Source of the DNA: Trypanosoma brucei
Taxonomy: Eukaryota
NCBI GenBank assembly: GCA_000002445.1
Contig: CP000069.1
Span: 1,472,001 to 1,536,000 of the forward strand
DNA length: 64,000 nucleotides
Direction of reading: 5' to 3'
Part shown: positions 1-64,000 of the stretch, piece after piece
Layout of the letters: each line of letters begins with the position of its first letter
Position numbering within the stretch: the first letter of the stretch is position 1
The notes under the pieces: generated by a model
Database searches by the model: none
The model's input: only the letters and a program-made list of their open reading frames with translations
What the model was told of the DNA's origin: nothing
Program-made: the position numbers and the translations under genes

Positions 1-1094
1 AACTTTGACGCTGCTTCATCTATTAGTGCTAGCCAGCTGGGCTCTTCTATTGCTGTTCCGCTTGTCGCGAATGACGCACATGCCCCTGCGTTGCTGCTCT
101 CTGTTCCGTCGCAGCTGCCGCTACCGTCGCCTGTCCTCGTTCCGAGAAAGCCCCAGTGTGTTCCGGCGCTGCCCTTGGTTGCATAGAGGTCTGCTTTGAT
201 ACCTTGTAGCAAATGCCGTAGGCGTTGCGGGGTCAGCGCTTTGCCAGGCGGGTTTGCTGTTTTGCAGTGGGCCTTCATTGTTGTCTAGTCTGTTATGGCG
301 GTGTTACTGTTCCAGTCTCTCTGCTGTGTTGTTTGGGTGTGGTAACACGCCTTGTTGTTTGAGCCGTCGTTGGCGCAGAGGCACGCTATGGTCGCTGCGA
401 TTGTCAGTTTCGCCGACGTTCCCGGGGTTGACTGAGCGTTGCCGCAGTGCTCCGTCCGGGAGCTGCCCGCCCCTTTGAGTGCCGCTGCGCTGGTCACTGC
501 CCCGTCGCCGTAAACCGCTTGTTTCAGCAGCTGCTTTGCGGTTTGCCTGCCATCGGCTGCCTTTTCCTCGCTGGTGCGCTTGCTAGCCTGCACGACGGCG
601 AGGGCTGTCATATTGATTAAGTTCTTGAAACCCCGGTCATCGGTGGCCGCTTTTGTTACTGCTGACTTCTGGTCTGCTGTAAGCGCTTTGTAGTAAAGTG
701 CCGCCGCTTTGCAGGTTTGCAGTTTTGTGCCTTTGCAAGACTCCGGTGCTTTGTCGTCTGTCAAGGCGTTTATCTCCTCTGTTGTTTTTGTTTCGCCGAT
801 GGTTTGCAGTGCCGCTGTGTTGTTAAGGTACAACGCCAGGTTTTCTGCGCCTGTTACCGCCTTTTGTGCAGCGGCCGCTAGTGTCACGGGTTGGCTATCT
901 TCTTCCTCTGCCGCCAGCACCACACCGCACAGTAAACCAAATATCTTTTTGTTTTCTCCTTTGGCTGGCTCCGCTGCTTTGCAGTCCATTTTCAGCAGTG
1001 ATATTGCCAGTGTTACCGCTACTATCAGCATTGATTGGTTTAATCGCTGGCCTAGACTTAGCTTCAGTGTCGACTTCGGCTGCTGTCCTTGCAT
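1..1094 (-). pseudogene. VSG, partial: N-terminal domain ORF 285-1094 with signal-peptide-like start; rest frameshifted and running off the window
   Basis: Minus ORF 285-1094 (269 aa) has a VSG N-domain look: Ala/Thr/Lys-rich helices, conserved Cys spacing and a hydrophobic N-terminus (MLIVAVTLAISLL). It stops after ~270 aa and downstream frames are broken. Confidence 0.55.
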
Positions 1095-1444
1095 TCAGTC
1101 CCTGGTGTCTGTTGCTTCTAGTGTTATCCTGATGCGCTACTGGCGAGCAGAAAATGTGGAGGTCGGGCAGTAACTTAGATGGACTTAATGTGCAAAAACA
1201 AACTCTCAAATGTCAAATTCACTCTACATCATTGGGCTTTTATACAGAGTTGATGTAGAATATTTAAGGAAGCTTTTGTGAAAAATAGTCTGTTGCCAGG
1301 TATATTCATACCCTGTTTTATAATAAAAGACTGTGCGTTAGTTAGATGTTGATACATATTTGATTAGTGATTCTTGTATATTCATCGAATATAGACAAAC
1401 CCGCATTTCCACAGCTAATAAACCCCTTAATTTCAATTTAATCC

Positions 1445-2293
1445 TTATAACTTCTCCGACCATAATATCTTCATTAAGTGCTCTAAAATCCATATATATT
1501 TTGCGAAATTTCTGAATTTGATTGGCGATTTCACTAACTTTTTCAAAGGGTCATAATCAACAATTGCTCTAACTACATCCCTTGATGAAGTGGACGCATA
1601 ACCAATAGTATGCCATGTAATTTCGTCACTAAAATCTTTATAATATCCAATCGCCCTCCCCATATTCAGTTTCTCTTGTGGAAGCACTTCTAGATATTGC
1701 AGATACAATGGTACTCTCATAAAAATATGTCATCATCTGCTATTATTATATAGGGACTATTTTTTAGAAAATACTTTAACGGCAAATTTGAACCACAAAT
1801 ATGTTTTTTTAATCATCGTGAGTTCTGTTTCCCAACCCCAATTACCCGCGTCTCCCACCTTTTTATTTGTTGTGGGGTTGACATCGCAAACGGGTAAAAT
1901 AATAATATCCTGGTTTAACTCTGCCTCTTCTTCAACAATACCCTCTCTGAGCACGCAGTTGTTATTTGTCTGAGGTGAAAGTGCATATACTATAAGCAAC
2001 TTGCCAGTAAAATTATTTGACCTCCTTGCGACTTCAGGATAACTCCAACAAGTTTCTCTCTGTAAATTCCTCCTTCTCAATCTTTCATCGTTATCTATTG
2101 AAGGAATTCCAGCCACAACCAAATAATTTTCAGTTTTCCAAATCTTCCTTACATCCAGTGGAACAAATCTCATATATTAATCTTCAATGATTTCAAGTGG
2201 AATAGACTCACCCCCACAGAAAAGCTGTATAGCGAAACAAGTATATTAATCCCCATAACAATAAAAGATAAACAACCTATTATTGCATAAATT
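1445..2293 (-). pseudogene. UDP-Gal/GlcNAc-dependent glycosyltransferase-like pseudogene (trypanosome GT67/GT31-like). N-terminal TM anchor plus partial catalytic domain, with at least 2 frameshifts.
   Basis: Minus frames encode MKYIERIYAIIGCLSFIVMGINILVSLY (type II signal anchor), then a frameshift, then ORF 1757-2173 (..YLVVAGIPSIDNDERLRRRNLQRETCW.. ..DIIILPVCDVNPT.. TMIKKTYLWFKFA) and ORF 1445-1720. These are galactosyltransferase-domain-like motifs. The assignment is from memory of the family. Confidence 0.4.
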
Positions 2294-3076
2294 CTTTCTA
2301 TATACTTCATAGGACTTTATTGTCATGCTAAGAAGAGCTTATTATGAGTTAGAAAATCACATGAAACATGAAGGAAAGAAGCCAGTGGGAGCAACTAAGA
2401 TGTGTAGTAAGGTAAAAAGCGTTTACAAATATAAGTAATGACTTTTTATTGATATGATGCAACTGTTAAATGGTTCATGCGCAGTGTGTGTAGGTTATCT
2501 TTCAGCATGTATATGTTGCATTTATTTTATAAATTACCTTCACCCGTCCTTAGTGCCACACACTGCGTGCATTCCGCTATTCCTTTCATTATCCACATTA
2601 TACAAAATTTAACACTATGCATTGCTATGTAACTTGGAGTAAATAGTTGACTACAATGTTTCCACATACTAATAATTTAATCACCTTCCTCTGATATATA
2701 TACCGCAAATCCAGTTTCGCCGCCAGACCCCTATCAGAGTTGCTTTATGAATCACGTATTTTCATTGCGCACTTACCATTGTTTTAAGTATTTTTATTTT
2801 CGTTTTTCAGTTACTTTTCTCCCTTGCCCTTCATTTGATATTACTACATGCCCACTCACAACACTATTCTATCATTATGCTTACTGCTATAAACCTCGCC
2901 AATATGCATCAAAAAGTGAAAATAAGAAAATTAATATATTTTCATAATATCACTCATTTTTCATACCCCATCACTCTATTACTTTACTCATTAGCCAGTT
3001 TCATAAACATTTTTTAAAATGCAATTCTTTTATATTCTCAAAAAATTTTCAACAATTTGCCAAACTTTGACAAAAA

Positions 3077-3092
3077 GTGTTAAAATTTATCA
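3077..3092 (-). promoter_or_regulatory. VSG 3' UTR 16-mer-like element (GTGTTAAAATTTATCA on plus, 1 mismatch to the reverse complement of TGATATATTTTAACAC)
   Basis: Motif lies ~100 nt downstream of the VSG stop at 3188. Confidence 0.6.
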
Positions 3093-3187
3093 TATTTCTA
3101 AAAAAATTAGCAAATTTTCTCAAAGTAGAAAATTTCATATATTTATAAAATTGGGCAAAAATCCTTTAGAAATAACTCTTAAAAGTT

Positions 3188-4637
3188 TTATGCTAGAATC
3201 AAAAATGCAAGCCAAAGATGGGCCTTGTGAATGACAATAGAATTGCTACCTGTGGTGTTTTGGGTTTCTGCTGTTCCTGTTTCTTCAACTTGAGCTATGC
3301 ATTTGTCTTTTTTTAATTCGCATCCATCTTCTGTTTTGCATTTTTTGTCATTTATCGCTTTGCATTTGTCGCTTATTTCTTTTCTCACTCCAGGACTTCT
3401 TGATGCAGTTGCTACCGCCCTTGAGTCTATGAGCTGTTTGCCTTTCAAAAATGTTAGAACTTTTGCGGCGCCGTCGCTCCCTGCTGTTTCGAAGATCGTC
3501 TTGTCAAATGTCGTTTCTATTACTTTCAGATTGAGTGGTGCCTTCTCGATTGAATCTGTTATTTGTGCTGTGAACGCGTTTTGGTTGCTGCCGAGGTAGG
3601 TGTCTGTTATTCCCTTTTTTGACTGCGGCTCTGTTGGTGCTTTGCCACCTGGGTTTATCAGGTCCGTTAGAGCCTGCAGTGGTTTGTCGTTTGCTCTAAC
3701 CGTTGCCATGATATTCGGTGTATTGGCGTATAAGTGGGTTTTTGAGCTGAAGGATGCTGCAGAGTGCATTGCCTAGAGTATCCTTGTCGTATTCTGAGTA
3801 CGGAACTGTGTCGCTGACTTTGGCGCACGCTTTTGTTACCACATTTGTGAACAGATTGACGTCAACGGTTTTGTAGGCCGTTGTTTGCTCAGTTAGTCTG
3901 GTTGCCATGGCGTTGGCCCTTTGATTTACGAAGTCGTTGCCTTGCTCTATGCATGCTCCATGTTGCGTAGCTGATGCAGTTGGTGTTGTTTTTACTGTGC
4001 CTTTACAATGTTTTGTTACTGTGAACGTTGTTGGCGGCTTTGCAAGGTCGACCAATTTGATTTTCGTGTGCTTGGTCGGTTCTATGTCCGCTGCTTTTAC
4101 GCCACCGGTTTCAGATTCAAGTGTGCAGTTCGTTGTATCTGCTGTGAAGGACGCTGTGCTTGTGCACGTTGTCATTCCTGTTACGCTGCTTAGTTATTGT
4201 CCAGACTGGGCTTCAGAGCTAGAGACGTTCGCCGTCTCCGGCTGTGTTTTGTGTAATGTCAGCATAGTGGCTTCCTGCTGCTTGATTGCTCGGAAGGCTC
4301 TTTCGTATACTTGGCTCTCCTCATTGGTTTGGCTGTCCAGCGTGTGTAGGTCTGCTTCGGTTACCGCCATTGCAAGAAAAGTTATGTGACTCGGCTTCCC
4401 TTGGCTGAAAGCGGCTTTTATTCTGTAAGCTAATGCTGCTTGTATTGCTTGTCGGCGGATCGCTATTGCAGAGGGCCGAGATTGCTCTAGTTTTCTTGCC
4501 AATTTGTGAAGGTACTGCGCCGCGGCGCAAGCAGTTGATACTGCCTTCGTCGCCGTGTCCTCGATTTCTGCGGCTCCTACAGGCATGCTACTGACAAGTG
4601 TCATAACAAATGCGTGCCACAGGCTTTCTGACTTCAT
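3188..4637 (-). pseudogene. VSG pseudogene, full length but split over three frames
   Basis: ORF 4194-4637 gives the signal peptide (MKSESLWHAFVMTLVSSMPVGAAE) and N-domain start. ORF 3696-4175 gives the middle. ORF 3188-3769 gives the C-terminal domain ending NTTGSNSIVIHKAHLWLAFLILA, a canonical GPI signal. Frameshifts separate the pieces. Confidence 0.75.
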
Positions 4638-5459
4638 TTTTCTATTCTGTTTTGCTTTGACCAGAGAAGAAGAGCTGTTTTATCGCTTGAATGGGGTCTT
4701 ACTGCCTCATATGGTGTCGGTATATCAGGAAAACGGTAAATGCACACCTGTGTTTATTATGTCTGTAGCCCTTTGTGTTTTGTGTTGGTTCCTAATTTTT
4801 TAAGTTGCTACGTTTCCCAATATTGTCCTCTATTTAAATCCTTTTCCTCCTTTTATTCACTATGTCAATACATTTCACGTTAAACTATTTACCTTGATTG
4901 ACATATCCTGCTGTTGGTAAAACTTGCAAGTGCTTCACGGCCATTTTGAATTCTCCCTCGTCGGCTTCAGTGCTAATAACCTTGAAACGCCATCAGATTA
5001 AGCACCACCTCCGCAAAAATCTCTTCCTTTGTACCAAAATATTTTCTAATAAAATATTTGGCGCCATCGGGTCTTTTTCATTAATAAGTATCTTCCGTTT
5101 TGTGCTTCTCAATTGTTTTACACTGTCATTTTATTCTTTATTTTTCATTTTCTTCGCCTGCTGTCGCTTTTTCTGTTAATAAAGTCCAGACCGCATTTAT
5201 CTTGTATAGTGAACTCTGTTTGTCCATCATTCCCTTGTGCATAATAATGCCCACCTCTGTGTCTGTGCAGGAAAATTCGCATATTCTATCTCCTTTTCCA
5301 TTTTCCTTCCTGAATTCCTTCAATAATAATATTCCACGTACTCTCCATCTTGCTCATTGTTTCTTCTAACTCACTCGCTCTCACATAACCTTTGCTATCG
5401 TTTTAACTTCTCGCATTTTTCTCTTCCACTTAGTCATTATTATCATTACTGCTCTTTTT

Positions 5460-5560
5460 ATTACATTAGTATGCACACACTCCCAACACTTTCCCATTAT
5501 CGCTGTTAATATTACTATTACTCATAACTCTAAATAATATCCATAAAATAAACAACATAA
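5460..5560 (-). repeat. 70-bp repeat (VSG upstream recombination repeat), single degenerate unit
   Basis: Plus strand ATGCACACACTCCCAACAC ... ATCCATAAAATAAACAAC, the reverse complement of the GTGTTGTGAGTGTGTG..TATACGAAT core, plus an AT-triplet region. Confidence 0.7.
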
Positions 5561-5663
5561 GACAAATTAAAATATCACTCATTTTTCATACCGTGCCACC
5601 CTACTAATTAAAACCTATAAGCAACTTTCACACCAAAATTTCATATTTTCAGTTGCTGAGAAA

Positions 5664-5679
5664 GTGTTAAAATATGGCA
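5664..5679 (-). promoter_or_regulatory. VSG 3' UTR 16-mer-like element (GTGTTAAAATATGGCA)
   Basis: Downstream of the VSG pseudogene C-terminus at ~5823. Confidence 0.5.
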
Positions 5680-5822
5680 AAAATAGCTAAGTTTATAAAT
5701 TATATAGAGTTTCATAAAACTGAGCAGAATTATTTTAGAATATTAGAATGCTAGAATTAAACGAAAAACTAACACAGCAAGCACCTGAGGAACAGAAACT
5801 CTCAAATTGTGAGAAAACGATT

Positions 5823-7345
5823 TTTCATCTTACTTGTCAGTTTCAACTGCCGGAAAGCATCTTTCACCCTCAGGCTTTTTATTATCAAAATCACAGCCAG
5901 TTTCATCTTTCCAAGGTTTCTCTGTGGTATGCTTTTTGCATTCGTCTGCTGTTTTAGGTGGATCTGCTGGTTTGTCTGCTTTTGATGGACATGAGGAGCC
6001 AGCTTGGTGTTTCTTTTTTTATTCCTGTTCCTTAATGAAACGGCGAACAGCGTAATAAGTCGTAGCATCTGCGATATCTTGTGGTGCTGTTATTGTTTTT
6101 AGCTGTCTGTCGCCATTTCCTCCGACAGCGGCTTTGGGCGGAGTCAGGTCGTCAAGCGACTTTCCTATAGTGTTTATGATTTCGTCTCCATTTTCACCAA
6201 TGGCTTCCTTTAGTAAGTTATCCACTTTGGCTTTAGTCTCTTGGTTGCTGTACTTCGCCGTTTCACCTTCTATCACTGTCGCTATTTTTTCCATGAGAGT
6301 GCTACTTGTTATTACCGTTTTTAAGTCCAGGTTCATCGTCAGCCGTCTAAGCTCCGAGGTTACTTTTTCTAGGACTGCTATGTTTTTTTAACTCTGCCGC
6401 AATGGTTTTGGCGCTCGGTATGTCCGTGCTCCCTGTGGATGCTGTATACTCTTCCTGGCTCCCGTATGTTTTGCGCGTTAGTGCAAGTGTTTCTTCAACG
6501 AATAGTTTGCCGCTCACTACCGCTAGTTTGGTGGTTTGGCCACTCGTGCAGGCGTTGCTGGCTGTGTGTTTGCCTGTGGCCGCCGCATGTGCGCACACCG
6601 TGAGTACTGAGTCAACTCCAGCGTTGGTTACAGTTGCCGTTTTTAAGCCGATTAATACGATTGAGTTCGTTCTTGTGCTGTCTGCCGTCGGCGGTGTTGC
6701 ATCAATGTCTCGGGCGGTTGCATCCCGCATGTAAGCCGCGTTTTCGTTGATTTTCGTCGTCAGCTAGATCTTCTGGTACCTGTTGTCAGAAAATCCGTTG
6801 TTTGCTCTGACAAAGTTAGAGGAATTAATGGCAGCTGTTGCTAGCTCTACTATAGCTTCCATTTGGCCTCTAAGTTTGTAAGCTGATCTCGCAGCAGCGT
6901 AGATCGTCTGACGGTGCTTATTGATCGTGTTTTATACCTCGCTAGCTAAACCCAGTAGCCTCTGGGACAGAAGATTGGCGACAAGCGATTGTTGGCCGCT
7001 TGATGCTTGAGCTACTAGCTGTAGCTTCGCCGCTGTAGCAGCTGCTGCAACGCTCTGCTGTGCTCCTGTTGTTAATATGGCCAGAGCGTTGTCTGCCAGT
7101 TCCTTTAGATAATCTGCCGTATGTCAGGGTTTTTTTGCTGCCGCCTTCAGTGGGTGCAGAGTAGGGGGGCCGACTGCATTTCTTGCTGCGAATAGAGCTA
7201 ATAGAATGTATACTCTTACATGCGATAGCGGTAAAGGTACATGTGCCAACGTTACTGTTAAAGTCCGTCGGAAGTTCTGGCCGTTTCGGGTTTGCTGGTG
7301 CATCGCTACCTTCTTTTGTTTTTTGAGAGATTTATTGCTCTTCAA
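5823..7345 (-). pseudogene. VSG pseudogene with multiple stops and frameshifts; C-terminal domain lacks the hydrophobic GPI signal
   Basis: ORFs 6347-6730 and 6019-6336 have a VSG N-domain look. Minus frames over 6780-7130 read LKELADNALAILTTGAQQSVAAAATAAKLQL.., interrupted by stops. The C-terminal frame ends ..CKKHTTEKPWKDETGCDFDNKKPEGERCFPAVETDK*. Confidence 0.6.
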
Positions 7346-8494
7346 TGTTCCAAAAGTGGGAAATTGTACGCCATATGATTAAAAAATGTTTCTAGAAAAA
7401 TAGAACTCAGTTGAGCTAAAATTGTCCACTTTAAAAAAACCTTTATAATTGTACATCTATATCTCAAACAGTTAAGATTTGTTTTTTTTGCTTCTAATGT
7501 ACCACAATTCCTTTGTTCTGATGCACATTAAATGAAGATATAACGCCGGTGTTTTCGGCTCACACGTTGATATTTTCATTTTTCGCAATAATACTGGCTT
7601 ACTGTAGACCTCTTTCGTTTTTTTCTTGGAAATTAATATACTGGTTTCAAAGTTTTTCCTGAAGTTTCTTAATGCATTCCGTCACTGCCGCGTCAGTGCG
7701 TATTCTTCTGGGAATTAACTGTTTCCTGAAATCCCTTAATGTGTGGCAAGTTTAGCAATACGAAATGGGAAGAGTATCATTACAATTTTTTGTAGTTTAT
7801 AGAATCCCTCTATCGCATCATATACGTTGAAGTTCAAGCCGTTTTCTCCTTTTGATTCTCCTTTCGCTGTTAAAACTAGTATATTAGAGTTCTTAGTTTT
7901 AAATTGTCATCCACATAATATAATATTGTTGCCGAAAAATGTTACTAAATTTTAGTGTATTTGTTAAGAAGAGGCCTTTGACATTATATAAACTTACCCA
8001 GTCCATCACCATCTCTTACCCTTTACAGCTAGACATTATGATCGGTAATCAGAGTAAAAACAATAGTCACCACAATCTCTGGTGTAGTATCTATCTTTTT
8101 TAAAGAAACGCAGTGCATCATCGACAACTCCTCTTCCTTCTAAAGTATTGTTTCCCCCGGTGTTGTGATATCCGTATCGTCTTGTTTTTTTTCATATTTT
8201 CTTCCTTTTCAATTAGTTTTCTATCGATGCTTCTGTAGGAAACGTAGCAAAACTATTTTTCTTGTGTGATAGACTCTGTCACTCCACAATTGTCCACTTA
8301 ATAACACCCTTGTATGATAATATATTTCATCCTATTTGTGTTTAAAAATGCATATATTCCATCTCTCTCCTTTTTCTTTAATAAAAATTCTTTATGCTCT
8401 CCGATTACTACTCCAATTCACTCACTTATTAGAATTGCACCCTTGTTATTAATTAAGTGTCTCTCTTTAGTGGTTTCGGCTAACCCACTACACA

Positions 8495-8595
8495 TCTATT
8501 ATAATATTAGTGTAAACAATCTCATAATACTCTCCAATAACTATCATTATTATTACTATTATAACCCTGACTGATATCCATAAAATTAAAAAATA
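8495..8595 (-). repeat. 70-bp repeat, degenerate
   Basis: TATAATATTAGTGTAAACAATCTCATAATACTC..ATTATTATTACTATTATAACCCTGACTGATATCCATAAAATTAAA. Similar to the other copies in the window. Confidence 0.6.
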
Positions 8596-8780
8596 AGCAA
8601 AATAAAACGAATTAAGGAAATTATAATAGCACTCATTTTTTATACACTATCAGCTTGCTAATTTTCACCCATAGGACACAATCATAAAACTTTTAGCACA
8701 CTTCATAAAATTTTAGCGAATTTTCTCAAATATCAAATTGCATAAACTTCATAAATTTAGACAAAAATATTTTATAAACT

Positions 8781-10244
8781 TTATTTTAGAAGCAAAACTA
8801 CAAGCAAAAGAGGGCTTTTATGAATGAAAATAGAATTGCTTCCCGTAGTGTTTGTTGTTTTCCCATCATTCCCTTCTGTTTCTTGGTTTGATTTTTCTAG
8901 TTTTTCTTTCACCTCCTTTTTCAACTCACACTTTTTGGTGTCAGTATTAAAACTGCACCCCTTATCCTTTAGGCCTTTACATTTATCTTCATCATCTTTT
9001 GCTTCACCGCAAATTTTTTCTGTTGCCTTTAGATCTTGGTGTTTGGTAGACTCTTCTAGCCTTTTATCAAGCGTTGCGAAGTCTTGGGATAAACGTTGCT
9101 GGTAGTAGCTCAACAAGTTGGTTAATTCGATGCTGTTTTTGATGTCCTCGAGTTTTGTAGGAGTTTGTCGCATCGCTGCACCTTTTGGAATATCCTCTTT
9201 TTCAATTAATGTTATAATTGTGTTGATGGTATCCACATTTGTATTGGAGAAAACGGTTTCTATTGCTTTCTTTTCATCGCTGCCTTGGTGGTCTTTTGCT
9301 TCGCCGAACAAATTTTGCGCGGCTTCCTTCAGTGCCGCTCGTTCTGTGAGGTCGCCGCTTTCGTTGGCGTACTCTGTGGGCAGCGTCCGGTCGACCAACT
9401 TTATGGCTGCATGTGCCTCCGCCCAGTGCTTTAAGCCGTCGCTGGTCGTTTTGATTAGGTTTGCCTTGTTTGCCGTTGCCAGTTCCCCCGCCGTGTTGGG
9501 AATCGTCAGGTACCCAGCCATCACCGTCACCGCTGCATCTGTTCCCCCGCTCTTGGCGAAACCCTTGCTGTTGTGCGCCGTTGTTAGGTGGCATTCTTTG
9601 GTCGCCGCTGTTGGTTGGTGCTTGTTGCCGCCGGTCCCTTCGACTAAGTTTATGTATCCTGCGGTTGTTATGTGGGTCGGTGTCCGTCGCGTTGCGGTGA
9701 TTGGGCTTTGTGTTAGCTTGCACTCTGTTTGGCCGAGTTTTGTCGTAGCGCTGCGTGTCACTGGCGTGTCTGCGTTTTCATCTGCCAGTAGGCACGCGTT
9801 GTTGCTCCCGTCGACCGTTTGCTCCAGTAGCTTAAGGAAATCGTCGACCAGACCCTTTACGTAAGCGCTCCGACTGGCGGCTTCTACTTGTTGTTTTATA
9901 TAGGTGTCTTTTAGTTGCCTAACTGCTGTGGCTGCTTTGGCTTCGTAGGCTGCTGCTATGGTGATAGCCGCTTTTGTCCATTTGTGCTTGGGGTTTTTTA
10001 GGCTGAAAATCCTTGCCCGCTTCGCTGCCGCGTCGAAGTCTATTGTGGCTGCGATCATCTCCGTCGCTTCTTGTAGAACGTGACCTTCTATGCCGTCTAA
10101 TTCTTCGCTTACTTGACATAGCGGTTCCCACGTGGTTTTCTTTATGCCGACGCCTGTGGCGGCGTCTACGCGTTTAAGCCCGGTTGCGAGAAGCAGCGTC
10201 ATCACGAAAAGCACTAATGGCTGCAACCATTGCGAGCTCTGCAT
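8781..10244 (-). CDS. VSG: Variant surface glycoprotein, apparently intact (487 aa)
   Basis: Uninterrupted ORF. Signal peptide MQSSQWLQPLVLFVMTLLLATGLKRVDA, A-type-like N-domain, Cys-rich C-terminal domain, and terminal NTTGSNSIFIHKSPLLLVVLLLK, a GPI-signal-like tail. Confidence 0.8.
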   Translation of the reverse strand: MQSSQWLQPLVLFVMTLLLATGLKRVDAATGVGIKKTTWEPLCQVSEELDGIEGHVLQEATEMIAATIDFDAAAKRARIFSLKNPKHKWTKAAITIAAAYEAKAATAVRQLKDTYIKQQVEAASRSAYVKGLVDDFLKLLEQTVDGSNNACLLADENADTPVTRSATTKLGQTECKLTQSPITATRRTPTHITTAGYINLVEGTGGNKHQPTAATKECHLTTAHNSKGFAKSGGTDAAVTVMAGYLTIPNTAGELATANKANLIKTTSDGLKHWAEAHAAIKLVDRTLPTEYANESGDLTERAALKEAAQNLFGEAKDHQGSDEKKAIETVFSNTNVDTINTIITLIEKEDIPKGAAMRQTPTKLEDIKNSIELTNLLSYYQQRLSQDFATLDKRLEESTKHQDLKATEKICGEAKDDEDKCKGLKDKGCSFNTDTKKCELKKEVKEKLEKSNQETEGNDGKTTNTTGSNSIFIHKSPLLLVVLLLK

Positions 10245-12114
10245 ATTATCCTCTCTTTTTCACCTTCTCTTGAGTAGCTGTTGCCTTGGCCTTGCAAAAT
10301 AGAGGAGGAAGTTCTTAGCGTTGGTATTTCAGTGAACATTCGTTGATGGAAACTTGACTGATTGCCCACATGCGAGGTAACTTTGCTAGTAGTTGGGGCA
10401 GCTTTGTTCATGTCTGTGGTTTCCGGTGGTTACACCTGCAGCGCTACAGCTAATAAAGGCGGTAGTAGAAGAGTACATTCTAGCAGCTCGTTCTGTGTAC
10501 TGTTGCGCGGGTGTAAGGCTCCGTCCAACCAGGCATTTCTAGTAGTGTTGTTACAGAAAATTTTTTTAGAATGCGCTTGGCTATGCTGTTCTTAGGCTGG
10601 ACGTTCATGGAGTTCCATGGTTGTTGTTCACCGGTGTTCGGGTTACAGGCGACAAGCCACCTTTGCATTCGGTTTTCCTAGCAAACCTTTTTGCAGTGTC
10701 GCGCCGTAAGGCGATCCTTGGTTCACGAGTTAGCTGTTCCGCTGCGTAAGACCAGGAAGGATAAATTCTCCACTGCTTTGGTTTGTTTCTCGCAGCCCTC
10801 TATTTTTTTCCTGCTTCAGCTACGATAGGAATCTCTTTTTTTTTTCACAAAGGCCTGTCCTGTTTAAGTTACGCCTGTATTCTGCTTCAGAAGGTCCATG
10901 GTGTTTTGGTTTAGGCTGTGTTCCGGTGTACTTAGAGCGTCCGCATAGTGCTTGATGATTTTGGCTATGATTGGTTCGCATACGCACGATGAAGTGCATT
11001 CGTTGTTTTTGTTCGTAGAAGAATGTGCCTTTTCCATTATTTTAGAGTAGAATAGAAACGAAATTGTAAGTGTTGAGTGTCACTTCATCTTTTTTTCATG
11101 GTTTTTTTTGTTTAGGGGAAGAGGTGAGTAACTTTTGGAGAGTCCATTGGAAACTTCTCTGTGCTTTGCCCCTTCTGCGTTAAGGATAAAGACTGTCCAT
11201 TGAAAATATTAACCTAGACAGTGCGTGTAGGCAGAGAAGTGTCGTGTCTTCCAGCTTAGGTGACCTTTCTGCGATACCTTGGTATTTCTCATTGTATTTT
11301 GTGGTTTAGTTTTCTTTTTTTTGTGAGGTGCCCTGTCATGGCGGGAAGAAGGCAAATTTTTCTGCTGCATTTATAAATGAAGGTGCTATAGCGGTTACAC
11401 CGCCGTCAGTTCCTCTGAGTTGTGCTTGTATAAGACTTATCGTGAGCTGGTGTGACGTAATCTATACGATAACTACAGTTGAAGTAAACTTCAACTTTTT
11501 GGCGGATGTTTTGCCACATACGAAGCCGATGTGTTTGCCAGGTAATCTGCCGCCGTCATCGGCTATCGACGGAGATGATTGCTGTAAAATCTCTATGTGT
11601 CTCTTTGATGGTTTCTTCTGCTGTGATAAAGCGACCGTCGTACATTTTTGCTGTCCTGCAACTTCTTTGTTTGCTTTCCTTAAATTTTCATAACAATTCT
11701 TCATTACCAAGTATGCTCAAACGAAGCTATTGCGCAGGTCAGTGTTGAGTTCGTGCCAGAAAATGGTTTGTTGCCAGGTGTGTTTGCCGAGGCATGGATC
11801 AGCAGGAGGAGATTGTATTTGATAAATCCTGACACTTGTCGGCTCTGGTCTGCGTAGTCAATCGTTTTTACTCGTCAACCCTGTTTTGTGTTGTTTATTT
11901 TTGTTTATATTAACCTTCGAGCATATTTTTAGTTGCGTGTGCTCCATATAGTTTTTCTGATGTTCTAACAGAGCCATAAAAATCGGAACAATCTCCTTTG
12001 CATCAATTTAATCGCCTTTTCAACTCATAAATTAAAACACGTTACCCGTATCTCCTTCCACACAGTAAAGTAAAACCCCACATTCATTTGATAAACCGTT
12101 ACTCACTTGATGGA

Positions 12115-12340
12115 TGACACTGCTGATGGCACACTGGCACGTGCCAAGGGACCGACAAATGAAAAACGGTGTCCCAGCAAGACGCTGCTGATCCCTGTGC
12201 TGTATGATGCCGTAGCCGGAACAAAGCAGTGTTCCCTATGAGAGGAACTCTGCTGGCTCTTGGCTTCCCCCGATGATACGGGGTACTGGACCCTGGCACC
12301 ACGTTGAGGTGGCCGGCATCGCCAGGGTACTCACTTGATT
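12115..12340 (-). mobile_element. ingi/RIME 5'-terminal fragment (~226 bp), same orientation as and abutting the A-tail of the adjacent ingi
   Basis: Bases 12115-12340 align to the 5' end of both ingi copies (17385-17610 and 49457-49681). Example: ...GGCACCACGTTGAGGTGGCCGGCATCGCCAGGGTACTCACTTGAT. All three 5' ends terminate at the same nucleotide. Confidence 0.6.
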
Positions 12341-13500
12341 TTTTGGAATTTTCTTCGTGCCTTCGTGGGAGTTTCCCCCCACTGGCGCGGCCATCAGCCA
12401 TCACCGTAGAGCCCTGAGATGCTATCGGTCTGGCGACTGTGGCAGAGTCTCCCTTTTTTATTCATCCTAACACACCCTCTATAATTTTTGTTGTAGCTCC
12501 GCAGTTGAACGGAATACAGCAGATGGGGCGAGAAGCCCCCCTCACCCCGGACTCTCCCAAAGATGTCAATTAGCAATCCTTTTGTTTTGATTTTTGTTAT
12601 TCGTTTATTATTCTCTTCCCCTCTTTCTGTTTCTGTTGCTTGTTGATTGCATACCCCCTCTGTCTCTGAGGGTGTCTGGACTATTCCTGCGTCCGGTGCT
12701 TTTCCTGCTGGCTCCACACTCGGCAATAAGGGGGGAAGTTGCAGAAGGGAAAGTGGGTTGTATGACTTTTACCTTAGGTGAGGACTTCACCTGTGGCCGG
12801 CTCCGTTCAACCGCAATGAGAAACTGTGCCAGCCTTTTAGAGAAACATACATCCTGCACACACACACCTTCTACCGCAAACCTGACACGTAACTCCTTCA
12901 AACCGGGACAGCTCATCAGGTGCAGCGACGTTTCTTCGCAGTCGCCGCGTTGGCTCGTAACAGTGCGCTCTGCTCCCATACCGTGCATCTTCTTTTGATG
13001 TAGGGTGAGGCCAGTTTTGCTAGCACACTGCCTTCCGCCTGTCTGGCACACCAACATGGATGTGTTTGTATGCGGGGAATCAGTGGCACCCAATTTTGTG
13101 ATTTTGCTGCATTTAAGCTCGACTCCCTCACCTTAGTGGAAAGCCTTACAGTGTCGGATGAGGGAGGCCCCGCAACTGAGCACTTTTTTGGCACACACCA
13201 CACTGCACCTCGCCCTTCCCCGGGACGTCAACGTTTCCCTCACGGGCACGCTTACGAGGGAATTGCACCAACACCACGGTACCGTCCTCCGTCACTATGC
13301 TTTTATGTTTGAATTTCTTGTGTAGTGACAGGGAAGAGTGTGTACCGAAGCTCGCCTCGCACAAGTCACATTGAAACGGCAGCTTCCGTGTATCCTGAGA
13401 GGCTGGCGCTGTTGGGACGCTACCATCTCCTTGCAATGAGTCTTCGTTCTCTCGCCCCCTTTTCACGCGGCAACTACCGCTGCCTATGCCATGTATTGTT

Positions 13501-15942
13501 CTAAGGTGGTGTAGTAGTCGGGCTGGCACTGCGAATTTGGAGGCACAGATGGTACAATGAAGCACCTGCGGTCTCATCGGGACTCGTGTGCTCGATGGTA
13601 GAGGAACGATCGCCACCACTGGAGGGGGCTCCGGGGGGGATGTCCACTGCGGGTGTTGCATCGCCGTATTTGATCCTCCGGAGGGCATCAGCTCGCACAA
13701 AGCCATGTTTGTTTACCATATGCGTTACAGCACTCGAGCGGCATTGGTATGTGGCATCACATTCCGTACATTTGGTCGGTTCGGAGGTTCTTTGAAGAGT
13801 GCGTGTCGCAACAGGTGGGGCCGTTTGTATTGTTGGCCCTATCGCTGCATGTTGCGGGTTGCACCATCGGCACTGTGGAGGCACACTCGGGTTGATCTTT
13901 CGCAACATCCATCCATAGTGTCTTGAAGACCCAACCCGAAAGCGTGCCAGTGCTGTTTCTTCTTCCCTCGTCAGTTCTTCCTTATGTTTTGTTGGAAAGT
14001 GGTTGCCCGTGATACCAAACCTATGAGTGTTCTCATGGACTTCTTCCGACCTAAGCACTCGCTTCGCATAAGCAATGATGTCGGGGATCCATGTGTCTCG
14101 CAACTGTGGTAAATCTGCGGCCTTTTTGGCCATTTCATCGCAAACCTCATTCCGTTTCATGCCACAATGGCCAAACACAAATTGCAGTCGGATACACACC
14201 TTTCTTCTCTGAACTTGAAGCAGAAGCCTCCATAGTCGTCTTAGAATTGGGTCCGTTACGGCTAGGGGGCCTGTCTGCAGTGCTGTTAACATTGACAGCG
14301 AGTCAGAGAAGATGGACAACCTGCTCGGTGTGCTTCTGTATGCCGGAAGCCATTTCAGCAGCCTTTGCAGTCCTATCTCTAATGCTACGCATTCCGCTCT
14401 GTAACTGCATGAGAGTTCCCCTGCTCCTGTCTTGGGTGCGCAAATCAGCGTGTTGTTTCTGTAGAGCAGGGCAGCTGCTCCGGACTTCTCACCGAGGGAC
14501 ATGGATCCATCAGTCCACAATTCGTAGTGCTCTCGCCGCGGTGGCTCCTTCCCCCTCCGTGCAAAATGCCGTTCAATCCACTTTTCGGAAGCCTCCCTTT
14601 TGACATCGTCAGGGTCATCAGCGCACACAGGCTTTATCTGCGTGTGAAATATCGGTCGGCAGCTGTGGCGGAGCGTCGATGTCTCTAGTGGGTGCTCGCG
14701 TGGCTCAATGCGGAGGTGGGGGTAGGACCGCATGATGCGGGAATGTAGGACTCTGACTGGATGTTTGCTGTGGTATACTTCTTCAGCACTGCGCCGTAAA
14801 CATCCGCCTCGTGACTCACACATCAGCATGAATTTCATGCTGCGCACAAGAGTGGTCGTCTTGAGTGGCAGGAGGTTTGCTTCCAGCAGAGAGTCCTCTT
14901 TGCGCGTCCCATGCGGTATGCAAGCTATGATGCGACTGGCTTTGTGTTGTGCTGCTGCAAGGAGGTCGCGACTTCGTTCCGAAGTGTCCCAGTACCATAC
15001 CTCAATGCCATACATGGTGTGTGCCTGTACGAGTGCTAGATAAAAAGCTCTCAGTACTTGTCTTCTTGGCTCCCATGTAGAAGCTGAGATGGCTGCTATC
15101 TGCAGTAGTCGGAAGTCCATCTTGCGTCTCGTTTCTGCAGCATGTGTTGCCATCCCCTGCAGACACTGGAATGTTACTCCTAGAAGCTTCGGTGTCCTGT
15201 CAGCTCCTATTCTTTTGCCGTCCAGTTGTAATGTAAGGGGGTGGCGCTCTATAAACCCGAAGAGTGTGCACATTGTTTTCGCTACATTGACAGACATGAA
15301 GTACTCTTTTGACCACTGTAACACCACGGTTAGGCCGCATTGTAGTGTGTGGTTGATGACATCCCTCTCTGTGTGCCTCGCAAGTAGCGTCAGGTTGTCT
15401 GCAAAGAATCCGTGCTGCAGTAACGGCACTTCTGCAAGGCATTGGCTCAACGAGTTCATGACAATAATGAACATGATTGGACCAAGGACAGTTCCTTGTG
15501 GCACTCCTCGCTCAAATGTTCTGCTTCTGGAGAGCTTCTCCTTGAATCTCACTCTGCCAGTTCGGTTACTCAGAAATGATACGCACCACTTCACAATGTG
15601 GGGTGATACCTTCATTCTGTGCATTTCCCTCGCAATTTTGTCGTGGTCTACTGTATCAAATGCCTTCTCGTAGTCGACGAATACAGCACCCGTACGATAT
15701 TGGTGCGTGGGGCGGCAGAGGGCAGCGCGGACGTGCAGGAGTTGTTCGAGCGTTGAGCATCCGGGGCGAAAGCCTGATTGCTGCGGCGTCAGCTGGAACT
15801 CAACAGTGTCTCTAAGCCTCGTGGCAAATATGCGCTCCATGACTTTGCAGAGACAGCTCGTGAGCGTCACAGGCCTGTAAGAATCGAGGTCCTCCGCCTT
15901 TTTCCGGCCTTCAGGATGGGGATGATAACACCAGTCTTCCAT
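13501..15942 (-). CDS. ingi ORF segment: reverse transcriptase plus RNase H-like region (813 aa)
   Basis: RT motifs (..YRPVTLTSCLCKVMERI.., ..FADNLTLLA..) in a ~2.4 kb ORF adjacent to the endonuclease ORF. Confidence 0.75.
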   Translation of the reverse strand: MEDWCYHPHPEGRKKAEDLDSYRPVTLTSCLCKVMERIFATRLRDTVEFQLTPQQSGFRPGCSTLEQLLHVRAALCRPTHQYRTGAVFVDYEKAFDTVDHDKIAREMHRMKVSPHIVKWCVSFLSNRTGRVRFKEKLSRSRTFERGVPQGTVLGPIMFIIVMNSLSQCLAEVPLLQHGFFADNLTLLARHTERDVINHTLQCGLTVVLQWSKEYFMSVNVAKTMCTLFGFIERHPLTLQLDGKRIGADRTPKLLGVTFQCLQGMATHAAETRRKMDFRLLQIAAISASTWEPRRQVLRAFYLALVQAHTMYGIEVWYWDTSERSRDLLAAAQHKASRIIACIPHGTRKEDSLLEANLLPLKTTTLVRSMKFMLMCESRGGCLRRSAEEVYHSKHPVRVLHSRIMRSYPHLRIEPREHPLETSTLRHSCRPIFHTQIKPVCADDPDDVKREASEKWIERHFARRGKEPPRREHYELWTDGSMSLGEKSGAAALLYRNNTLICAPKTGAGELSCSYRAECVALEIGLQRLLKWLPAYRSTPSRLSIFSDSLSMLTALQTGPLAVTDPILRRLWRLLLQVQRRKVCIRLQFVFGHCGMKRNEVCDEMAKKAADLPQLRDTWIPDIIAYAKRVLRSEEVHENTHRFGITGNHFPTKHKEELTREEETALARFRVGSSRHYGWMLRKINPSVPPQCRWCNPQHAAIGPTIQTAPPVATRTLQRTSEPTKCTECDATYQCRSSAVTHMVNKHGFVRADALRRIKYGDATPAVDIPPGAPSSGGDRSSTIEHTSPDETAGASLYHLCLQIRSASPTTTPP

Positions 15943-17090
15943 GCAGGCGGCACGACTCCCGTTCGTAGGCTCTCATTGAATAGCCTCACAACAACATTCA
16001 GCGCTGTTCTGCCGAGATGTTGCAGTGCCTCGTTGTATAAGCAATCAGGTCCGGCTGCGGATCCACTAGGTAGCAGTTTGATCGATCTCCGTAGTTCAGC
16101 CATCGTGATGGGACTGAACTCACTCGCTATCGTCTTTATTGGTGCCGGTGGGTGTGAGTCGGGGTGCCTTCTTGCGCGGGAAGAGTACAGTTTACTGAAC
16201 CTCTCAGCTTGACGGTAGTCCGTGATGGCCGCGTTATCAACAAGTACAGCCGGTGTGGTTAGTGGTCGTGGCGCATATACCTTCTTGACAATGTGCCAAC
16301 TGCAGCGGTCTGACACCGCAAGTCTGGAGCATAGCGTGCTCCATCTCTTCTTTGTGGTACGGTCCAGGATCTGCTTACGCGTGGCTACCAACTTTTCCCT
16401 TCGGTGGGAGGGTCCGCATCCAGCGATCTCTTCATCGAGTTTCGCGAGCTCAGGTGTCCAATGTGGTGGCGTTGCTCTGCAGCCACGGGGGACGGAGACC
16501 TTCGTCGCAATGCGGATGGCGGAGCTCAATTTCTGTTCCAGGGTCTTGACGTTCTTCTCTCTACCAATTTTCCTGCAGAGCTCGTCAACCTTGAGACGGA
16601 AATTCCTCCAGTCAGCTTTTAGCCATGCGTACATGGGCTTTCGAAGCCGCGGGCAGCTCAGTGCATCTGTGTCGTCTCCAAAGATAACGTCGAAAAATAT
16701 GTGATGGTGATCGCTATCGGGAGAATACAGCGATGTCCACGTGTACACTGTGCAATTCCTTGACAGTGTCACATCAGGGGTGGACTCCCCGTGGTGGCGC
16801 GCGTACCTGGTGCACTCACCAGTGTTGCAGACCAGAAACTGGTTGTCAATGCACCACTGTGTGAGGGTTTCACCCTTGGTATTTGGTGGGCTCGCGCGAT
16901 CCCATGCCAACGCGTGTGCGTTAGCGTCTGCACCGATGAGCTGGGCACCGTCAGTCGTCAGAAGCGTATCTAGGTCAGTTGCCGTGAAGGTGTGTTTTGG
17001 TGGGATGTATGCCGACGTGACAGTCAGCGCCGTTCCACGTGCAAGGTGAATTGTTGCATGCACTTTTTCAATGCGACCAACAACGGCCAT
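15867..17090 (-). CDS. ingi ORF segment: apurinic/apyrimidinic-like endonuclease domain (407 aa)
   Basis: LINE-type endonuclease-like sequence. Overlaps the RT ORF in another frame at 15867-15942, which marks a frameshift in the ingi ORF. Confidence 0.6.
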   Translation of the reverse strand: MAVVGRIEKVHATIHLARGTALTVTSAYIPPKHTFTATDLDTLLTTDGAQLIGADANAHALAWDRASPPNTKGETLTQWCIDNQFLVCNTGECTRYARHHGESTPDVTLSRNCTVYTWTSLYSPDSDHHHIFFDVIFGDDTDALSCPRLRKPMYAWLKADWRNFRLKVDELCRKIGREKNVKTLEQKLSSAIRIATKVSVPRGCRATPPHWTPELAKLDEEIAGCGPSHRREKLVATRKQILDRTTKKRWSTLCSRLAVSDRCSWHIVKKVYAPRPLTTPAVLVDNAAITDYRQAERFSKLYSSRARRHPDSHPPAPIKTIASEFSPITMAELRRSIKLLPSGSAAGPDCLYNEALQHLGRTALNVVVRLFNESLRTGVVPPAWKTGVIIPILKAGKRRRTSILTGL

Positions 17091-18094
17091 ACCGGTCTCG
17101 ACTGGTATGTCCTCTCACTAGTATTGATACACCTCATCCTTTGCAGTTACGAGCTATTCCGTGATGTTGGTAGCCAGCAACGCTAAAGCAAGCCGCCTCT
17201 CCAGGCGTCATCCTTGTCTCGCTCAACAGACAAAAGGCGATCCGCTCATCAACAAGGGTTTTGTGGAGTGCTAATCTCTTTCCTTGAGATAGCCCGGCGC
17301 AGTTCCACTGCATCCCGTGAAACGACAGGCAGGGATTCTCTTCCACATCACCGGACAGCAGCATCTTAGTGCGGATGATATACTGCTGATGGCACGCTGG
17401 CACGTGCTCAGGGACCGACAAATGAAAAACGGTGTCCCAGCAAGACGCTGCTGATCCCTGTGCTGTATGATGCCGTAGCCGGAGCACAGCAGTGTTCCCT
17501 ATGAAAGGAACGCTGCTGGCTCTTGGCTTCCCCTGATGATACGGGGTACTGGACCCTGGCACCACGTTGAGGTGGCCGGCATCGCCAGGGTACTCACTTG
17601 ATCTCAACCCTCCGCATTTAAGTCGGCCACCATATTTCAAACTATATGTTACACCATTTCTTACGCAGCATCTATTCACTTATATTTGACATAGGAAGCA
17701 CAAACCACCCCGTATTATTTCTTTCTGTGCCGCTTTGAGCTTTTGCGTGTCCATTTGTTTCTTTCTGTATCTTCTTCCCTATTTTTGTCAACTGCATCAC
17801 TCGCTTTGAGTAACACAGAGACTCTATTTGACATGTAACAACTAATTCTGTCTCTAACCACTATATTTCTTCACCTTCTCAATGTGCATCATGGTACTCA
17901 TCACCATGTTTATGTACGAAAATGTTCGTATTCCCTATTCTTTTTCTTTTGTATCTCTTATTTTCCTTCAATAACATCAAACGTGCTCACAGTCTGTCTT
18001 ATTACTTCTTCTACTCACTCATTTACTCAAATTATGCCATTGCAATTATTTTAAACTCCTTATTTTGGGGGTTATTTCAGCTGGCAGCCCTCTT

Positions 18095-18215
18095 ATTTTA
18101 ATATTCGTATACACACTCACAACACTATCCTAGTATTATCATTATTGGCATTTCTATATTATTATTAACACTACTTCTACTATAGCCCTAACTGATAGCG
18201 ACAGAATAACGAAAT
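18095..18215 (-). repeat. 70-bp repeat
   Basis: TAATATTCGTATACACACTCACAACACTATCC..ATTATTATTAACACTAC..CCCTAACTGATAGCG. Duplicated at 50165-50290. Confidence 0.7.
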
Positions 18216-18343
18216 AATCAAAATTATTGTACTAATCATTTTTGACGCCCTTTCATCCTACTACGTTATGTCCACATGCCACTATTATACACATTTTAGT
18301 ATAAGTTTAACTATTTTTCTCACTTTTAAAAGGTTTTTAAAAA

Positions 18344-18359
18344 CTGTTAAAATATAGAA
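18344..18359 (-). promoter_or_regulatory. VSG 3' UTR 16-mer-like element (CTGTTAAAATATAGAA)
   Basis: Downstream of the VSG fragment stop at 18611. Confidence 0.4.
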
Positions 18360-18610
18360 ATTTTTGTCAATTTCTATCAAATTCTTTCAAAATATCAGCG
18401 TGTCATTGTATTTTATAAAATTCATGACGTTCGATAAAATTGAGCATATATCCTTATAGTTCTACAAAAACCCACAAAAAAGCAGTAATCAGGGCAATTT
18501 TTTTTTTTATCTAGAGGAAAACTAGTAGAGCGGTACTTGCCTTCCATCCATCCAAAAACAGCTTCTTTCTGGCGGAATGTCACCTTTTACTGGTCCTTTG
18601 GCTTCCTTAC

Positions 18611-19225
18611 TTAATGTGCACTTTTCTTCTCATCTTTTTCTTCGGGGTTCCATTTGCATGGGGGAGTGCATTCCGTCTCTTTGTCTTTCTTATTGCAATT
18701 TTTTTCGGCTTCTTCTTGTTTGGCCTCAATGCCTTGAAGTGGTGTCTGCTGCATTGTTGGTGCGAGAACTGTAGCAGCATATCGGGCAAAGGTATATGCC
18801 TGTTCTGCTTGGCTGACAAGCTGCTTCTGTTGGGCTTCTAGTAACTTGAGGTGTGCCGCTGTGCCGGTTGCGTTGTCTACCAGGTCTGCCGCCTGGTCCA
18901 GGTTAGACAGCCATGTGATTCCTTTGCCGCTTGTTGCAATGGCGTCTGTATAGTCGATACACAGTGTTGCCGCTGCTCCGGTGCTGGTGCTGCCGCTTGT
19001 TTCGCCTAGTATTAATGGTTTGTCGTAGTAAGTGTCTGTTGCCGTTGAAATATTATAGTTTGTGAGTTTTTCGATCATTTCTGTCGCTGCTGGCGCCGGT
19101 ACGTTGCTGATCCGCTTGGTCCTCGCTTTGTACAACAGGTAGATATCGCAAAGCGCCTTGAATTCTCGTATGTTGCCGTTGGTGGTTGCACCGCCTCGTT
19201 CGAATGCCATTGCCGCTAAAAACAA
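18611..19225 (-). pseudogene. VSG 3' fragment: C-terminal half of the N-domain plus C-terminal domain, no GPI signal, 5'-truncated
   Basis: ORF 204 aa ending ..CNKKDKETECTPPCKWNPEEKDEKKSAH*. An in-frame stop lies immediately upstream of the first Met, and there is no signal peptide. Confidence 0.65.
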
Positions 19226-20739
19226 GAGAGCAGTTGGTATACCTAGAATCTCGTCTCAGCTTATGCTGTTGCTGAAAGAAGATCCTTTTGAAGGTTTGGA
19301 AAGGAATATTGCTTGCCTTGCGAAGGTATTATGAGTGACGGAACAGGATTATTTTAATATTTAAGGCATGTTGTGTTTTGAACATCCCAATCTCAAGGAC
19401 TTATTGCTTTCCCAAACACTTAAGTGTTGGACTGTGAATGCAAGGTTAATGTATACGTGAGTAGATTAGTTATTTATGGGAGTTGTGTTGCTGTCAAAGT
19501 TAAACAGTGCCGTCGACATTTGCCTTGAGAGTTTCGTTGGTTTTTTTTCAAATTTGTAGGGACACAAAGAGGGATTCTTTATCCAAGTCTGTTGGTTGCA
19601 TTGCCAGAAAAAGGACACGAAACTGAATCGAAAAAAACATACTATTAATTGCAGACCGTATTTAAACGTATTTAAATTATATAAAAGCTGCTCTTCTTGC
19701 TCTGTTTTATCATTTTCTAATTTATAAATTTCAGTTTTAACTCGAAAAAAAACTATGTATGGTTAGTGCTTCCTCCGTTAATGATTGATTTTTGCTAGCG
19801 AATCCGATTATGTTCCCTCTTTTTGTTGAGATAGTTCATTAATACTGGGAAATTGTGACATTGGAAGCGCTTTCTCTGCAAATTTTGTTTTGTTTACTAG
19901 CTTCTACAGTTGAAGGTATGCGACCACTTTTATGTTAATTATACGCTCCTTGAAAGGTCTTAGTTACTTGCCAGTATACCGATATGTAATTGGAGGTGTA
20001 TATCCATTGAGCTTTTCCACCTCATAGTGTTCCTCCACTGTTTCATATATATTCTGTTTCAAGCTGTGTCCGTGTTTTTGTTTTACTTTTTCTTGCCAAC
20101 ATAATCCATTAACAGTCCTAGTGTAAAAATCCTTCTCCCTATAATACTATATTATTTTCCACAAGTGCTTGCCGCTATTACGATATCTTATTGAGATCAG
20201 ACTTCAAAATAACCTCACAATTACACAAACCTTTTATTATACCCCTGCTTCTTCAAAGCTAAAAATTATTATTCAACCTAAAATTAAAAACCAAAGTCTC
20301 TGTTATCTCTGCAGTTTCATCTATCCATGTTGGAGTTACAACGGGCAGCAGCGGTGGTTCATGCTTTGTTTCCTCCTGAACACCGCTGTTAAGTATCAGA
20401 TTTCTATCATTTCACACCGTATTTTGTTTCGTTATCTAGTTTTCACTATCACCATTTGTGCGGATAACGTAGCGACTCTGTTTATCCTGCACAATGAACT
20501 ATGTTTCTTCCTCACTCTCCATACAATCATTTTTTGTGTGCAGATTCCGGTCGTCGTGTTTGTGTCTCTGAGTACGCATATTCCATATCTTTCGCTATCA
20601 CTATCTTCCCTTAATAATATTCCCTTTGCACTTACTCACTTACTCATACTCACTCATTTATAATCACTTCATTCCTACTACTGTTCTAGGTTTCATCTAT
20701 TATGGGTTCCCTGTCGCTCAGAACTGTCACTCTTATTAT

Positions 20740-20840
20740 AATATTCGTATATATACAGACACTCACAACACTCTCCTATAAATATCATTATCATTGTTCT
20801 CGGTATATTACTAATGTCCGTAAAAGAAATAAGATAAAAA
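20740..20840 (-). repeat. 70-bp repeat
   Basis: TATAATATTCGTATATATACAGACACTCACAACACTCTCC..ATCATTATCATTG. Confidence 0.65.
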
Positions 20841-20965
20841 AATTAGAATGGCACTCATTTTTAATACCCTATCACACTAATAATTTGGAGCCATAGGTAC
20901 GTACATACCAAAGTTTCCGATTTTTAATTCTTAAAATTTCCGAAAAATTACCAATATTAACAAAA

Positions 20966-20981
20966 GTGTTAAATATATTAA
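20966..20981 (-). promoter_or_regulatory. VSG 3' UTR 16-mer-like element (GTGTTAAATATATTAA)
   Basis: Just downstream of the VSG C-terminus at ~21021. Confidence 0.45.
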
Positions 20982-21020
20982 ATTTCAAAAATTATAAAAA
21001 TAAAAAAACATTCATAAAAT

Positions 21021-22596
21021 GCTACAAACTCACAAAAAAATCCATCAGAGCCAATTTTCTATTCGCAAGGAAACTGGGATCTTCGCATTTTTCTTTAATT
21101 CATCCGCAGTTGGCTTTTTTGCCGGGTTTCTAACCATCATTCTCCTTTTCACAGTTTGCTTTGTCTTTGTGTTTTGTGCACCTGTCTGAGGGTGCTGTTG
21201 TTCCTCCCGATTGCGTTTGTGTTACAGGGACGGCGTTTTTATTAGCTTTGGTTTCATTAAATTTGCACTTTTTATCGTCGGCGCTGTCTTTTTGATAAGT
21301 ACAATAAAGGTTGGCGTTGCAGTCAGTATCTTTCGTTATTCCTTCGCATTCTTTTTTCTTGGCTTGAGTCGATTCTGCTGTCGCTTCTGCTGCCTTCGAC
21401 GCGCTTTCGTCCTTTCCGTCTGTCTGCTGAGCTGCTGCTGTCGCTTCTACTTTGTCCGCTATGTTGTACGCAATTTTTAGGTTCATTTCAATTGCTTTTT
21501 TGAGGGTTTCTTGATGTTGTTCTGCCTTCTGCTTGCGATCCAGTAGGTCGGCTGCTTGCATGACGGCTGTGGAAAATGTTAGTTCCGGCCATTTGTCGGC
21601 GTGTGCCGTTATTGTCGTACTGTACTTGACGCAGAGCCCGGTATCGCTGGCACCGTCGCAACCGCCGTTTGCTGTCCAACCTAGATAGCCGGCATTGTTA
21701 TGGATGGTGACCGCTGAATGCAGGTCCTGCAGAGCCGCCCGCAGGGCCGAGGCCGTTGCGTGGAGCGTTCCGCTTGTACTGCACTTCTGTCGCACTTTGT
21801 CGTAGGTTGCTTTGGCTCCGCTGCCTCCTGCACTCCACTTGTCCGCCCCTTGCGAATTGCGGAGTGGCTTTGGGCCGTCGTTGCCCCCTTGCTTTTCCAG
21901 CACAAGGCACATCGCCACATACGCTAGCGGGTTGTGATTTTGGATTTTGCCCTCCTGCGCGCATGCCGTGACTGTTGCGGCACCGTTGTCGGTCCCGCTA
22001 TTTGTTGCGAATTTGTCTCGGTCTTTTGTTTCGCCGTAAATGGCTTCAGCTAGTTTGTCGGCTACCGCTTTTTGTTTGCCTGCCTCTATGTCGGCCGCCT
22101 CCATTTTCAATTGATTGTTTAGTTCCAGCGTAGTGTTCAGAATTTGGTTCATTTTTGTTGCTGCTAATTTTCGCGCTCTTTCGGCAAACTTGTTGAGCTT
22201 GCTGGCCTTGATTCTCTTGGCTGCGTCGTTATTTCCTTCAAGCATGTGCCGTGCATCTGCCCAGCCCTGCCAGCTGTCTTCCCCATGTGGGAACGCCGTT
22301 TTGGCATGGTTGGGTTTTTCTTTCCACGTGAGGTTGTCTTTTCCCTTTTTTAGAAACAGCTTCTGCCATGCAGGGTCGCTTAGGCTCATATTAAGCGCCG
22401 CTAGTTCTGCCAGATCCTCTTCAGCAGTCACCTGCTGGCTGTCAGGTGCCGATCCTTTTTCCTGTAGCTGAATCAGCTTACACACCTTTGCAAATACATC
22501 CGCGTTGGCGCCTTCTGGTATCGCCAGCATCTTAGGGAAGCTCGTGGCGAGCACAACTACCGCGACTAGAGCAGATTTAACATTTTTTTTATCCAA
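21021..22596 (-). pseudogene. VSG, near-intact (488-aa ORF 21130-22596) but with two in-frame nonsense codons before the GPI-signal segment
   Basis: Signal peptide MDKKNVKSALVAVVVLATSFPKMLA and a full N-domain are present. The ORF ends ..CEKENDG*. The same frame continues KPGKKANCG*IKEKCEDPSFLANRKLALMDFFVSL*, which is a VSG-like C-terminus and GPI signal. Confidence 0.7.
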
Positions 22597-22852
22597 GTCC
22601 CCGCATCGGCTGTTGTTGTTGTTGCTTCCGATACCTTTTCCAAAATTTTGGATATTTACCTGATATAGTTGACGCTGCTATTTTGGACATGCCGTGAATC
22701 TGTTTGGTAGTTTTTTAAAATTTAAAAGCTTTGGGTCTTGCCGCCGGAGTTAGACTTAGCAATATTTTAAAAACTTTTTAGTTGTAAACAAAGCCCCTTC
22801 CATAAACCCATCACCACAATTTTTTTATATTTAAAATCCAACTTCTTTCTAC

Positions 22853-23472
22853 TTATTGAAAGAGTTTGAATTTTACCCAACTCTTAAAACTAAACTTCCT
22901 TCCTTCCAAATATCCATACCAAGTAAGATTTTTCACAATCAATTTGGCTTTTTCTTCCCATTCAATTGGCTGGTCAGCAAAATAAGTAAACGACACTTCT
23001 CTAAACTCTCTACTATTGAGAATAGAAAAGAATCTCTCCTCATAATCTAACCCAATCATTCCTCACTTCAAAACAAATCTTTGTCAAACAGCTTCTTTTT
23101 GAGTTGCACTACAAATAAGAAATGGCTTGTAAATACTCTTATCTGACTGCCATTCCTTACCTCCTTTCAATAACTCTCCAAATGCATATTAAAAAATTTT
23201 TAAGTTCTCAAACCCTAGCTATTAAACAACCACCCCTAATATACGGATTTGCCACTAGGAGGTGATTTCACCAAATGAGGTATTTTTTTATATTTCTCTT
23301 TCCTGTAACTGACATTGAAAAACCAATAACATCCCTCCACATGCCCTCTGTGATCTGAGTTCATAAGCAAATCCAACTGAGGCGCATAACACTCTGATGT
23401 TGACGTGAATAGAATATTACACAGCGGTTTCATATTTTTGACGGTAGGAAACAATAACATCAACTCATTCAC
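22853..23472 (-). pseudogene. Unidentified conserved pseudogene fragment, family copy a (paralogous to 52381-52951 and 56244-56760)
   Basis: ORFs 23236-23472 (..TSECYAPQLDLLMNSDH..CYWFFNVSYRKE..KSPPSGK) and 22853-23059 (MIGLDYEERFFSIL..NLTWYGY). Bases 23030-23150 are ~97% identical to 52381-52500. Confidence 0.4.
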
Positions 23473-24424
23473 TGTTATAACAATATCCTTATTACTTGCA
23501 TTCTGTTTTTCTAAAAATTCCGTAACTCATCTAGGCCTCTTAACATGGCTATACAAACTTCAGATCGCAACTGTAACAATTTCAAGATGAATTAGTTTGT
23601 CACTCAATATGAGTCTACACCATCCTTGAGTTGCATGAGTTTGAACTACAACAACAAACGCTCTTGGTTTCTTATGCCCATTCTCTTTCATTTTTGTTTC
23701 GTTAATTCACCATGTTGAAAAGCTATTGGGTACAAACACACCAAAGATAGCAGCAAGAGTAATAGTGAAGCTTCAAAGATACCAGGGTTCATTCCCTAAT
23801 CTACCATTAAAATTTGAAAGGATTATAAGAAAAAATATAAAATTAAGAAAAAGAGACGGTTGTGATACTACGGTGTTTTTTTAATTTGTACTGTGTTTGC
23901 ATATATGAGCAATTCCTTGATATTGTTATAATAGATGTGTTTATGATTGTATGCTTATTATCTGCGCTTTATGTTTGAGTGTGAATTCATTTTTTTAGTA
24001 GTTAGCTTCAGCCACACATAGCTCTGCACACTAAATTATTTTATCTCTTCATTGAACTCACATTTCCACTCCATGCATTGCTATAGAAATTAAGGCAGCT
24101 AGTTGTAATAGTTATTGGTTCAGAAATACTAAGATTTCTGCTGGTGGATGCGTTACCTACAACAATCATCTAATTTTATCATGCACGTTCCATCACTGTG
24201 GATACGTCAGAGGTTCCATTTTTACTGAGCCTGGACTCTGTTTCTCCCATATTGTCCTTCAATCATCTTGTTTATTATAATTCCAATATTCATATTTGTT
24301 TTTGAAACTGTGCTTTTTCCATTTCTTTCTCTTTATCTGCATTTTTTCTTTCTTGTGAAAATATTCCTGTTCCTCTTCCACTCACTCATGCTCACTTATA
24401 CTCACTCAGTTTACACCCTTTCTA

Positions 24425-24600
24425 TTGTTGTAAGTGATTTTATTTTGTATTATTATCATTATCATTAATACTTTTATGAAAATAGTAGCTTATACATACT
24501 CACAAAACCTTTTTCCAAAAATAATCATTATCATCTTTTTTCTTTACAGTTACTATTATTCCCATTAGTCTATCCTGGTATCCATAAAATAAACGGAACA
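24425..24600 (-). repeat. 70-bp repeat, strongly degenerate
   Basis: ATTATTATCATTATCATTA..CATACTCACAAAACC..ATCATTATCATC..TATCCATAAAATAAACGG. Shares the terminal ATCCATAAAATAAAC motif with the other copies. Confidence 0.45.
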
Positions 24601-24740
24601 ATCATATTATAATAGAATTCATTTTTCATATCCTATCACTCTGACACTTTACATCTATATGCTAGCATTGCGCACATTGTCAAAATTTTTATATTTTTAT
24701 AATTCTCGAGTTTTTGAAAATTTGCACATTTCATCAAAAA

Positions 24741-24756
24741 GTGTTAAAATATATCA
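24741..24756 (-). promoter_or_regulatory. VSG 3' UTR 16-mer, perfect match (GTGTTAAAATATATCA is the exact reverse complement of TGATATATTTTAACAC)
   Basis: ~70 nt downstream of the VSG stop at ~24827. Confidence 0.8.
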
Positions 24757-24826
24757 AATTTTAAAATTTTAACAAGTTATATAAGGGAGAAAAATTTAAC
24801 AATTTCATAATCTTCATTAAAAATTC

Positions 24827-26322
24827 TCAAAATGATACAAAACTCACAGGCGGAGCAGCCATCAAAGCCAATTTCTCATTGAGGAGAAAACTGGAATCTT
24901 TGCAAGCATTATTTTTACACTTGCAATTTTGTCCTTTTGTGCTGGCATATTGTGTTAAATGGCTGGTACAATTTGCAGTTGTGGTTTTATTATCCACGTC
25001 TTTTTTTCTGTTGTTTTGTCTCCTGTGTCCGTCTTCTTTTCTGAGTCCTTATCTGAAGATCCCTGGTTTTCATTTTTTGCTTTTGTTCGTCGGTAATCGA
25101 GGCCTATAAAATGTGCTAGTATTTCTTCGGCATTCGGTTTCTGTATGATTTCTTCGATGCTAGCTGATTCACTTTGGTCGCCTAAGTTGTATTTTCGTTT
25201 TACTGTCAGGGCACTTAGATAGTTTGTTTTAAAGTCAGTTGGCCCTGTGCCGTAAATGCTCTTTATTCTTTCTTTTACTTTTTCGGCTACCTTGCCTTTT
25301 GGCATCGCCTTTATTTCCTCCGGCGTGATTAGTAGTTGACGGCCTATGGTCGCCATTTCTGGCAGCTCGCTTACTTCGGTGCCTGTTGTTGGGTTGAGGT
25401 CTTCTGCCGTTGGGATTGTAGTCGTAAGCCCGGTGCAGATACGGCCGCTACCTCTGCCCTGGTCGGGACTCGGGCGTCATCTGTCTTGGGGAGCTCCGCG
25501 CACGTAACCGCGTTCCCTGCGCCGGCTGTAAGCTCTACTTGGTCGTACGCTTCGTCTCACAAATATTGCCTTTGCTGCCAATGCGTGTGTGTCGCCTCGA
25601 GCATTGCTGCCGTTGTCAGTGCAGACGTTACCACTGTTCGCGTTTATTGTTCCGTGAGTGCCCGCCGAGTCTCCCTTTGCGAATGCGGTAACTGTAATCT
25701 CAGGCATCTCGAAGAACTTGTCTGGCAGTAGCTTTATTGTTGAGGACCGGTCGATCGTCGACGTTTCTTGTGCTATTTCTTGCCCATTTATTTGCTTTAA
25801 GTTGCAGCCGTGTGCTGCTCTCTTTACTACTACGCTTATTTGGCACGCTGCGGCGCCCCCAAGTTGCCCGCTAGCTCCGCTCGTCGCTTGACTTGCTGTT
25901 TGGGTGTTGCCTGTCGTGTCAGTTAGAGCCTTTGCCGTTAGCACCGCCGCTGCTCTGTACCGAAGAATTTGGGTCGCTCGCTGCAGTTTTTCTTGTGCAC
26001 TTTCTGCATGGGTTTTCGCTGTGGTTGCGCGTTGCTTGGCGACTAAAGCGAGTGCTTCTTTAGCGGCTTTCTTTGCCGGGTCTGTTTCCACCGCCGCCAT
26101 CAATCTCCACTTCAATTCGGTCCGGCCTAGTTCTGCTAGTTGTTGATTGATTCTTGTTGATTTTTCTTCAAACTTCTTAGCTAGATCGTTTGTGTAGGCT
26201 GCTTCATCGCACGGCTGGGCTAGTTTGCTACTTTCCGTCAGAACCGCGGCTTGTGTTGCAGTTGACATTGCTTGGAGTATTAGAAAAGTAGCCATTGGCA
26301 CATTGCTCTGAAGGTTCGTCAT
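24827..26322 (-). pseudogene. VSG pseudogene (frameshifted; all domains present)
   Basis: ORF 25477-26322 carries signal peptide MTNLQSNVPMATFLILQAMSTATQAAV and an N-domain. ORF 24955-25356 carries the middle. A third frame gives the C-terminus ..CKCKNNACKDSSFLLNEKLALMAAPPVSFVSF*. Confidence 0.7.
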
Positions 26323-27289
26323 TTTTTAAACCTTTTACTTTCGCTGCGGAGAAAGCGGTTCTTTTGCCTATGCCTTTTGTGTTCGCTGCGATGTTGCCTA
26401 GTTTTTGGGGTCTGGCTTGTTTTCTGTGTGTGTGAGGTTATAAAAAGAGATTTTGACAGAACGTTTTTGAATCATCGGCGGATGCGCAACGGGGGTCGGC
26501 GGCGATTGCCGCTACAAGCGTTGGCTTGCTACCGATTTTGCCGAACTCCGGTAGTTTGTTTGGCCGCAGGAACATGGATGCTGTTTGTTCCTTGGGGCTT
26601 TTATTAGGTTATTTAGATCTCGATTGAGGATCATAGCTAGCAAGACAGCTGCTTATAGAGCATAAAATCTACTTTATAACCATTTACAATATGCTAATTC
26701 ATTTTAAATCCTCACATACAAAATACTCTGTGTATCTTATATTCCTTTAATAAAGGGCAGAAAAGACATTTAGTCTATGAAAAGGTCACTTTTATTATTA
26801 GTGTTTAACATTTGAATCCACACTTAGATTTAAAAACAGTGTGTTTACAATCATCCCAGCTTCTGAACCTATCCATTTCTGTGCTAATTACAGTGCATCA
26901 TCGGTCCTTCTAGTGTTTTCATTCCATACGCGCTGTTCTGTACATTGTCATTAATTACATATTTTCGTTTTTTTGACTTCTCTTACTTCTTCTGTAGATA
27001 ACATGGTGATTCCATTCGGTCTTTTCACTTCAATATGCCCCTCCATCATTGTCCCTTTTCTTCTTCTTTTGTGCACGATCATGCCCATTATCATATTGTT
27101 ATTTGAAAATTGGTACATTTCGTTATTGATGCTTATCTCTGCCGTCTTGTGTTTACTTCAACAATATTTGTCATCTTCTTCGTCAATCAGTTACTCGCTA
27201 TACCATTCAGTTACTCTCACCAGCAGCATCCTTCCCATTGGTATAAGTTATTCCCTTTATGCTGTCCATTTAGTCTTCACCACCTTCAT

Positions 27290-27328
27290 CATCACATTAT
27301 TCGTATGCACACACTCACAACACTTTCC

Positions 27329-27413
<85 letters not shown>

Positions 27414-27435
27414 CTAATTAATATCCATAAAATAA
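27290..27435 (-). repeat. 70-bp repeat containing an expanded (ATT/TAT)27 triplet tract (27329-27410)
   Basis: TTCGTATGCACACACTCACAACAC followed by ~82 bp of pure ATT repeats, then ACCCTAATTAATATCCATAAAATAAAC. Confidence 0.8.
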
Positions 27436-27709
27436 ACATGTCACTTACTTTTCATACCATATCACTATACTGCTACTTTACTCTCATATACCTCTACCAT
27501 GCATATTTTTTTCTCAAAAAATGTTTCACATTTTAATCGAAATTAATTAAGGTACATTAAATTTTAGCAAATTTACCAAATTATCTCAAAATATCAAAAT
27601 TTCTTGAGTTTCATAAATGTTAAAAAATTGAGCAACTATCCTTAAAATACTATAACGCTATCAAACTCACAAAAGCAGCAGTCATACTCAAAGCCAATTT
27701 TTTTGTTTA

Positions 27710-29113
27710 CTATAAAACTGGAATCCTGACATTTTCCTTTGATCCAACCGCAGACAGACTTTTTGCCAGGGGGATCGTTCCTTTCACAGCTTCACATTCT
27801 GTATGGTTTAGAAAACTGCTGCACACAGCTTTGGCAGTATTACTCCCGTCTTTCTTTTCTTCTGATTTGTTTGTTGTATCTGTTTTGCTCTCTCCCTCGG
27901 AGTTAGCTCCTGCTGAAGTTGTCTTTGCTTTTTTTAGGTTCGTTGCATAAAAATAACCCATTGCATCGGCAAAGTTTCTTTCACTTAATTTCTGCGTGGA
28001 CCCTTTTATTTCAGGTTCACTGCTGATGGTGATCTCGTCATTTTCCAGATGCTTGATGTACAGTGTTTGAATGTCAATCTTTTTGTCTCCAAACACAACT
28101 GCTGCGACATCTTCGTTGGATAAAGAAGCGGTTGCTTTGTCCTCACTTTTGGCGGCTAATGTTTTTGAAAACGCCTTTAAAACGGGGTTGCTGAGGACTT
28201 GCGCAGTGGTTAGGCTGTTGGCGGAGTCAGCGGTTGGGATTGAGGTGGCGAAAGCCGCCTTTAATGCCGCTGCCAGGTGCGTGTCGCTGACTAGAAGCTC
28301 AATTTTGCTGGTGTGGTCTTGCTCGTGGTGTGCGCCGGTGTTTTCTTCTGCCCCTACAGTGAGGTCAATGGCGTTTGCTTTGAAGTCCGTTGCGATGGCG
28401 GCTAGGCCGCCTAGCACGCCATTGACGTGCTGTGCCGTGGTTTGAACTGAGTCGGAGTTGTTGTGGCATCCTGGTGCATTGCTGTAACCGCCTGCGTTCG
28501 ATTTTGAGGCGTTGCCGTTTCCTTTTGCTGTTATGCGTGTGTCGGTTGTTAATATCTTCAGGCTGTCTGCCTGCCTTATGAGTATTTTGTCCAACGTTCC
28601 AGCCCTTTTTGCTTCGGTGATGGCTTCCGCTTTGCCTTGGGCGTTGTTTTGGCAGTTTAGTCCTGCTGTTATCTGAAGTTTGTCCGTGACTTTGCAGTGT
28701 TTGGCTTTTCCGCAGATGAACAGTGTATTGCCCCCGCTCGATTCCAACGCCCCTGTGCCGGTTAGCGCCGGTGCAGTTACTGATGAAAGCGCTATACTGT
28801 AGGTGTGCCAGACCCAGCGCTGTGACAGCTTTTGTATTTCCTCCGCCTGCTCTTTTGCGAAAGTAAGTGTTCGGCTCGCTAGTTGGTTGGCTTCTTGTGT
28901 TGCCGCAGCTAGCAACGCCTCATATGCCTTTTCTTGTGGGTTTCCCTTGCATCGGGTTGCTGCTAACTGAAAAAGCTTAACGTTGGCGTTGTTTTGGACA
29001 TTGGCTGGCTCCGCCTGCGGTGCTCGCTCCTTGAGATCCGTGATCAGCTGCGGTGTGTACCATGTTTCTGTGCAAAAGTCTTTGACTTTTCTGGGGTTAA
29101 AAGCGCTCTGCAC
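27710..29113 (-). pseudogene. VSG-like 467-aa ORF lacking both the N-terminal signal peptide and the C-terminal GPI signal
   Basis: VSG N-domain-like composition. The in-frame sequence upstream of the Met has a stop. The C-terminus ends ..GSKENVRIPVL* and the frame continues to degenerate sequence. Confidence 0.55.
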
Positions 29114-30529
29114 GCCACCGCAGACTTCAATGAAAAGAATGACTGGCTTTACTATTGGTTTAGTGCTTAACTTCTTCGGTTGAGGTACTAGAATTGTTGT
29201 GGCTGCCTATGCCTTTGTCTCTATGCCGATTCGTACTTTTTTCTACAAATATCTGTTCGTATCCCGTTTAGGATCCAATTTTTGTGCCTATGTGGAAGCC
29301 CGTTTTGCTTTGTTAGTTTGAGTTTAAGGATGTGAACGGGAGGGGAGAAAGAAGTGCCATTTATAAAATTGTAAGGCATCAGAGCGCGAACAATTACCGA
29401 ACATCCCCCTTACTTCCTTTCACGACTTGCTTGTCCCTGATATTTGTCGTTTTGGCTTCTTGATTATACAGTCTGTGTTGGTTGAAGTAGGTTTGAAGTT
29501 TTTTCTCTAGATGTTTTGTCAGTTGCTGCTTCACATATCGTTTACCGCCTCGCCTTTGGTACACTATATCTTCATAAAAAGATGTCGTTACATTACTTTT
29601 CTCGCTTCGTTTTTCGTTCTTTTGCGATAAGCACACTTTTTCCCGTACTTTCTTATTTCTTCCTGCTGTATCCGCCTCTTGGCTGTTTCTGGTCCTGTAT
29701 TTTTATCAAAAGTTCTGAGTGTTTGACTCTGCACTAACCGCTGAAATAGCCGGTAGTTGACGTGGATATTCCTTCATGATCTTGGTACCTGGCTAATAGT
29801 TACGCTTGTGTCTGCTGGCAGTCACCTGCACTTTTTATTTATTTATGACTGCTGAAATACAAATACCTTTGTTTCTTTCATTCCTCTTTACTATTGTTGC
29901 CCCATTTTATATTTGAAAAACAGAAAGCTGTAAGAAGGTTAAAATTAATCAGGGAAAAGACTCAGTTTTGCAGGGTTCTACACACTAACGTAGACTGTAA
30001 TATACTCTTCTAAGCTACTACGGCTCCCATGTACTAAAATTTACATTTAAATTGTCTTCCCACACCTTTGCGTGCAGCATTATAAAAACCGTAGAAACAT
30101 TCGTCCAATCTCATAACTTTTTAAATCCATATACGTTTAGGGTATACTATGATTCGCTGTTCCTACACCTTCTTGCGGTACCGTAACTCTTCTCTTGATG
30201 TTTGTTCTCTGTTATTACGCATCGTATCGTTTGATTCTACTGTCACCGATAAGACAAAGCTTTTGGAACATTAACACGGAGCAACCCCTATTCTTATTCT
30301 CTATACCCTTCTGATATATCCATGTTTAGCACTCTCATCTTTCTACACAACAATACCATAGCACTGCGGCATATTTCTCAGCTACCATTTCCCTCAGCAC
30401 CAGGTTTGTAACCTTTTTCCCTTGGCCCAACGTCGAATAAACAGTGGGTACTTTTTTTCTGTTTCATTACGATCCCTTCTGTCTTTACTACTTCTATTAT
30501 TTGTTCCAGAAGTTCTGCAACACTTTCCC

Positions 30530-30640
30530 ATTATTATAATATTCGTATATACACTCTCACAACACACTCCTATCATTATCATGATTACTATTATGACCCT
30601 AACTAATACCAATATATTAAAATTAATAAAATCAACCAAA
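30530..30640 (-). repeat. 70-bp repeat
   Basis: TTATTATAATATTCGTATATACACTCTCACAACACACTCC..ATTACTATTATGACCCTAACTAATACCAATATATTAAA. Confidence 0.7.
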
Positions 30641-30746
30641 TTATAATACCGCTAAATTTTCATAACCCATTACATTTTTTTGTACCTATAGGCCGCTATA
30701 ATGACAATTTTTCAAATTTCACTAATTTCAACATTTCGTCAAAAAA

Positions 30747-30762
30747 GTATTAAAATATATAA
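30747..30762 (-). promoter_or_regulatory. VSG 3' UTR 16-mer-like element (GTATTAAAATATATAA)
   Basis: Downstream of the VSG pseudogene C-terminus at ~30880. Confidence 0.45.
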
Positions 30763-30879
30763 AATTCTATCAAAATGGCAAATTTTCATAAAGTTCTATA
30801 AAATTGAGGAAAAAACCTCCGAATTCTCAAAAACTTTTCAAAAATAGCAACCTCATATAAGCTGCAGTAGTCAGTGTGT

Positions 30880-32417
30880 TTCTTATTGATGTGAAAACTG
30901 AAATCCTTGCAAGTTCTTCCATCCTATTTGCAGCCATGAGCCTTGGTGCATTCCTCTTGCTTTTTTTATCAGAGAATTTTGAACCTGTTTCTCCTGCTTC
31001 TATAGTTTTCGCAGTTTCTTCTTCTCATTTGCTATCTTTTTCATTATATTTGGACACTGGGGTGTTGTTGCACTTGTCTTTCTCGGCTTCACCTTTGCAA
31101 ACGTCTGTCACCCCTGGTGGTGGCTGCTGTGGCTTGTTTTCTGCTGTGGCAAGGCGTCTACGAATTCTTGCAGTAAAGAAGGCCAGAGTGTGCGCGAAGT
31201 TTTTTTCTTTGGAGAGTTCGGAAATCGGCCTTGTGGCTTCTCGGTCCCCTATTTTTATTGTGGCGCTTCCTTCGCTTAGGGATTTTACAAAGTTCTGTTC
31301 TAGGGCATCTTCGCTGCTGCCGTAAGCTTGCTTCAGAATGGCGAGTGTTTTGCCTTCTGTTATGTCCACTTTGTTGTTTACAGGTTGCTTTACCAGTAAT
31401 GTTGCCATGATTCTTTGCATTTGAGGGTCTTTGCTTAGGCTGGAAATCGTTTCTTTAGTGACTTGTTTTGGCGAGTGGATCGTGATGCTCCGGGCATTAC
31501 AGAGCGTGTAAGCTAGTCGGTCCTTGGTGACGGTTAGTCGTTTCTTGTCCGGTTCGCTGCCGCATCCGTTTCCTGTGCTTGGTTGGCGTTTGATGTCTTG
31601 GTCCTCCAGTTGTTCGTCCGTCGGTGATGTGTAGCTGAGGTCAGCGTTTAGGCCGTTGGATGCATAGCTGCTTGTGGTGCCGGTTGTGCCGCACCTGCCG
31701 TCGTTTGTTTTTTCTCCGCTGGCTGTTGTTGGTGTCCCTTTGGCTTCCTCTTTGAGCGTTTGACCCCGGCGGCCGAACATTAAATCCTTTGTTACTTTGA
31801 TGGCTACTTCGCTTTCGATTTCTGCCGCAGCATTTGCGAGGTCCTGTTTGTTTTGCAGCTCCACTGCGCAGGCGACGTTATTGCCAGTTTTTGCTGGTGT
31901 CGTTAACGTACAGATTTCAGTTGACCCTCCAAACCTTCCAGCTGCGCTTGTTGATCCGCCGCCACTGACCGTCCATACCGGTGCCGCTGCTGGGTTTACT
32001 GCCTGTAACACCTGCAGTTGGTAGGCCCTTTTGCGGATTGCTTCTGCTGCGTTTCTCAGCTGCTGCCCCTTCGTTTGCAGCGCAGTGGCAGCCGTTAGCG
32101 TCCGGCCTGTCGCCAGTGCCGTTAATGCAGCATACGCTGCGTATTTGGGCCCTGGCCAGATTGCCGCTGTCGCCAGCGAATGCATCTATTTTTCGTCAGT
32201 TAGTTTTTTTTAGGTTTTCTTCTGCTGCTGTTACCCTATTTTCTAACGCCGCCACAATGTTAAGAATGTATTGGACCTCTGAGCAAATGTCGGTGACAGC
32301 TTTTGCCGCGCTGTGTGCTGGACTAGTTCCTTGTACTGCAGCCGGCACCGCAAATAATATCATGAGGACCGGTAAGAATCTTACCACGTTGCGGTGTTGT
32401 TCGTTTACTGCTGCCAT
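30880..32417 (-). pseudogene. VSG pseudogene (frameshifts; the C-terminal CKDFSFHINKK frame lacks a proper stop/GPI tail)
   Basis: ORF 32196-32417 gives signal peptide MAAVNEQHRNVVRFLPVLMILFAVPAAVQG. ORF 31025-32185 gives 386 aa of N- and C-domain. The C-terminal domain continues in another frame. Confidence 0.7.
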
Positions 32418-33134
32418 GTTTGAGTAAAAGGGTCTACGGTTTCCAGCTTTAAACGAGGTGTGATGAGGGGAGGTTTGATTTTGTTGCTAATTTGCTCTAA
32501 CTGTTGTCTTATTCTGTTTTTGTATTTCAGTTTCATATTTGTTTACAAATGCATACCTAAACGCACCCCCCATTTTTCAAATTGCCGTTACCCTTTTCTC
32601 CATTTTACCGAAAATAACATGTTCGGGAGGCGAAAACCACGCCACAATCTTTCCGTTTAAAATTAAGTATTGCAACCAGATTAAAAACCACAGTTTCTAC
32701 CATCTGCACTTAAGCGTCTATCCATATCTGTGCTACTTTTGTAGCTCAATCTCTTTCTTTATTTTTTTTGCTGTGCGCCTACCTTTTTTTCTGCATTACA
32801 TGTGCTCTTTCCTTTTTTTCATCTTTTATCACCTCTTCTGTTGATGATTTTTGACTCTATTTGGCATCTATACTGCATTTTATCCTTCTTTTACTATCCT
32901 CTCCATTATTATCTAAGTGTATGATGATGCCCATTTTCATGCTTGTTTTTGAAATTGCACATATTAAATCTCCTTCCATCTCTCCCTTTCTGTGTTTCCC
33001 TATAATAACAGCCCTTGTTCTCTTTCAATTTCTTTCATACTCACAGTCCCATCCCCTACTTCATTGTCATTGAACACTTCCCACTGTTTTCAGTGCTTTT
33101 ATTTTGGCAACACACTCACTATTCACTACCACTC

Positions 33135-33245
33135 ATATTATAATATTTGTATATACACACACTCACAATACTTTTATATCATTATCACTATCAATACTAT
33201 TATTATTACTATTATAACCCTAACCAATATCTGTAAAATAATTAG
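33135..33245 (-). repeat. 70-bp repeat
   Basis: TATAATATTTGTATATACACACACTCACAATAC..ATTATTATTACTATTATAACCCTAACCAATATCTGTAAAATAA. Confidence 0.7.
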
Positions 33246-33365
33246 AAGAGCGTAAATTAGAATGTCACTCATTTTTATGCCCTACTACCCTATCAAATGC
33301 AACCGAGGGCCACTATGACGAATATTTTTTTTAATTTTCCAACATTCTGCAAAGGTTTGGCAAAA

Positions 33366-33381
33366 GTGTTGTAATATATCA
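33366..33381 (-). promoter_or_regulatory. VSG 3' UTR 16-mer-like element (GTGTTGTAATATATCA)
   Basis: Downstream of the VSG stop at ~33438. Confidence 0.5.
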
Positions 33382-33437
33382 AACTTATAAATTTCTTAAA
33401 ATTGAACAAAAATCTTTTACAAATAACTCTTAAATTG

Positions 33438-35003
33438 TTATTCTAGAAAAAAATTATAAAAAAGTAGCTCCTTGTTAGTGACAAAAGAATTGCTTCCTGT
33501 GGTGTTTGTAGTTTTTGCATCATTCTCTGCTTTCACACCCTCTTTAAATTTGCATTTACCTTCGCTGAAGTCGCAGTCTGAATCGTTTTTGCATTCACTT
33601 TCTTCTGTGTCTGGCTTGCATTTTTCTACTGATACGGTTGTTGTTGGTGCGGCTTGTTTCTTAAGCGAGTCGCGGTGACGTTGCTCATAACATGCCGCGA
33701 GGGCTGCGTGTCCATCTGCATCGCTTGCCGCTGCGGTTACGGTTTTCTTGGAAATTTCGTCGTTTACTTTGTAGTTTATGTGTTTTTCTTTTAAGGGGTT
33801 TATTAACCTTTCTCGTAAACTTCCTTTGTCAGTTCCAAATAACTGTTTAACTGCGTTTTTCTTATGGTCTTCACTTCCATCTTTTTTGATATTACCAGTT
33901 AACAGCAGTTCTGCTACTTTCTGGGCTTCCGAGTCAGTCAGAAGGTCGGCTATGTCCTTGTCTAAGTAGCTGTCGATCGTAGCTACTTCATTGTCGCGGA
34001 TTTCACAAATAGCTCAGCCGACCGACTTGTGTGTTAGGGCTAGTTTCTCCGTGCCATAAGCCTCCCCCGTATTTTCAACACACTTTTGGTTTGGTCCATC
34101 TGTCGCCCCAAGTTGGTGACGGTCCAATGTCGTTTCGAGCGGGACCGTTGTTACTGCTGTTATACCGAGCGCGTTGTTCGTAGCCCTGCTAGGTGCTGTG
34201 TCTGAAGCGCTGCAAAACCCGCCATTGAAGTTGTCATTGTTTGTTGCTAGGCTGCCGATGTGGAGCGCTTCTCCTTGGATTGTTATGCTGTCGCTCGCCT
34301 TCTCTGGGACCAGTTTTATTGCCTTGAGCGCTTTTAGGTTGTCCGCAGCTGCTTGCAGCTTAACGTTGTCGGCACCGATGCTGGAGCAGGTTTCGTGTGT
34401 TGCAGGTTGTGTGGTGATCTTGAATCCGCACAATTTTGGCGTCCCCGCACTTGCGCCTATGCTGGATGGATTTGTTCCTGTGTGCTGGCCTATTGTTGGT
34501 TGAGGAGGCGCCGTACCGCGGTGGAGCACAAGTCTCGTCTGTGCCTGAAGAGCTTGCAGTACGGCTAGTGCCGCTGTCAACTTGTCGGCTTCGACGCCTT
34601 CGGTTATTGCTAGCGTCAGTTGCCGGCTCGTTAGCGTTGCTAGTGCTTGGTACTGCGCCCGGGTGCCTGCTTCTATTTCACCGCACATCGCTGCCGCTAA
34701 CAGAGCTGCGTCGTTGGCTCTGTCGCGCATCTGGTCCTTTGCTTTCTTTGAGCTTTTCTTGGCGTTGTCAATGACTTTCTCTAGGAAAACTATCTCGTGG
34801 CAGGGCTTGGTAGCCGCTGCTTCGTAGGTTGTGGCTATATCGCCCTGCCCATGGCTTTCCGTAGCACCTATTAAAATTTGTATTAGTACGAGAGTCGCCT
34901 TGGTATACTGATTAGGTTTGGTCATTGTTGTAGTGCCTGACTTGCGTCGTGTCTGCTGTGGCGTGTGCGCTAGCTTTGGGTTTCTGGGGTTTGCTTGGCT
35001 CAC
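33438..35003 (-). pseudogene. VSG pseudogene (frameshift between N-domain and C-domain)
   Basis: ORF 34014-35003 has an N-domain with internal signal peptide MTKPNQYTKATLVLIQILIGATESHG. The C-terminus in another frame reads ..DSDCDFSEGKCKFKEG..NTTGSNSFVTNKELLFYNFFLE*. Confidence 0.7.
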
Positions 35004-36574
35004 GTATCGTCACTCTCCTTTTCTTGTAATGTGATGCCAGTATTGTTGCTTACTTGCCTTGCGTCTCCTTTGTGGCGGCGTCGCTGTTGCAGCTGTTAAA
35101 GCATATAAAAAATGAAATTTATTGCGAAACAGCGGTATCGTGTTGCTATTATTTTGCTTGTCTCTTTCTGTGATTGCTCCACTGTCCACTATTGTAGAGT
35201 GCACATTGCATCTGGACGCACTGTCTTTGTATTTTCATTTTTAATTAACTTATAAAATATATACCGCTGTTACCACTTCCAGTGATCTTCGAAAAAACCT
35301 TGCTCCTCCGTGAGGTAGCGTCACATGTCCATGTCATTATGAACAATGTTTTATATAACTCGTGTTACTAGTTTCATCTATGTTTGACTGAAGTATGATT
35401 CATGCTAGGCTTTTTTGTTGCTTTCATTTTGTTTTGTCTTTTTTCCACTTTTTTTTTCGTTTTGTATGGAGGTAAAGCTGGAGTCATTTATACCGCTAAT
35501 CTAGCAGCAAGTTTCATTTTATAAGCTGGAGTTGACATTATGACCTTCATTCCTTGGTTTCTTAGTATTCTCGTATTTGTCTTGGTCATACTATTTTCTG
35601 TGCTCTGGGCTATCCGCTCAAAATCAAAAATCGCTTTATTCCTTCTTATGCGCCAAGCATTTTGCGTTTTTCACTATTATTTCATTGCCTTTAAAGTTAA
35701 CGACACAGAAAGCTGTGGGGGTAAAAAAGATTATTCAGGAACGGTTATTTTGCTGAGCTCCGTTGAGTGTAATGGTCTTAATTGAACTCTTTCATGTACA
35801 GTCGTCTTTATTCATATAAATGTGCCTTTAAGGTTCAATTTTTACATGCTAGGTTGGCGTAGTTGCAGAAAAAACTAAAAACGTCACTTCCAACTAACAA
35901 CATTATCATTTTTGCCGATTATGAGAGGCACTGAGACTCACTGTCTCTAAACTATCTTGTAAATAAATAAATCTTTTATTTGCAACTTTTCGTAGGTTTT
36001 TTGACGTATTCTTTGTTGTGGTTCTGGTAGGACTAAAATTGCTGCTGGTTTTGGCACTTTGTGCAACGTTGTTCTTGGTCGCCCATTGCTTATTGAGGCG
36101 TCGCTTCAACGATTTGGTTAGATCGTGTAAGAGACGATGTTTTATACACTTGTATGGTTACTATTAGCAAGTGTCTCCCTTTTTAACTACTTTGTATCCA
36201 TAATATTTTTATGAGTGGAAATGACGCATTCTTGAAGAATTATTGATAGTATATTGGTAGTAACCTTTTTTTGTTTCTTCCGCTTCCGCCTCTTTAGGTG
36301 TATTGTTGAGACTCAGTTTGGCTTGTACACAATGGACTAAGTTTATACCTCATTCCTCCAAAACATAATCTTCTCATGTATGGTGATTTCCACCACCATA
36401 ATAGTGTTTCCAAATGCACATTTTCCATTCACATATATTTCTTTCTCTGTATTTCAGCATTTTCTTCAAAAATATTTATAATCTCTGTCCTTCCCTCTAA
36501 CTTACTCTCATTGTCCACATGCCTTTGTTTTAAGTGCTTCTATTTTGACCCTTTTCTGCGGTGATCACTCTGCT

Positions 36575-36790
36575 CTTATCATAATATTAGTATATAAACA
36601 TACTCATAACACAGTCACAACACCCACTTCCATCACTATTACTATAACTATCATTATTATTATTATTACTATTACTATTATTATTATTACTGTTTTTATT
36701 ATAATATTCGTATGTACACTCTCACAACACACTCCTTTCATTATTTTTATTATAAATACTATAACACTAATTAATATCCACAAAATAAAC
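36575..36790 (-). repeat. Two tandem 70-bp repeat units with TAT/TAC triplet tracts
   Basis: ATAATATTAGTATATAAACATACTCATAACAC... then ATTATTATTATTACTATTACTATTATTATTATTACTG, then a second core TATAATATTCGTATGTACACTCTCACAACACACTCC ... ATCCACAAAATAAAC. Confidence 0.7.
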
Positions 36791-37043
36791 TAAATAAACA
36801 AAATTATAATATTACTTTCTTTTCATACCCTATCGCCACACTACTTTCCACTAAGGGGAAAATTTCATACTTGGCTTTCATATTTTTCTTATTTATTAAG
36901 GTTTTACTAATTTAAACAATTCTCATTTAAAAAATCTTAAAAGTATAAAAATTTCGCAAATTATAGAAATTTATCTCAACGTAGGAAATTTCGTAGATTT
37001 CACAAATTGAGAAAAAATATTTAACCAATAATTCTTAAAAGTT

Positions 37044-38621
37044 TTATAGAGCTAAAAATTCCAGCAAAATAGGGGCCTTGTTAATGACAAAAGAATTGCT
37101 TTCGGTGGTGTTTGTGATTTTACCATTAGTCCCTGTTGTCTCTGTAACTTTAGCTTCGCATTTTCCATCTTTGAATTCACAGCCAACCTTTTCGTTGCAT
37201 TTGCCCTCGTCAGTTTCTCCCTTGCATTCTTTGTTATTTTCCGGTGCTGCTGCTGTGACTGATTCAACTTTCTTCTGCGCTTTCTCTTTTCTGTATTGGT
37301 CTCCTAAACAAAAGCCTATCGCTCTTGCATAGTCCTCGGTACCACTTATCGACACTATACCTTTGTTAACGTGTTTGTCGCCGATTTTGAAATCTAGTTT
37401 GTTTGCTTCCATGTCCTTTAAGAATTTGTCATGTACTGTTGTTTTTCCTTCACCTACAAGTGCTACTACTGCTTCCTTTTGTTTGTCGGTGTCTGGGAGT
37501 TCCGCCGTTGGTCCAGCTGTTATGAGCATTGCGGCTTCTTGCACATCTTTTTGTTCCTTTAGGGCGTCCATAGTTAACTGGCTCAGTGTCTCTGGTTCCG
37601 TGACGGTCTGCCTGCGGCCATTGCATATGGCATACCCTGCTGCTTTGGCTGTTACAAAAGCTTTCTTGTCGGAGTCCTGGTCGTCTTCACAGTCTGTACC
37701 GTCTCCTTTGCTTTTTATCGTGTTTTTAGTTGGCGTATTCCAGTCGGCTTTGCGGGCGAAGTTTGTTAGGATTATGCCTTTAGCAACGCTTCCAAGTTTG
37801 TTGCTTCTGTCGCCAGTGTCGACGCATGCTATCTTCTTGTTGTGGGTCGCCGGCGTGGCCGAACCGTAGTCGCCTTTGTTGCCTATGTCGGCTGCTATGT
37901 CTGTTAATTGAAAAGCCTTGTCGTGGATCGCCTGATACGAATCAAGGTTTTGAACGTTGTTTACGTCGTCGTTGATGGCAGGGTCATTGACGAGTGATGA
38001 TTGGCAGCCGTGCTCGTTCTTAGGTGGCTGTGTGATCGTTACACTACATGATTTAGCGCCGGCCCCGCCTATTAGATCGGATTTCTGCGCTGAAGCATCG
38101 TGGCTTATTGTCAAGTCGCCTTTGGTGTTGAATGCGATTGCTGCCATGAGCTGAGCGTTTCTCCGTTTTAGAGTTTCGATACTAGCTTTTAGCTGCTTTA
38201 CAGCGTCGGCATTTGCTTCAGTGGCAGCCGCTCTAGAACTCCCTATTGACGCTAGCATCCGGGTCGCTTTTTTGGTCTTATGGTCTGTTGCTAGACATGC
38301 AGCTGCGTCCAGTGCTTCCGCTTCCTTGAGTAATTGACTTTTCTTGGCTGCCAGTCCATCTATTTTCTGCTTGAACGCTGCTGCCAATTTGTCGTTGAAA
38401 GCCACCTCGTGACAGGCTGCTTTGACCGTTGTTGAGTCTTTGTTGGTTGCTATTGGCTGCGTTGCCACCATCAGCAATATTTCGACGTACGGAAGCTGAA
38501 GTTGAAAGTGGTGCATCGCAGTTGGCTCCTGTTGTTCAGCGGTAGGGCTTATGCCTTTCTTTTGTACTTGTAGATCCTTTAAAGTTTGGAGAAAATACGG
38601 TTGGGGAACTAGTTCTGTCAA
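37044..38621 (-). CDS. VSG: Variant surface glycoprotein, apparently intact. The ORF is 525 aa; the likely true start is the internal Met at ~38516, giving ~490 aa.
   Basis: Signal-peptide-like MHHFQLQLPYVEILLMVATQPIATN after a 35-aa non-hydrophobic extension. Full N-domain and Cys-rich C-domain. Terminal ..TNTTESNSFVINKAPILLEFLAL* is a canonical GPI signal. Confidence 0.8.
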   Translation of the reverse strand: MTELVPQPYFLQTLKDLQVQKKGISPTAEQQEPTAMHHFQLQLPYVEILLMVATQPIATNKDSTTVKAACHEVAFNDKLAAAFKQKIDGLAAKKSQLLKEAEALDAAACLATDHKTKKATRMLASIGSSRAAATEANADAVKQLKASIETLKRRNAQLMAAIAFNTKGDLTISHDASAQKSDLIGGAGAKSCSVTITQPPKNEHGCQSSLVNDPAINDDVNNVQNLDSYQAIHDKAFQLTDIAADIGNKGDYGSATPATHNKKIACVDTGDRSNKLGSVAKGIILTNFARKADWNTPTKNTIKSKGDGTDCEDDQDSDKKAFVTAKAAGYAICNGRRQTVTEPETLSQLTMDALKEQKDVQEAAMLITAGPTAELPDTDKQKEAVVALVGEGKTTVHDKFLKDMEANKLDFKIGDKHVNKGIVSISGTEDYARAIGFCLGDQYRKEKAQKKVESVTAAAPENNKECKGETDEGKCNEKVGCEFKDGKCEAKVTETTGTNGKITNTTESNSFVINKAPILLEFLAL

Positions 38622-39850
38622 TTTCTGCGTGTGCTTATGGTCCTATTTGTTGCCAGTAGCCTTTCCTAGCCGACATAGCTTGTAAAGATGAAATTTCTGT
38701 TAAAGGTTTTGTTCACACGCAGGCTGGAGGCGGTGCCCCATGTCGCGCTACTCGTTGTTTCAGTCTTTCTGGTTACGGGCTGGCGAACAGGCAAAGCGAC
38801 CCTTCTCTAATTATTTTTCCACACTTCCTACGCGAGACGGGTTTCTGGCCTTTGCTTTTTGTTCCTTCTCCGACTAATTTGGTTTTATTGAGTCGAGTTT
38901 TTAGATGAGGAACTGAGTCGATTGTAGAGAACGTCTCGATTAAAAGTTGTTTTAAACGTCTGTATGGCTTTGACTAACTGGTTCTTGAAGGGTGTTTGAT
39001 TTATTAAGTTGGTTGTTCTGCCTTCTTAAAATACGGGGGCGTTGATATGTATACTTGTTTTCACCTCTCTGAATCATATTTGCTTCAACTCTTCCTTGAC
39101 TCTTTTAAACTCCGTCCCCCTGCCTTCCATTTTTTTGGTTGCCTTCAGCCACAAACTTTTCGCTGCGCTACTGACCTCGTTGTTTAAGTTTTTAATCGTG
39201 TACAAAGAGATTCAGAATAGCATAACACTTACTACTTATAATTTCAAGTTATGATTTTCTATATTTATGGCATTTATTGTTGCGTAAATCCAATTCTTTT
39301 ACCATTGAAAATACCACACACATTTCTGCACTTTAAAATTCAAATCTTGTGGTTTGTTATTGATTCTAGTTTATGGAAATTCTCATAAGTATGCTGGTTA
39401 TCATAAGCAGGTGCTGTTTCTTCTTGTAGAATGAAGACCCTTTTGTTCACACTTGTGATTATCTGTTATCTTTTTAGTTGGATACCACTTGGGAATGTGT
39501 AATATCGGCGCTAACAGCGCTTTTATCCCTGCACTCTCTTCGCTTTTGCGTGCTTTTAACAGTGGCCTCATGATTACCCTCAAATGTATTACTTTCTCTT
39601 TAAAAGGCTTTACTGTTTGGCCTTTGAATCAGTACAGTAGTGGGGGTGTATCATTTCTTACTTGATGCTCTTCGTAAACATCTTCTGGTGTTTTGTGGTG
39701 ATGTGTTTTTATTCTTTACGGCTATTTTTGTCTTTATCTTTTCTCATTAACTGTTTCTGCACATATCTTGTTTATCTTTAATAGGAAAATAATATCATCT
39801 ACAGTGCATGATGGTGTCTTTAACTTTAATTTCCTTTTTCTTTTTATATA

Positions 39851-41160
39851 ATGACACATGAAGCCTTTATTGCGTTCCAAATTGCACATATATCATCTCT
39901 TTCACTTTCACACACTTACTCCTTTGGCATTTTTTCCGTGGTGTTTATTGCAGTCCGCCTTTTTTTCTGCAGTATCTGCTTTGATTTCTGCTGCTCCCAC
40001 CGCCAGGGTTACTTTGACGGTAAGTTTGACCTGTGCCGCTAGGCGCTTTGCGTTTGCCTGGGCCGCCTGTAATACAGCAGTTACGGATGCTGTCTGTTTG
40101 GTGTATCGGTTCCTTGCTGATAACTGCCGCTCCAATCGCATTACATCTTGGATCCATTTCACTTTTCTCAACGTTGCTTCTGGTTCGCTGGAGTAATTTT
40201 TTAATTGTACGCAGATCCAGCCGCTGCTGTCGCCGTTGCAACCTGTTGCGTGGTATTCCCCTAGGTAGCCGTGGGCTTTATCTGTTTTGATTAGACTTTT
40301 CAGCTGCTTTATAGCTGATGACAAGTTGGCCAACACGAATTTGGTTGCTTTCACTGAAGCACAGATTTTGGCTATAGCTTGCATTCCACCCCCCGTTGGT
40401 CCCGACGATTAAGGGTTCCACGCAGCAGCCCCATCTGCTTGTTTTGTACACACCGCAGCTACCGCAGACCCGCCATTGTCCTTCTCGCAGATGCACGCTA
40501 ATGCCGCAATCGCGGTTTTGACTTTTTTGTTTGCCTCCTCAGCTTTGCAGACTTCTTGTCTGTTTGTGGCTTGTGCGGCCTGGCCGAATGCATTTATGTC
40601 AGTTACGCTGTTTTCGTTGGCTGATCCCGCCCCATACACAATCTCTTTCAGTTTTGTTTGGATCGCGGTCTCGGATAATGCACCCGCTTCCGCAGTTGGC
40701 TTGGTGAGTGCTTGTATCGCTGCGGCCGACCCTGCAGCGATTGCGGCTAGATGCAGTGCTGCTGCTTCTTCTTGCTGCCCAGTAAGTTAAAGGATACCGG
40801 TTTCTCTTATTTTTTCATCTAACGGTTCCCTGTGAAGTTTTTTGAGCGCAGCGATCCAGGTGTCCCAGTTTTTGTAACCTTTGTCGCTTTGTTTCGCTTC
40901 GGTAGGGTTTTTGTAATAGGCTCTGGGCTCCTCTGTTTTGATGAATATTTTTTTCAAGTTTCCGGTGTTACCGACATATTGAGCGCTTGGATGAATCTAT
41001 ATGGCGTGTTGAAGTCAGCTGGTGCGTCTGGTAGCTTTCTTCCTACTTCTTCCGTCGCTGCAAACCTGCACAGCGCCGCGTGTTCCACCCTGTGCTGGCC
41101 ACTTACTATGTTTGGCCTGCTGTTGGGTAGGCTACCCACGTGCATAGTATCGCTACGCAT
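39851..41160 (-). pseudogene. VSG-related N-terminal-domain pseudogene. Multiple stops, no C-terminal domain or GPI signal, no 70-bp repeat of its own.
   Basis: ORFs 39908-40384 and 40409-40639 plus adjacent frames read ..LHLAAIAAGSAAAIQALTKPTAEAGALSETAIQTKLKEIVYGAGSANENSV.. with stops. Ends ..ADCNKHHGKNAKGVSV*. Confidence 0.5.
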
Positions 41161-41857
41161 AGCAAGCGCATGTCCTTAAGCTATGCTCGAGTGATGTGTG
41201 TGTGTGTTTGTGATATTTTAGTGAGTGCCGCAGCGCTTGTTTATTTTGTGGACTAGATGTTCAACGGCTTCGAGGGCAAAATAAAAATTGCGTATTGCGA
41301 TCGTAGAGACTATAAATGTAGAGGGGCCGATTCTCTTTTTTTTCAGAGCAGATCAGATCGGTGGTTTCATATGTGCTAGCAACACCAGAGGAATGGCTGC
41401 CTTTTGCCTCACAGTTGCAGTCAATTGTATGAACTAGTAGGTATCATGAGGGTACTCGTCAAATTTTGATACTGATGCTTGTTGTAATGGCAAATTTACA
41501 GATTGACGTACCAGATCACGGTTAGGCCGATACCGTTAGATAGGTCTATTTTTTTTGTGGTTTCCCCCTTATGTTTTTGTATAAAAACCGTGTATACTAT
41601 ATTATACTTCGATTAGGTATAACTTATTCCTCTTATGTCTGTGTCTTTCATATACACAAGCTGCAAAAAGGTCTTTTTAAACACGGAAACACGTGGAAAT
41701 TATAAAAATATTTCAGCATAAATTTTAATTTTCAATAAATGTCCATTTTTAAATATAATATCATAGTGTTTTAATATATTGCATTAATTTCTGACTCACT
41801 CTGTCTCCCTGTACCTCCAACATACAGTACATACTCCGATAAGTGAAACTTCAGACC

Positions 41858-42265
41858 TTACATTTTGTTATTTCTTCTGCTTGGCGGCAATTCTGCGCCG
41901 CATGGTATTTCAATAAACAAGTAACGTTGTTTCTCATCACGATCACCATTTAAGCTTTTAAATTTTTTGTGATAATATGACTTTGGTTTGGTCCGATGCA
42001 TTTTCAGACAGGGTAATTTTGGTAACGAAACTTCCTTCCTTCTTGCTTTTGTTTTATTAATACGGTACGTTAGTTTTGCATCAGGGAAAGCTTTTATGTG
42101 GATTACTCGCTTTTTCAAAGGCCTTAATGTACGGCAGGTATTCCATTGCCGAATTGGATGGTCATTGACAGTACCTTTTTCAACTTTATAGAGATCCTCC
42201 ATTGGTCCATGTGCAGTAATTCTTATCCTATTCACGCTAATTTCCTCACACACTTTAGTCAGCAA
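41858..42265 (-). CDS. Unassigned 135-aa basic ORF (Lys/Arg-rich), possibly spurious or a retroposed fragment
   Basis: An ORF only. It sits between the 70-bp repeat at 42550 and the VSG-related pseudogene. No family recognised. Confidence 0.15.
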   Translation of the reverse strand: MLTKVCEEISVNRIRITAHGPMEDLYKVEKGTVNDHPIRQWNTCRTLRPLKKRVIHIKAFPDAKLTYRINKTKARRKEVSLPKLPCLKMHRTKPKSYYHKKFKSLNGDRDEKQRYLFIEIPCGAELPPSRRNNKM

Positions 42266-42549
42266 AATTCGCTTATGGCATCACCGCGCAAAGGGTAAAA
42301 CCATCATTTCCTCGTTCCATTTTGCTGTGACTATTCATCATCTTTATCTCCATATTCTTTTTTATTATGATTCCTTAGTCATTTTGTGTCTGACATTGTG
42401 TATATTTCATCAGTTTATCTTGTTATATCATAATATTCCTTATCACTTCCTCTATTCTTTTTTCACTACCTTATCTACTACCATTTCACCCTCGCAACTT
42501 TTTGAACTACCTCTATTTTGTATTTGAACGTATTCTTAACAGCTACTGC

Positions 42550-42655
42550 TCTTATTATAATATTATTATATACACATTCACTACACTCTCATTTTATTAT
42601 CCCTATTATTTTAACTATTAATATTATTATGACCGTAACTAATATCCATAAAATA
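42550..42655 (-). repeat. 70-bp repeat
   Basis: CTTATTATAATATTATTATATACACATTCACTACACTCTC..ATTATTATGACCGTAACTAATATCCATAAAATAATTG. Confidence 0.65.
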
Positions 42656-42789
42656 ATTGAAGTGACAAAATTTGAATGGCACTCATTTTCCTTACCATAT
42701 CATCATATTAATACAAACTTATAGCCTTCTATCACACAGATTTTACTAAGTTTTCATAATATCGAGAAATTTTTTATGTTTGACAAAAC

Positions 42790-42805
42790 GTGTTAAAGTA
42801 TATCA
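42790..42805 (-). promoter_or_regulatory. VSG 3' UTR 16-mer-like element (GTGTTAAAGTATATCA)
   Basis: ~120 nt downstream of the VSG pseudogene C-terminus at 42923. Confidence 0.6.
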
Positions 42806-42922
42806 AATTATAAAAAATTTAAACAAACTCTTTTCCCGAAAATGAAAATTAATAACTTTCATGAAGTCCTTAAAAAACTGCTAATTTCACAAAAGCAGCA
42901 TCCATCAGAGTAAATTTCTTAT

Positions 42923-44435
42923 TTAGGAGAAAACTACCACTTCTTCACTTTTCTGTACCCTTATCATCTTCGCTATCTTTTCCCTTTCTCCATGCACAAA
43001 CAGGTTTTTCTTTTCTTTTATTGACTTCTTCACATTTGTCTTTTGAGCCATATTCGGAGCATTTAAGCTTTTATTTGTCTTTCCAGCTTCTTGGTCCGGT
43101 TTAGAAACTGGACTTTTTGGATCTTCTTCGCATTTAGTCGTTGCTTCATTATACTTGCAACCCACATCGGGTTTGCACTCCGATTTTTCCAGTTTTGTGC
43201 AATCTTTTTTGTTCCATGTTTTTGTGCCTGCTCGCTGGTTCCAGATTTTTGCTGGCTCGTCGTGGTGTCATCTACTGATAGGATGGAGTACAGTTGGTGT
43301 GCTTGCTTTTGTAATGTTTTTGGCCGCTGTCTGTAGGCTTTGTCGTCGTTACACGCCTTTTGCCATGTCGCCGCCGCCTCTGTAAGCTGGTCGTACCAAG
43401 CTATCGCTGCTGCGCCTGTTGCCGGCTTTAGAGCGCTACCATAGTCGACGCAACGTGCTGCATTCGCTGCTCCGCAGTTGCCGCCATTGTGCTGGCCTAG
43501 GTAGGCTGTTGCTTGCGTCGCCTCGTCCAGTGCCGGGTTCCCTTTTAATTTGCTCAGGAATTTGCCTTGTATACCGCGCAACGTGTCGGCTGAAAGCTTT
43601 GGCTTGGGCCTGTGTTTGCATGCTGTTTTTATTTCTGACCACGTTGCTGTTTTGTAGCTTGAACCGAGTGCTGCCCAGTCGCCGCCTGCAGCTGTTGGAG
43701 TATCAAAACCGCAGGGTTTTGCCAACGATTGTGTGTACTGTCCACAGCGCACAAGCAAAAAAGGTCTCCCAATATGGATTTTCCGGCAGAAGGCGTTTTG
43801 CAGTCGGTGTTTCGCGTCCCTAATAGACCCATAGTTTTGCCGTCACTGCCGTCACTTTTTCCTGCCCCTTTGCCATACAATGCCGCTTTGATTGCTGCTG
43901 TTATTGCATTGTTTTCTTTGACAAGCTTCGGTCGGACATTTGAGTTGTATTCGCGCAGCGCCGCTTCCGCTTCGGCTGCTAGCAGCTGCAGGTTTGCGAT
44001 ATACCTAGATGCTCCTGCCTGGTGTTTTTTCAGGTTGCCCGTGTTTAGATGCGGTTCCGCTGTGACCCTCTTCAGCAAATTGGCTTTGGCTGTCGCCCAC
44101 TTCATCCAGTTACCTATGCAAGCGCTTTCGTCGCTGCTGCCGCTGCACCCTGTTGTCTTTGCTGTTGGCTCCTCGGCGGGGGTCTCCTTTGGAAATTTGG
44201 AGTACCGGCTGTCTGGTGCGGCGGACACATTAAGCTGTATGATATCATTAACTTCTACGTCGGTCACGGCCGCTGCGCAGATTTCAACTGTTGGGTCTGC
44301 GTCCTCCAGTAGAACAGCTTCGCACAGGATGCTGAATTCCGCTATGTTTACGCCGTCGCCGGCTGTCGCCTCTCCTGGCCACCGCCACAGGTTTAGCGCG
44401 AACGTCAGGACGACTTCAATCGCGACACAGTTCAT
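42923..44435 (-). pseudogene. VSG pseudogene (B-type-like N-domain; frameshifts; C-domain without GPI tail)
   Basis: ORF 43629-44435 gives signal peptide MNCVAIEVVLTFALNLWRWPGEA. ORF 43063-43758 gives the middle. ORF 42923-43165 gives MGCKYNEATTKCEEDPK.. with no hydrophobic end. Confidence 0.7.
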
Positions 44436-45874
44436 ACTCTACTCTGCTTGAGTATTGTTTCTAGGTCGGTTTCGTGTTGCTAGTCTTCAAACATTGTGAT
44501 AAAGTGTGCTGGTGGTTACAACAATGTAGCGGCTTAGTTGTCTTTTGCAGCAGGGGCGGTCGCTTACCTTATGGTTGCCTGCCTGCTCCTCTTGACCGGT
44601 TTGTCTCTCAAATGTATCTTTCACACATTATTTGCCGCGACTCCGACGGGTTTGTTCGATATTCTTTAGTTTTGACCTAGTGGCGATCGGTCAGTTTGCT
44701 ACGGTTTCTTGTTTTCTGTTCTTGACTCATTCCACCGCAGTATTTTTCCTTTTTCAGTTTTCCTTAGTGGTGCCGTTGGCGCTCCTTTTCCTGTCTGTAT
44801 AGGGACTCTAACGACAGGTTGTGCATGCCTTTGATAACGGTACCTTCTTATTTTTCTTTACTTCTGCATTTCCTTTTCCTCTACAAGTTTTTTGTCACTT
44901 GCGTCGCCTCATTTTGATCGGTTTTTCAGTGACTCCACTAAATAGGCTTTTTCCTCCGCCTGCTGTATATAGGTCTGTGCTTTGCATGACACTTTGTGCG
45001 TTTTCAAAAAAGCACCCACCGAGTTAGGAACGATTCTTAGGTTTAGCCGCAAAATCTTTTTGTAAACTCTTGTTATTGCTCATCCACTGTCGTTGTTTCG
45101 TCTTACTGTTTTTGATTTAGGGTCATTTGCTTGTTCGCCTATGTTATTAGGTTAGAAAAGCTGCATACGTCTTTAAATTTGTTTTAACTTTCTTCTGCTT
45201 CTCAGAAAAAGGTGGCTGCGTTTGGTATGATGAGTAATGTGCCTAATAAAATCTTTCGTGCTACTACTCTCATAGCTGTTTTGCGGTCGGTAAATAAAGA
45301 AAATTCGTAAAATTCGAAGTATAAAAACATTTACACCACTTATGAGAAAAATAAATATTAGTGCGGTTTGCAGGTATAACTTAACGCTGACACGTAAAAA
45401 ACGTGCTTTGGTTGAGTAATTGTAGCTTTAAATTCCAATCCATGCCGCTATATATCTATATCAACATCTAAAACATCTATCATTTATGACCGCTATGTGC
45501 TTTTAATGTGCCTCAAATCCTGCCGCCATGATACATCTTCAACGTAGATATAACACTGACACTTCGTCTGTATACATGGTTTTGAGCATTTCGTATTCTT
45601 ATCTTGTATGAGTACCGGTCTCTCCTGTTTCTTTATCAGCAATAGTAGTCTTAAATGCACTCTACTTTCTTGAAATATCTTAACACATACCATCAATTTA
45701 GTGTCACTGTCTATTATAATGAATTATCCGTGTCTTAAATAGGTTTAACTTCTTACCATTGAATCATTATGGGAGAGAACGGTATCATTTTAAACTTTCT
45801 GTACTTCATAAAGCACTTCTGCGGCCCTCCACCTGCCGTTTCTCATCATTAAGTTGTTCCTTCTGATTTTAACA

Positions 45875-48013
45875 CTAGATAGCGGAATATCCTGTTGGTA
45901 TTGTTGGCCCTATCGCTGCATGTTGCGGGTTGCACCATCGGCACTGTGGAGGCACACTCGGGTTGATCTTTCGCAACATCCATCCATAGTGTCTTGAAGA
46001 CACAACCCGAAAGCGTGCCCGTGCCGTTTCTTCTTCCCTCGTCAGTTCTTCTTTATGTTTTGTTGGAAAGTGGTTGCCCGTGATACCAAACCTATGAGTG
46101 TTCTCATGGACTTCTTCCGACCTAAGCACTCGCTTCGCATAAGCAATGATGTCGGGGATCCATGTGTCTCGCAACTGTGGTAAATCTGCGGCCTTTTTGG
46201 CCATTTCATCGCAAACCTCATTCCGTTTCATGCCACAATGGCCAAACACAAATTGCAGTCGGATACACACCTTTCTTCTCTGAACTTGAAGCAGAAGCCT
46301 CCATAGTCGTCTTAGAATTGGGTCCGTTACGGCTAGGGGGCCTGTCTGCAGTGCTGTTAACATTGACAGCGAGTCAGAGAAGATGGACAACCTGCTCGGT
46401 GTGCTTCTGTATGCCGGAAGCCATTTCAGCAGCCTTTGCAGTCCTATCTCTAATGCTACGCATTCCGCTCTGTAACTGCATGAGAGTTCCCCTGCTCCAG
46501 TTTTGGGTGCACAAATCAGCGTGTTGCTTCTGTAGAGCAGGGCAGCTGCTCCGGACTTCTCACCGAGGGACATGGGTCCATCAGTCCACAATTCGTAGTG
46601 CTCTCGCCGCGGTGGCTCCTTCCCCCTCCGTGCAAAATGCCGTTCAATCCACTTTTCGGAAGCCTCCCTTTTGACATCGTCAGGGTCATCAGCGCACACA
46701 GGCTTTATCTGCGTGTGAAATATCGGTCGGCAGCTGTGGCGGAGCGTCGATGTCTCTAGTGGGTGCTCGCGTGGCTCAATGTGGAGGTGGGGATAGGACC
46801 GCATGATGCGGGAATGTAGGACTCTGACTGGATGTTTGCTGTGGTATACTTCTTCAGCACTGCGCCGTAAACATCCGCCTCGTGACTCACACATCAGCAT
46901 GAATTTCATGCTGCGCACAAGAGTGGTCGTCTTGAGTGGCAGGAGGTTTGCTTCCAGCAGAGAGTTCTCTTTGAGCTTCCCATGTTGTATGCCGGCTATG
47001 ATGCGACTGGCTTTGTGTTGTGCTGCTGCAAGGAGGTCGCGACTTCGTTCCGAAGCGTCCCAGTACCATACCTCAATGCCATACATGGTGTGTGCCTGTA
47101 CGAGTGCTAGATAAAAAGCTCTCAGTACTTGTCTTCTTGGCTCCCATGTAGAAGCTGAGATGGCTGCTATCTGCAGTAGTCTAAAATCCATCTTGCGTCT
47201 CGTTTCTGCAGCATGTGTTGCCATCCCCTGCAGACACTGGAATGTTACTCCTAGAAGCTTCGGTGTCCTGCCAGCTCCTATTCTTTTGCCGTCCAGTTGT
47301 AATGTAAGGGGGTGGCGCTCTATACACCCGAAGAGTGTGCACATTGTTTTCGCTACATTGACAGACATGAAGTACTCTTTTGACCACTGTAACACCACGG
47401 TTAGGCCGCATTGTAGTGTGTGGTTGATGGCATCCCTCTCTGTGTGCCTCGCAAGTAGCGTCAGGTTGTCTGCAAAGAATCCGTGCTGCAGTAACGGCAC
47501 TTCTGCAAGGCATTGGCTCAACGAGTTCATGACAATAATGAACATGATTGGACCAAGGACAGTTCCTTGTGGCACTCCTCGCTCAAATGTTCTGCTTCTG
47601 GAGAGCTTCTCCTTGAATCTCACTCTGCCAGTTCGGTTACTCAGAAATGATACGCACCACTTCACAATGTGGGGTGATACCTTCATTCTGTGCATTTCCC
47701 TCGCAATTTTGTCGTGGTCTACTGTATCAAATGCCTTCTCGTAGTCGACGAATACAGCACCCGTACGATATTGGTGCGTGGGGCGGCAGAGGGCAGCGCG
47801 GACGTGCAGGAGTTGTTCGAGCGTTGAGCATCCGGGGCGAAAGCCTGATTGCTGCGGCGTCAGCTGGGACTCAACAGTGTCTCTAAGCCTCGCGGCAATT
47901 ATGCGTTCCATGACTTTGCAGAGACAGCTCGTGAGCGTCACAGGCCTGTAAGAATCGAGGTCCTCCGCCTTTTTCCGGCCTTCAGGATGGGGATGATAAC
48001 ACCAGTCTTCCAT
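45875..48013 (-). CDS. ingi reverse transcriptase ORF (712 aa), copy 2, with 3' end replaced by unrelated sequence
   Basis: Aligns with the 13501-15942 ORF. Diverges at ~45900. Confidence 0.7.
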   Translation of the reverse strand: MEDWCYHPHPEGRKKAEDLDSYRPVTLTSCLCKVMERIIAARLRDTVESQLTPQQSGFRPGCSTLEQLLHVRAALCRPTHQYRTGAVFVDYEKAFDTVDHDKIAREMHRMKVSPHIVKWCVSFLSNRTGRVRFKEKLSRSRTFERGVPQGTVLGPIMFIIVMNSLSQCLAEVPLLQHGFFADNLTLLARHTERDAINHTLQCGLTVVLQWSKEYFMSVNVAKTMCTLFGCIERHPLTLQLDGKRIGAGRTPKLLGVTFQCLQGMATHAAETRRKMDFRLLQIAAISASTWEPRRQVLRAFYLALVQAHTMYGIEVWYWDASERSRDLLAAAQHKASRIIAGIQHGKLKENSLLEANLLPLKTTTLVRSMKFMLMCESRGGCLRRSAEEVYHSKHPVRVLHSRIMRSYPHLHIEPREHPLETSTLRHSCRPIFHTQIKPVCADDPDDVKREASEKWIERHFARRGKEPPRREHYELWTDGPMSLGEKSGAAALLYRSNTLICAPKTGAGELSCSYRAECVALEIGLQRLLKWLPAYRSTPSRLSIFSDSLSMLTALQTGPLAVTDPILRRLWRLLLQVQRRKVCIRLQFVFGHCGMKRNEVCDEMAKKAADLPQLRDTWIPDIIAYAKRVLRSEEVHENTHRFGITGNHFPTKHKEELTREEETARARFRVVSSRHYGWMLRKINPSVPPQCRWCNPQHAAIGPTIPTGYSAI

Positions 48014-49681
48014 GCAGGCGGCACGACTCCCGTTCGTAGGCTCTCATTGAATAGCCTCACAACAACATTCAGCGCTGTTCTGCCGAGATGTTGCAGTGCC
48101 TCGTTGTATAAGCAATCAGGTCCGGCTGCGGATCCACTAGGTAGCAGTTTGATCGATCTCCGTAGTTCAGCCATCGTGATGGGACTGAACTCACTCGCTA
48201 TCGTCTTTATTGGTGCCGGTGGGTGTGAGTCGGGGTGCCTTCTTGCGCGGGAAGAGTACAGTTTACTGAACCTCTCAGCTTGACGGTAGTCCGTGATGGC
48301 CGCGTTATCAACAAGTACAGCCGGTGTGGTTAGTGGTCGTGGCGCATATACCTTCTTGACAATGTGCCAACTGCAGCGGTCTGACACCGCAAGTCTGGAG
48401 CATAGCGTGCTCCATCTCTTCTTTGTGGTACGGTCCAGGATCTGCTTACGCGTGGCTACCAACTTTTCCCTTCGGTGGGAGGGTCCGCATCCAGCGATCT
48501 CTTCATCGAGTTTCGCGAGCTCAGGTGTCCAATGTGGTGGCGTTGCTCTGCAGCCACGGGGGACGGAGACCTTCGTCGCAATGCGGATGGCGGAGCTCAA
48601 TTTCTGTTCCAGGGTGTTGACATTCTTCTCTCTACCAATTTTCCTGCAGAGCTCGTCAACCTTGAGACGGAAATTCCTCCAGTCAGCTTTTAGCCATGCG
48701 TACATGGGCTTTCGAAGCCGCGGGCAGCTCAGTGCATCTGTGTCGTCTCCAAAGATAACGTCGAAAAATATGTGATGGTGATCGCTATCGGGAGAATACA
48801 GCGATGTCCACGTGTACACTGTGCAATTCCTTGACAGTGTCACATCAGGGGTGGACTCCCCGTGGTGGCGCGCGTACCTGGTGCACTCACCAGTGTTGCA
48901 GACCAGAAACTGGTTGTCAATGCACCACTGTGTGAGGGTTTCACCCTTGGTATTTGGTGGGCTCGCGCGATCCCATGCCAACGCGTGTGCGTTAGCGTCT
49001 GCACCGATGAGCTGGGCACCGTCAGTCGTCAGAAGCGTATCTAGGTCAGTTGCCGTGAAGGTGTGTTTTGGTGGGATGTATGCCGACGTGACAGTCAGCG
49101 CCGTTCCACGTGCAAGGTGAATTGTTGCATGCACTTGTTCAATGCGACCAACAACGGCCATACCGGTCTCGACTGGTATGTCCTCTCACTAGTATTGATA
49201 CACCACCTCCTTTGCAGTTACGAGCTATTCCGTGATGTTGGTAGCCAGCAACGCTAAAGCAAGCCGCCTCTCCAGGCGTCATCCTTGTCTCGCTCAACAG
49301 ACAAAAGGCGATCCGCTCATCAACAAGGGTTTTGTGGAGTGCTAATCTCTTTCCTTGAGATAGTCCGGCGCAGTTCCACTGCATCCCGTGAAACGACAGG
49401 CAGGGATTCTCTTCCACATCACCGGACAGCAGCATCTTAGTGCGGATGATATACTGCTGATGGCACGCTGGCACGTGCTCAGGGACCGACAAATGAAAAA
49501 CGGTGTCCCAGCAAGACGCTGCTGATCCCTGTGCTGTATGATGCCGTAGCCGGAGCACAGCAGTGTTCCCTATGAAAGGAACGCTGCTGGCTCTTGGCTT
49601 CCCCCGATGATACGGGGTACTGGACCCTGGCACCACGTTGAGGTGGCCGGCATCGCCAGGGTACTCACTTGATCTCAACCC
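45900..49681 (-). mobile_element. ingi: ingi retrotransposon, 3'-truncated copy (~3.8 kb), part of the segmental duplication shared with 13829-17610
   Basis: Near-identical to ingi copy 1 from its 5' end (49681) down to ~45900. RT ORF at 45875-48013 and endonuclease ORF at 47938-49161, with the same frame overlap as copy 1. Confidence 0.85.
47938..49161 (-). CDS. ingi endonuclease-domain ORF (407 aa), copy 2
   Basis: Differs from the 15867-17090 ORF by only a few residues. Confidence 0.6.
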   Translation of the reverse strand: MAVVGRIEQVHATIHLARGTALTVTSAYIPPKHTFTATDLDTLLTTDGAQLIGADANAHALAWDRASPPNTKGETLTQWCIDNQFLVCNTGECTRYARHHGESTPDVTLSRNCTVYTWTSLYSPDSDHHHIFFDVIFGDDTDALSCPRLRKPMYAWLKADWRNFRLKVDELCRKIGREKNVNTLEQKLSSAIRIATKVSVPRGCRATPPHWTPELAKLDEEIAGCGPSHRREKLVATRKQILDRTTKKRWSTLCSRLAVSDRCSWHIVKKVYAPRPLTTPAVLVDNAAITDYRQAERFSKLYSSRARRHPDSHPPAPIKTIASEFSPITMAELRRSIKLLPSGSAAGPDCLYNEALQHLGRTALNVVVRLFNESLRTGVVPPAWKTGVIIPILKAGKRRRTSILTGL

Positions 49682-50164
49682 TCCGCATTTAAGTCGGCCA
49701 CCATATTTCAAACTATATGTTACACCATTTCTTACGCAGCATCTATTCACTTATATTTGACATAGGAAGCACAAACCACCCCGTATTATTTCTTTCTGTG
49801 CCGCTTTGAGCTTTTGCGTGTCCATTTGTTTCTTTCTGTATCTTCTTCCCTATTTTTGTCAACTGCATCACTCGCTTTGAGTAACACAGAGACTCTATTT
49901 GACATGTAACAACTAATTCTGTCTCTAACCACTATATTTCTTCACCTTCTCAATGTGCATCATGGTACTCATCACCATGTTTATGTACGAAAATGTTCGT
50001 ATTCCCTATTCTTTTTCTTTTGTATCTCTTATTTTCCTTCAATAACATCAAACGTGCTCACAGTCTGTCTTATTACTTCTTCTACTCACTCATTTACTCA
50101 AATTATGCCATTGCAATTATTTTAAACTCCTTATTTTGGGGGTTATTTCAGCTGGCAGCCCTCT

Positions 50165-50290
50165 TATTTTAATATTCGTATACACACTCACAACACTATC
50201 CTAGTATTATCATTATTGGCATTTCTATATTATTATTAACACTACTTCTACTATAGCCCTAACTGATAGCGACAGAATAACGAAATAATC
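50165..50290 (-). repeat. 70-bp repeat (duplicate of 18095-18215)
   Basis: Identical sequence, offset ~32072 bp. Confidence 0.7.
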
Positions 50291-50415
50291 AAAATTATTG
50301 TACTAATCATTTTTGACGCCCTTTCATCCTACTACGTTATGTCCACATGCCACTATTATACACATTTTAGTATAAGTTTAACTATTTTTCTCACTTTTAA
50401 AAGGTTTTTAAAAAC

Positions 50416-50431
50416 TGTTAAAATATAGAAA
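50416..50431 (-). promoter_or_regulatory. VSG 3' UTR 16-mer-like element (CTGTTAAAATATAGAA), duplicate of 18344-18359
   Basis: Within the duplicated segment. Confidence 0.4.
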
Positions 50432-50681
50432 TTTTTGTCAATTTCTATCAAATTCTTTCAAAATATCAGCGTGTCATTGTATTTTATAAAATTCATGACG
50501 TTCGATAAAATTGAGCATATATCCTTATAGTTCTACAAAAACCCACAAAAAAGCAGTAATCAGGGCAATTTTTTTTTTTATCTAGAAGAAAACTAGTAGA
50601 GCGGTACTTGCCTTCCATCCATCCAAAAACAGCTTCTTTCTGGCGGAATGTCACCTTTTACTGGTCCTTTGGCTTCCTTAC

Positions 50682-51907
50682 TTAATGTGCACTTTTCTTC
50701 TCATTATTTGATTCGGCGTTCCACTTGCATGGCGGTTTACAATCTGTTTCCTTGTCTAACTTATTGCACTCTGCTTCTTTGGAGTCGATTGTTTCTTGGG
50801 TTTGGCGCTTGGGATGTTTGATAGTTTCTGCTCCATGTGCTACGGTTATGGTGGCTATGTCCAGAGTGTCGCATAACTGCCACGCTTGAACCTCTGCTGC
50901 TTTCAGTTGGGCATGCATTTTGGCTAGCTCGGTTCTTATGGTATATGCCTTTTTGAGTTCTTTCGTTGCTTGGAGCATGTTTTCGACCCATTTTACTTTG
51001 TGGAATGTTCCTGTTCCCACTGCAGCCATGTAATCAACACAAGTGGCTGAGATGGTGCCACCTAGGCCGTGCCGCCCGCTGTTGTCGTTGTCTGTGAAGG
51101 CTTTGTTGACGAGTGAGGATTCTACTTGGGTTACCGCCGCCATGAGTAGCTCTAGCGTGACAGTTTTTGCGTCGGTGGTGGGCTTAAATTTTGTTACAAT
51201 GGCCTTATACGCGCTGACTCCAGCGGCCGCGTCGCTTCCTGTTCCATAGTTGGCTCTGTTCTCGCCTTCTACGCAGATTCCGTTGCTTGTGCTTGCCGTG
51301 CCGCAAACACATGCAAGCGCTTTGGCTAGATTTTGCGCCGCCGGTTTTACCCTGCCGCCGCTGTTGCATGCGTTGTCTCCGGTGTCGAAAGTCTGTTCGG
51401 CTGCTGTGTTAGCCGCCGCGTCGCCGAAAACCGCTGCTTTTCATAATTTTTTGGCATTTTATTTTAAGTTTTGAAACTCCTTTTGTTGGCCGGCTGCTTG
51501 CTCTGCTGTAACCGCCGTTGAGTTGTACAGCCTTTCTAAAGCAGTGTGTGCTGCCCGCTTCCCTGGGCTTTCCGGAGGCCTTTTGTAAATTTCCGATTTG
51601 TCACTGTTCGTTTCGGTTTTTATTGTATCTTTGATTGCTGTAAATTCTGTGTCGGTTGTGAAGATGCCAAAAGTTTTATTATTGTAGTGTTCGTCTGGTA
51701 TTGTTGCCGCGTACAGTGCCCTCACAGCTGTCGGTACCTCGCCATTCGCATCCTGGGTATTGAATTCCGCCGCGTCGATGCTGCCTGTTGCTGCCTGATA
51801 TGCTGCACAAAGAGCTTCGTACTGTTACGCATTTTCTCGCTTCGAGTGTGACACTGAAGTCAAAGCTGCTAGTGCGGTTAGTAGACTTGCTATTAGTGGC
51901 CGCATTG
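50682..51907 (-). pseudogene. VSG pseudogene. Signal peptide is followed by an in-frame stop; frameshifts; C-terminus KKSAH* with no GPI signal.
   Basis: Minus frame from 51907: MRPLIASLLTALAALTSVSHSKRENA*. ORFs 51459-51725 and 50682-51143 end ..CNKLDKETDCKPPCKWNAESNNEKKSAH*. Confidence 0.65.
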
Positions 51908-52380
51908 CCTATAAGTTAGTAAATTTATGGTTTTGTTTATGTTGAAATGCGTAACGTTTTGTGCAATTATAGTGGCTTGTGAGTAAGTTTGAATGTCACA
52001 GAAACCTTATCGGTTTGTGGGGTACTTTAAGACTTTAAGGCTAAAACATTAATTTTAATTAGAAATTACCGTGGAAGGTGAAGTTTCGTGATCAAACATC
52101 TTTGAAGTACCTTCGGAATCACATTTTATAAGTCTTAAACAAATACCCTTCTTTAAAAGCGTAAATACAAATTTTGTCATACGTGAAATTAAATTTTTTT
52201 CAACCTCTCGTATAAGCTCAAATTTTTCTTAACTCTATCGTACTAAATTTCCTCCTTTTAAAACACGCGTAAAAACTAAGATTTTTTACAATTAACTTCG
52301 TTTTCTCCTCTCATGCAATAGTGTACCATTGAAAAAATAAATGGCGCCTTTCAAATTTCATCACTATGCTGAATAGAAAA

Positions 52381-52951
52381 GAGTCTCTCCTCATAATCTA
52401 ATCCAATCATTCCTCACTTCAAAACAAATCTTTGTCAAACAGCTTCTTTTTGAGTTGCACTACAAATAAGAAATGGCTTGTAAATACTCTTATCTGACTG
52501 CCATTCCTCACTTCCCTTTAGTAACTCTCCAAAAGCATATTCAAATTTTCTTAAACTCCCATACTCTGGCTATTAAACCGCCAACACTAAGATACGGTTT
52601 TCCACTAGGAGGTGATTTTAGTAAATGGGGTAATTTTTTATCCTCTTCTTTTCTGTAGCCCACATTGAAAAACCAGTAACATCTCTGCATATGCTCCTTG
52701 TGATCTGAGTTCATAATCAGATTCAACTGAGGAGCATAACACTCTGATGTTGTCATGAACATAATAGGGGAAATATGCTTCTCTTTTACTATATCTTCTT
52801 CACCAAATCTATCTTCATTATCAGCGCTATTTTGTACAAAATATTCCACAGCATTTTTATACTTATTTCCATCACTAACAATAACAGCAGATCCATTTAC
52901 AGTTATTACAATATCCTCATCACCTGCATTATGCATTTCCAAAAATTCCAT
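52381..52951 (-). pseudogene. Unidentified conserved pseudogene fragment, family copy b
   Basis: ORF 52541-52951: ..DEDIVITVNGSAVIV..TSECYAPQLNLIMNSDHKEHMQRCYWFFNVGYRKEEDKKLPHLLKSPPSGKPYLSVGGLIARVWEFKKI. Bases 52381-52500 are ~97% identical to 23030-23150. Confidence 0.4.
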
Positions 52952-54032
52952 AACTCATCTAGGCCTCTTAACATGACTATACAAACCTTCCATAGCAATT
53001 GTAATAATTTTAACATGGCTTATTTAGTACTTAATATTAGCCTGCACCATCCTTTAGTTGCATGAGTTTGAACCACAAAAACAAACACTCTGGAATTCTT
53101 AGGCTTTTCATCTGTAATATTTACTTCTTTATAATGTTTAATATATGTTGAGCTTAAACACGCAAAATGTAATAGTAGTGATAATAATAAAATCGAAAGT
53201 TACTACATTTTATTCCCTAACCTATATTTAAAATTTTGAAAGAGATATAATAAAAAATTTAAAAAAGAGTAAGTTTCATCACTAAGCTTTTTGGTTAATG
53301 AAAACGTGTTTACGTGTATGAGTAAGTAATGCCTTGATATTGTGATTATATAGCTTCTGAAATGTGCCTATTTAGTGCATTAATTTAATCTTTTGGCGTG
53401 CATTAAAGATTCCTGTTTTTAGTAGTTAGCCGCGGCAACATACAGTGCAGTTCTTCCATGCACAGTCCTTCTCTATGAATTTATCTGGTAATTACAAGTA
53501 GCAGGCTGAACTGATAGGGACAGAAATAATAATAATTTTACAACCCTTCTGCGCAACTCCTCTCAACCATCTAATTTAGGCATTATCCTCTAACCAACAT
53601 GGATTTATGAGCCACCGATACTCGATTCTACAATTTTCTTCGTTGTGGCACATATTCATTTTTGTGCCAAATGTGCAGCACAATCACATCTTCTGCCGTT
53701 TACTTTGTGCCAAACTCGTGAGCATTTCGTTGCAAAACTCTCTCTTTTATTTACTTTTTTACGTTCTGTTGCTACTCCTGCGAATTACGTTGATAATTCA
53801 TTTTGCCTGCTCACGGAACTCTGATTATCGCCTACTTTTGGCTTCATCACGTTCCTTTGTATAATCATGAACATAAACATATTTCTGTTTGAAACTGTAT
53901 ATTCCACAACCCTTTCTTCCTTTTTTATTTTTCTCTTACAAACTTTCTCACTTAATAAGTTACTTCCATTGCACCTTTGCAATTATTTAGGTGCTTCCAT
54001 TCTTCCTCTTCATATATTATTCACCAGCAATC

Positions 54033-54130
54033 TTATTATAATACTCGTATATGCACACTCACAACACTCCTCCATCATTATTATTATCATTATCATTATA
54101 AACGTAACTAATATGTATAAAATAAAGAAT
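54033..54130 (-). repeat. 70-bp repeat
   Basis: CTTATTATAATACTCGTATATGCACACTCACAACACTCC..ATTATTATTATCATTATCATTATAAACGTAACTAATATGTATAAAATAAAG. Confidence 0.7.
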
Positions 54131-54268
54131 ATAGTCTGAATTATAATATCTCTCATTTTTCATATCCTAAAACTCTACTACTTTACTCTCATAAGCCACT
54201 CTTACACAATTTTTTTATATTTTTTATTTTTTCAAAAATTTCAAAAATATTTATACTTTTATTAAAAA

Positions 54269-54284
54269 GTGTTAAAATATCTCA
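54269..54284 (-). promoter_or_regulatory. VSG 3' UTR 16-mer-like element (GTGTTAAAATATCTCA)
   Basis: Just downstream of the VSG C-terminus at 54316. Confidence 0.6.
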
Positions 54285-54315
54285 AATGTTTAAAGGATTA
54301 GCGAATTCTCTCAAA

Positions 54316-55878
54316 TTATCTTAAAATAGCAAAGTTTGATAAATTTATTAAATTTCTTAAAAGTGAGAAAAAATCTTTAAAATCTTTAGAGTAGTAAAAT
54401 ACAACCAAACCCCTAAAAGAAGCAGCTATTAGATCCAATTCTTTATTGATAAGAAAGCTGGAATCCTTGCAAGTTTCACCTTCCCACTTGCATCCATCTT
54501 TGCAGTCCTCCTGCTTTTTCTTTTCGGAGTACTTTTTACCTTCTGTATTTGTTCCTACAGCTGCTCCTGTTCCTGCTGTGTTTGTCCGTGCTTCTCCCGC
54601 CTTAGCTTCGCACTTTCCATTGCTTTCCTCTCCTGTCCATTTGCACACTGCTTTGTCACTGTGTGGGCTTGGAAGCTGCCCGCCTGTCTTACTGCTGACG
54701 TTGCCCAGTGGTTCTTCCTCCGTTAGTTGCGTATAAATCGCTTCTGCTTTGGCATCTATTTCTGCCAGTCATTGGACCGCCTGTGTGCGCAGTTTCATGG
54801 CGTCCTCAGCTTGTTCGAGGATTGTTGCTGCTTCCTCGATTTCACTTATCTATGTGTTGGCGGTTATCTTACTCGGTGCTTTGGAAGCCAATAAGTCGGT
54901 GGAATCAAGACAGCCAGCTCCATCGCTTGTTGCACAGTTAGCGCCGTTGCTATTGGGTTCCCCCAGTACGGCAGCGACGCTCGTGCTCCCGGTGTGGGTG
55001 TGTGTTTTGATCCGTGAAAGTACAGTTGTTAAGGCCTGTCGTAAGTTTACTGCTGTTAGGCTTCGTGACTTTGCTTGGAGGCACTTTTGGTGTATGCTTT
55101 CATAGGCTGTTGCCATAATGACTGCGTTCCAGTCCGCTATCGTGCCCGTCGTAGCATTCTCACATGTGTCTTTGGTTTGTGCGCCTTCCTTGGCGCACAG
55201 GAAGACGGCCGCACTGCACACCGTGGAAGGTTGCGCCGTGATTTTGCAAGTCGCCTCCCGGCTTGTAGCCGCGGCCCCTTTACAAGCGTCTGCTGCGTTT
55301 GTGTGCTTTGTTTGTTTTCCGAACAAGGCTCCATTGGGCTTGGTAGCCAGTTCTGACCACGGTTTTTGCAGGTTCTTGTGCGGTCCTGTGTTGTAGTCTG
55401 AGACTACTTTTGTTGCTTCGGCTATTAGGGCTGTTATTTGCATTCGTGCTGCCTTGCCTACCGGACCGTCGCTGATTCCCGCTGGTAAGAGCTTGTTCCC
55501 TGGCATCTCGTCTGCTTTCGAAGCTGCAATAGCTGCGCTTTCCCATTTGGTCCATTGCTGCTTGCAATTTGGCTCCCAATCAAGGGCTTTGCAGAACTCT
55601 GGATCGTTGTTTCGTTTGCTTGCGTCTGTTATGAATTTGTTCCGCCAGCTGGTGAGGCTCAGTGACATGTTGATCTTGTCAAAGTTTCCTGGCATCGTCA
55701 GTTCTGAAGATGCTGGATCGACGCCGGTTGTGCTCTCCAATCCTGTTGATATGAGCTGGCAGATCGCATCGAGGTCTGCGAGGTTGATGACGTGGTCTTC
55801 AGTCGCACTTACCTTTTGCATTAGCGCCACATTGAGCAGTGCTGCATATAGTAGTAGAGCTTTTGTTTCAGGCTTCAT
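54316..55878 (-). pseudogene. VSG pseudogene: one reading frame throughout but two in-frame stops (54650-54850) and an aberrant, over-extended C-terminal tail
   Basis: ORF 54850-55878 gives signal MKPETKALLLYAALLNVALMQKVSA and an N-domain. The frame continues ..KITANT*ISEIEEAATILEQAEDAMKLRTQAVQ*LAEID.. into ORF 54316-54648, reading ..DCKDGCKWEGETCKDSSFLINKELDLIAASFRGLVVFYY... Confidence 0.65.
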
Positions 55879-56243
55879 GTAGCCTATTTGCTGACTATCT
55901 GAAAGAATAAAGAAACTTCTTTTTTTCCAGAGCTTTTGAAACTGTATCGCTTTTAATTAGTTATACCGCTTGTGCGTCATCTCTTTCTTCTTTTTGGCCG
56001 TTATTCAGCTGATCCATAGGAAATGCTTTTCGGTCGTTCACAGTGTTTGGTGGTGCATGGTGTTATCCCAACTCCTTGCGTTATGCACCTTCCAGTCTAC
56101 AACGTTTTAAATTTAAACAAATCATCCTTTTTAAACGGATTCCCACAAATATACTCATACTTAACAGGTAATTTCTCCACGGATACTGCATAAGTTTGCA
56201 GATTCCCAAGAGTGTGATTCGTATTAAATTTCTTTCCTACCCA

Positions 56244-56760
56244 CTATTTATACCAAGTGAGATTTAATAGGATCTTTCTAGTCTTTTCCTTCCAGGATAA
56301 CGCACGTCCTTGAAAGTGAAGGAACGCAGCTTTTCTGAAGGAAGTTTCGTAATGGACTGAGAAAAACTGATCGTCGTAATCTAATCCAATCAACTCTCTT
56401 GGTAAAACTAATCTACCGCTTACTTTTGCTTCCCGTTTCACACTCCACAATAGCAACGGAATATAAATACTCTGTTCTGACCACCATTTCTTCCCGTCTT
56501 CTAATAACTCTCCAAATACATATTCAAATTTTCTTAATTCCCACACTCTTGCTATCAAACCATCACCACTAAGATAAGTTTTTCCACTAGGAGGTGATTT
56601 TACTAAATGAGGAAAGTTTTTATCCTCTTCTTTTCTGTGCCCAACATTAAAAACATAATATCATCTCTCCATATGCTTCTTGTGATGTGAGTTCATAATC
56701 AGATTCAACTAAAGTGCATAACATTGTGGAGTTGACACGAATAGAATTAAATAAATTTTT
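56244..56760 (-). pseudogene. Unidentified conserved pseudogene fragment, family copy c (longest; single frame with 2 stops)
   Basis: Minus frame: ..CYAL*LNLIMNSHHKKHMER*YYVFNVGHRKEEDKNFPHLVKSPPSGKTYLSGDGLIARVWELRKFEYVFGELLEDGKKWWSEQSIYIPLLLWSVKREAKVSGRLVLPRELIGLDYDDQFFSVHYETSFRKAAFLHFQGRALSWKEKTRKILLNLTWYK*. Confidence 0.4.
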
Positions 56761-58049
56761 TGTCCCTTTACAATATTCTCTTCATTTTCTGCATAATTTT
56801 GTATAAAATATTCCACGGTATTTTAATATTTTTTCCATCAGAAATAATAACATCAGATCCAAAAAAAGCTATTATAATATCCTCATCACTTGCATTTTGT
56901 ATTTCTAAAATTCCATAACCCATCTAGGACTTTTAACATGACTATACAAACCTCCTATTGTAATTGTTATAATTTAAACATTGCTTAGTTTGTTACCTAA
57001 TAATATTCTACACCATCCTTTAGTTGCATGAGTTTGAACTACAACTACAAACATTCTTGCCTCCTTAGGATTATTATATGTTGTGTTTTTTGTTGTTTAT
57101 ATTATTACCCTGAAGAGATACAGCTCTTCAAAACACTAAATGTAATATAAAATGTAGCAGTAAAGTTGTTAATTTACCGATTTTTTCCACTTAACTGTAG
57201 AAATTTGAACGAGAGAAAAGCAAGAATTTTAGAAACCTTAAGAAAATAATTTAGTTACATCACTACCTTAATTATAAAAAAGGGTTTACGCATATAGTAA
57301 GTAATCACTTGATATTTTTGTAATACAGCTGCCAAAGGGTGCACACTTAATGTCTGCAGCTTATCTTTTAGCATGCATTTACCCTTTTTGTTCTAGAAAT
57401 TAGATTATAATACACCTGTGACTGTACACCGCGTGGACATTGTCTGTAAGTTTATCCACATTTCTTCGCCATCCATTTCTATATAAATGTTTCAACTGAA
57501 TATACCGATAGGTTCAGATATACTAAGAGTTTTGCTAGTTTTCTTTGCCAACTAACTAAGCCCGAAGGTTTCGTCATGAGAAGAACATCAGCGTTTCTTC
57601 ATGAACTTTTGCTACCATTTTCGTTACTAATATCTTTGATATAGCATCTACACATTTTTGTATCAAATACGGAGCGTCAAATACTTCAGATGTATCACTT
57701 TCTTCAGTACGTTTCTGCAGCTATTGCCTTTGTTTCTTTCTGCTCTCCATTCCGTCCCTTTCGTTCTCTACCATTTTTTCATGGCAATGTAGCGACTCCT
57801 TTAGTCATGTATATTAGACTCTGTCTCTTCTTAATAATCTTCTCATCATTTTCTTCTGTGAAATGATTACCGTATTCACGTCTCGTCATGAGACTATACA
57901 TATTTTATCTCTCTTTCTTTGATTTTCTGCATCCCTTCTATAATTATCATCTTACAAACTCTTCAACTCCCTCTTTACTACGGTTTCTTTTCCACTATTT
58001 TAAGGTCTCCTACTACTCTTGTGCATTTAGTCTTCAATACAATTTACAT

Positions 58050-58130
58050 TACAATATTATTATACACACACAGCACCATCATAAAAAACATCTCTATTAT
58101 ACCCCTAACTAATATACATAAAATAAACAA
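58050..58130 (-). repeat. 70-bp repeat, degenerate
   Basis: ACAATATTATTATACACACACAGCACC..TATTATACCCCTAACTAATATACATAAAATAAAC. Confidence 0.55.
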
Positions 58131-58348
58131 AATGAAACAAATTAGAAGCATTTTATAATAGTTGTTTTTTCACAACCCACCACCCTACTACTTTACTCCC
58201 ATGTTACACTTTCTTACCAATATTTATTATTCACAAAATTTGCATATTTTTATTAAAAAGTTTTTAGAATATGTCAAACTTTATAAAATTCTTAGAAAAT
58301 TATCAAATATCATAAATTTCATGAAAGTGAGCAAAAATCCTAAAAGTT

Positions 58349-59900
58349 TTATAGAAGAAAAACCGCAGGTAAAAAAGGGGATTTATGAATTACAAAAGAA
58401 TTGCTTCCTGTGGTGTTTGTATTTCCACTTTTTTTATCCTCTACATTTTTCTCTTTTACTGCTGATTTTTCGCCTTTCTCACTCAGTATACATTTTGGCC
58501 CTTCTTATGTTGTTTTTATCATATTTGCATTTTTTTGTTAGCATTACAAGTTGTTGCATCTTTTTTACATCGCAAATTTGTGTTGTTTTTTTTGGTTTAT
58601 CCGCATTTATCTGAGCTGTAAGTTTATCTAATTGTGAGGTAGCTGCTGCTAGGTCAATTCTCTCTTTTTCAGCGTAATGATCCAAAATTTCCATTAATTC
58701 ACCACTATCTGTTATGGCCTCTAAGTTCTGTGCATCGGAACTTTTGTCTTTGTTTCCATAAACCTTTGTGTTTTTGAACTTACCTAGAAGAATCTTGAGG
58801 TGCTCACCACTTTCACCGATGTATTTGGTTTTGGTTTCAGCTACTGCACTCGTTAGTTTGTTGTCAGTCAAGCTGCTGTTGATCTGCCGCAGCCGCCGCC
58901 TTAGCTTACTGTCGAGTTTCGGATCCTTGGCAGCCTGCGCGACCAATGTGTCGTCTGCCGCCTGGGTGGCATCCTGATTGAGTGAATGTATTGCGTACAA
59001 CGCTTCGTATGCTCTAGCTGCGGCACTGTCTCTGACCACGCGCCCATTCCTGCCCATAGAGGCAGGGTTTGTCATCGTCATGGTTCGGCTAGCGGCATTG
59101 TATTCTAGTAATCCGCCGAAGAAACGTCGTCTGCCGCTGCTCTGGAACAAAGTTGTACCGGCGCTGCTCTGGGCGTGGAAGGCTATACATGTGGTGGTGC
59201 GTTCCACGCTTTGCATAGTAGCTGTTACTTGCTGGCGTAGCCCTGTTTAGCTTATTTATGGCGCCGCTAGTTTTGTTTGCAACGGCTGCGCTGAAGGCAG
59301 TTCAGCTGTGCAGCCAGCTGTTGCAAACTCATTATATTCGTTAGCTCTGTCTGTTGTTGCCGCAAGGCAATATCCTGTTGAACTAGCTGTTGTGGCAGAT
59401 CTCAGGAAATTGAGGACGCCGTTTATTTCTGCCACTACCGCCGCTGGTAGAGCCACGCCTTTGATTATTGTTTCGGCGTCTGTCTGAAGTTGCGCTGTCG
59501 TCTTTTGTGCTGCCGCTGCTAAAACATCCGCCACTGCGTTGTCCGCTGCTCGTTCGGTAGCTTCTGTAGTCTGCGCTGCATAGGCTTTAAACTGCAGAGA
59601 CATTCAGGTCTTTTCCGCTACAATAGCAGTCGCTGCCTGCAGGGCTGAAGTTGCCCTTCCTGGTCCTTTGTTTGGGGTTTGTGCCGCCGCAAAGGGCCCA
59701 CCCCAGCCTGTTTTGTTCATTGCCGGCCCGCTGGCGTTTGCGGCTGTGATTGCTACAAGCACTGCCGTTGATTTTAAGGCCAGCTGCTTGGCGAATTTTG
59801 TCGCCACCGCAGCCTTGTATTCCGCGGTGGTCGGCACTTGCATCTGCAGTTCTCTTATTTTTCCACTGGTTGTTGCCACCTGTTCTGTTTCTTGGGCCAT
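58349..59900 (-). pseudogene. VSG pseudogene: frameshifts, an in-frame stop before the GPI-signal segment, no clear signal peptide
   Basis: ORFs 59604-59900, 59256-59603 and 58479-59216 have a VSG N/C-domain look. The ORF ends ..RRAKMYTE*. The same frame continues ..NTNTTGSNSFVIHKSPFLPAVFLL*, a canonical GPI signal. Confidence 0.65.
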
Positions 59901-60124
59901 GTTCGTGATAATTTTCTAACGTATAGAAGTTTTAAATAGCGTTTCATGCTCTTTCTGAATGGCTGCCGTGGCTGTTTATGATCTTTTTTTAAATGTGCCG
60001 CTTGCGTTAAAATTAATTATGACTCGACAACACCAGATATTAATGCGTTCCGCTGTCTTTGTTTGGCAAGTTAGCTATAAATTTACGTCTTATTTGTGAT
60101 TTCAAAGAAGGTGTGTCTAGACTT

Positions 60125-60126
<2 letters not shown>

Positions 60127-60160
<34 letters not shown>
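60127..60160. repeat. (AC)17 dinucleotide microsatellite
   Basis: Perfect ACACAC... run of 34 bp. Confidence 0.9.
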
Positions 60161-60165
<5 letters not shown>

Positions 60166-60679
60166 TCTTTCAAATTTTCTGTAAATTTTCTCAAGAATGC
60201 TTTTAATAAGAGCAAACATTATACAAAACTATACACTTAGCCGTTTTCTCTCTATATTGTGTTACCGACGCCTTGACAAAATAACCATGAGCATTGTGTA
60301 AATTTCTACACCCTTGGCATCACTGTGGGCACTTTGATTTACTATAAAACTAAAAACCACACTCCCGACCATTTCTGTAGTAGAATCTATCCACTCTTTA
60401 GTTAGAGTTAGTGCAAAACCTCCTCCTGCATTCTTTTCTGTTTTTCCACACCTTCAGCGGATACCCTAGCAACCCCATTTGGCTCGTGCAGTAGAAAATA
60501 TCTCTTCATGTTTGTCCTTCTATCATCTAGTTGTGTGTAATGACGCCAAACGTCATGCTTATGTTTGAAATTTCGCATATTCCATTTCCTCCTCCCACAC
60601 TCTCCCGTACTCACTTACTCCTAATTCACTTTAGCCTTTGTTTCAAATGCCGCACTTTCTCCACATTTAGTTTTAATCA

Positions 60680-60775
60680 CTAATATTATTATAATATTTG
60701 TATATACACACTCACAACACTATCCTATTATTATTACTTTTAATATTACTATTCCAACAACAATTTATCTCCTTG
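60680..60775 (-). repeat. 70-bp repeat
   Basis: TAATATTATTATAATATTTGTATATACACACTCACAACACTATCC..ATTATTATTAC. Confidence 0.7.
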
Positions 60776-60930
60776 AAATAATATGGGATATGAAACTTTC
60801 ATAATAGCACTCGTATTTTATTTATAAATCATACTTTACAATGATAGGGAACTTTCATGCGGTGATTTTATATTTTTGAGTTTGTGAGAATTTATCGTAT
60901 ATTCATTAATTTGAATATGTTCATCAAAAA

Positions 60931-60946
60931 GTATTAAAATATATAA
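60931..60946 (-). promoter_or_regulatory. VSG 3' UTR 16-mer-like element (GTATTAAAATATATAA)
   Basis: Downstream of the VSG pseudogene at 61060-62637. Confidence 0.45.
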
Positions 60947-61059
60947 TATTTTGGGAATTTAAGTAACTTTTATCATGATAGCAAATTTCATAATTTTCAT
61001 TAATTTAATAAAAATGAGCAAAAATCCTTAGATTTTGATAATTCTTAAATACTAAAAAA

Positions 61060-62637
61060 CTCAAAAATGTAGCAGCTGTCAGAGTCAATTTTTTAATTAC
61101 TATGATACTGGAATCTTTGTGCTTCTATTTCTCATTAGTAGCTAGCGTTCATTTCGCAAGCACTTTTGTCTGTTCCCTGCTTTGCACATTTCTCCTCAGG
61201 CTTCCCATTATTCCCTGTTTCTTGGTTTGCTTCCGCTTTCTCTGCAGATTCTCTAGCTTCCTTTGTTAAGGTGCACTCTTTTCCTTGTTTGGTTTTGTTA
61301 TGATGATAGCCGGGAGTGTTGTCACACTTTTCTTGCTCTTCTATTTTGTTGCATTCCATTTCGCTTTGTTCGGATTGCTTGGCGCAGCCGGTATTGGTTG
61401 GTGCCGTGCCGCTGGATGCCTGAGCTTCTTGTTCTTGTAATAGGCTTGTCGTTTGAGGTATTGTTTTCGTTTTCTCTGCCAGGGTTTTTGTAGTTAGTGT
61501 CAGCTGCCTAATGATATCTGCTGCCCTGCGTCGTCGGGCGAGCGCCATACTTGCCTGTTTGATTTTAACTGCCCACGGTACTCCTGCAAGCCCCTTTTCT
61601 CCGCCTGTCGTATAGTCTGTGAGCTTGATGCACACGCCTCCGCTGCTTTTTCCGTTGCATTCTGTTGTCGCTTCAGTAGATCCGAGGTATGCTGAGCCTT
61701 TGTGTATTTTGATGTGCTGGACGAGGCTTGTAAGAGCCGCATTTAATGACTCTTCTGTTGTTTTTGTGTTGCTGTTGATGTGGAAGTGGGCTGTTAGTTT
61801 GTCGAATTGGTCCTTCACGTCTCCGAAGCTTTGGAGCGGTTGAGTCTTGTCTGTTGGGTTAGCCCCCGTGGCGTCTACACATATGCTTTGTGCGCCCTGC
61901 GGTGCTGTACTGGTGTTTGGCGTACACGCGCATATCATGATATCTGCAATCGCTTGTTCAGCCGACATTTTCGCGCCGCTGTTGCAAAAAGGTGTCAGTG
62001 TTGCGTGTGGTCGATGTTCGACAGGCTTCTGTAAAGTCGGCTCTGTCATTTGACGGACAGCATATTGCTTCTTCCAGGTCTTTTTTTAGTGTTTCCGGGC
62101 TGCCGGCGTGAACCTCCTGCGCCGCTGTTGCGATCTCCGCTATTATTGTCGGTGCTTGTTTCAGTGCCGTGCTTACCTCGGTTTTTGCTATTTTAAGCTG
62201 GTCTCCTGTTAGTTTAAAGGGTGCTACATTGTCTAGAAAAGACTCGCCTGCTGCTTCTTGTGTTATCCGCGCCGCGCTTTTTGACCATGCTTCCCAGTTA
62301 AATTTCCAGTAGGTATGTGATTTCGCGCTCTCTTCCGTAACTGTCCATGGTTTGGCCGTGCTTTGTTTTTCTGTGAATTTATTTATCCATTTTCTGCCGC
62401 CGAGGCTCATGTTCACGTCGAGGATGTCGTGGTCGCTGCTTTCCTGTCGGAGGTTATAGATATATCGTCAATAGCCCCCTTTTCTTGTTGTAAAACAGCA
62501 CAAAGAACGCCGAATAGTAGCGGATTGGCACCTGCAGCCGTATCGGCTTGTGCCCTCATATTGAACAGCGAGACTAGTGCTATTGCAGCAGCCATCAGTA
62601 CATTTGCCATTCCTGTTGACGCTGCCTCTACTTGCAT
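61060..62637 (-). pseudogene. VSG pseudogene (three frames; degenerate GPI-signal region)
   Basis: ORF 62413-62637 gives signal peptide MANVLMAAAIALVSLFNMRAQADTAAG. ORFs 61958-62416 and 61135-62049 give the N- and C-domain, ending ..CAKQGTDKSACEMNASY*. Downstream frames have remnants (..KDSSIIVIKKLTLTAA..). Confidence 0.7.
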
Positions 62638-63324
62638 ATCCGCGAAAAATAACTGATTGCTTTGTCTACCGGTGGTTCAGTGTCTACCTGTTGTGGTGAA
62701 AGTAGCTTACTTGCTCAGAAGGCGTGTGATATTTTTATAGCAGTTTCTTATGCAATTCCATTTCACCTCTACTTCCCTATATTCCCGCCAACACAAAGCG
62801 CAAAATGCAGCATATGCATTACCGCGCCCTTCTTTTAAATGTCGAGCATTAGAAGTCGCCATCAGATTTAAAAATCTAAAGTCACCTCACCATAAACTAG
62901 AATATATCCATTGATTTCATTGAAATACAGAGCATTATCTACCGCTTGTTATCCTGAGGTATCATATGCCTCTGTTATTTAATTTGGCATATTCTGTTCT
63001 TTAATTCCGTATTTTCTTTTCTTTTTCTTTTTCCACTGCTTTTATCGCTGCGGATAACATAGATACTTTATTTTCCTGTACAATGGACACACATTCTCTC
63101 TCATTGTCCTCTCCATTATCTCGTTATGTGCATCATTGTGACCGTCATCGTGCTTGTGTTTGAAACTGCATATATTTTTTCTCCCTCCATCAGTCCCTAC
63201 TTTTCAGTCATTCTGCGTTTCCGTTCATAGTATTCATTATTCTATCTCCTTAACTTACTCCCATTGCACTCTGTCCATTGTTTATGTACCTCTGTTTCAC
63301 CGTGCACTTGGTCTTTAAAACCAC

Positions 63325-63425
63325 TCTTATTATAATATTCGTATATACACTCTCACAACACTCTCATATCATTATTATTAATATCATTATTACAATACTA
63401 ATTATTATTCATATAATAAACCAAA
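63325..63425 (-). repeat. 70-bp repeat
   Basis: CTTATTATAATATTCGTATATACACTCTCACAACACTCTC..ATTATTATTAATATCATTATTAC. Confidence 0.7.
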
Positions 63426-63599
63426 TTAGAGTAACATTCATTTTGCATAACAAATTAGCCTACGTATTTACACCGATAGGTAGCAATAATGTACATATTA
63501 CCAAATTCTATTTTTCATATTTTCAGCTTTTCATAAATTTAGAAAAAATTTCAAAAAATTTAAAATATCAAATCTACAAAAAAAAGAAATTAGAGGAAT

Positions 63600-64000
63600 A
63601 TTCTTGTTTTCTAGAAAACTACTATTTTGACACTTTTCTATATCCTTGTCATCTTCATTATATTTTCCCTTCCTCCATGCACAATTTTTCTTGTCACCTG
63701 TTTTATCCTTTTCACAGTCAGGCTTATTTTTGTGACTTGCACACCCAGCTAAAACTGCTCCCTCTTTTTGTGTCTCTTCTTCTTGTGTTTCCTGTTCGTC
63801 TCCCTCTTTAGGTTTGCATGTTCCATCTGCTTCACTTCCTTTCCATTCGCAGGGGTCATTACATTCATCTTTCTTTGCTTTTTCTGAGCATAGAGTTTTT
63901 TTTCTAGTTTCTGTAGGTTGATTGGCGCAGGTGGGGTGACATGGCTATGATACTTGCCGTAGAGTGCAGCGGCGACTTGTGCCGCTTGCCCATTTTTAGC
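63600..64000 (-). pseudogene. VSG C-terminal region, partial (gene runs off the window end; intactness unknown)
   Basis: Minus frames give a Cys-rich VSG C-domain-like sequence (..CSEKAKKDECNDPCEWKGSEADGTCKPKEGDEQ..CEKDKTGDKKNCAWRKG..). Confidence 0.5.

What the first reader, a model, noticed from the sequence alone, without database searches (positions are those of the whole stretch)
13829..18625. ~4.8 kb segmental duplication (13829-18625 vs 45900-50697) carrying ingi, a 70-bp repeat and the last codons of a VSG
The two segments are collinear at a constant offset of ~32071 bp with only scattered SNPs or indels. Examples: the RT ORFs read IFATRL/IIAARL, and a homopolymer length differs. The right-hand boundary falls inside the final ~5 codons of the VSG CDS (..KKSAH* is conserved in both). 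Upstream of that the two VSGs are only ~70% similar. This is the position where 3' boundaries of VSG gene conversions are known to fall. The left-hand boundary is inside the ingi RT region. Copy 2's ingi is 3'-truncated there, while copy 1 keeps the full ingi but has a 5'-truncated VSG. Each copy therefore retains something the other lacks. This suggests duplication of an ancestral ingi plus full VSG unit followed by independent deletions, or conversion junctions using ingi as one homology anchor.
Basis: seen in the sequence. Interest (0 to 1): 0.6.

Follow-up and report, generated by a model that had tools for sequence, protein, structure and literature searches.

The report
Copied ingi-bearing spacer between VSG pseudogenes
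In a Trypanosoma brucei surface-antigen (VSG) gene array, a 4.8-kb stretch (the tail of one VSG pseudogene, one 70-bp repeat and three-quarters of a dead ingi retrotransposon) has been copied as DNA to a second site 32 kb away, which is an ordinary by-product of the recombination that reshuffles these arrays.

Summary
The duplication is real. 13823-18697 matches 45894-50768 at a constant offset of 32071, with 54 substitutions and no gaps. The near-identical core is 13827-18633 (99.2%).

All genes are on the minus strand. Read that way, the block holds:
- the last ~60 ancestral codons of a b-type VSG (frameshifted, hence the shared ..KKSAH*) and its 3' UTR;
- one 70-bp repeat and a 487-bp spacer;
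- a 12-bp ingi target-site duplication;
- the first 3764 bp of a dead ingi.

Copy 1 holds the whole 5251-bp ingi with its target-site duplication on both sides. Copy 2 stops inside ingi and joins unique DNA with no ingi similarity. A 3'-truncated ingi with an identical 5' flank and shared frameshifts cannot be a separate retrotransposition, so this is a DNA-level ectopic copy.

One end is a homology-type junction in the VSG C-terminal-domain coding region. The other is an illegitimate junction inside ingi.

The two adjacent VSGs are different genes (37% amino-acid identity). Three details were wrong: there is no indel, the VSGs are not ~70% similar, and the copy-1 VSG is internally deleted rather than 5'-truncated.

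This is known biology and of low interest.

The parts
13827..18633 (-). Copy 1 of the near-identical duplicated core (4807 bp)
   Evidence: offset 32071, 37 substitutions, 0 gaps vs 45898-50704.
45898..50704 (-). Copy 2 of the duplicated core
18634..18697 (-). Homeologous transition zone of copy 1. It is 75% identical, in register, to 50705-50768 and encodes the start of the VSG C-terminal domain (CNKKDKETECTPPCKWNPEE). The right (gene-upstream) junction lies at its edge.
   Evidence: Pfam Trypan_glycop_C profile 1-34 matches here.
50705..50768 (-). Homeologous transition zone of copy 2 (CNKLDKETDCKPPCKWNAES)
18454..18633 (-). Shared 3' remnant of a VSG CDS inside the block. A 1-nt frameshift in the A-run gives the premature stop TAA at 18611-18613 (..EKKSAH*). 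The ancestral reading continues KKCTLSKEAKGPVKG..., with further frameshifts, to a hydrophobic tail ..IALITAFLWVFVEL* ending ~18454. The copy 2 equivalent is 50525-50704.
   Evidence: Intact relatives P0012 and P0013 read CxW....KKCxL. Pfam CTD match on the repaired reading.
18344..18359 (-). Degenerate copy of the conserved VSG 3'-UTR 16-mer (TTCTATATTTTAACAG, 3 mismatches). The copy 2 equivalent is 50415-50430.
   Evidence: 11 matches in the window vs 1.0 expected. All but one are on the minus strand, downstream of VSG ORFs.
18090..18167 (-). Single 70-bp repeat (TAA/TGA-rich part followed by GGATAGTGTTGTGAGTGTGTATACGAATATTAAAATAAGAG). The copy 2 equivalent is 50161-50238.
17603..18089 (-). 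Unique purine-rich spacer between the 70-bp repeat and the ingi insertion site. It is identical in both copies. The copy 2 equivalent is 49674-50160.
   Evidence: The only mismatch in the whole non-ingi flank is at 18516.
17591..17602 (-). 12-bp ingi target-site duplication ATCAAGTGAGTA, 5' copy. It is carried along into copy 2 at 49662-49673.
   Evidence: 4 exact copies in the window, 0.01 expected. A 12-bp TSD is the Tbingi norm (PMC3820030).
12340..17590 (-). Full-length (5251 bp) but degenerate ingi of copy 1, with an A6 tail. The duplicated part is ingi positions 1-3764 (17590 to 13827).
   Evidence: Pfam RVT_1, RNase_H and Exo_endo_phos_2. 95.8% identity to a T. b. equiperdum ingi over 5260 aligned positions. 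Frame breaks at about aa 68, 156, 561, 1315 and 1455 of an intact ingi ORF.
45898..49661 (-). 3'-truncated ingi of copy 2 (positions 1-3764). It has the same three frame breaks as copy 1.
45890..45898 (-). Left (gene-downstream) illegitimate junction of copy 2: ..GGGCCAACAATAC|CAACAGGATATTCC... Copy 1 reads ..CAATAC|AAACGGCCCC... At most an AAC / imperfect 5-6 nt microhomology is present.
44436..45893 (-). Unique DNA beyond the junction, upstream of the B-type VSG pseudogene that starts at 44435. It is not part of the duplication and has no ingi, DIRE or 70-bp repeat similarity.
   Evidence: Pfam VSG_B for 43632-44435.
12328..12339 (-). Second copy of the same TSD, directly after the ingi A6 tail
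12112..12327 (-). 216-bp ingi/RIME 5' fragment in tandem with the ingi. It is 94-95% identical to the ingi 5' end and has no 3' half or poly(A).
12100..12111 (-). Third copy of the same TSD, closing the tandem pair
18611..19255 (-). VSG fragment next to copy 1. It has about 215 codons and no ATG. VSG_B profile positions 2-68 are joined to 280-349, so it is internally deleted. Only its last 7 codons lie in the block.
50682..51905 (-). VSG pseudogene next to copy 2. It spans the full-length B-type N-terminal domain (profile 2-351) and has three in-frame stops (51827, 51461, 51443). Its nearest database relatives are 65-71% identical.

Best explanation
This is a non-reciprocal, DNA-level ectopic copy (gene conversion or templated repair synthesis) within one T. 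brucei subtelomeric VSG array.

The copy-1 arrangement is where the ingi originally inserted. The ingi landed about 0.5 kb downstream of a 70-bp repeat, between two VSG cassettes, and then decayed. That arrangement, or an identical third locus, served as template.

**Inferred mechanism**
1. A break occurred downstream of the copy-2 VSG.
2. The broken end paired with the template through the conserved VSG C-terminal-domain / 3'-UTR sequence. This produced the homology-type junction at 18633/50704.
3. Synthesis ran gene-downstream through the 3' UTR, the 70-bp repeat, the spacer, the target-site duplication and 3.76 kb of ingi.
4. The new strand was then joined without homology to the other broken end. 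The join was probably microhomology-mediated, because T. brucei lacks NHEJ. This produced the ingi|unique junction at 45898/45893.

**Consequences**
- The copy-2 VSG acquired a foreign, already frameshifted 3' end.
- The VSG at 44435 acquired a new upstream 70-bp repeat plus a dead ingi stump.

**Shown:** the DNA-level copy, the nature of the two junctions, and that the ingi was a passenger, already dead when copied.

**Inferred:** the direction of transfer, the break-and-repair pathway, and that it was a single event.
For: 1. **Collinear identity includes unique DNA.** There is 1 substitution in 1031 bp outside ingi and no indel in 4.8 kb.
2. **Copy 2 carries the same 5' TSD and the same ingi frame breaks** at about aa 68, 156 and 561. 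It lacks the ingi 3' end. Target-primed reverse transcription yields 5'-truncated elements, not 3'-truncated ones (established knowledge). Copy 2 is therefore not an independent insertion.
3. **Only copy 1 has the TSD on both sides of a full 5251-bp ingi**. The insertion therefore happened in that context.
4. **The right junction is homology-type.** It abuts a 64-bp, 75%-identical, in-register stretch of C-terminal-domain coding sequence. Each copy's stretch is the other's best match in the window. VSG recombination junctions are known to lie in the C-terminal-domain coding region or the 3' UTR (PMC4155160).
5. **The left junction is illegitimate.** The 1458 bp beyond it are unique, with no ingi or DIRE similarity.
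6. **The repair pathways fit.** HR and microhomology-mediated joining are the repair routes found in T. brucei, with no evidence for NHEJ (PMC2377438).
7. **The flanking genes differ on both sides**, and nothing else within the 32 kb is duplicated. This excludes a tandem duplication.
8. **The phenomenon is documented.** Ectopic conversions that copy blocks within VSG arrays, and rearrangements at ingi/RIME, are described (PMC3467770, PMC2854126).
Against: - The pre-event sequence of the recipient site is not available. Microhomology at the left junction (at most AAC, or an imperfect 5-6 nt) therefore cannot be established.
- The direction rests on TSD completeness alone.
- Polarised substitutions are split evenly (17 in copy 1, 18 in copy 2). 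They say nothing about donor and recipient, and they allow a third, unseen donor.
- Divergence is uneven: 36 substitutions in 3776 bp of ingi against 1 in 1031 bp of flank (Fisher p=0.002). It is also strongly clustered, which a single clean event plus uniform decay does not predict. After collapsing clusters, the ingi-versus-flank contrast is no longer significant (p=0.09).
- No reads were available to verify the assembly.
Confidence: 0.62

Rival explanations
1. An older and larger segmental duplication covered several cassettes. Only this 4.8-kb remnant survives. The upstream VSG in one copy was later replaced by a canonical cassette conversion ending in the C-terminal domain. The ingi 3' part and everything downstream were later deleted or replaced in copy 2.
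For: - A conversion that replaced the upstream VSG would leave exactly the observed boundary in the C-terminal-domain coding region (PMC4155160).
- The arrays are highly recombinogenic (PMC3467770).
- Weakly collinear repeats lie upstream of both copies: 23020-23674 vs 52371-53101, plus the 70-bp repeats.
- The uneven divergence could reflect a mosaic of ages.
Against: - It needs at least three events instead of one.
- No homology resumes beyond either boundary within the 13.8 kb to the left and 13.2 kb to the right that the window allows.
- The collinear upstream repeats are a three-member family at 80-87% identity, also present at 56464-57059. They are not paralogous flanks.
- The neighbouring VSGs are of different types.
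Confidence: 0.22
2. It is an assembly artefact. A repeat-induced misjoin or a duplicated contig end placed one real segment twice.
For: - Ingi is a multi-copy repeat family (60 members in the RT protein cluster), and subtelomeric arrays are hard to assemble.
- No read data could be examined here.
- The clustered substitutions inside ingi could in principle be polishing errors.
Against: - The copies differ by 37 substitutions with no indels.
- Both ends of copy 2 join unique sequence cleanly.
- A misjoin would be expected at a repeat boundary, not at ingi position 3764 joined to unique DNA.
- The derived states are mostly private rather than family consensus. This is the opposite of what mis-polishing toward other ingi copies would give.
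Confidence: 0.05
3. The similarity is ordinary dispersed-repeat similarity from two independent ingi retrotranspositions, or from an RNA-mediated copy (5' transduction).
For: Ingi shows relative site specificity and re-uses target sites (PMC3820030).
Against: - 1031 bp of non-ingi flank are 99.9% identical.
- The copies share the same TSD, the same frame breaks and a 3' truncation with no poly(A) at the junction.
- A different ingi copy, from T. b. equiperdum, is only ~96% identical to these copies, whereas they are 99.0% identical to each other.
- The right end fades through a homeologous zone, as a recombination junction does. It is not a TSD-flanked insertion.
Confidence: 0.01

Closest known systems
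Ectopic gene conversion / block duplication within T. brucei subtelomeric VSG arrays (Marcello & Barry 2007, as summarised in PMC3467770)
   Same: It is a non-reciprocal DNA copy between sites of the silent VSG archive. It is in direct orientation, carries pseudogene material, and has a junction in conserved VSG 3' sequence.
   Different: The copied unit holds no VSG body. It is the inter-cassette segment: VSG tail, 3' UTR, 70-bp repeat, spacer and an ingi stump.
Canonical VSG duplicative transposition cassette (upstream junction in 70-bp repeats, downstream junction in the C-terminal-domain coding region or 3' UTR; PMC4155160)
   Same: It uses the same 3' homology region of VSGs as a junction.
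   Different: The polarity is reversed. The block starts where a cassette ends. The 70-bp repeat is internal to the tract and is not a boundary. The second junction has no homology.
Tbingi/TbRIME non-LTR retroposons, 12-bp TSD and tandem re-insertion at one site (Bringaud et al. 2004, as cited in PMC3820030)
   Same: Copy 1 is a textbook insertion: 5251 bp, a 12-bp TSD and an A tail. It sits in tandem with a second, short element, separated by the same TSD.
   Different: Copy 2 did not arise by retrotransposition. The short tandem element lacks the RIME 3' half and poly(A).
Coupled homologous / end-joining repair of one double-strand break (e.g. Richardson & Jasin 2000 in mammalian cells; cited from my own knowledge, not tested here). 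In T. brucei the joining step would be microhomology-mediated (PMC2377438).
   Same: The copied tract has one homologous junction and one illegitimate junction.
   Different: This is inferred only from the end product. No break site, intermediate or clear microhomology is documented here.

Membership tests
Tbingi non-LTR retrotransposon (copy 1 element) | Length of about 5.2 kb with endonuclease, reverse transcriptase and RNase H coding regions | tested here: met
   The element spans 17590 to 12340 (5251 bp). Pfam finds Exo_endo_phos_2, RVT_1 and RNase_H. It is 95.8% identical to a T. b. equiperdum ingi.
Tbingi non-LTR retrotransposon (copy 1 element) | 12-bp target-site duplication and a 3' A-tail | tested here: met
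   ATCAAGTGAGTA is found at 17602-17591 and 12339-12328, and an A6 tail precedes the second copy. The norm is taken from PMC3820030.
Tbingi non-LTR retrotransposon (copy 1 element) | Single uninterrupted ORF (potentially active copy) | tested here: not met
   There are at least five frame breaks relative to the intact 1656-aa ORF P0142. It is a dead copy, but still an ingi by sequence.
Independent ingi retrotransposition (copy 2 element) | Own TSD pair, a 3' end with A-tail, and truncation (if any) at the 5' end | tested here: not met
   Copy 2 is 3'-truncated at ingi position 3764. It has no A-tail and no second TSD, and its 5' flank is identical to copy 1's.
DNA-level segmental duplication / ectopic conversion | Collinear near-identity extending into unique flanks, with shared private lesions | tested here: met
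   The 1031-bp non-ingi flank is 99.9% identical. The VSG frameshift and stop are shared, and so are three ingi frame breaks.
Canonical VSG conversion cassette | Upstream boundary within the 70-bp repeats | tested here: not met
   The 70-bp repeat (18090-18167) is internal. Identity continues 0.47 kb on one side of it and 4.3 kb on the other.
Canonical VSG conversion cassette | Boundary in the VSG C-terminal-domain coding region or 3' UTR | tested here: met
   The boundary at 18633/18634 falls at about position 25-30 of the Pfam Trypan_glycop_C profile. The tract, however, extends away from the VSG body.
Homologous recombination anchored on ingi | Ingi-derived sequence on both sides of the junction in both partners | tested here: not met
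   There is no ingi or DIRE similarity in 44436-45893 by blastn (word size 7) or tblastn.
Microhomology-mediated end joining at the left junction | Short shared bases between the two parental sequences at the join | not testable with these tools
   The recipient's pre-event sequence is unknown. Only an AAC shared 1 nt past the break is visible.
B-type VSG genes (both neighbours of the block) | Pfam VSG_B N-terminal domain | tested here: met
   The copy-2 VSG matches profile positions 2-351 (E=4.5e-33). The copy-1 fragment matches 2-68 and 280-349. Both are pseudogenes.

The most novel reading that the evidence does not exclude
The block may be the footprint of a hybrid repair event, with homologous invasion at a VSG 3' end and a microhomology join inside a retroelement. 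Such an event moves VSG 3' ends and 70-bp repeats, rather than VSG bodies, between archive genes. The tightly clustered, private, GC-to-AT-biased substitutions in both copies may record mutagenic repair synthesis or short-patch conversion acting on the duplicated DNA. This would touch the old, unresolved claim that point mutations accompany VSG duplication.
Probability: 0.12. Interest if true: 0.45.

Novelty: already known. Interest (0 to 1): 0.2.

Why it matters
It gives a base-resolved example of how the silent VSG archive is remodelled.
- Recombination can swap the flanks of VSGs (3' end, 3' UTR, 70-bp repeat) as well as their bodies.
- It can spread a defective 3' end to another gene.
- It can carry a dead retrotransposon along as a passenger.

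It adds no new principle. The practical value is for annotation: copy 2's ingi should not be counted as an insertion event, and KKSAH* is not a native VSG terminus.

Tried and rejected
1. **Exact-protein look-ups.** I searched for the contig or other assemblies with four window proteins and one TREU927 relative. None is on record, so there was no independent check of the junctions and no empty-site comparison.
2. **70-bp repeat at the copy-2 junction.** I tested whether the sequence just past the junction is a remnant of the recipient's own 70-bp repeat, which would place the break there. It scores no better than shuffles (p=0.5 against the consensus, p=0.05 against the copy-1 repeat). Rejected.
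3. **DIRE or ingi remnant beyond the break.** None was found.
4. **Excess ingi divergence.**
   - A flank-versus-ingi contrast and a gradient away from the VSG end would suggest repeated conversions. The raw contrast is significant (p=0.002). After collapsing clustered substitutions into events, the contrast is p=0.09 and there is no gradient within ingi (p=0.37). This is left as a weak observation.
   - Patches imported from other ingi copies would be another source. The derived states are absent from the 6-8 other ingi proteins that cover those sites, so this is not supported. The sample is small (15 of 60 cluster members).
5. **Chimeric VSG+ingi protein query**. RT hits filled the list, so no close relative of the copy-1 VSG fragment was recovered.
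6. **Rfam scan of the window**. Nothing was found.
7. **Marcello & Barry 2007.** The paper could not be read.

Full report
**Context.** The window is a Trypanosoma brucei-group subtelomeric VSG array.
- Pfam finds A- and B-type VSG domains, plus reverse transcriptase, RNase H and endonuclease domains, in minus-strand ORFs.
- The best database relatives of an intact VSG (8781-10244) are T. brucei VSGs at 90-93% identity. The strain is therefore not TREU927, Lister 427 or EATRO1125 itself.
- The plus strand is T-rich, and all VSGs, 70-bp repeats and 3'-UTR 16-mers lie on the minus strand. I therefore describe features in the minus-strand (gene) direction, from high to low coordinates.

**The observation.** Self-BLAST gives one dominant hit: 13823-18697 vs 45894-50768, 4875 bp, 98.9% identity, 54 mismatches, no gaps, offset exactly 32071. 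Base-by-base comparison shows the following:
- The core 13827-18633 has 37 substitutions in 4807 bp.
- A 64-bp zone (18634-18697) is 75% identical in register.
- Beyond both ends the similarity is at background level.
- The 1031 bp outside ingi (17603-18633) differ at one base (18516).

IFATRL vs IIAARL is correct.

**Anatomy in the gene direction**:
1. The VSG C-terminal-domain coding region comes first. The 75% zone encodes CNK(K/L)DKET(E/D)C(T/K)PPCKWN.
2. The identical core starts at GAGAAGAAAAGTGCACATTAA (EKKSAH*). Intact relatives read ...CxW......KKCxL... (P0012, P0013). The next frame of the block reads KKCTLSKEAKGPVKG..., and the Pfam C-terminal-domain model matches that repaired reading. 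The stop therefore results from a 1-nt frameshift in an A-run.
3. The ancestral CDS continues, with further frameshifts, to a hydrophobic tail ending near 18454. The boundary is thus about 60 codons before the ancestral stop, early in the C-terminal domain, and not in the last five codons.
4. Next come a degenerate 3'-UTR 16-mer (18359-18344), one 70-bp repeat (18167-18090), a unique 487-bp spacer, and the 12-bp sequence ATCAAGTGAGTA (17602-17591).
5. An ingi follows. In copy 1 it is complete (17590 to 12340, 5251 bp, A6 tail). It is 95.8% identical to a T. b. equiperdum ingi fetched as L001.
6. The ingi is followed by the same 12-mer, then a 216-bp ingi/RIME 5' fragment, then the same 12-mer a third time. 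Four exact copies occur in the window against 0.01 expected.
7. A 12-bp TSD, and tandem elements separated by that TSD, are documented properties of Tbingi/TbRIME (PMC3820030).

**Copy 2.** Copy 2 carries the same VSG tail, UTR, 70-bp repeat, spacer and 5' TSD (49673-49662). It also carries ingi positions 1-3764, with the same frame breaks at about aa 68, 156 and 561 of an intact ingi ORF. At 45898/45893 it switches abruptly to 1458 bp of DNA that is unique in the window. This DNA has no ingi or DIRE similarity by blastn (word size 7) or tblastn and no 70-bp repeat similarity. It leads to a B-type VSG pseudogene starting at 44435.

**The neighbouring VSGs.**
- The gene next to copy 1 (19255-18611) has about 215 codons and no ATG. 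It matches VSG_B profile positions 2-68 and then 280-349, so it is internally deleted rather than 5'-truncated.
- The gene next to copy 2 (51905-50682) spans the whole B-type domain (profile 2-351) but has three in-frame stops. Its nearest database relatives are 65-71% identical.
- The two are only 37% identical as proteins over 131 aa. They are different genes that share only the transplanted tail.
- The VSGs downstream of the two copies are A-type (8781-10244) and B-type (43632-44435).

**What it is.** A 3'-truncated ingi that shares its 5' flank, TSD and frameshifts with a full-length copy cannot be a separate retrotransposition. Target-primed reverse transcription truncates 5' ends (established knowledge). 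Nothing else in the intervening 32 kb is duplicated, so it is not a tandem duplication. It is a dispersed, non-reciprocal DNA copy within the array. Because only copy 1 has the TSD on both sides of a complete element, the ingi inserted in the copy-1 context, and copy 2 is secondary (inference).

**The two ends differ in kind.**
- The VSG-side end fades through a homeologous C-terminal-domain stretch. Each copy's stretch is the other's best match in the window. This fits a homologous-recombination junction. The review literature places VSG junctions in the C-terminal-domain coding region or, more often, the 3' UTR (PMC4155160).
- The ingi-side end is illegitimate.
- T. brucei repairs chromosomal breaks by homologous recombination or microhomology-mediated joining, with no evidence for NHEJ (PMC2377438).
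- The most economical model is one-ended homologous invasion at the VSG 3' region, synthesis for about 4.8 kb, and capture of the second end by a microhomology join inside ingi. The visible microhomology is at most AAC, and it cannot be assessed without the pre-event recipient sequence.
- Block copies within VSG arrays and ingi/RIME-associated rearrangements are already described (PMC3467770, PMC2854126).

**Divergence.**
- Polarising the ingi differences with the equiperdum element assigns 17 derived changes to copy 1, 18 to copy 2 and 2 ambiguous. Both copies have therefore decayed since the split, and the substitutions do not identify a donor.
- At the protein level, the derived residues are almost all absent from the 6-8 other ingi proteins that cover those sites.
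- From the changes listed, by my count, GC-to-AT changes outnumber AT-to-GC 22:11. This fits decay of a 53%-GC element in a 34%-GC setting.
- The substitutions are strongly clustered: 15 inter-site gaps of 10 bp or less against 3.2 expected, and 7 substitutions in 29 bp at 14895-14923. None of 20,000 permutations reached either value. The clusters are true substitutions, not offset indels.
- Ingi is more diverged than the flank (36 in 3776 bp vs 1 in 1031 bp, p=0.002). After collapsing clusters into 16 events the contrast is p=0.09, and there is no gradient within ingi. I leave this unexplained. Short-patch conversion from unsampled ingi copies or multi-base repair errors are possible.
- The overall 0.77% divergence is similar to the 0.8% mean coding divergence between T. 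b. brucei and T. b. gambiense (PMC2854126). The event is probably not very recent, but subtelomeric rates are unknown.

**Rivals.**
- *Larger old duplication.* Its flanks would have been overwritten later, by a canonical cassette conversion on the VSG side and a deletion on the ingi side. This cannot be excluded, but it needs at least three events. It finds no residual homology within the 13 kb available on each side.
- *Assembly artefact.* This is unlikely given the 37 substitutions, the absence of indels and the clean unique junctions. No reads could be examined.
- *Independent insertion or an RNA-mediated copy.* This is refuted.

**Verdict.** It is a real DNA-level copy with a VSG 3' junction. 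It is not a duplicated "ingi + VSG unit", and ingi was not a homology anchor. This is an ordinary instance of known archive dynamics. Its only slightly unusual aspects are that the copied unit is the inter-cassette segment rather than a VSG cassette, and that one junction is illegitimate.

Noticed in passing
window 12100-17602 (minus strand): There is a tandem retroposon arrangement: TSD, full ingi, the same TSD, a 216-bp ingi/RIME 5' fragment, then the same TSD. The short element is 94-95% identical to the ingi 5' end, so it is a different source copy. It has no RIME 3' half and no poly(A), yet it abuts the TSD precisely. Repeated insertion at one site is documented (PMC3820030), but a tail-less 5' fragment is not explained by it.
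   Followed up: partly
window 13827-17590 vs 45898-49661: Substitutions between the two ingi copies are strongly clustered (for example 7 in 29 bp at 14895-14923, 3 in 5 bp at 15111-15115, and 4 in 39 bp at 15797-15835). They are split between both copies, are mostly private relative to other ingi proteins, and are GC-to-AT biased. The non-ingi flank has only 1 change in 1031 bp.
   Followed up: partly
window 23020-23674, 52371-53101, 56464-57059: A repeat family of about 0.65 kb (80-87% identity) is present. Two members lie roughly 450 bp upstream of the starts of B-type VSGs (22596 and 51905). The third precedes the VSG ORF at 54850-55878, which was not checked against Pfam. One member holds a 136-aa ORF (52541-52951). 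It was not characterised further.
   Followed up: no
window 21130-22596 and 20754-20775: The 488-aa B-type VSG ORF ends inside its C-terminal domain (...CEKENDG*) with no GPI signal and no 3'-UTR 16-mer. A 70-bp repeat core follows about 360 bp downstream. This is another truncated cassette junction in the same array.
   Followed up: no
locus L001 8490-8531 and 13744-13790 (T. b. equiperdum CM010675.1): The comparison ingi fetched from T. b. equiperdum shows no matching 12-bp duplication in its immediate flanks. It may be a recombinant between two elements, or its TSD may have decayed.
   Followed up: no
window 27329-27411 and 36637-36702: The TAA/TAT-rich part of two 70-bp repeat regions forms long triplet runs. 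One is a perfect (TAT)27 on the plus strand, much longer than in the single repeat inside the duplicated block.
   Followed up: no

What the first reader, a model, noticed from the sequence alone, without database searches (positions are those of the whole stretch)
22853..23472. Three-copy unidentified pseudogene family, always between a 70-bp repeat and the downstream VSG
Copies at 22853-23472, 52381-52951 and 56244-56760 share motifs (DEDIVI.., SECYAPQL.LIMNSDH, CYWFFNVGYRKEE, KSPPSGK, ARVWE(F/L)(K/R)KFEYVFGELL, LIGLDYDDQFFS, NLTWY) and up to ~97% nucleotide identity over >100 bp. All carry stops or frameshifts. I cannot place the family from memory. Candidates are the ESAG-like or other subtelomeric pseudogene families known in VSG arrays. 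The consistent position just upstream of a VSG suggests it travels with VSG cassettes.
Basis: seen in the sequence. Interest (0 to 1): 0.6.

Follow-up and report, generated by a model that had tools for sequence, protein, structure and literature searches.

The report
Dead ESAG3 genes beside VSGs
The three repeated "unidentified" sequences are decayed copies of ESAG3, a well-known Trypanosoma brucei gene family whose dead copies are already known to litter the silent surface-antigen (VSG) gene arrays, so the finding is real but ordinary.

Summary
The window has exactly three homologous copies, all coding on the minus strand. Each lies between a degenerate 70-bp-type repeat and a VSG (pseudo)gene, and each is broken by stops and frameshifts.

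The family is ESAG3 (expression site-associated gene 3, Fam53) of Trypanosoma brucei. A composite translation hits the bloodstream expression site (BES) ESAG3 cluster at E=8e-99.
- A: 22774-23792
- B: 52122-53190
- C: 56100-57184

They carry 5-7 stops and 3-7 frameshifts each. They are 55-70% identical to BES ESAG3 but only 21-31% identical to the core-genome GRESAG3 relatives. The catalytic Asp110 is lost in all three.

ESAG3 was recently reported in a 2026 preprint to be a GT-A VSG O-glucosyltransferase. My own model and fold search agree with that fold.

ESAG3 pseudogenes in VSG arrays, and ESAG3 pseudogenes 3' of the 70-bp repeats in BES7 and BES15, are already published.

The adjacent VSGs are unrelated to one another, so pseudogene and VSG do not share a duplication history. 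A 106-bp perfect tract between A and B indicates gene conversion between copies.

Verdict: already known, low interest.

The parts
22774..23792 (-). ESAG3 pseudogene, copy A. Aligns to ESAG3 aa 1-367 with 5 stops, 7 frameshifts and a 26-aa internal deletion around aa 127-152.
   Evidence: tblastn, frameshift-aware alignment, 59-60% aa identity to BES ESAG3.
23793..23933 (-). 5' flank of copy A, homologous to the 5' flank of copy B.
   Evidence: blastn 23413-23933 = 52840-53350.
52122..53190 (-). ESAG3 pseudogene, copy B. Aligns to ESAG3 aa 9-368 with 7 stops and 3 frameshifts.
   Evidence: 67-70% aa identity to BES ESAG3. A composite translation hit the ESAG3 cluster at E=8e-99.
53191..53404 (-). 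5' flank of copy B, homologous to the 5' flanks of copies A and C.
   Evidence: blastn 52388-53404 = 56371-57379.
56100..57184 (-). ESAG3 pseudogene, copy C. Aligns to ESAG3 aa 2-368 with 6 stops and 3 frameshifts.
   Evidence: 55-57% aa identity to BES ESAG3.
57185..57379 (-). 5' flank of copy C, homologous to the 5' flank of copy B.
23020..23160 (-). Near-identical tract shared with copy B (52371-52511): 141 bp with 3 mismatches, including 106 bp with none. The surrounding identity is about 75-85%. Inferred gene-conversion tract. It contains the shared stops at aa 263 and aa 270.
52371..52511 (-). Partner in copy B of the near-identical tract at 23020-23160.
21130..22596 (-). B-type VSG ORF (488 aa, no plausible ATG ahead of its signal peptide), 178 bp downstream of copy A.
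   Evidence: Pfam VSG_B E=1.4e-59 and Trypan_glycop_C. Translation.
50682..52000 (-). Frameshifted B-type VSG pseudogene downstream of copy B. The upper boundary is approximate.
   Evidence: Pfam VSG_B on 50682-51143. VSG-like ORF fragments up to about 51725.
54850..55878 (-). B-type VSG ORF (342 aa, truncated), 222 bp downstream of copy C.
   Evidence: Pfam VSG_B E=8e-31.
24440..24560 (-). Single degenerate 70-bp-type repeat upstream of copy A. The core matches GTGTTGTGAGTGTG with 2 mismatches at 24495-24508.
54018..54160 (-). 70-bp-type repeat upstream of copy B, with an exact core at 54054-54067.
58094..58200 (-). Very degenerate 70-bp-type remnant upstream of copy C.
   Evidence: blastn matches to other repeat loci. 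Sequence read.
24741..24756 (-). Conserved VSG 3'-UTR 16-mer (TGATATATTTTAACAC, exact) of the next VSG upstream. It marks the cassette boundary.

Best explanation
The three elements are non-functional relics (pseudogenes) of ESAG3, in the ESAG3 sensu stricto lineage of family Fam53, lying in a silent subtelomeric VSG array of Trypanosoma brucei.

The intact parent gene encodes a Mn2+-dependent GT-A-fold O-glucosyltransferase that modifies VSG. That function comes from a 2026 preprint, not from this work. These copies cannot make the enzyme. [quoted passage not shown]

Each relic occupies the interval between the 70-bp-type repeat and the VSG of one cassette. The copies continue to exchange sequence with each other by gene conversion (inferred from a 106-bp perfect tract). 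Because they sit inside the unit bounded by the 70-bp repeat, a 70-bp-initiated gene conversion would carry them into an expression site along with the VSG. This step is inferred, but it fits the published ESAG3 pseudogenes 3' of the 70-bp repeats in BES7 and BES15.

They have no protein function. Any role would be as passive homology for recombination.
For: Identity:
- A composite translation of copy B hits one protein cluster at E=8e-99 and 79% identity. The members of that cluster are named ESAG3 from T. brucei BESs.
- tblastn with ESAG3 finds exactly three loci, with E from 1e-87 to 1e-99.
- A frameshift-aware alignment covers aa 1/2/9 to 367/368 of the 368-aa protein.

Lineage:
- The conceptual translations are 55-70% identical (395-492 bits) to the full-length BES ESAG3 proteins, against 21-31% (at most 162 bits) to the next full-length relatives.
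- Those relatives are core-chromosome 'ESAG3-like' genes of T. brucei and orthologues in T. vivax and T. conorhini.

Decay:
- D110 is N, N and F in A, B and C. W242, E244 and Q245 are lost in A and B. H297 is substituted in A and not aligned in B.
- The preprint reports D110N and W242A as catalytically dead.
- A and B share stops at aa 90, 263 and 270.

Fold of the parent: an AF2 model has pLDDT 80.8. Its best PDB matches are the LH3/PLOD3 glucosyltransferase domain, 6wfv and 6fxr, at E about 5e-9, as the preprint states.

Context: 70-bp cores, VSG 3' 16-mers, Pfam VSG domains and ingi elements show a VSG array.

Literature:
- ESAG3 'is also in VSG arrays' (PMC3607257).
- 'ESAG3 psi 3' of 70-bp repeat' in BES7 and BES15 (PMC2567434).

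The same arrangement occurs at independent loci in T. b. gambiense and T. b. equiperdum.
Against: Nothing argues against the identification.

Against the co-transfer step, the three neighbouring VSGs are not detectably related, and homology ends at the ESAG3 stop codon. There is therefore no direct trace of pseudogene and VSG moving together in this window.

Codon-position differences between A and B are not uniform (0.26, 0.15 and 0.31 at positions 1, 2 and 3). That is not what purely neutral divergence predicts. It may reflect divergence before inactivation, patchy conversion from intact copies, or bias from aligning on the protein.

Pfam has no model for this family, so the family assignment rests on sequence similarity and on names given by databases.
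Confidence: 0.96

Rival explanations
1. The relics are retained because they act as DNA. They would be an extra block of upstream homology to the ESAG3 copies in expression sites and other cassettes. That homology could align or prime recombination and so influence which array VSGs are copied, or how often.
For: Published analysis noted that recombination breakpoints in BESs coincide with ESAG3 loci and proposed a role in orienting expression sites (PMC2567434). A 106-bp perfect tract between A and B, in a background of about 80% identity, shows that these copies do recombine. The position just 5' of a VSG recurs at independent loci in two other subspecies.
Against: Only 3 of about 16 cassettes in the window carry the element. 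The copies are 20-35% diverged at the nucleotide level, which is poor substrate for homologous recombination outside short patches. No selection on the DNA sequence is evident, and the copies carry deletions and truncations (L002). Recurrent position is equally well explained by descent from an ancestral ESAG3-VSG arrangement.
Confidence: 0.12
2. The copies belong to the older GRESAG3 lineage of Fam53, or to another glycosyltransferase family such as GT67, rather than to ESAG3 proper.
For: The family has divergent relatives at 31-35% identity to ESAG3. The motifs resemble generic GT-A features (DxxD and a glycine-rich loop).
Against: The copies are 55-70% identical to BES ESAG3 against 21-31% to the GRESAG3-type proteins. 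There is no Pfam hit to Galactosyl_T or any other glycosyltransferase model.
Confidence: 0.01
3. The copies are intact, expressed ESAG3 genes, and the apparent defects are sequencing or assembly errors.
For: None beyond the general difficulty of assembling subtelomeres.
Against: Each copy has 9-12 disabling lesions, catalytic residues are substituted, and copy A has a 26-aa deletion. Three stops are shared by A and B at homologous codons, so they are inherited or converted rather than random errors.
Confidence: 0.01
4. The similarity is only local duplication of non-coding co-transposed sequence with no gene origin.
For: The elements lie in the non-coding interval upstream of VSGs.
Against: There is full-length protein-level homology to ESAG3 at E about 1e-140. 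Relatives also exist in other T. brucei subspecies at other loci.
Confidence: 0.01

Closest known systems
ESAG3 (expression site-associated gene 3) of Trypanosoma brucei bloodstream expression sites, e.g. UniProt Q26748 and B3GVE4 (Fam53, ESAG3 sensu stricto)
   Same: Collinear homology over the full 368 aa at 55-70% identity. Conserved blocks are shared (VVVQTHAT.GWCR, SECYAPQL, KSPPSGK, GLDYEE). Both are physically associated with VSG genes.
   Different: The window copies are dead: 5-7 stops and 3-7 frameshifts each, with D110 lost. They lie in a silent array between the 70-bp repeat and the VSG. The usual BES positions for ESAG3 are upstream of the 70-bp repeats.
ESAG3 pseudogenes 3' of the 70-bp repeats in Lister 427 BES7 and BES15 (Hertz-Fowler et al. 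2008, PMC2567434)
   Same: The same kind of relic in the same relative position, between the 70-bp repeats and the VSG.
   Different: Those are in telomeric expression sites, while these are in an internal silent array. I could not compare the sequences because no BES DNA was available.
Array or subtelomeric ESAG3 relics in T. b. gambiense DAL972 (FN554968.1; 187-aa ORF C9ZQ13) and T. b. equiperdum (CM010678.1; 95-aa ORF A0A3L6L846)
   Same: Decayed ESAG3 about 170-250 bp upstream of a VSG (pseudo)gene. In the gambiense locus a 70-bp core lies about 1 kb upstream.
   Different: They are different loci, only 70-81% identical to the window copies at the nucleotide level. The equiperdum copy is 5'-truncated and directly follows another VSG pseudogene, with no 70-bp core detected in between.
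GRESAG3 / 'ESAG3-like' core-genome genes (e.g. Q38A25, Q38A26, Q38CS1) and orthologues in other trypanosomes
   Same: The same family (Fam53), with the same predicted GT-A fold and conserved DGxD, GG and Q245 positions.
   Different: Only 21-31% identical to the window copies. They are intact and lie on chromosome cores.
Human LH3/PLOD3 glucosyltransferase domain (PDB 6fxr, 6wfv)
   Same: Closest solved fold to the ESAG3 parent protein: a GT-A fold with a Mn2+-binding DxxD motif (preprint).
   Different: Sequence identity is 14-16%. This bears only on the ancestral enzyme, not on the dead copies.

Membership tests
ESAG3 (Fam53, ESAG3 sensu stricto), as pseudogenes | Significant, collinear, near full-length sequence homology to BES-encoded ESAG3 | tested here: met
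   E=8e-99 to the ESAG3 cluster. tblastn E from 1e-87 to 1e-99. The alignments span aa 1/2/9 to 367/368.
ESAG3 (Fam53, ESAG3 sensu stricto), as pseudogenes | Closer to ESAG3 proper than to the GRESAG3 lineage | tested here: met
   55-70% identity and 395-492 bits to full-length BES ESAG3, against 21-31% and at most 162 bits to core-genome ESAG3-like proteins. No phylogenetic tree was built.
ESAG3 (Fam53, ESAG3 sensu stricto), as pseudogenes | Location in a T. brucei VSG expression site or subtelomeric VSG array | tested here: met
   70-bp cores, VSG 3' 16-mers, Pfam VSG_A and VSG_B ORFs and ingi elements across the window. The strain and chromosome were not identified.
Functional ESAG3 O-glucosyltransferase | Uninterrupted ORF of about 368 aa | tested here: not met
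   5-7 stops and 3-7 frameshifts per copy.
Functional ESAG3 O-glucosyltransferase | Catalytic residues D110/D113 (DxxD), W242, E244/Q245 and H297 (preprint 10.64898/2026.01.27.701950) | tested here: not met
   D110 is N, N and F in A, B and C. D113 is A in B. W242, E244 and Q245 are Q, D and K in A and B. H297 is Y in A and not aligned in B. C keeps all except D110 and G215.
GT-A fold glycosyltransferases (parent protein) | Rossmann-like GT-A fold similar to known UDP-sugar transferases | tested here: met
   AF2 model of Q26748 from a 16-sequence alignment, pLDDT 80.8. Foldseek top hits are the LH3/PLOD3 GT domain at E about 5e-9, probability 1.00. The single-sequence model failed.
GT67 / Galactosyl_T, RHS or other Pfam-defined subtelomeric families | Match to the family's Pfam model | tested here: not met
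   No Pfam family at E<=1, apart from a meaningless TetM_leader hit.
VSG cassette 'co-transposed' sequence | Lies between the 70-bp repeat and the VSG | tested here: met
VSG cassette 'co-transposed' sequence | Is actually copied with the VSG during gene conversion | not testable with these tools
   Only indirect support: BES7 and BES15 carry ESAG3 pseudogenes 3' of the 70-bp repeats. Within the window, the flanking VSGs are unrelated.

The most novel reading that the evidence does not exclude
ESAG3 relics just upstream of a subset of array VSGs are not inert. Four of the five loci examined here precede B-type VSGs. As blocks of homology to the ESAG3 copies in expression sites, they could offer an alternative upstream crossover point. 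That could bias the activation order or the conversion-tract length of the linked VSGs. Alternatively, they could mark cassettes that were once telomeric ESAG3-VSG units, which would tie the O-glucosyltransferase gene historically to particular VSG lineages.
Probability: 0.08. Interest if true: 0.45.

Novelty: already known. Interest (0 to 1): 0.12.

Why it matters
It matters little beyond correct annotation.

There is some topical relevance, because a 2026 preprint identifies ESAG3 as the enzyme that O-glucosylates VSG. The many dead copies beside silent VSGs are a fossil record of a long physical association between the enzyme gene and its substrate genes.

A genome-wide survey could be a modest follow-up. 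It would ask where these relics sit relative to the 70-bp repeats and VSG types, and whether they are carried into expression sites during switching. Nothing here is surprising to a specialist.

Tried and rejected
- Pfam scan of the three conceptual translations gave no family. Pfam has no ESAG3 model, and the precomputed Pfam field for Q26748 is also empty.
- My first guess from the motifs was a GT31/GT67-type galactosyltransferase. It is rejected as a family assignment, although the GT-A fold part proved right.
- A PDB sequence search with ESAG3 found nothing, so the cryo-EM structure is not in that copy.
- The single-sequence AlphaFold model was useless, with pLDDT 33. The alignment-based model worked.
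- I tested whether pseudogene and VSG were duplicated as one unit. They were not: the flanking VSGs give no tblastn hit to each other at E<=1e-3, and the nucleotide homology ends at the ESAG3 stop codon.
- I tested whether copies A and B belong to the recent 4.9-kb, 98.9% segmental duplication. They do not: that duplication is 13823-18697 = 45894-50768 and contains an ingi element.
- I tried to identify the source record through exact look-up of two intact VSG ORFs. Neither is on record.
- Marcello & Barry 2007 (PMC1950903) is not held. No held paper pairs 'ESAG3' with 'co-transposed region'.
- The association with B-type VSGs is suggestive (all 3 here plus L002) but not exclusive. Five other B-type VSGs in the window lack the element.

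Full report
**1. Observation**

- A: 22785-23933
- B: 52136-53404
- C: about 56225/56371-57379

Pairwise identity is 72-80% and E values go down to 1e-154. No other place in the 64 kb matches. The window as a whole is transcribed from the minus strand, and its long ORFs lie on that strand.

**2. Identity**

Pfam found nothing in the conceptual translations. A 221-aa composite of copy B was searched against the 5.8-billion-protein collection. It hit a single cluster at E=7.9e-99 with 79% identity over 91% of the query. The 15 members of that cluster are ESAG3 proteins from T. brucei bloodstream expression sites, such as B3GVE4 and B3GVD5, together with T. b. gambiense ESAG3.

tblastn of the 368-aa representative (Q26748) against the window finds exactly three loci. 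Each is split over three reading frames, with E from 1e-87 to 1e-99.

I wrote a frameshift-aware protein-to-DNA alignment. It shows that each locus is a near full-length ESAG3 relic:

| Copy | Window (minus strand) | ESAG3 aa | Stops | Frameshifts | Other |
|---|---|---|---|---|---|
| A | 22774-23792 | 1-367 | 5 | 7 | 26-aa internal deletion |
| B | 52122-53190 | 9-368 | 7 | 3 | none |
| C | 56100-57184 | 2-368 | 6 | 3 | none |

A further 140-215 bp upstream of the start codon is also homologous among the copies.

**3. Which branch of the family**

An exhaustive HMMER search with Q26748 against 1.84 billion cluster representatives found only 46 relatives. The next full-length ones are 31-35% identical. 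By their source names these are the core-chromosome 'ESAG3-like / ESAG protein, putative' genes of T. brucei TREU927 and DAL972 (Q38A25, Q38A26, Q38CS1) and orthologues in T. vivax and T. conorhini. This is the GRESAG3 lineage described in PMC6152948.

The three conceptual translations are 55-70% identical (395-492 bits) to the full-length BES ESAG3 proteins. They are only 21-31% identical (at most 162 bits) to those relatives. They therefore belong to ESAG3 sensu stricto.

**4. What the parent gene does, and the state of the relics**

A 2026 bioRxiv preprint (10.64898/2026.01.27.701950) reports that ESAG3 is a Mn2+-dependent, UDP-glucose-specific O-glucosyltransferase that modifies VSG3. It has a GT-A fold closest to human LH3/PLOD3 and assembles as an 18-mer ring. 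The catalytic residues named are D110/D113 (DxxD), G215-G216, W242, E244/Q245 and H297. D110N and W242A are inactive.

I checked the fold independently. A single-sequence AlphaFold model failed, with pLDDT 33. A model from a 16-sequence family alignment reached pLDDT 80.8 and pTM 0.80. Its best PDB matches are the LH3/PLOD3 glucosyltransferase domain (6wfv, 6fxr and others) at E about 5e-9 and probability 1.00. D110, G111, D113, G215 and Q245 are nearly invariant across the family.

In the window copies:
- D110 is N in A, N in B and F in C.
- D113 is A in B.
- W242, E244 and Q245 are Q, D and K in both A and B.
- H297 is Y in A and not aligned in B.

Together with the stops and frameshifts, this means none of the three can encode an active enzyme.

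**5. History of the copies**

A and B share stop codons at ESAG3 positions 90, 263 and 270. C shares none of them.

Sliding-window identity is uneven. A and B are 75-88% identical over most of the gene but 97-100% identical around A 23040-23190. The longest perfect run is 106 bp (23052-23157 = 52403-52508), and 141 bp carry only 3 mismatches. In the same stretch C is only 55-68% identical to either. This is therefore a recent gene-conversion tract within the A/B lineage rather than a conserved segment. Two of the three shared stops lie inside it.

Codon-position differences between A and B are 0.26, 0.15 and 0.31 at positions 1, 2 and 3. This is not the flat profile of purely neutral decay. 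Likely causes are divergence before inactivation, mosaic conversion, or bias from aligning on the protein. I did not resolve which.

**6. Context**

The window is a typical T. brucei silent VSG array read from the minus strand:
- The 70-bp-repeat core (GTGTTGTGAGTGTG) occurs at 17 sites with up to 2 mismatches, against 0.5 expected by chance.
- The VSG 3'-UTR 16-mer occurs at 9 sites against 0.06 expected.
- Pfam recognises A-type and B-type VSG domains in many minus-strand ORFs.
- Two ORFs that Pfam misses look like VSGs.
- Two ingi-type retroelements (RVT_1 plus RNase_H) lie within a 4.9-kb duplication at 98.9% identity. That duplication does not include the ESAG3 relics.

For each relic the order on the minus strand is:
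1. The 3' 16-mer region of the upstream VSG (for copy C only a degenerate match).
2. A 70-bp-type repeat.
3. A spacer of 0.5-0.7 kb.
4. The ESAG3 5' flank and the pseudogene.
5. About 180-220 bp of spacer for A and C. The start of the decayed VSG below B is not defined.
6. The VSG.

This is shown. The repeats are single and degenerate, and the one upstream of C barely qualifies. About 16 VSG (pseudo)genes are present, and only three carry the relic.

All three linked VSGs are B-type. They are not detectably similar to each other. The nucleotide homology between relics ends at the ESAG3 stop codon. The relic and the VSG next to it therefore have separate duplication histories.

**7. Other loci**

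Short ORFs from ESAG3 relics in other genomes let me fetch two independent loci.

T. b. gambiense DAL972 (FN554968.1, locus L001):
- A 70-bp core at 8499.
- The ESAG3 relic at 9501-10552.
- A VSG-like pseudogene from 10797.
- The next 70-bp core at 12578.

T. b. equiperdum (CM010678.1, locus L002):
- A VSG pseudogene at 8356-9723.
- A 5'-truncated relic (aa 74-368) at 9989-10784, directly after that pseudogene.
- A B-type VSG ending at a perfect 16-mer at 12578.

A position immediately 5' of a VSG is thus recurrent. The 70-bp repeat upstream is usual but not universal.

**8. Comparison with what is known**

[quoted passage not shown] - PMC4766357 notes that pseudogenic ESAG copies are prevalent in VSG arrays.
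- Hertz-Fowler et al. 2008 list 'ESAG3 psi 3' of 70-bp repeat' for BES7 and ESAG3 pseudogenes among the extra sequences of BES15. They also suggest that ESAG3 loci coincide with recombination breakpoints.

The family, its decay in arrays and even this relative position have therefore been reported already. From my own memory, which I did not check here, genome annotations of T. brucei label many such loci 'ESAG3, pseudogene'.

**9. Mechanism and verdict**

Shown here: three dead ESAG3 copies, their extents, their lesions, their placement, sequence exchange between two of them, and the GT-A fold of the parent protein.

Inferred: because they lie within the interval bounded by the 70-bp repeat, they would be copied into an expression site along with the VSG. 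They may also act as passive homology for recombination.

I give 0.96 to the ESAG3-pseudogene identification. I give about 0.1 to any functional role as DNA.

The result is an ordinary, already described feature of T. brucei VSG arrays.

Noticed in passing
window 13823-18697 and 45894-50768: A 4,875-bp segmental duplication at 98.9% identity. It contains an ingi-type non-LTR retroelement (ORF 13501-15942 with RVT_1 and RNase_H) plus about 1 kb of flank, including a 70-bp core (18112 / 50183). It is far younger than the ESAG3 relic copies and does not include them. 221-bp repeats at 12119-12339, 17382-17602 and 49453-49673 are about 96% identical.
   Followed up: partly
window 21130-22596, 50682-51143, 54850-55878; L002 11123-12067: Every VSG directly downstream of an ESAG3 relic in the window is B-type (Pfam VSG_B), as is the one in the T. 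b. equiperdum locus. Five other B-type VSGs in the window lack the relic, and the gambiense locus looks A-type-like. The bias is suggestive only.
   Followed up: partly
window 27710-29113 and 37044-38621 (minus strand): Two long ORFs (467 and 525 aa) get no Pfam VSG hit. 37044-38621 ends in a typical VSG C-terminal domain and GPI signal (…SNSFVINKAPILLEFLAL). They are probably divergent A-type VSGs that the Pfam models miss.
   Followed up: partly
window 21130-22596 (minus strand): This 488-aa B-type VSG ORF is open through both domains. It has no ATG ahead of its signal-peptide-like N-terminus, and the first in-frame Met is at residue 23. It may be a start-codon-less pseudogene despite the intact frame.
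   Followed up: no
window 27329-27411; 36637-36702; 60127-60165: A perfect (TAT)27 run and an imperfect (TAT)n run, which are the TAA/TTA-rich parts of 70-bp repeats on the opposite strand. There is also an (AC)19 microsatellite.
   Followed up: no
L002 18402-20288 vs window 12339-14225: The T. b. equiperdum locus carries an ingi element 95.5% identical to the one in the window. This is the only megablast-level similarity between that locus and the window, apart from the ESAG3 relic at 81%.
   Followed up: no
L001 531-1601 and 18661-19635: The T. b. gambiense locus holding an ESAG3 relic also carries an ISG65/75-family gene and an ESAG1-family gene within 10 kb. It is therefore a mixed subtelomeric region rather than a pure VSG array.
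   Followed up: no
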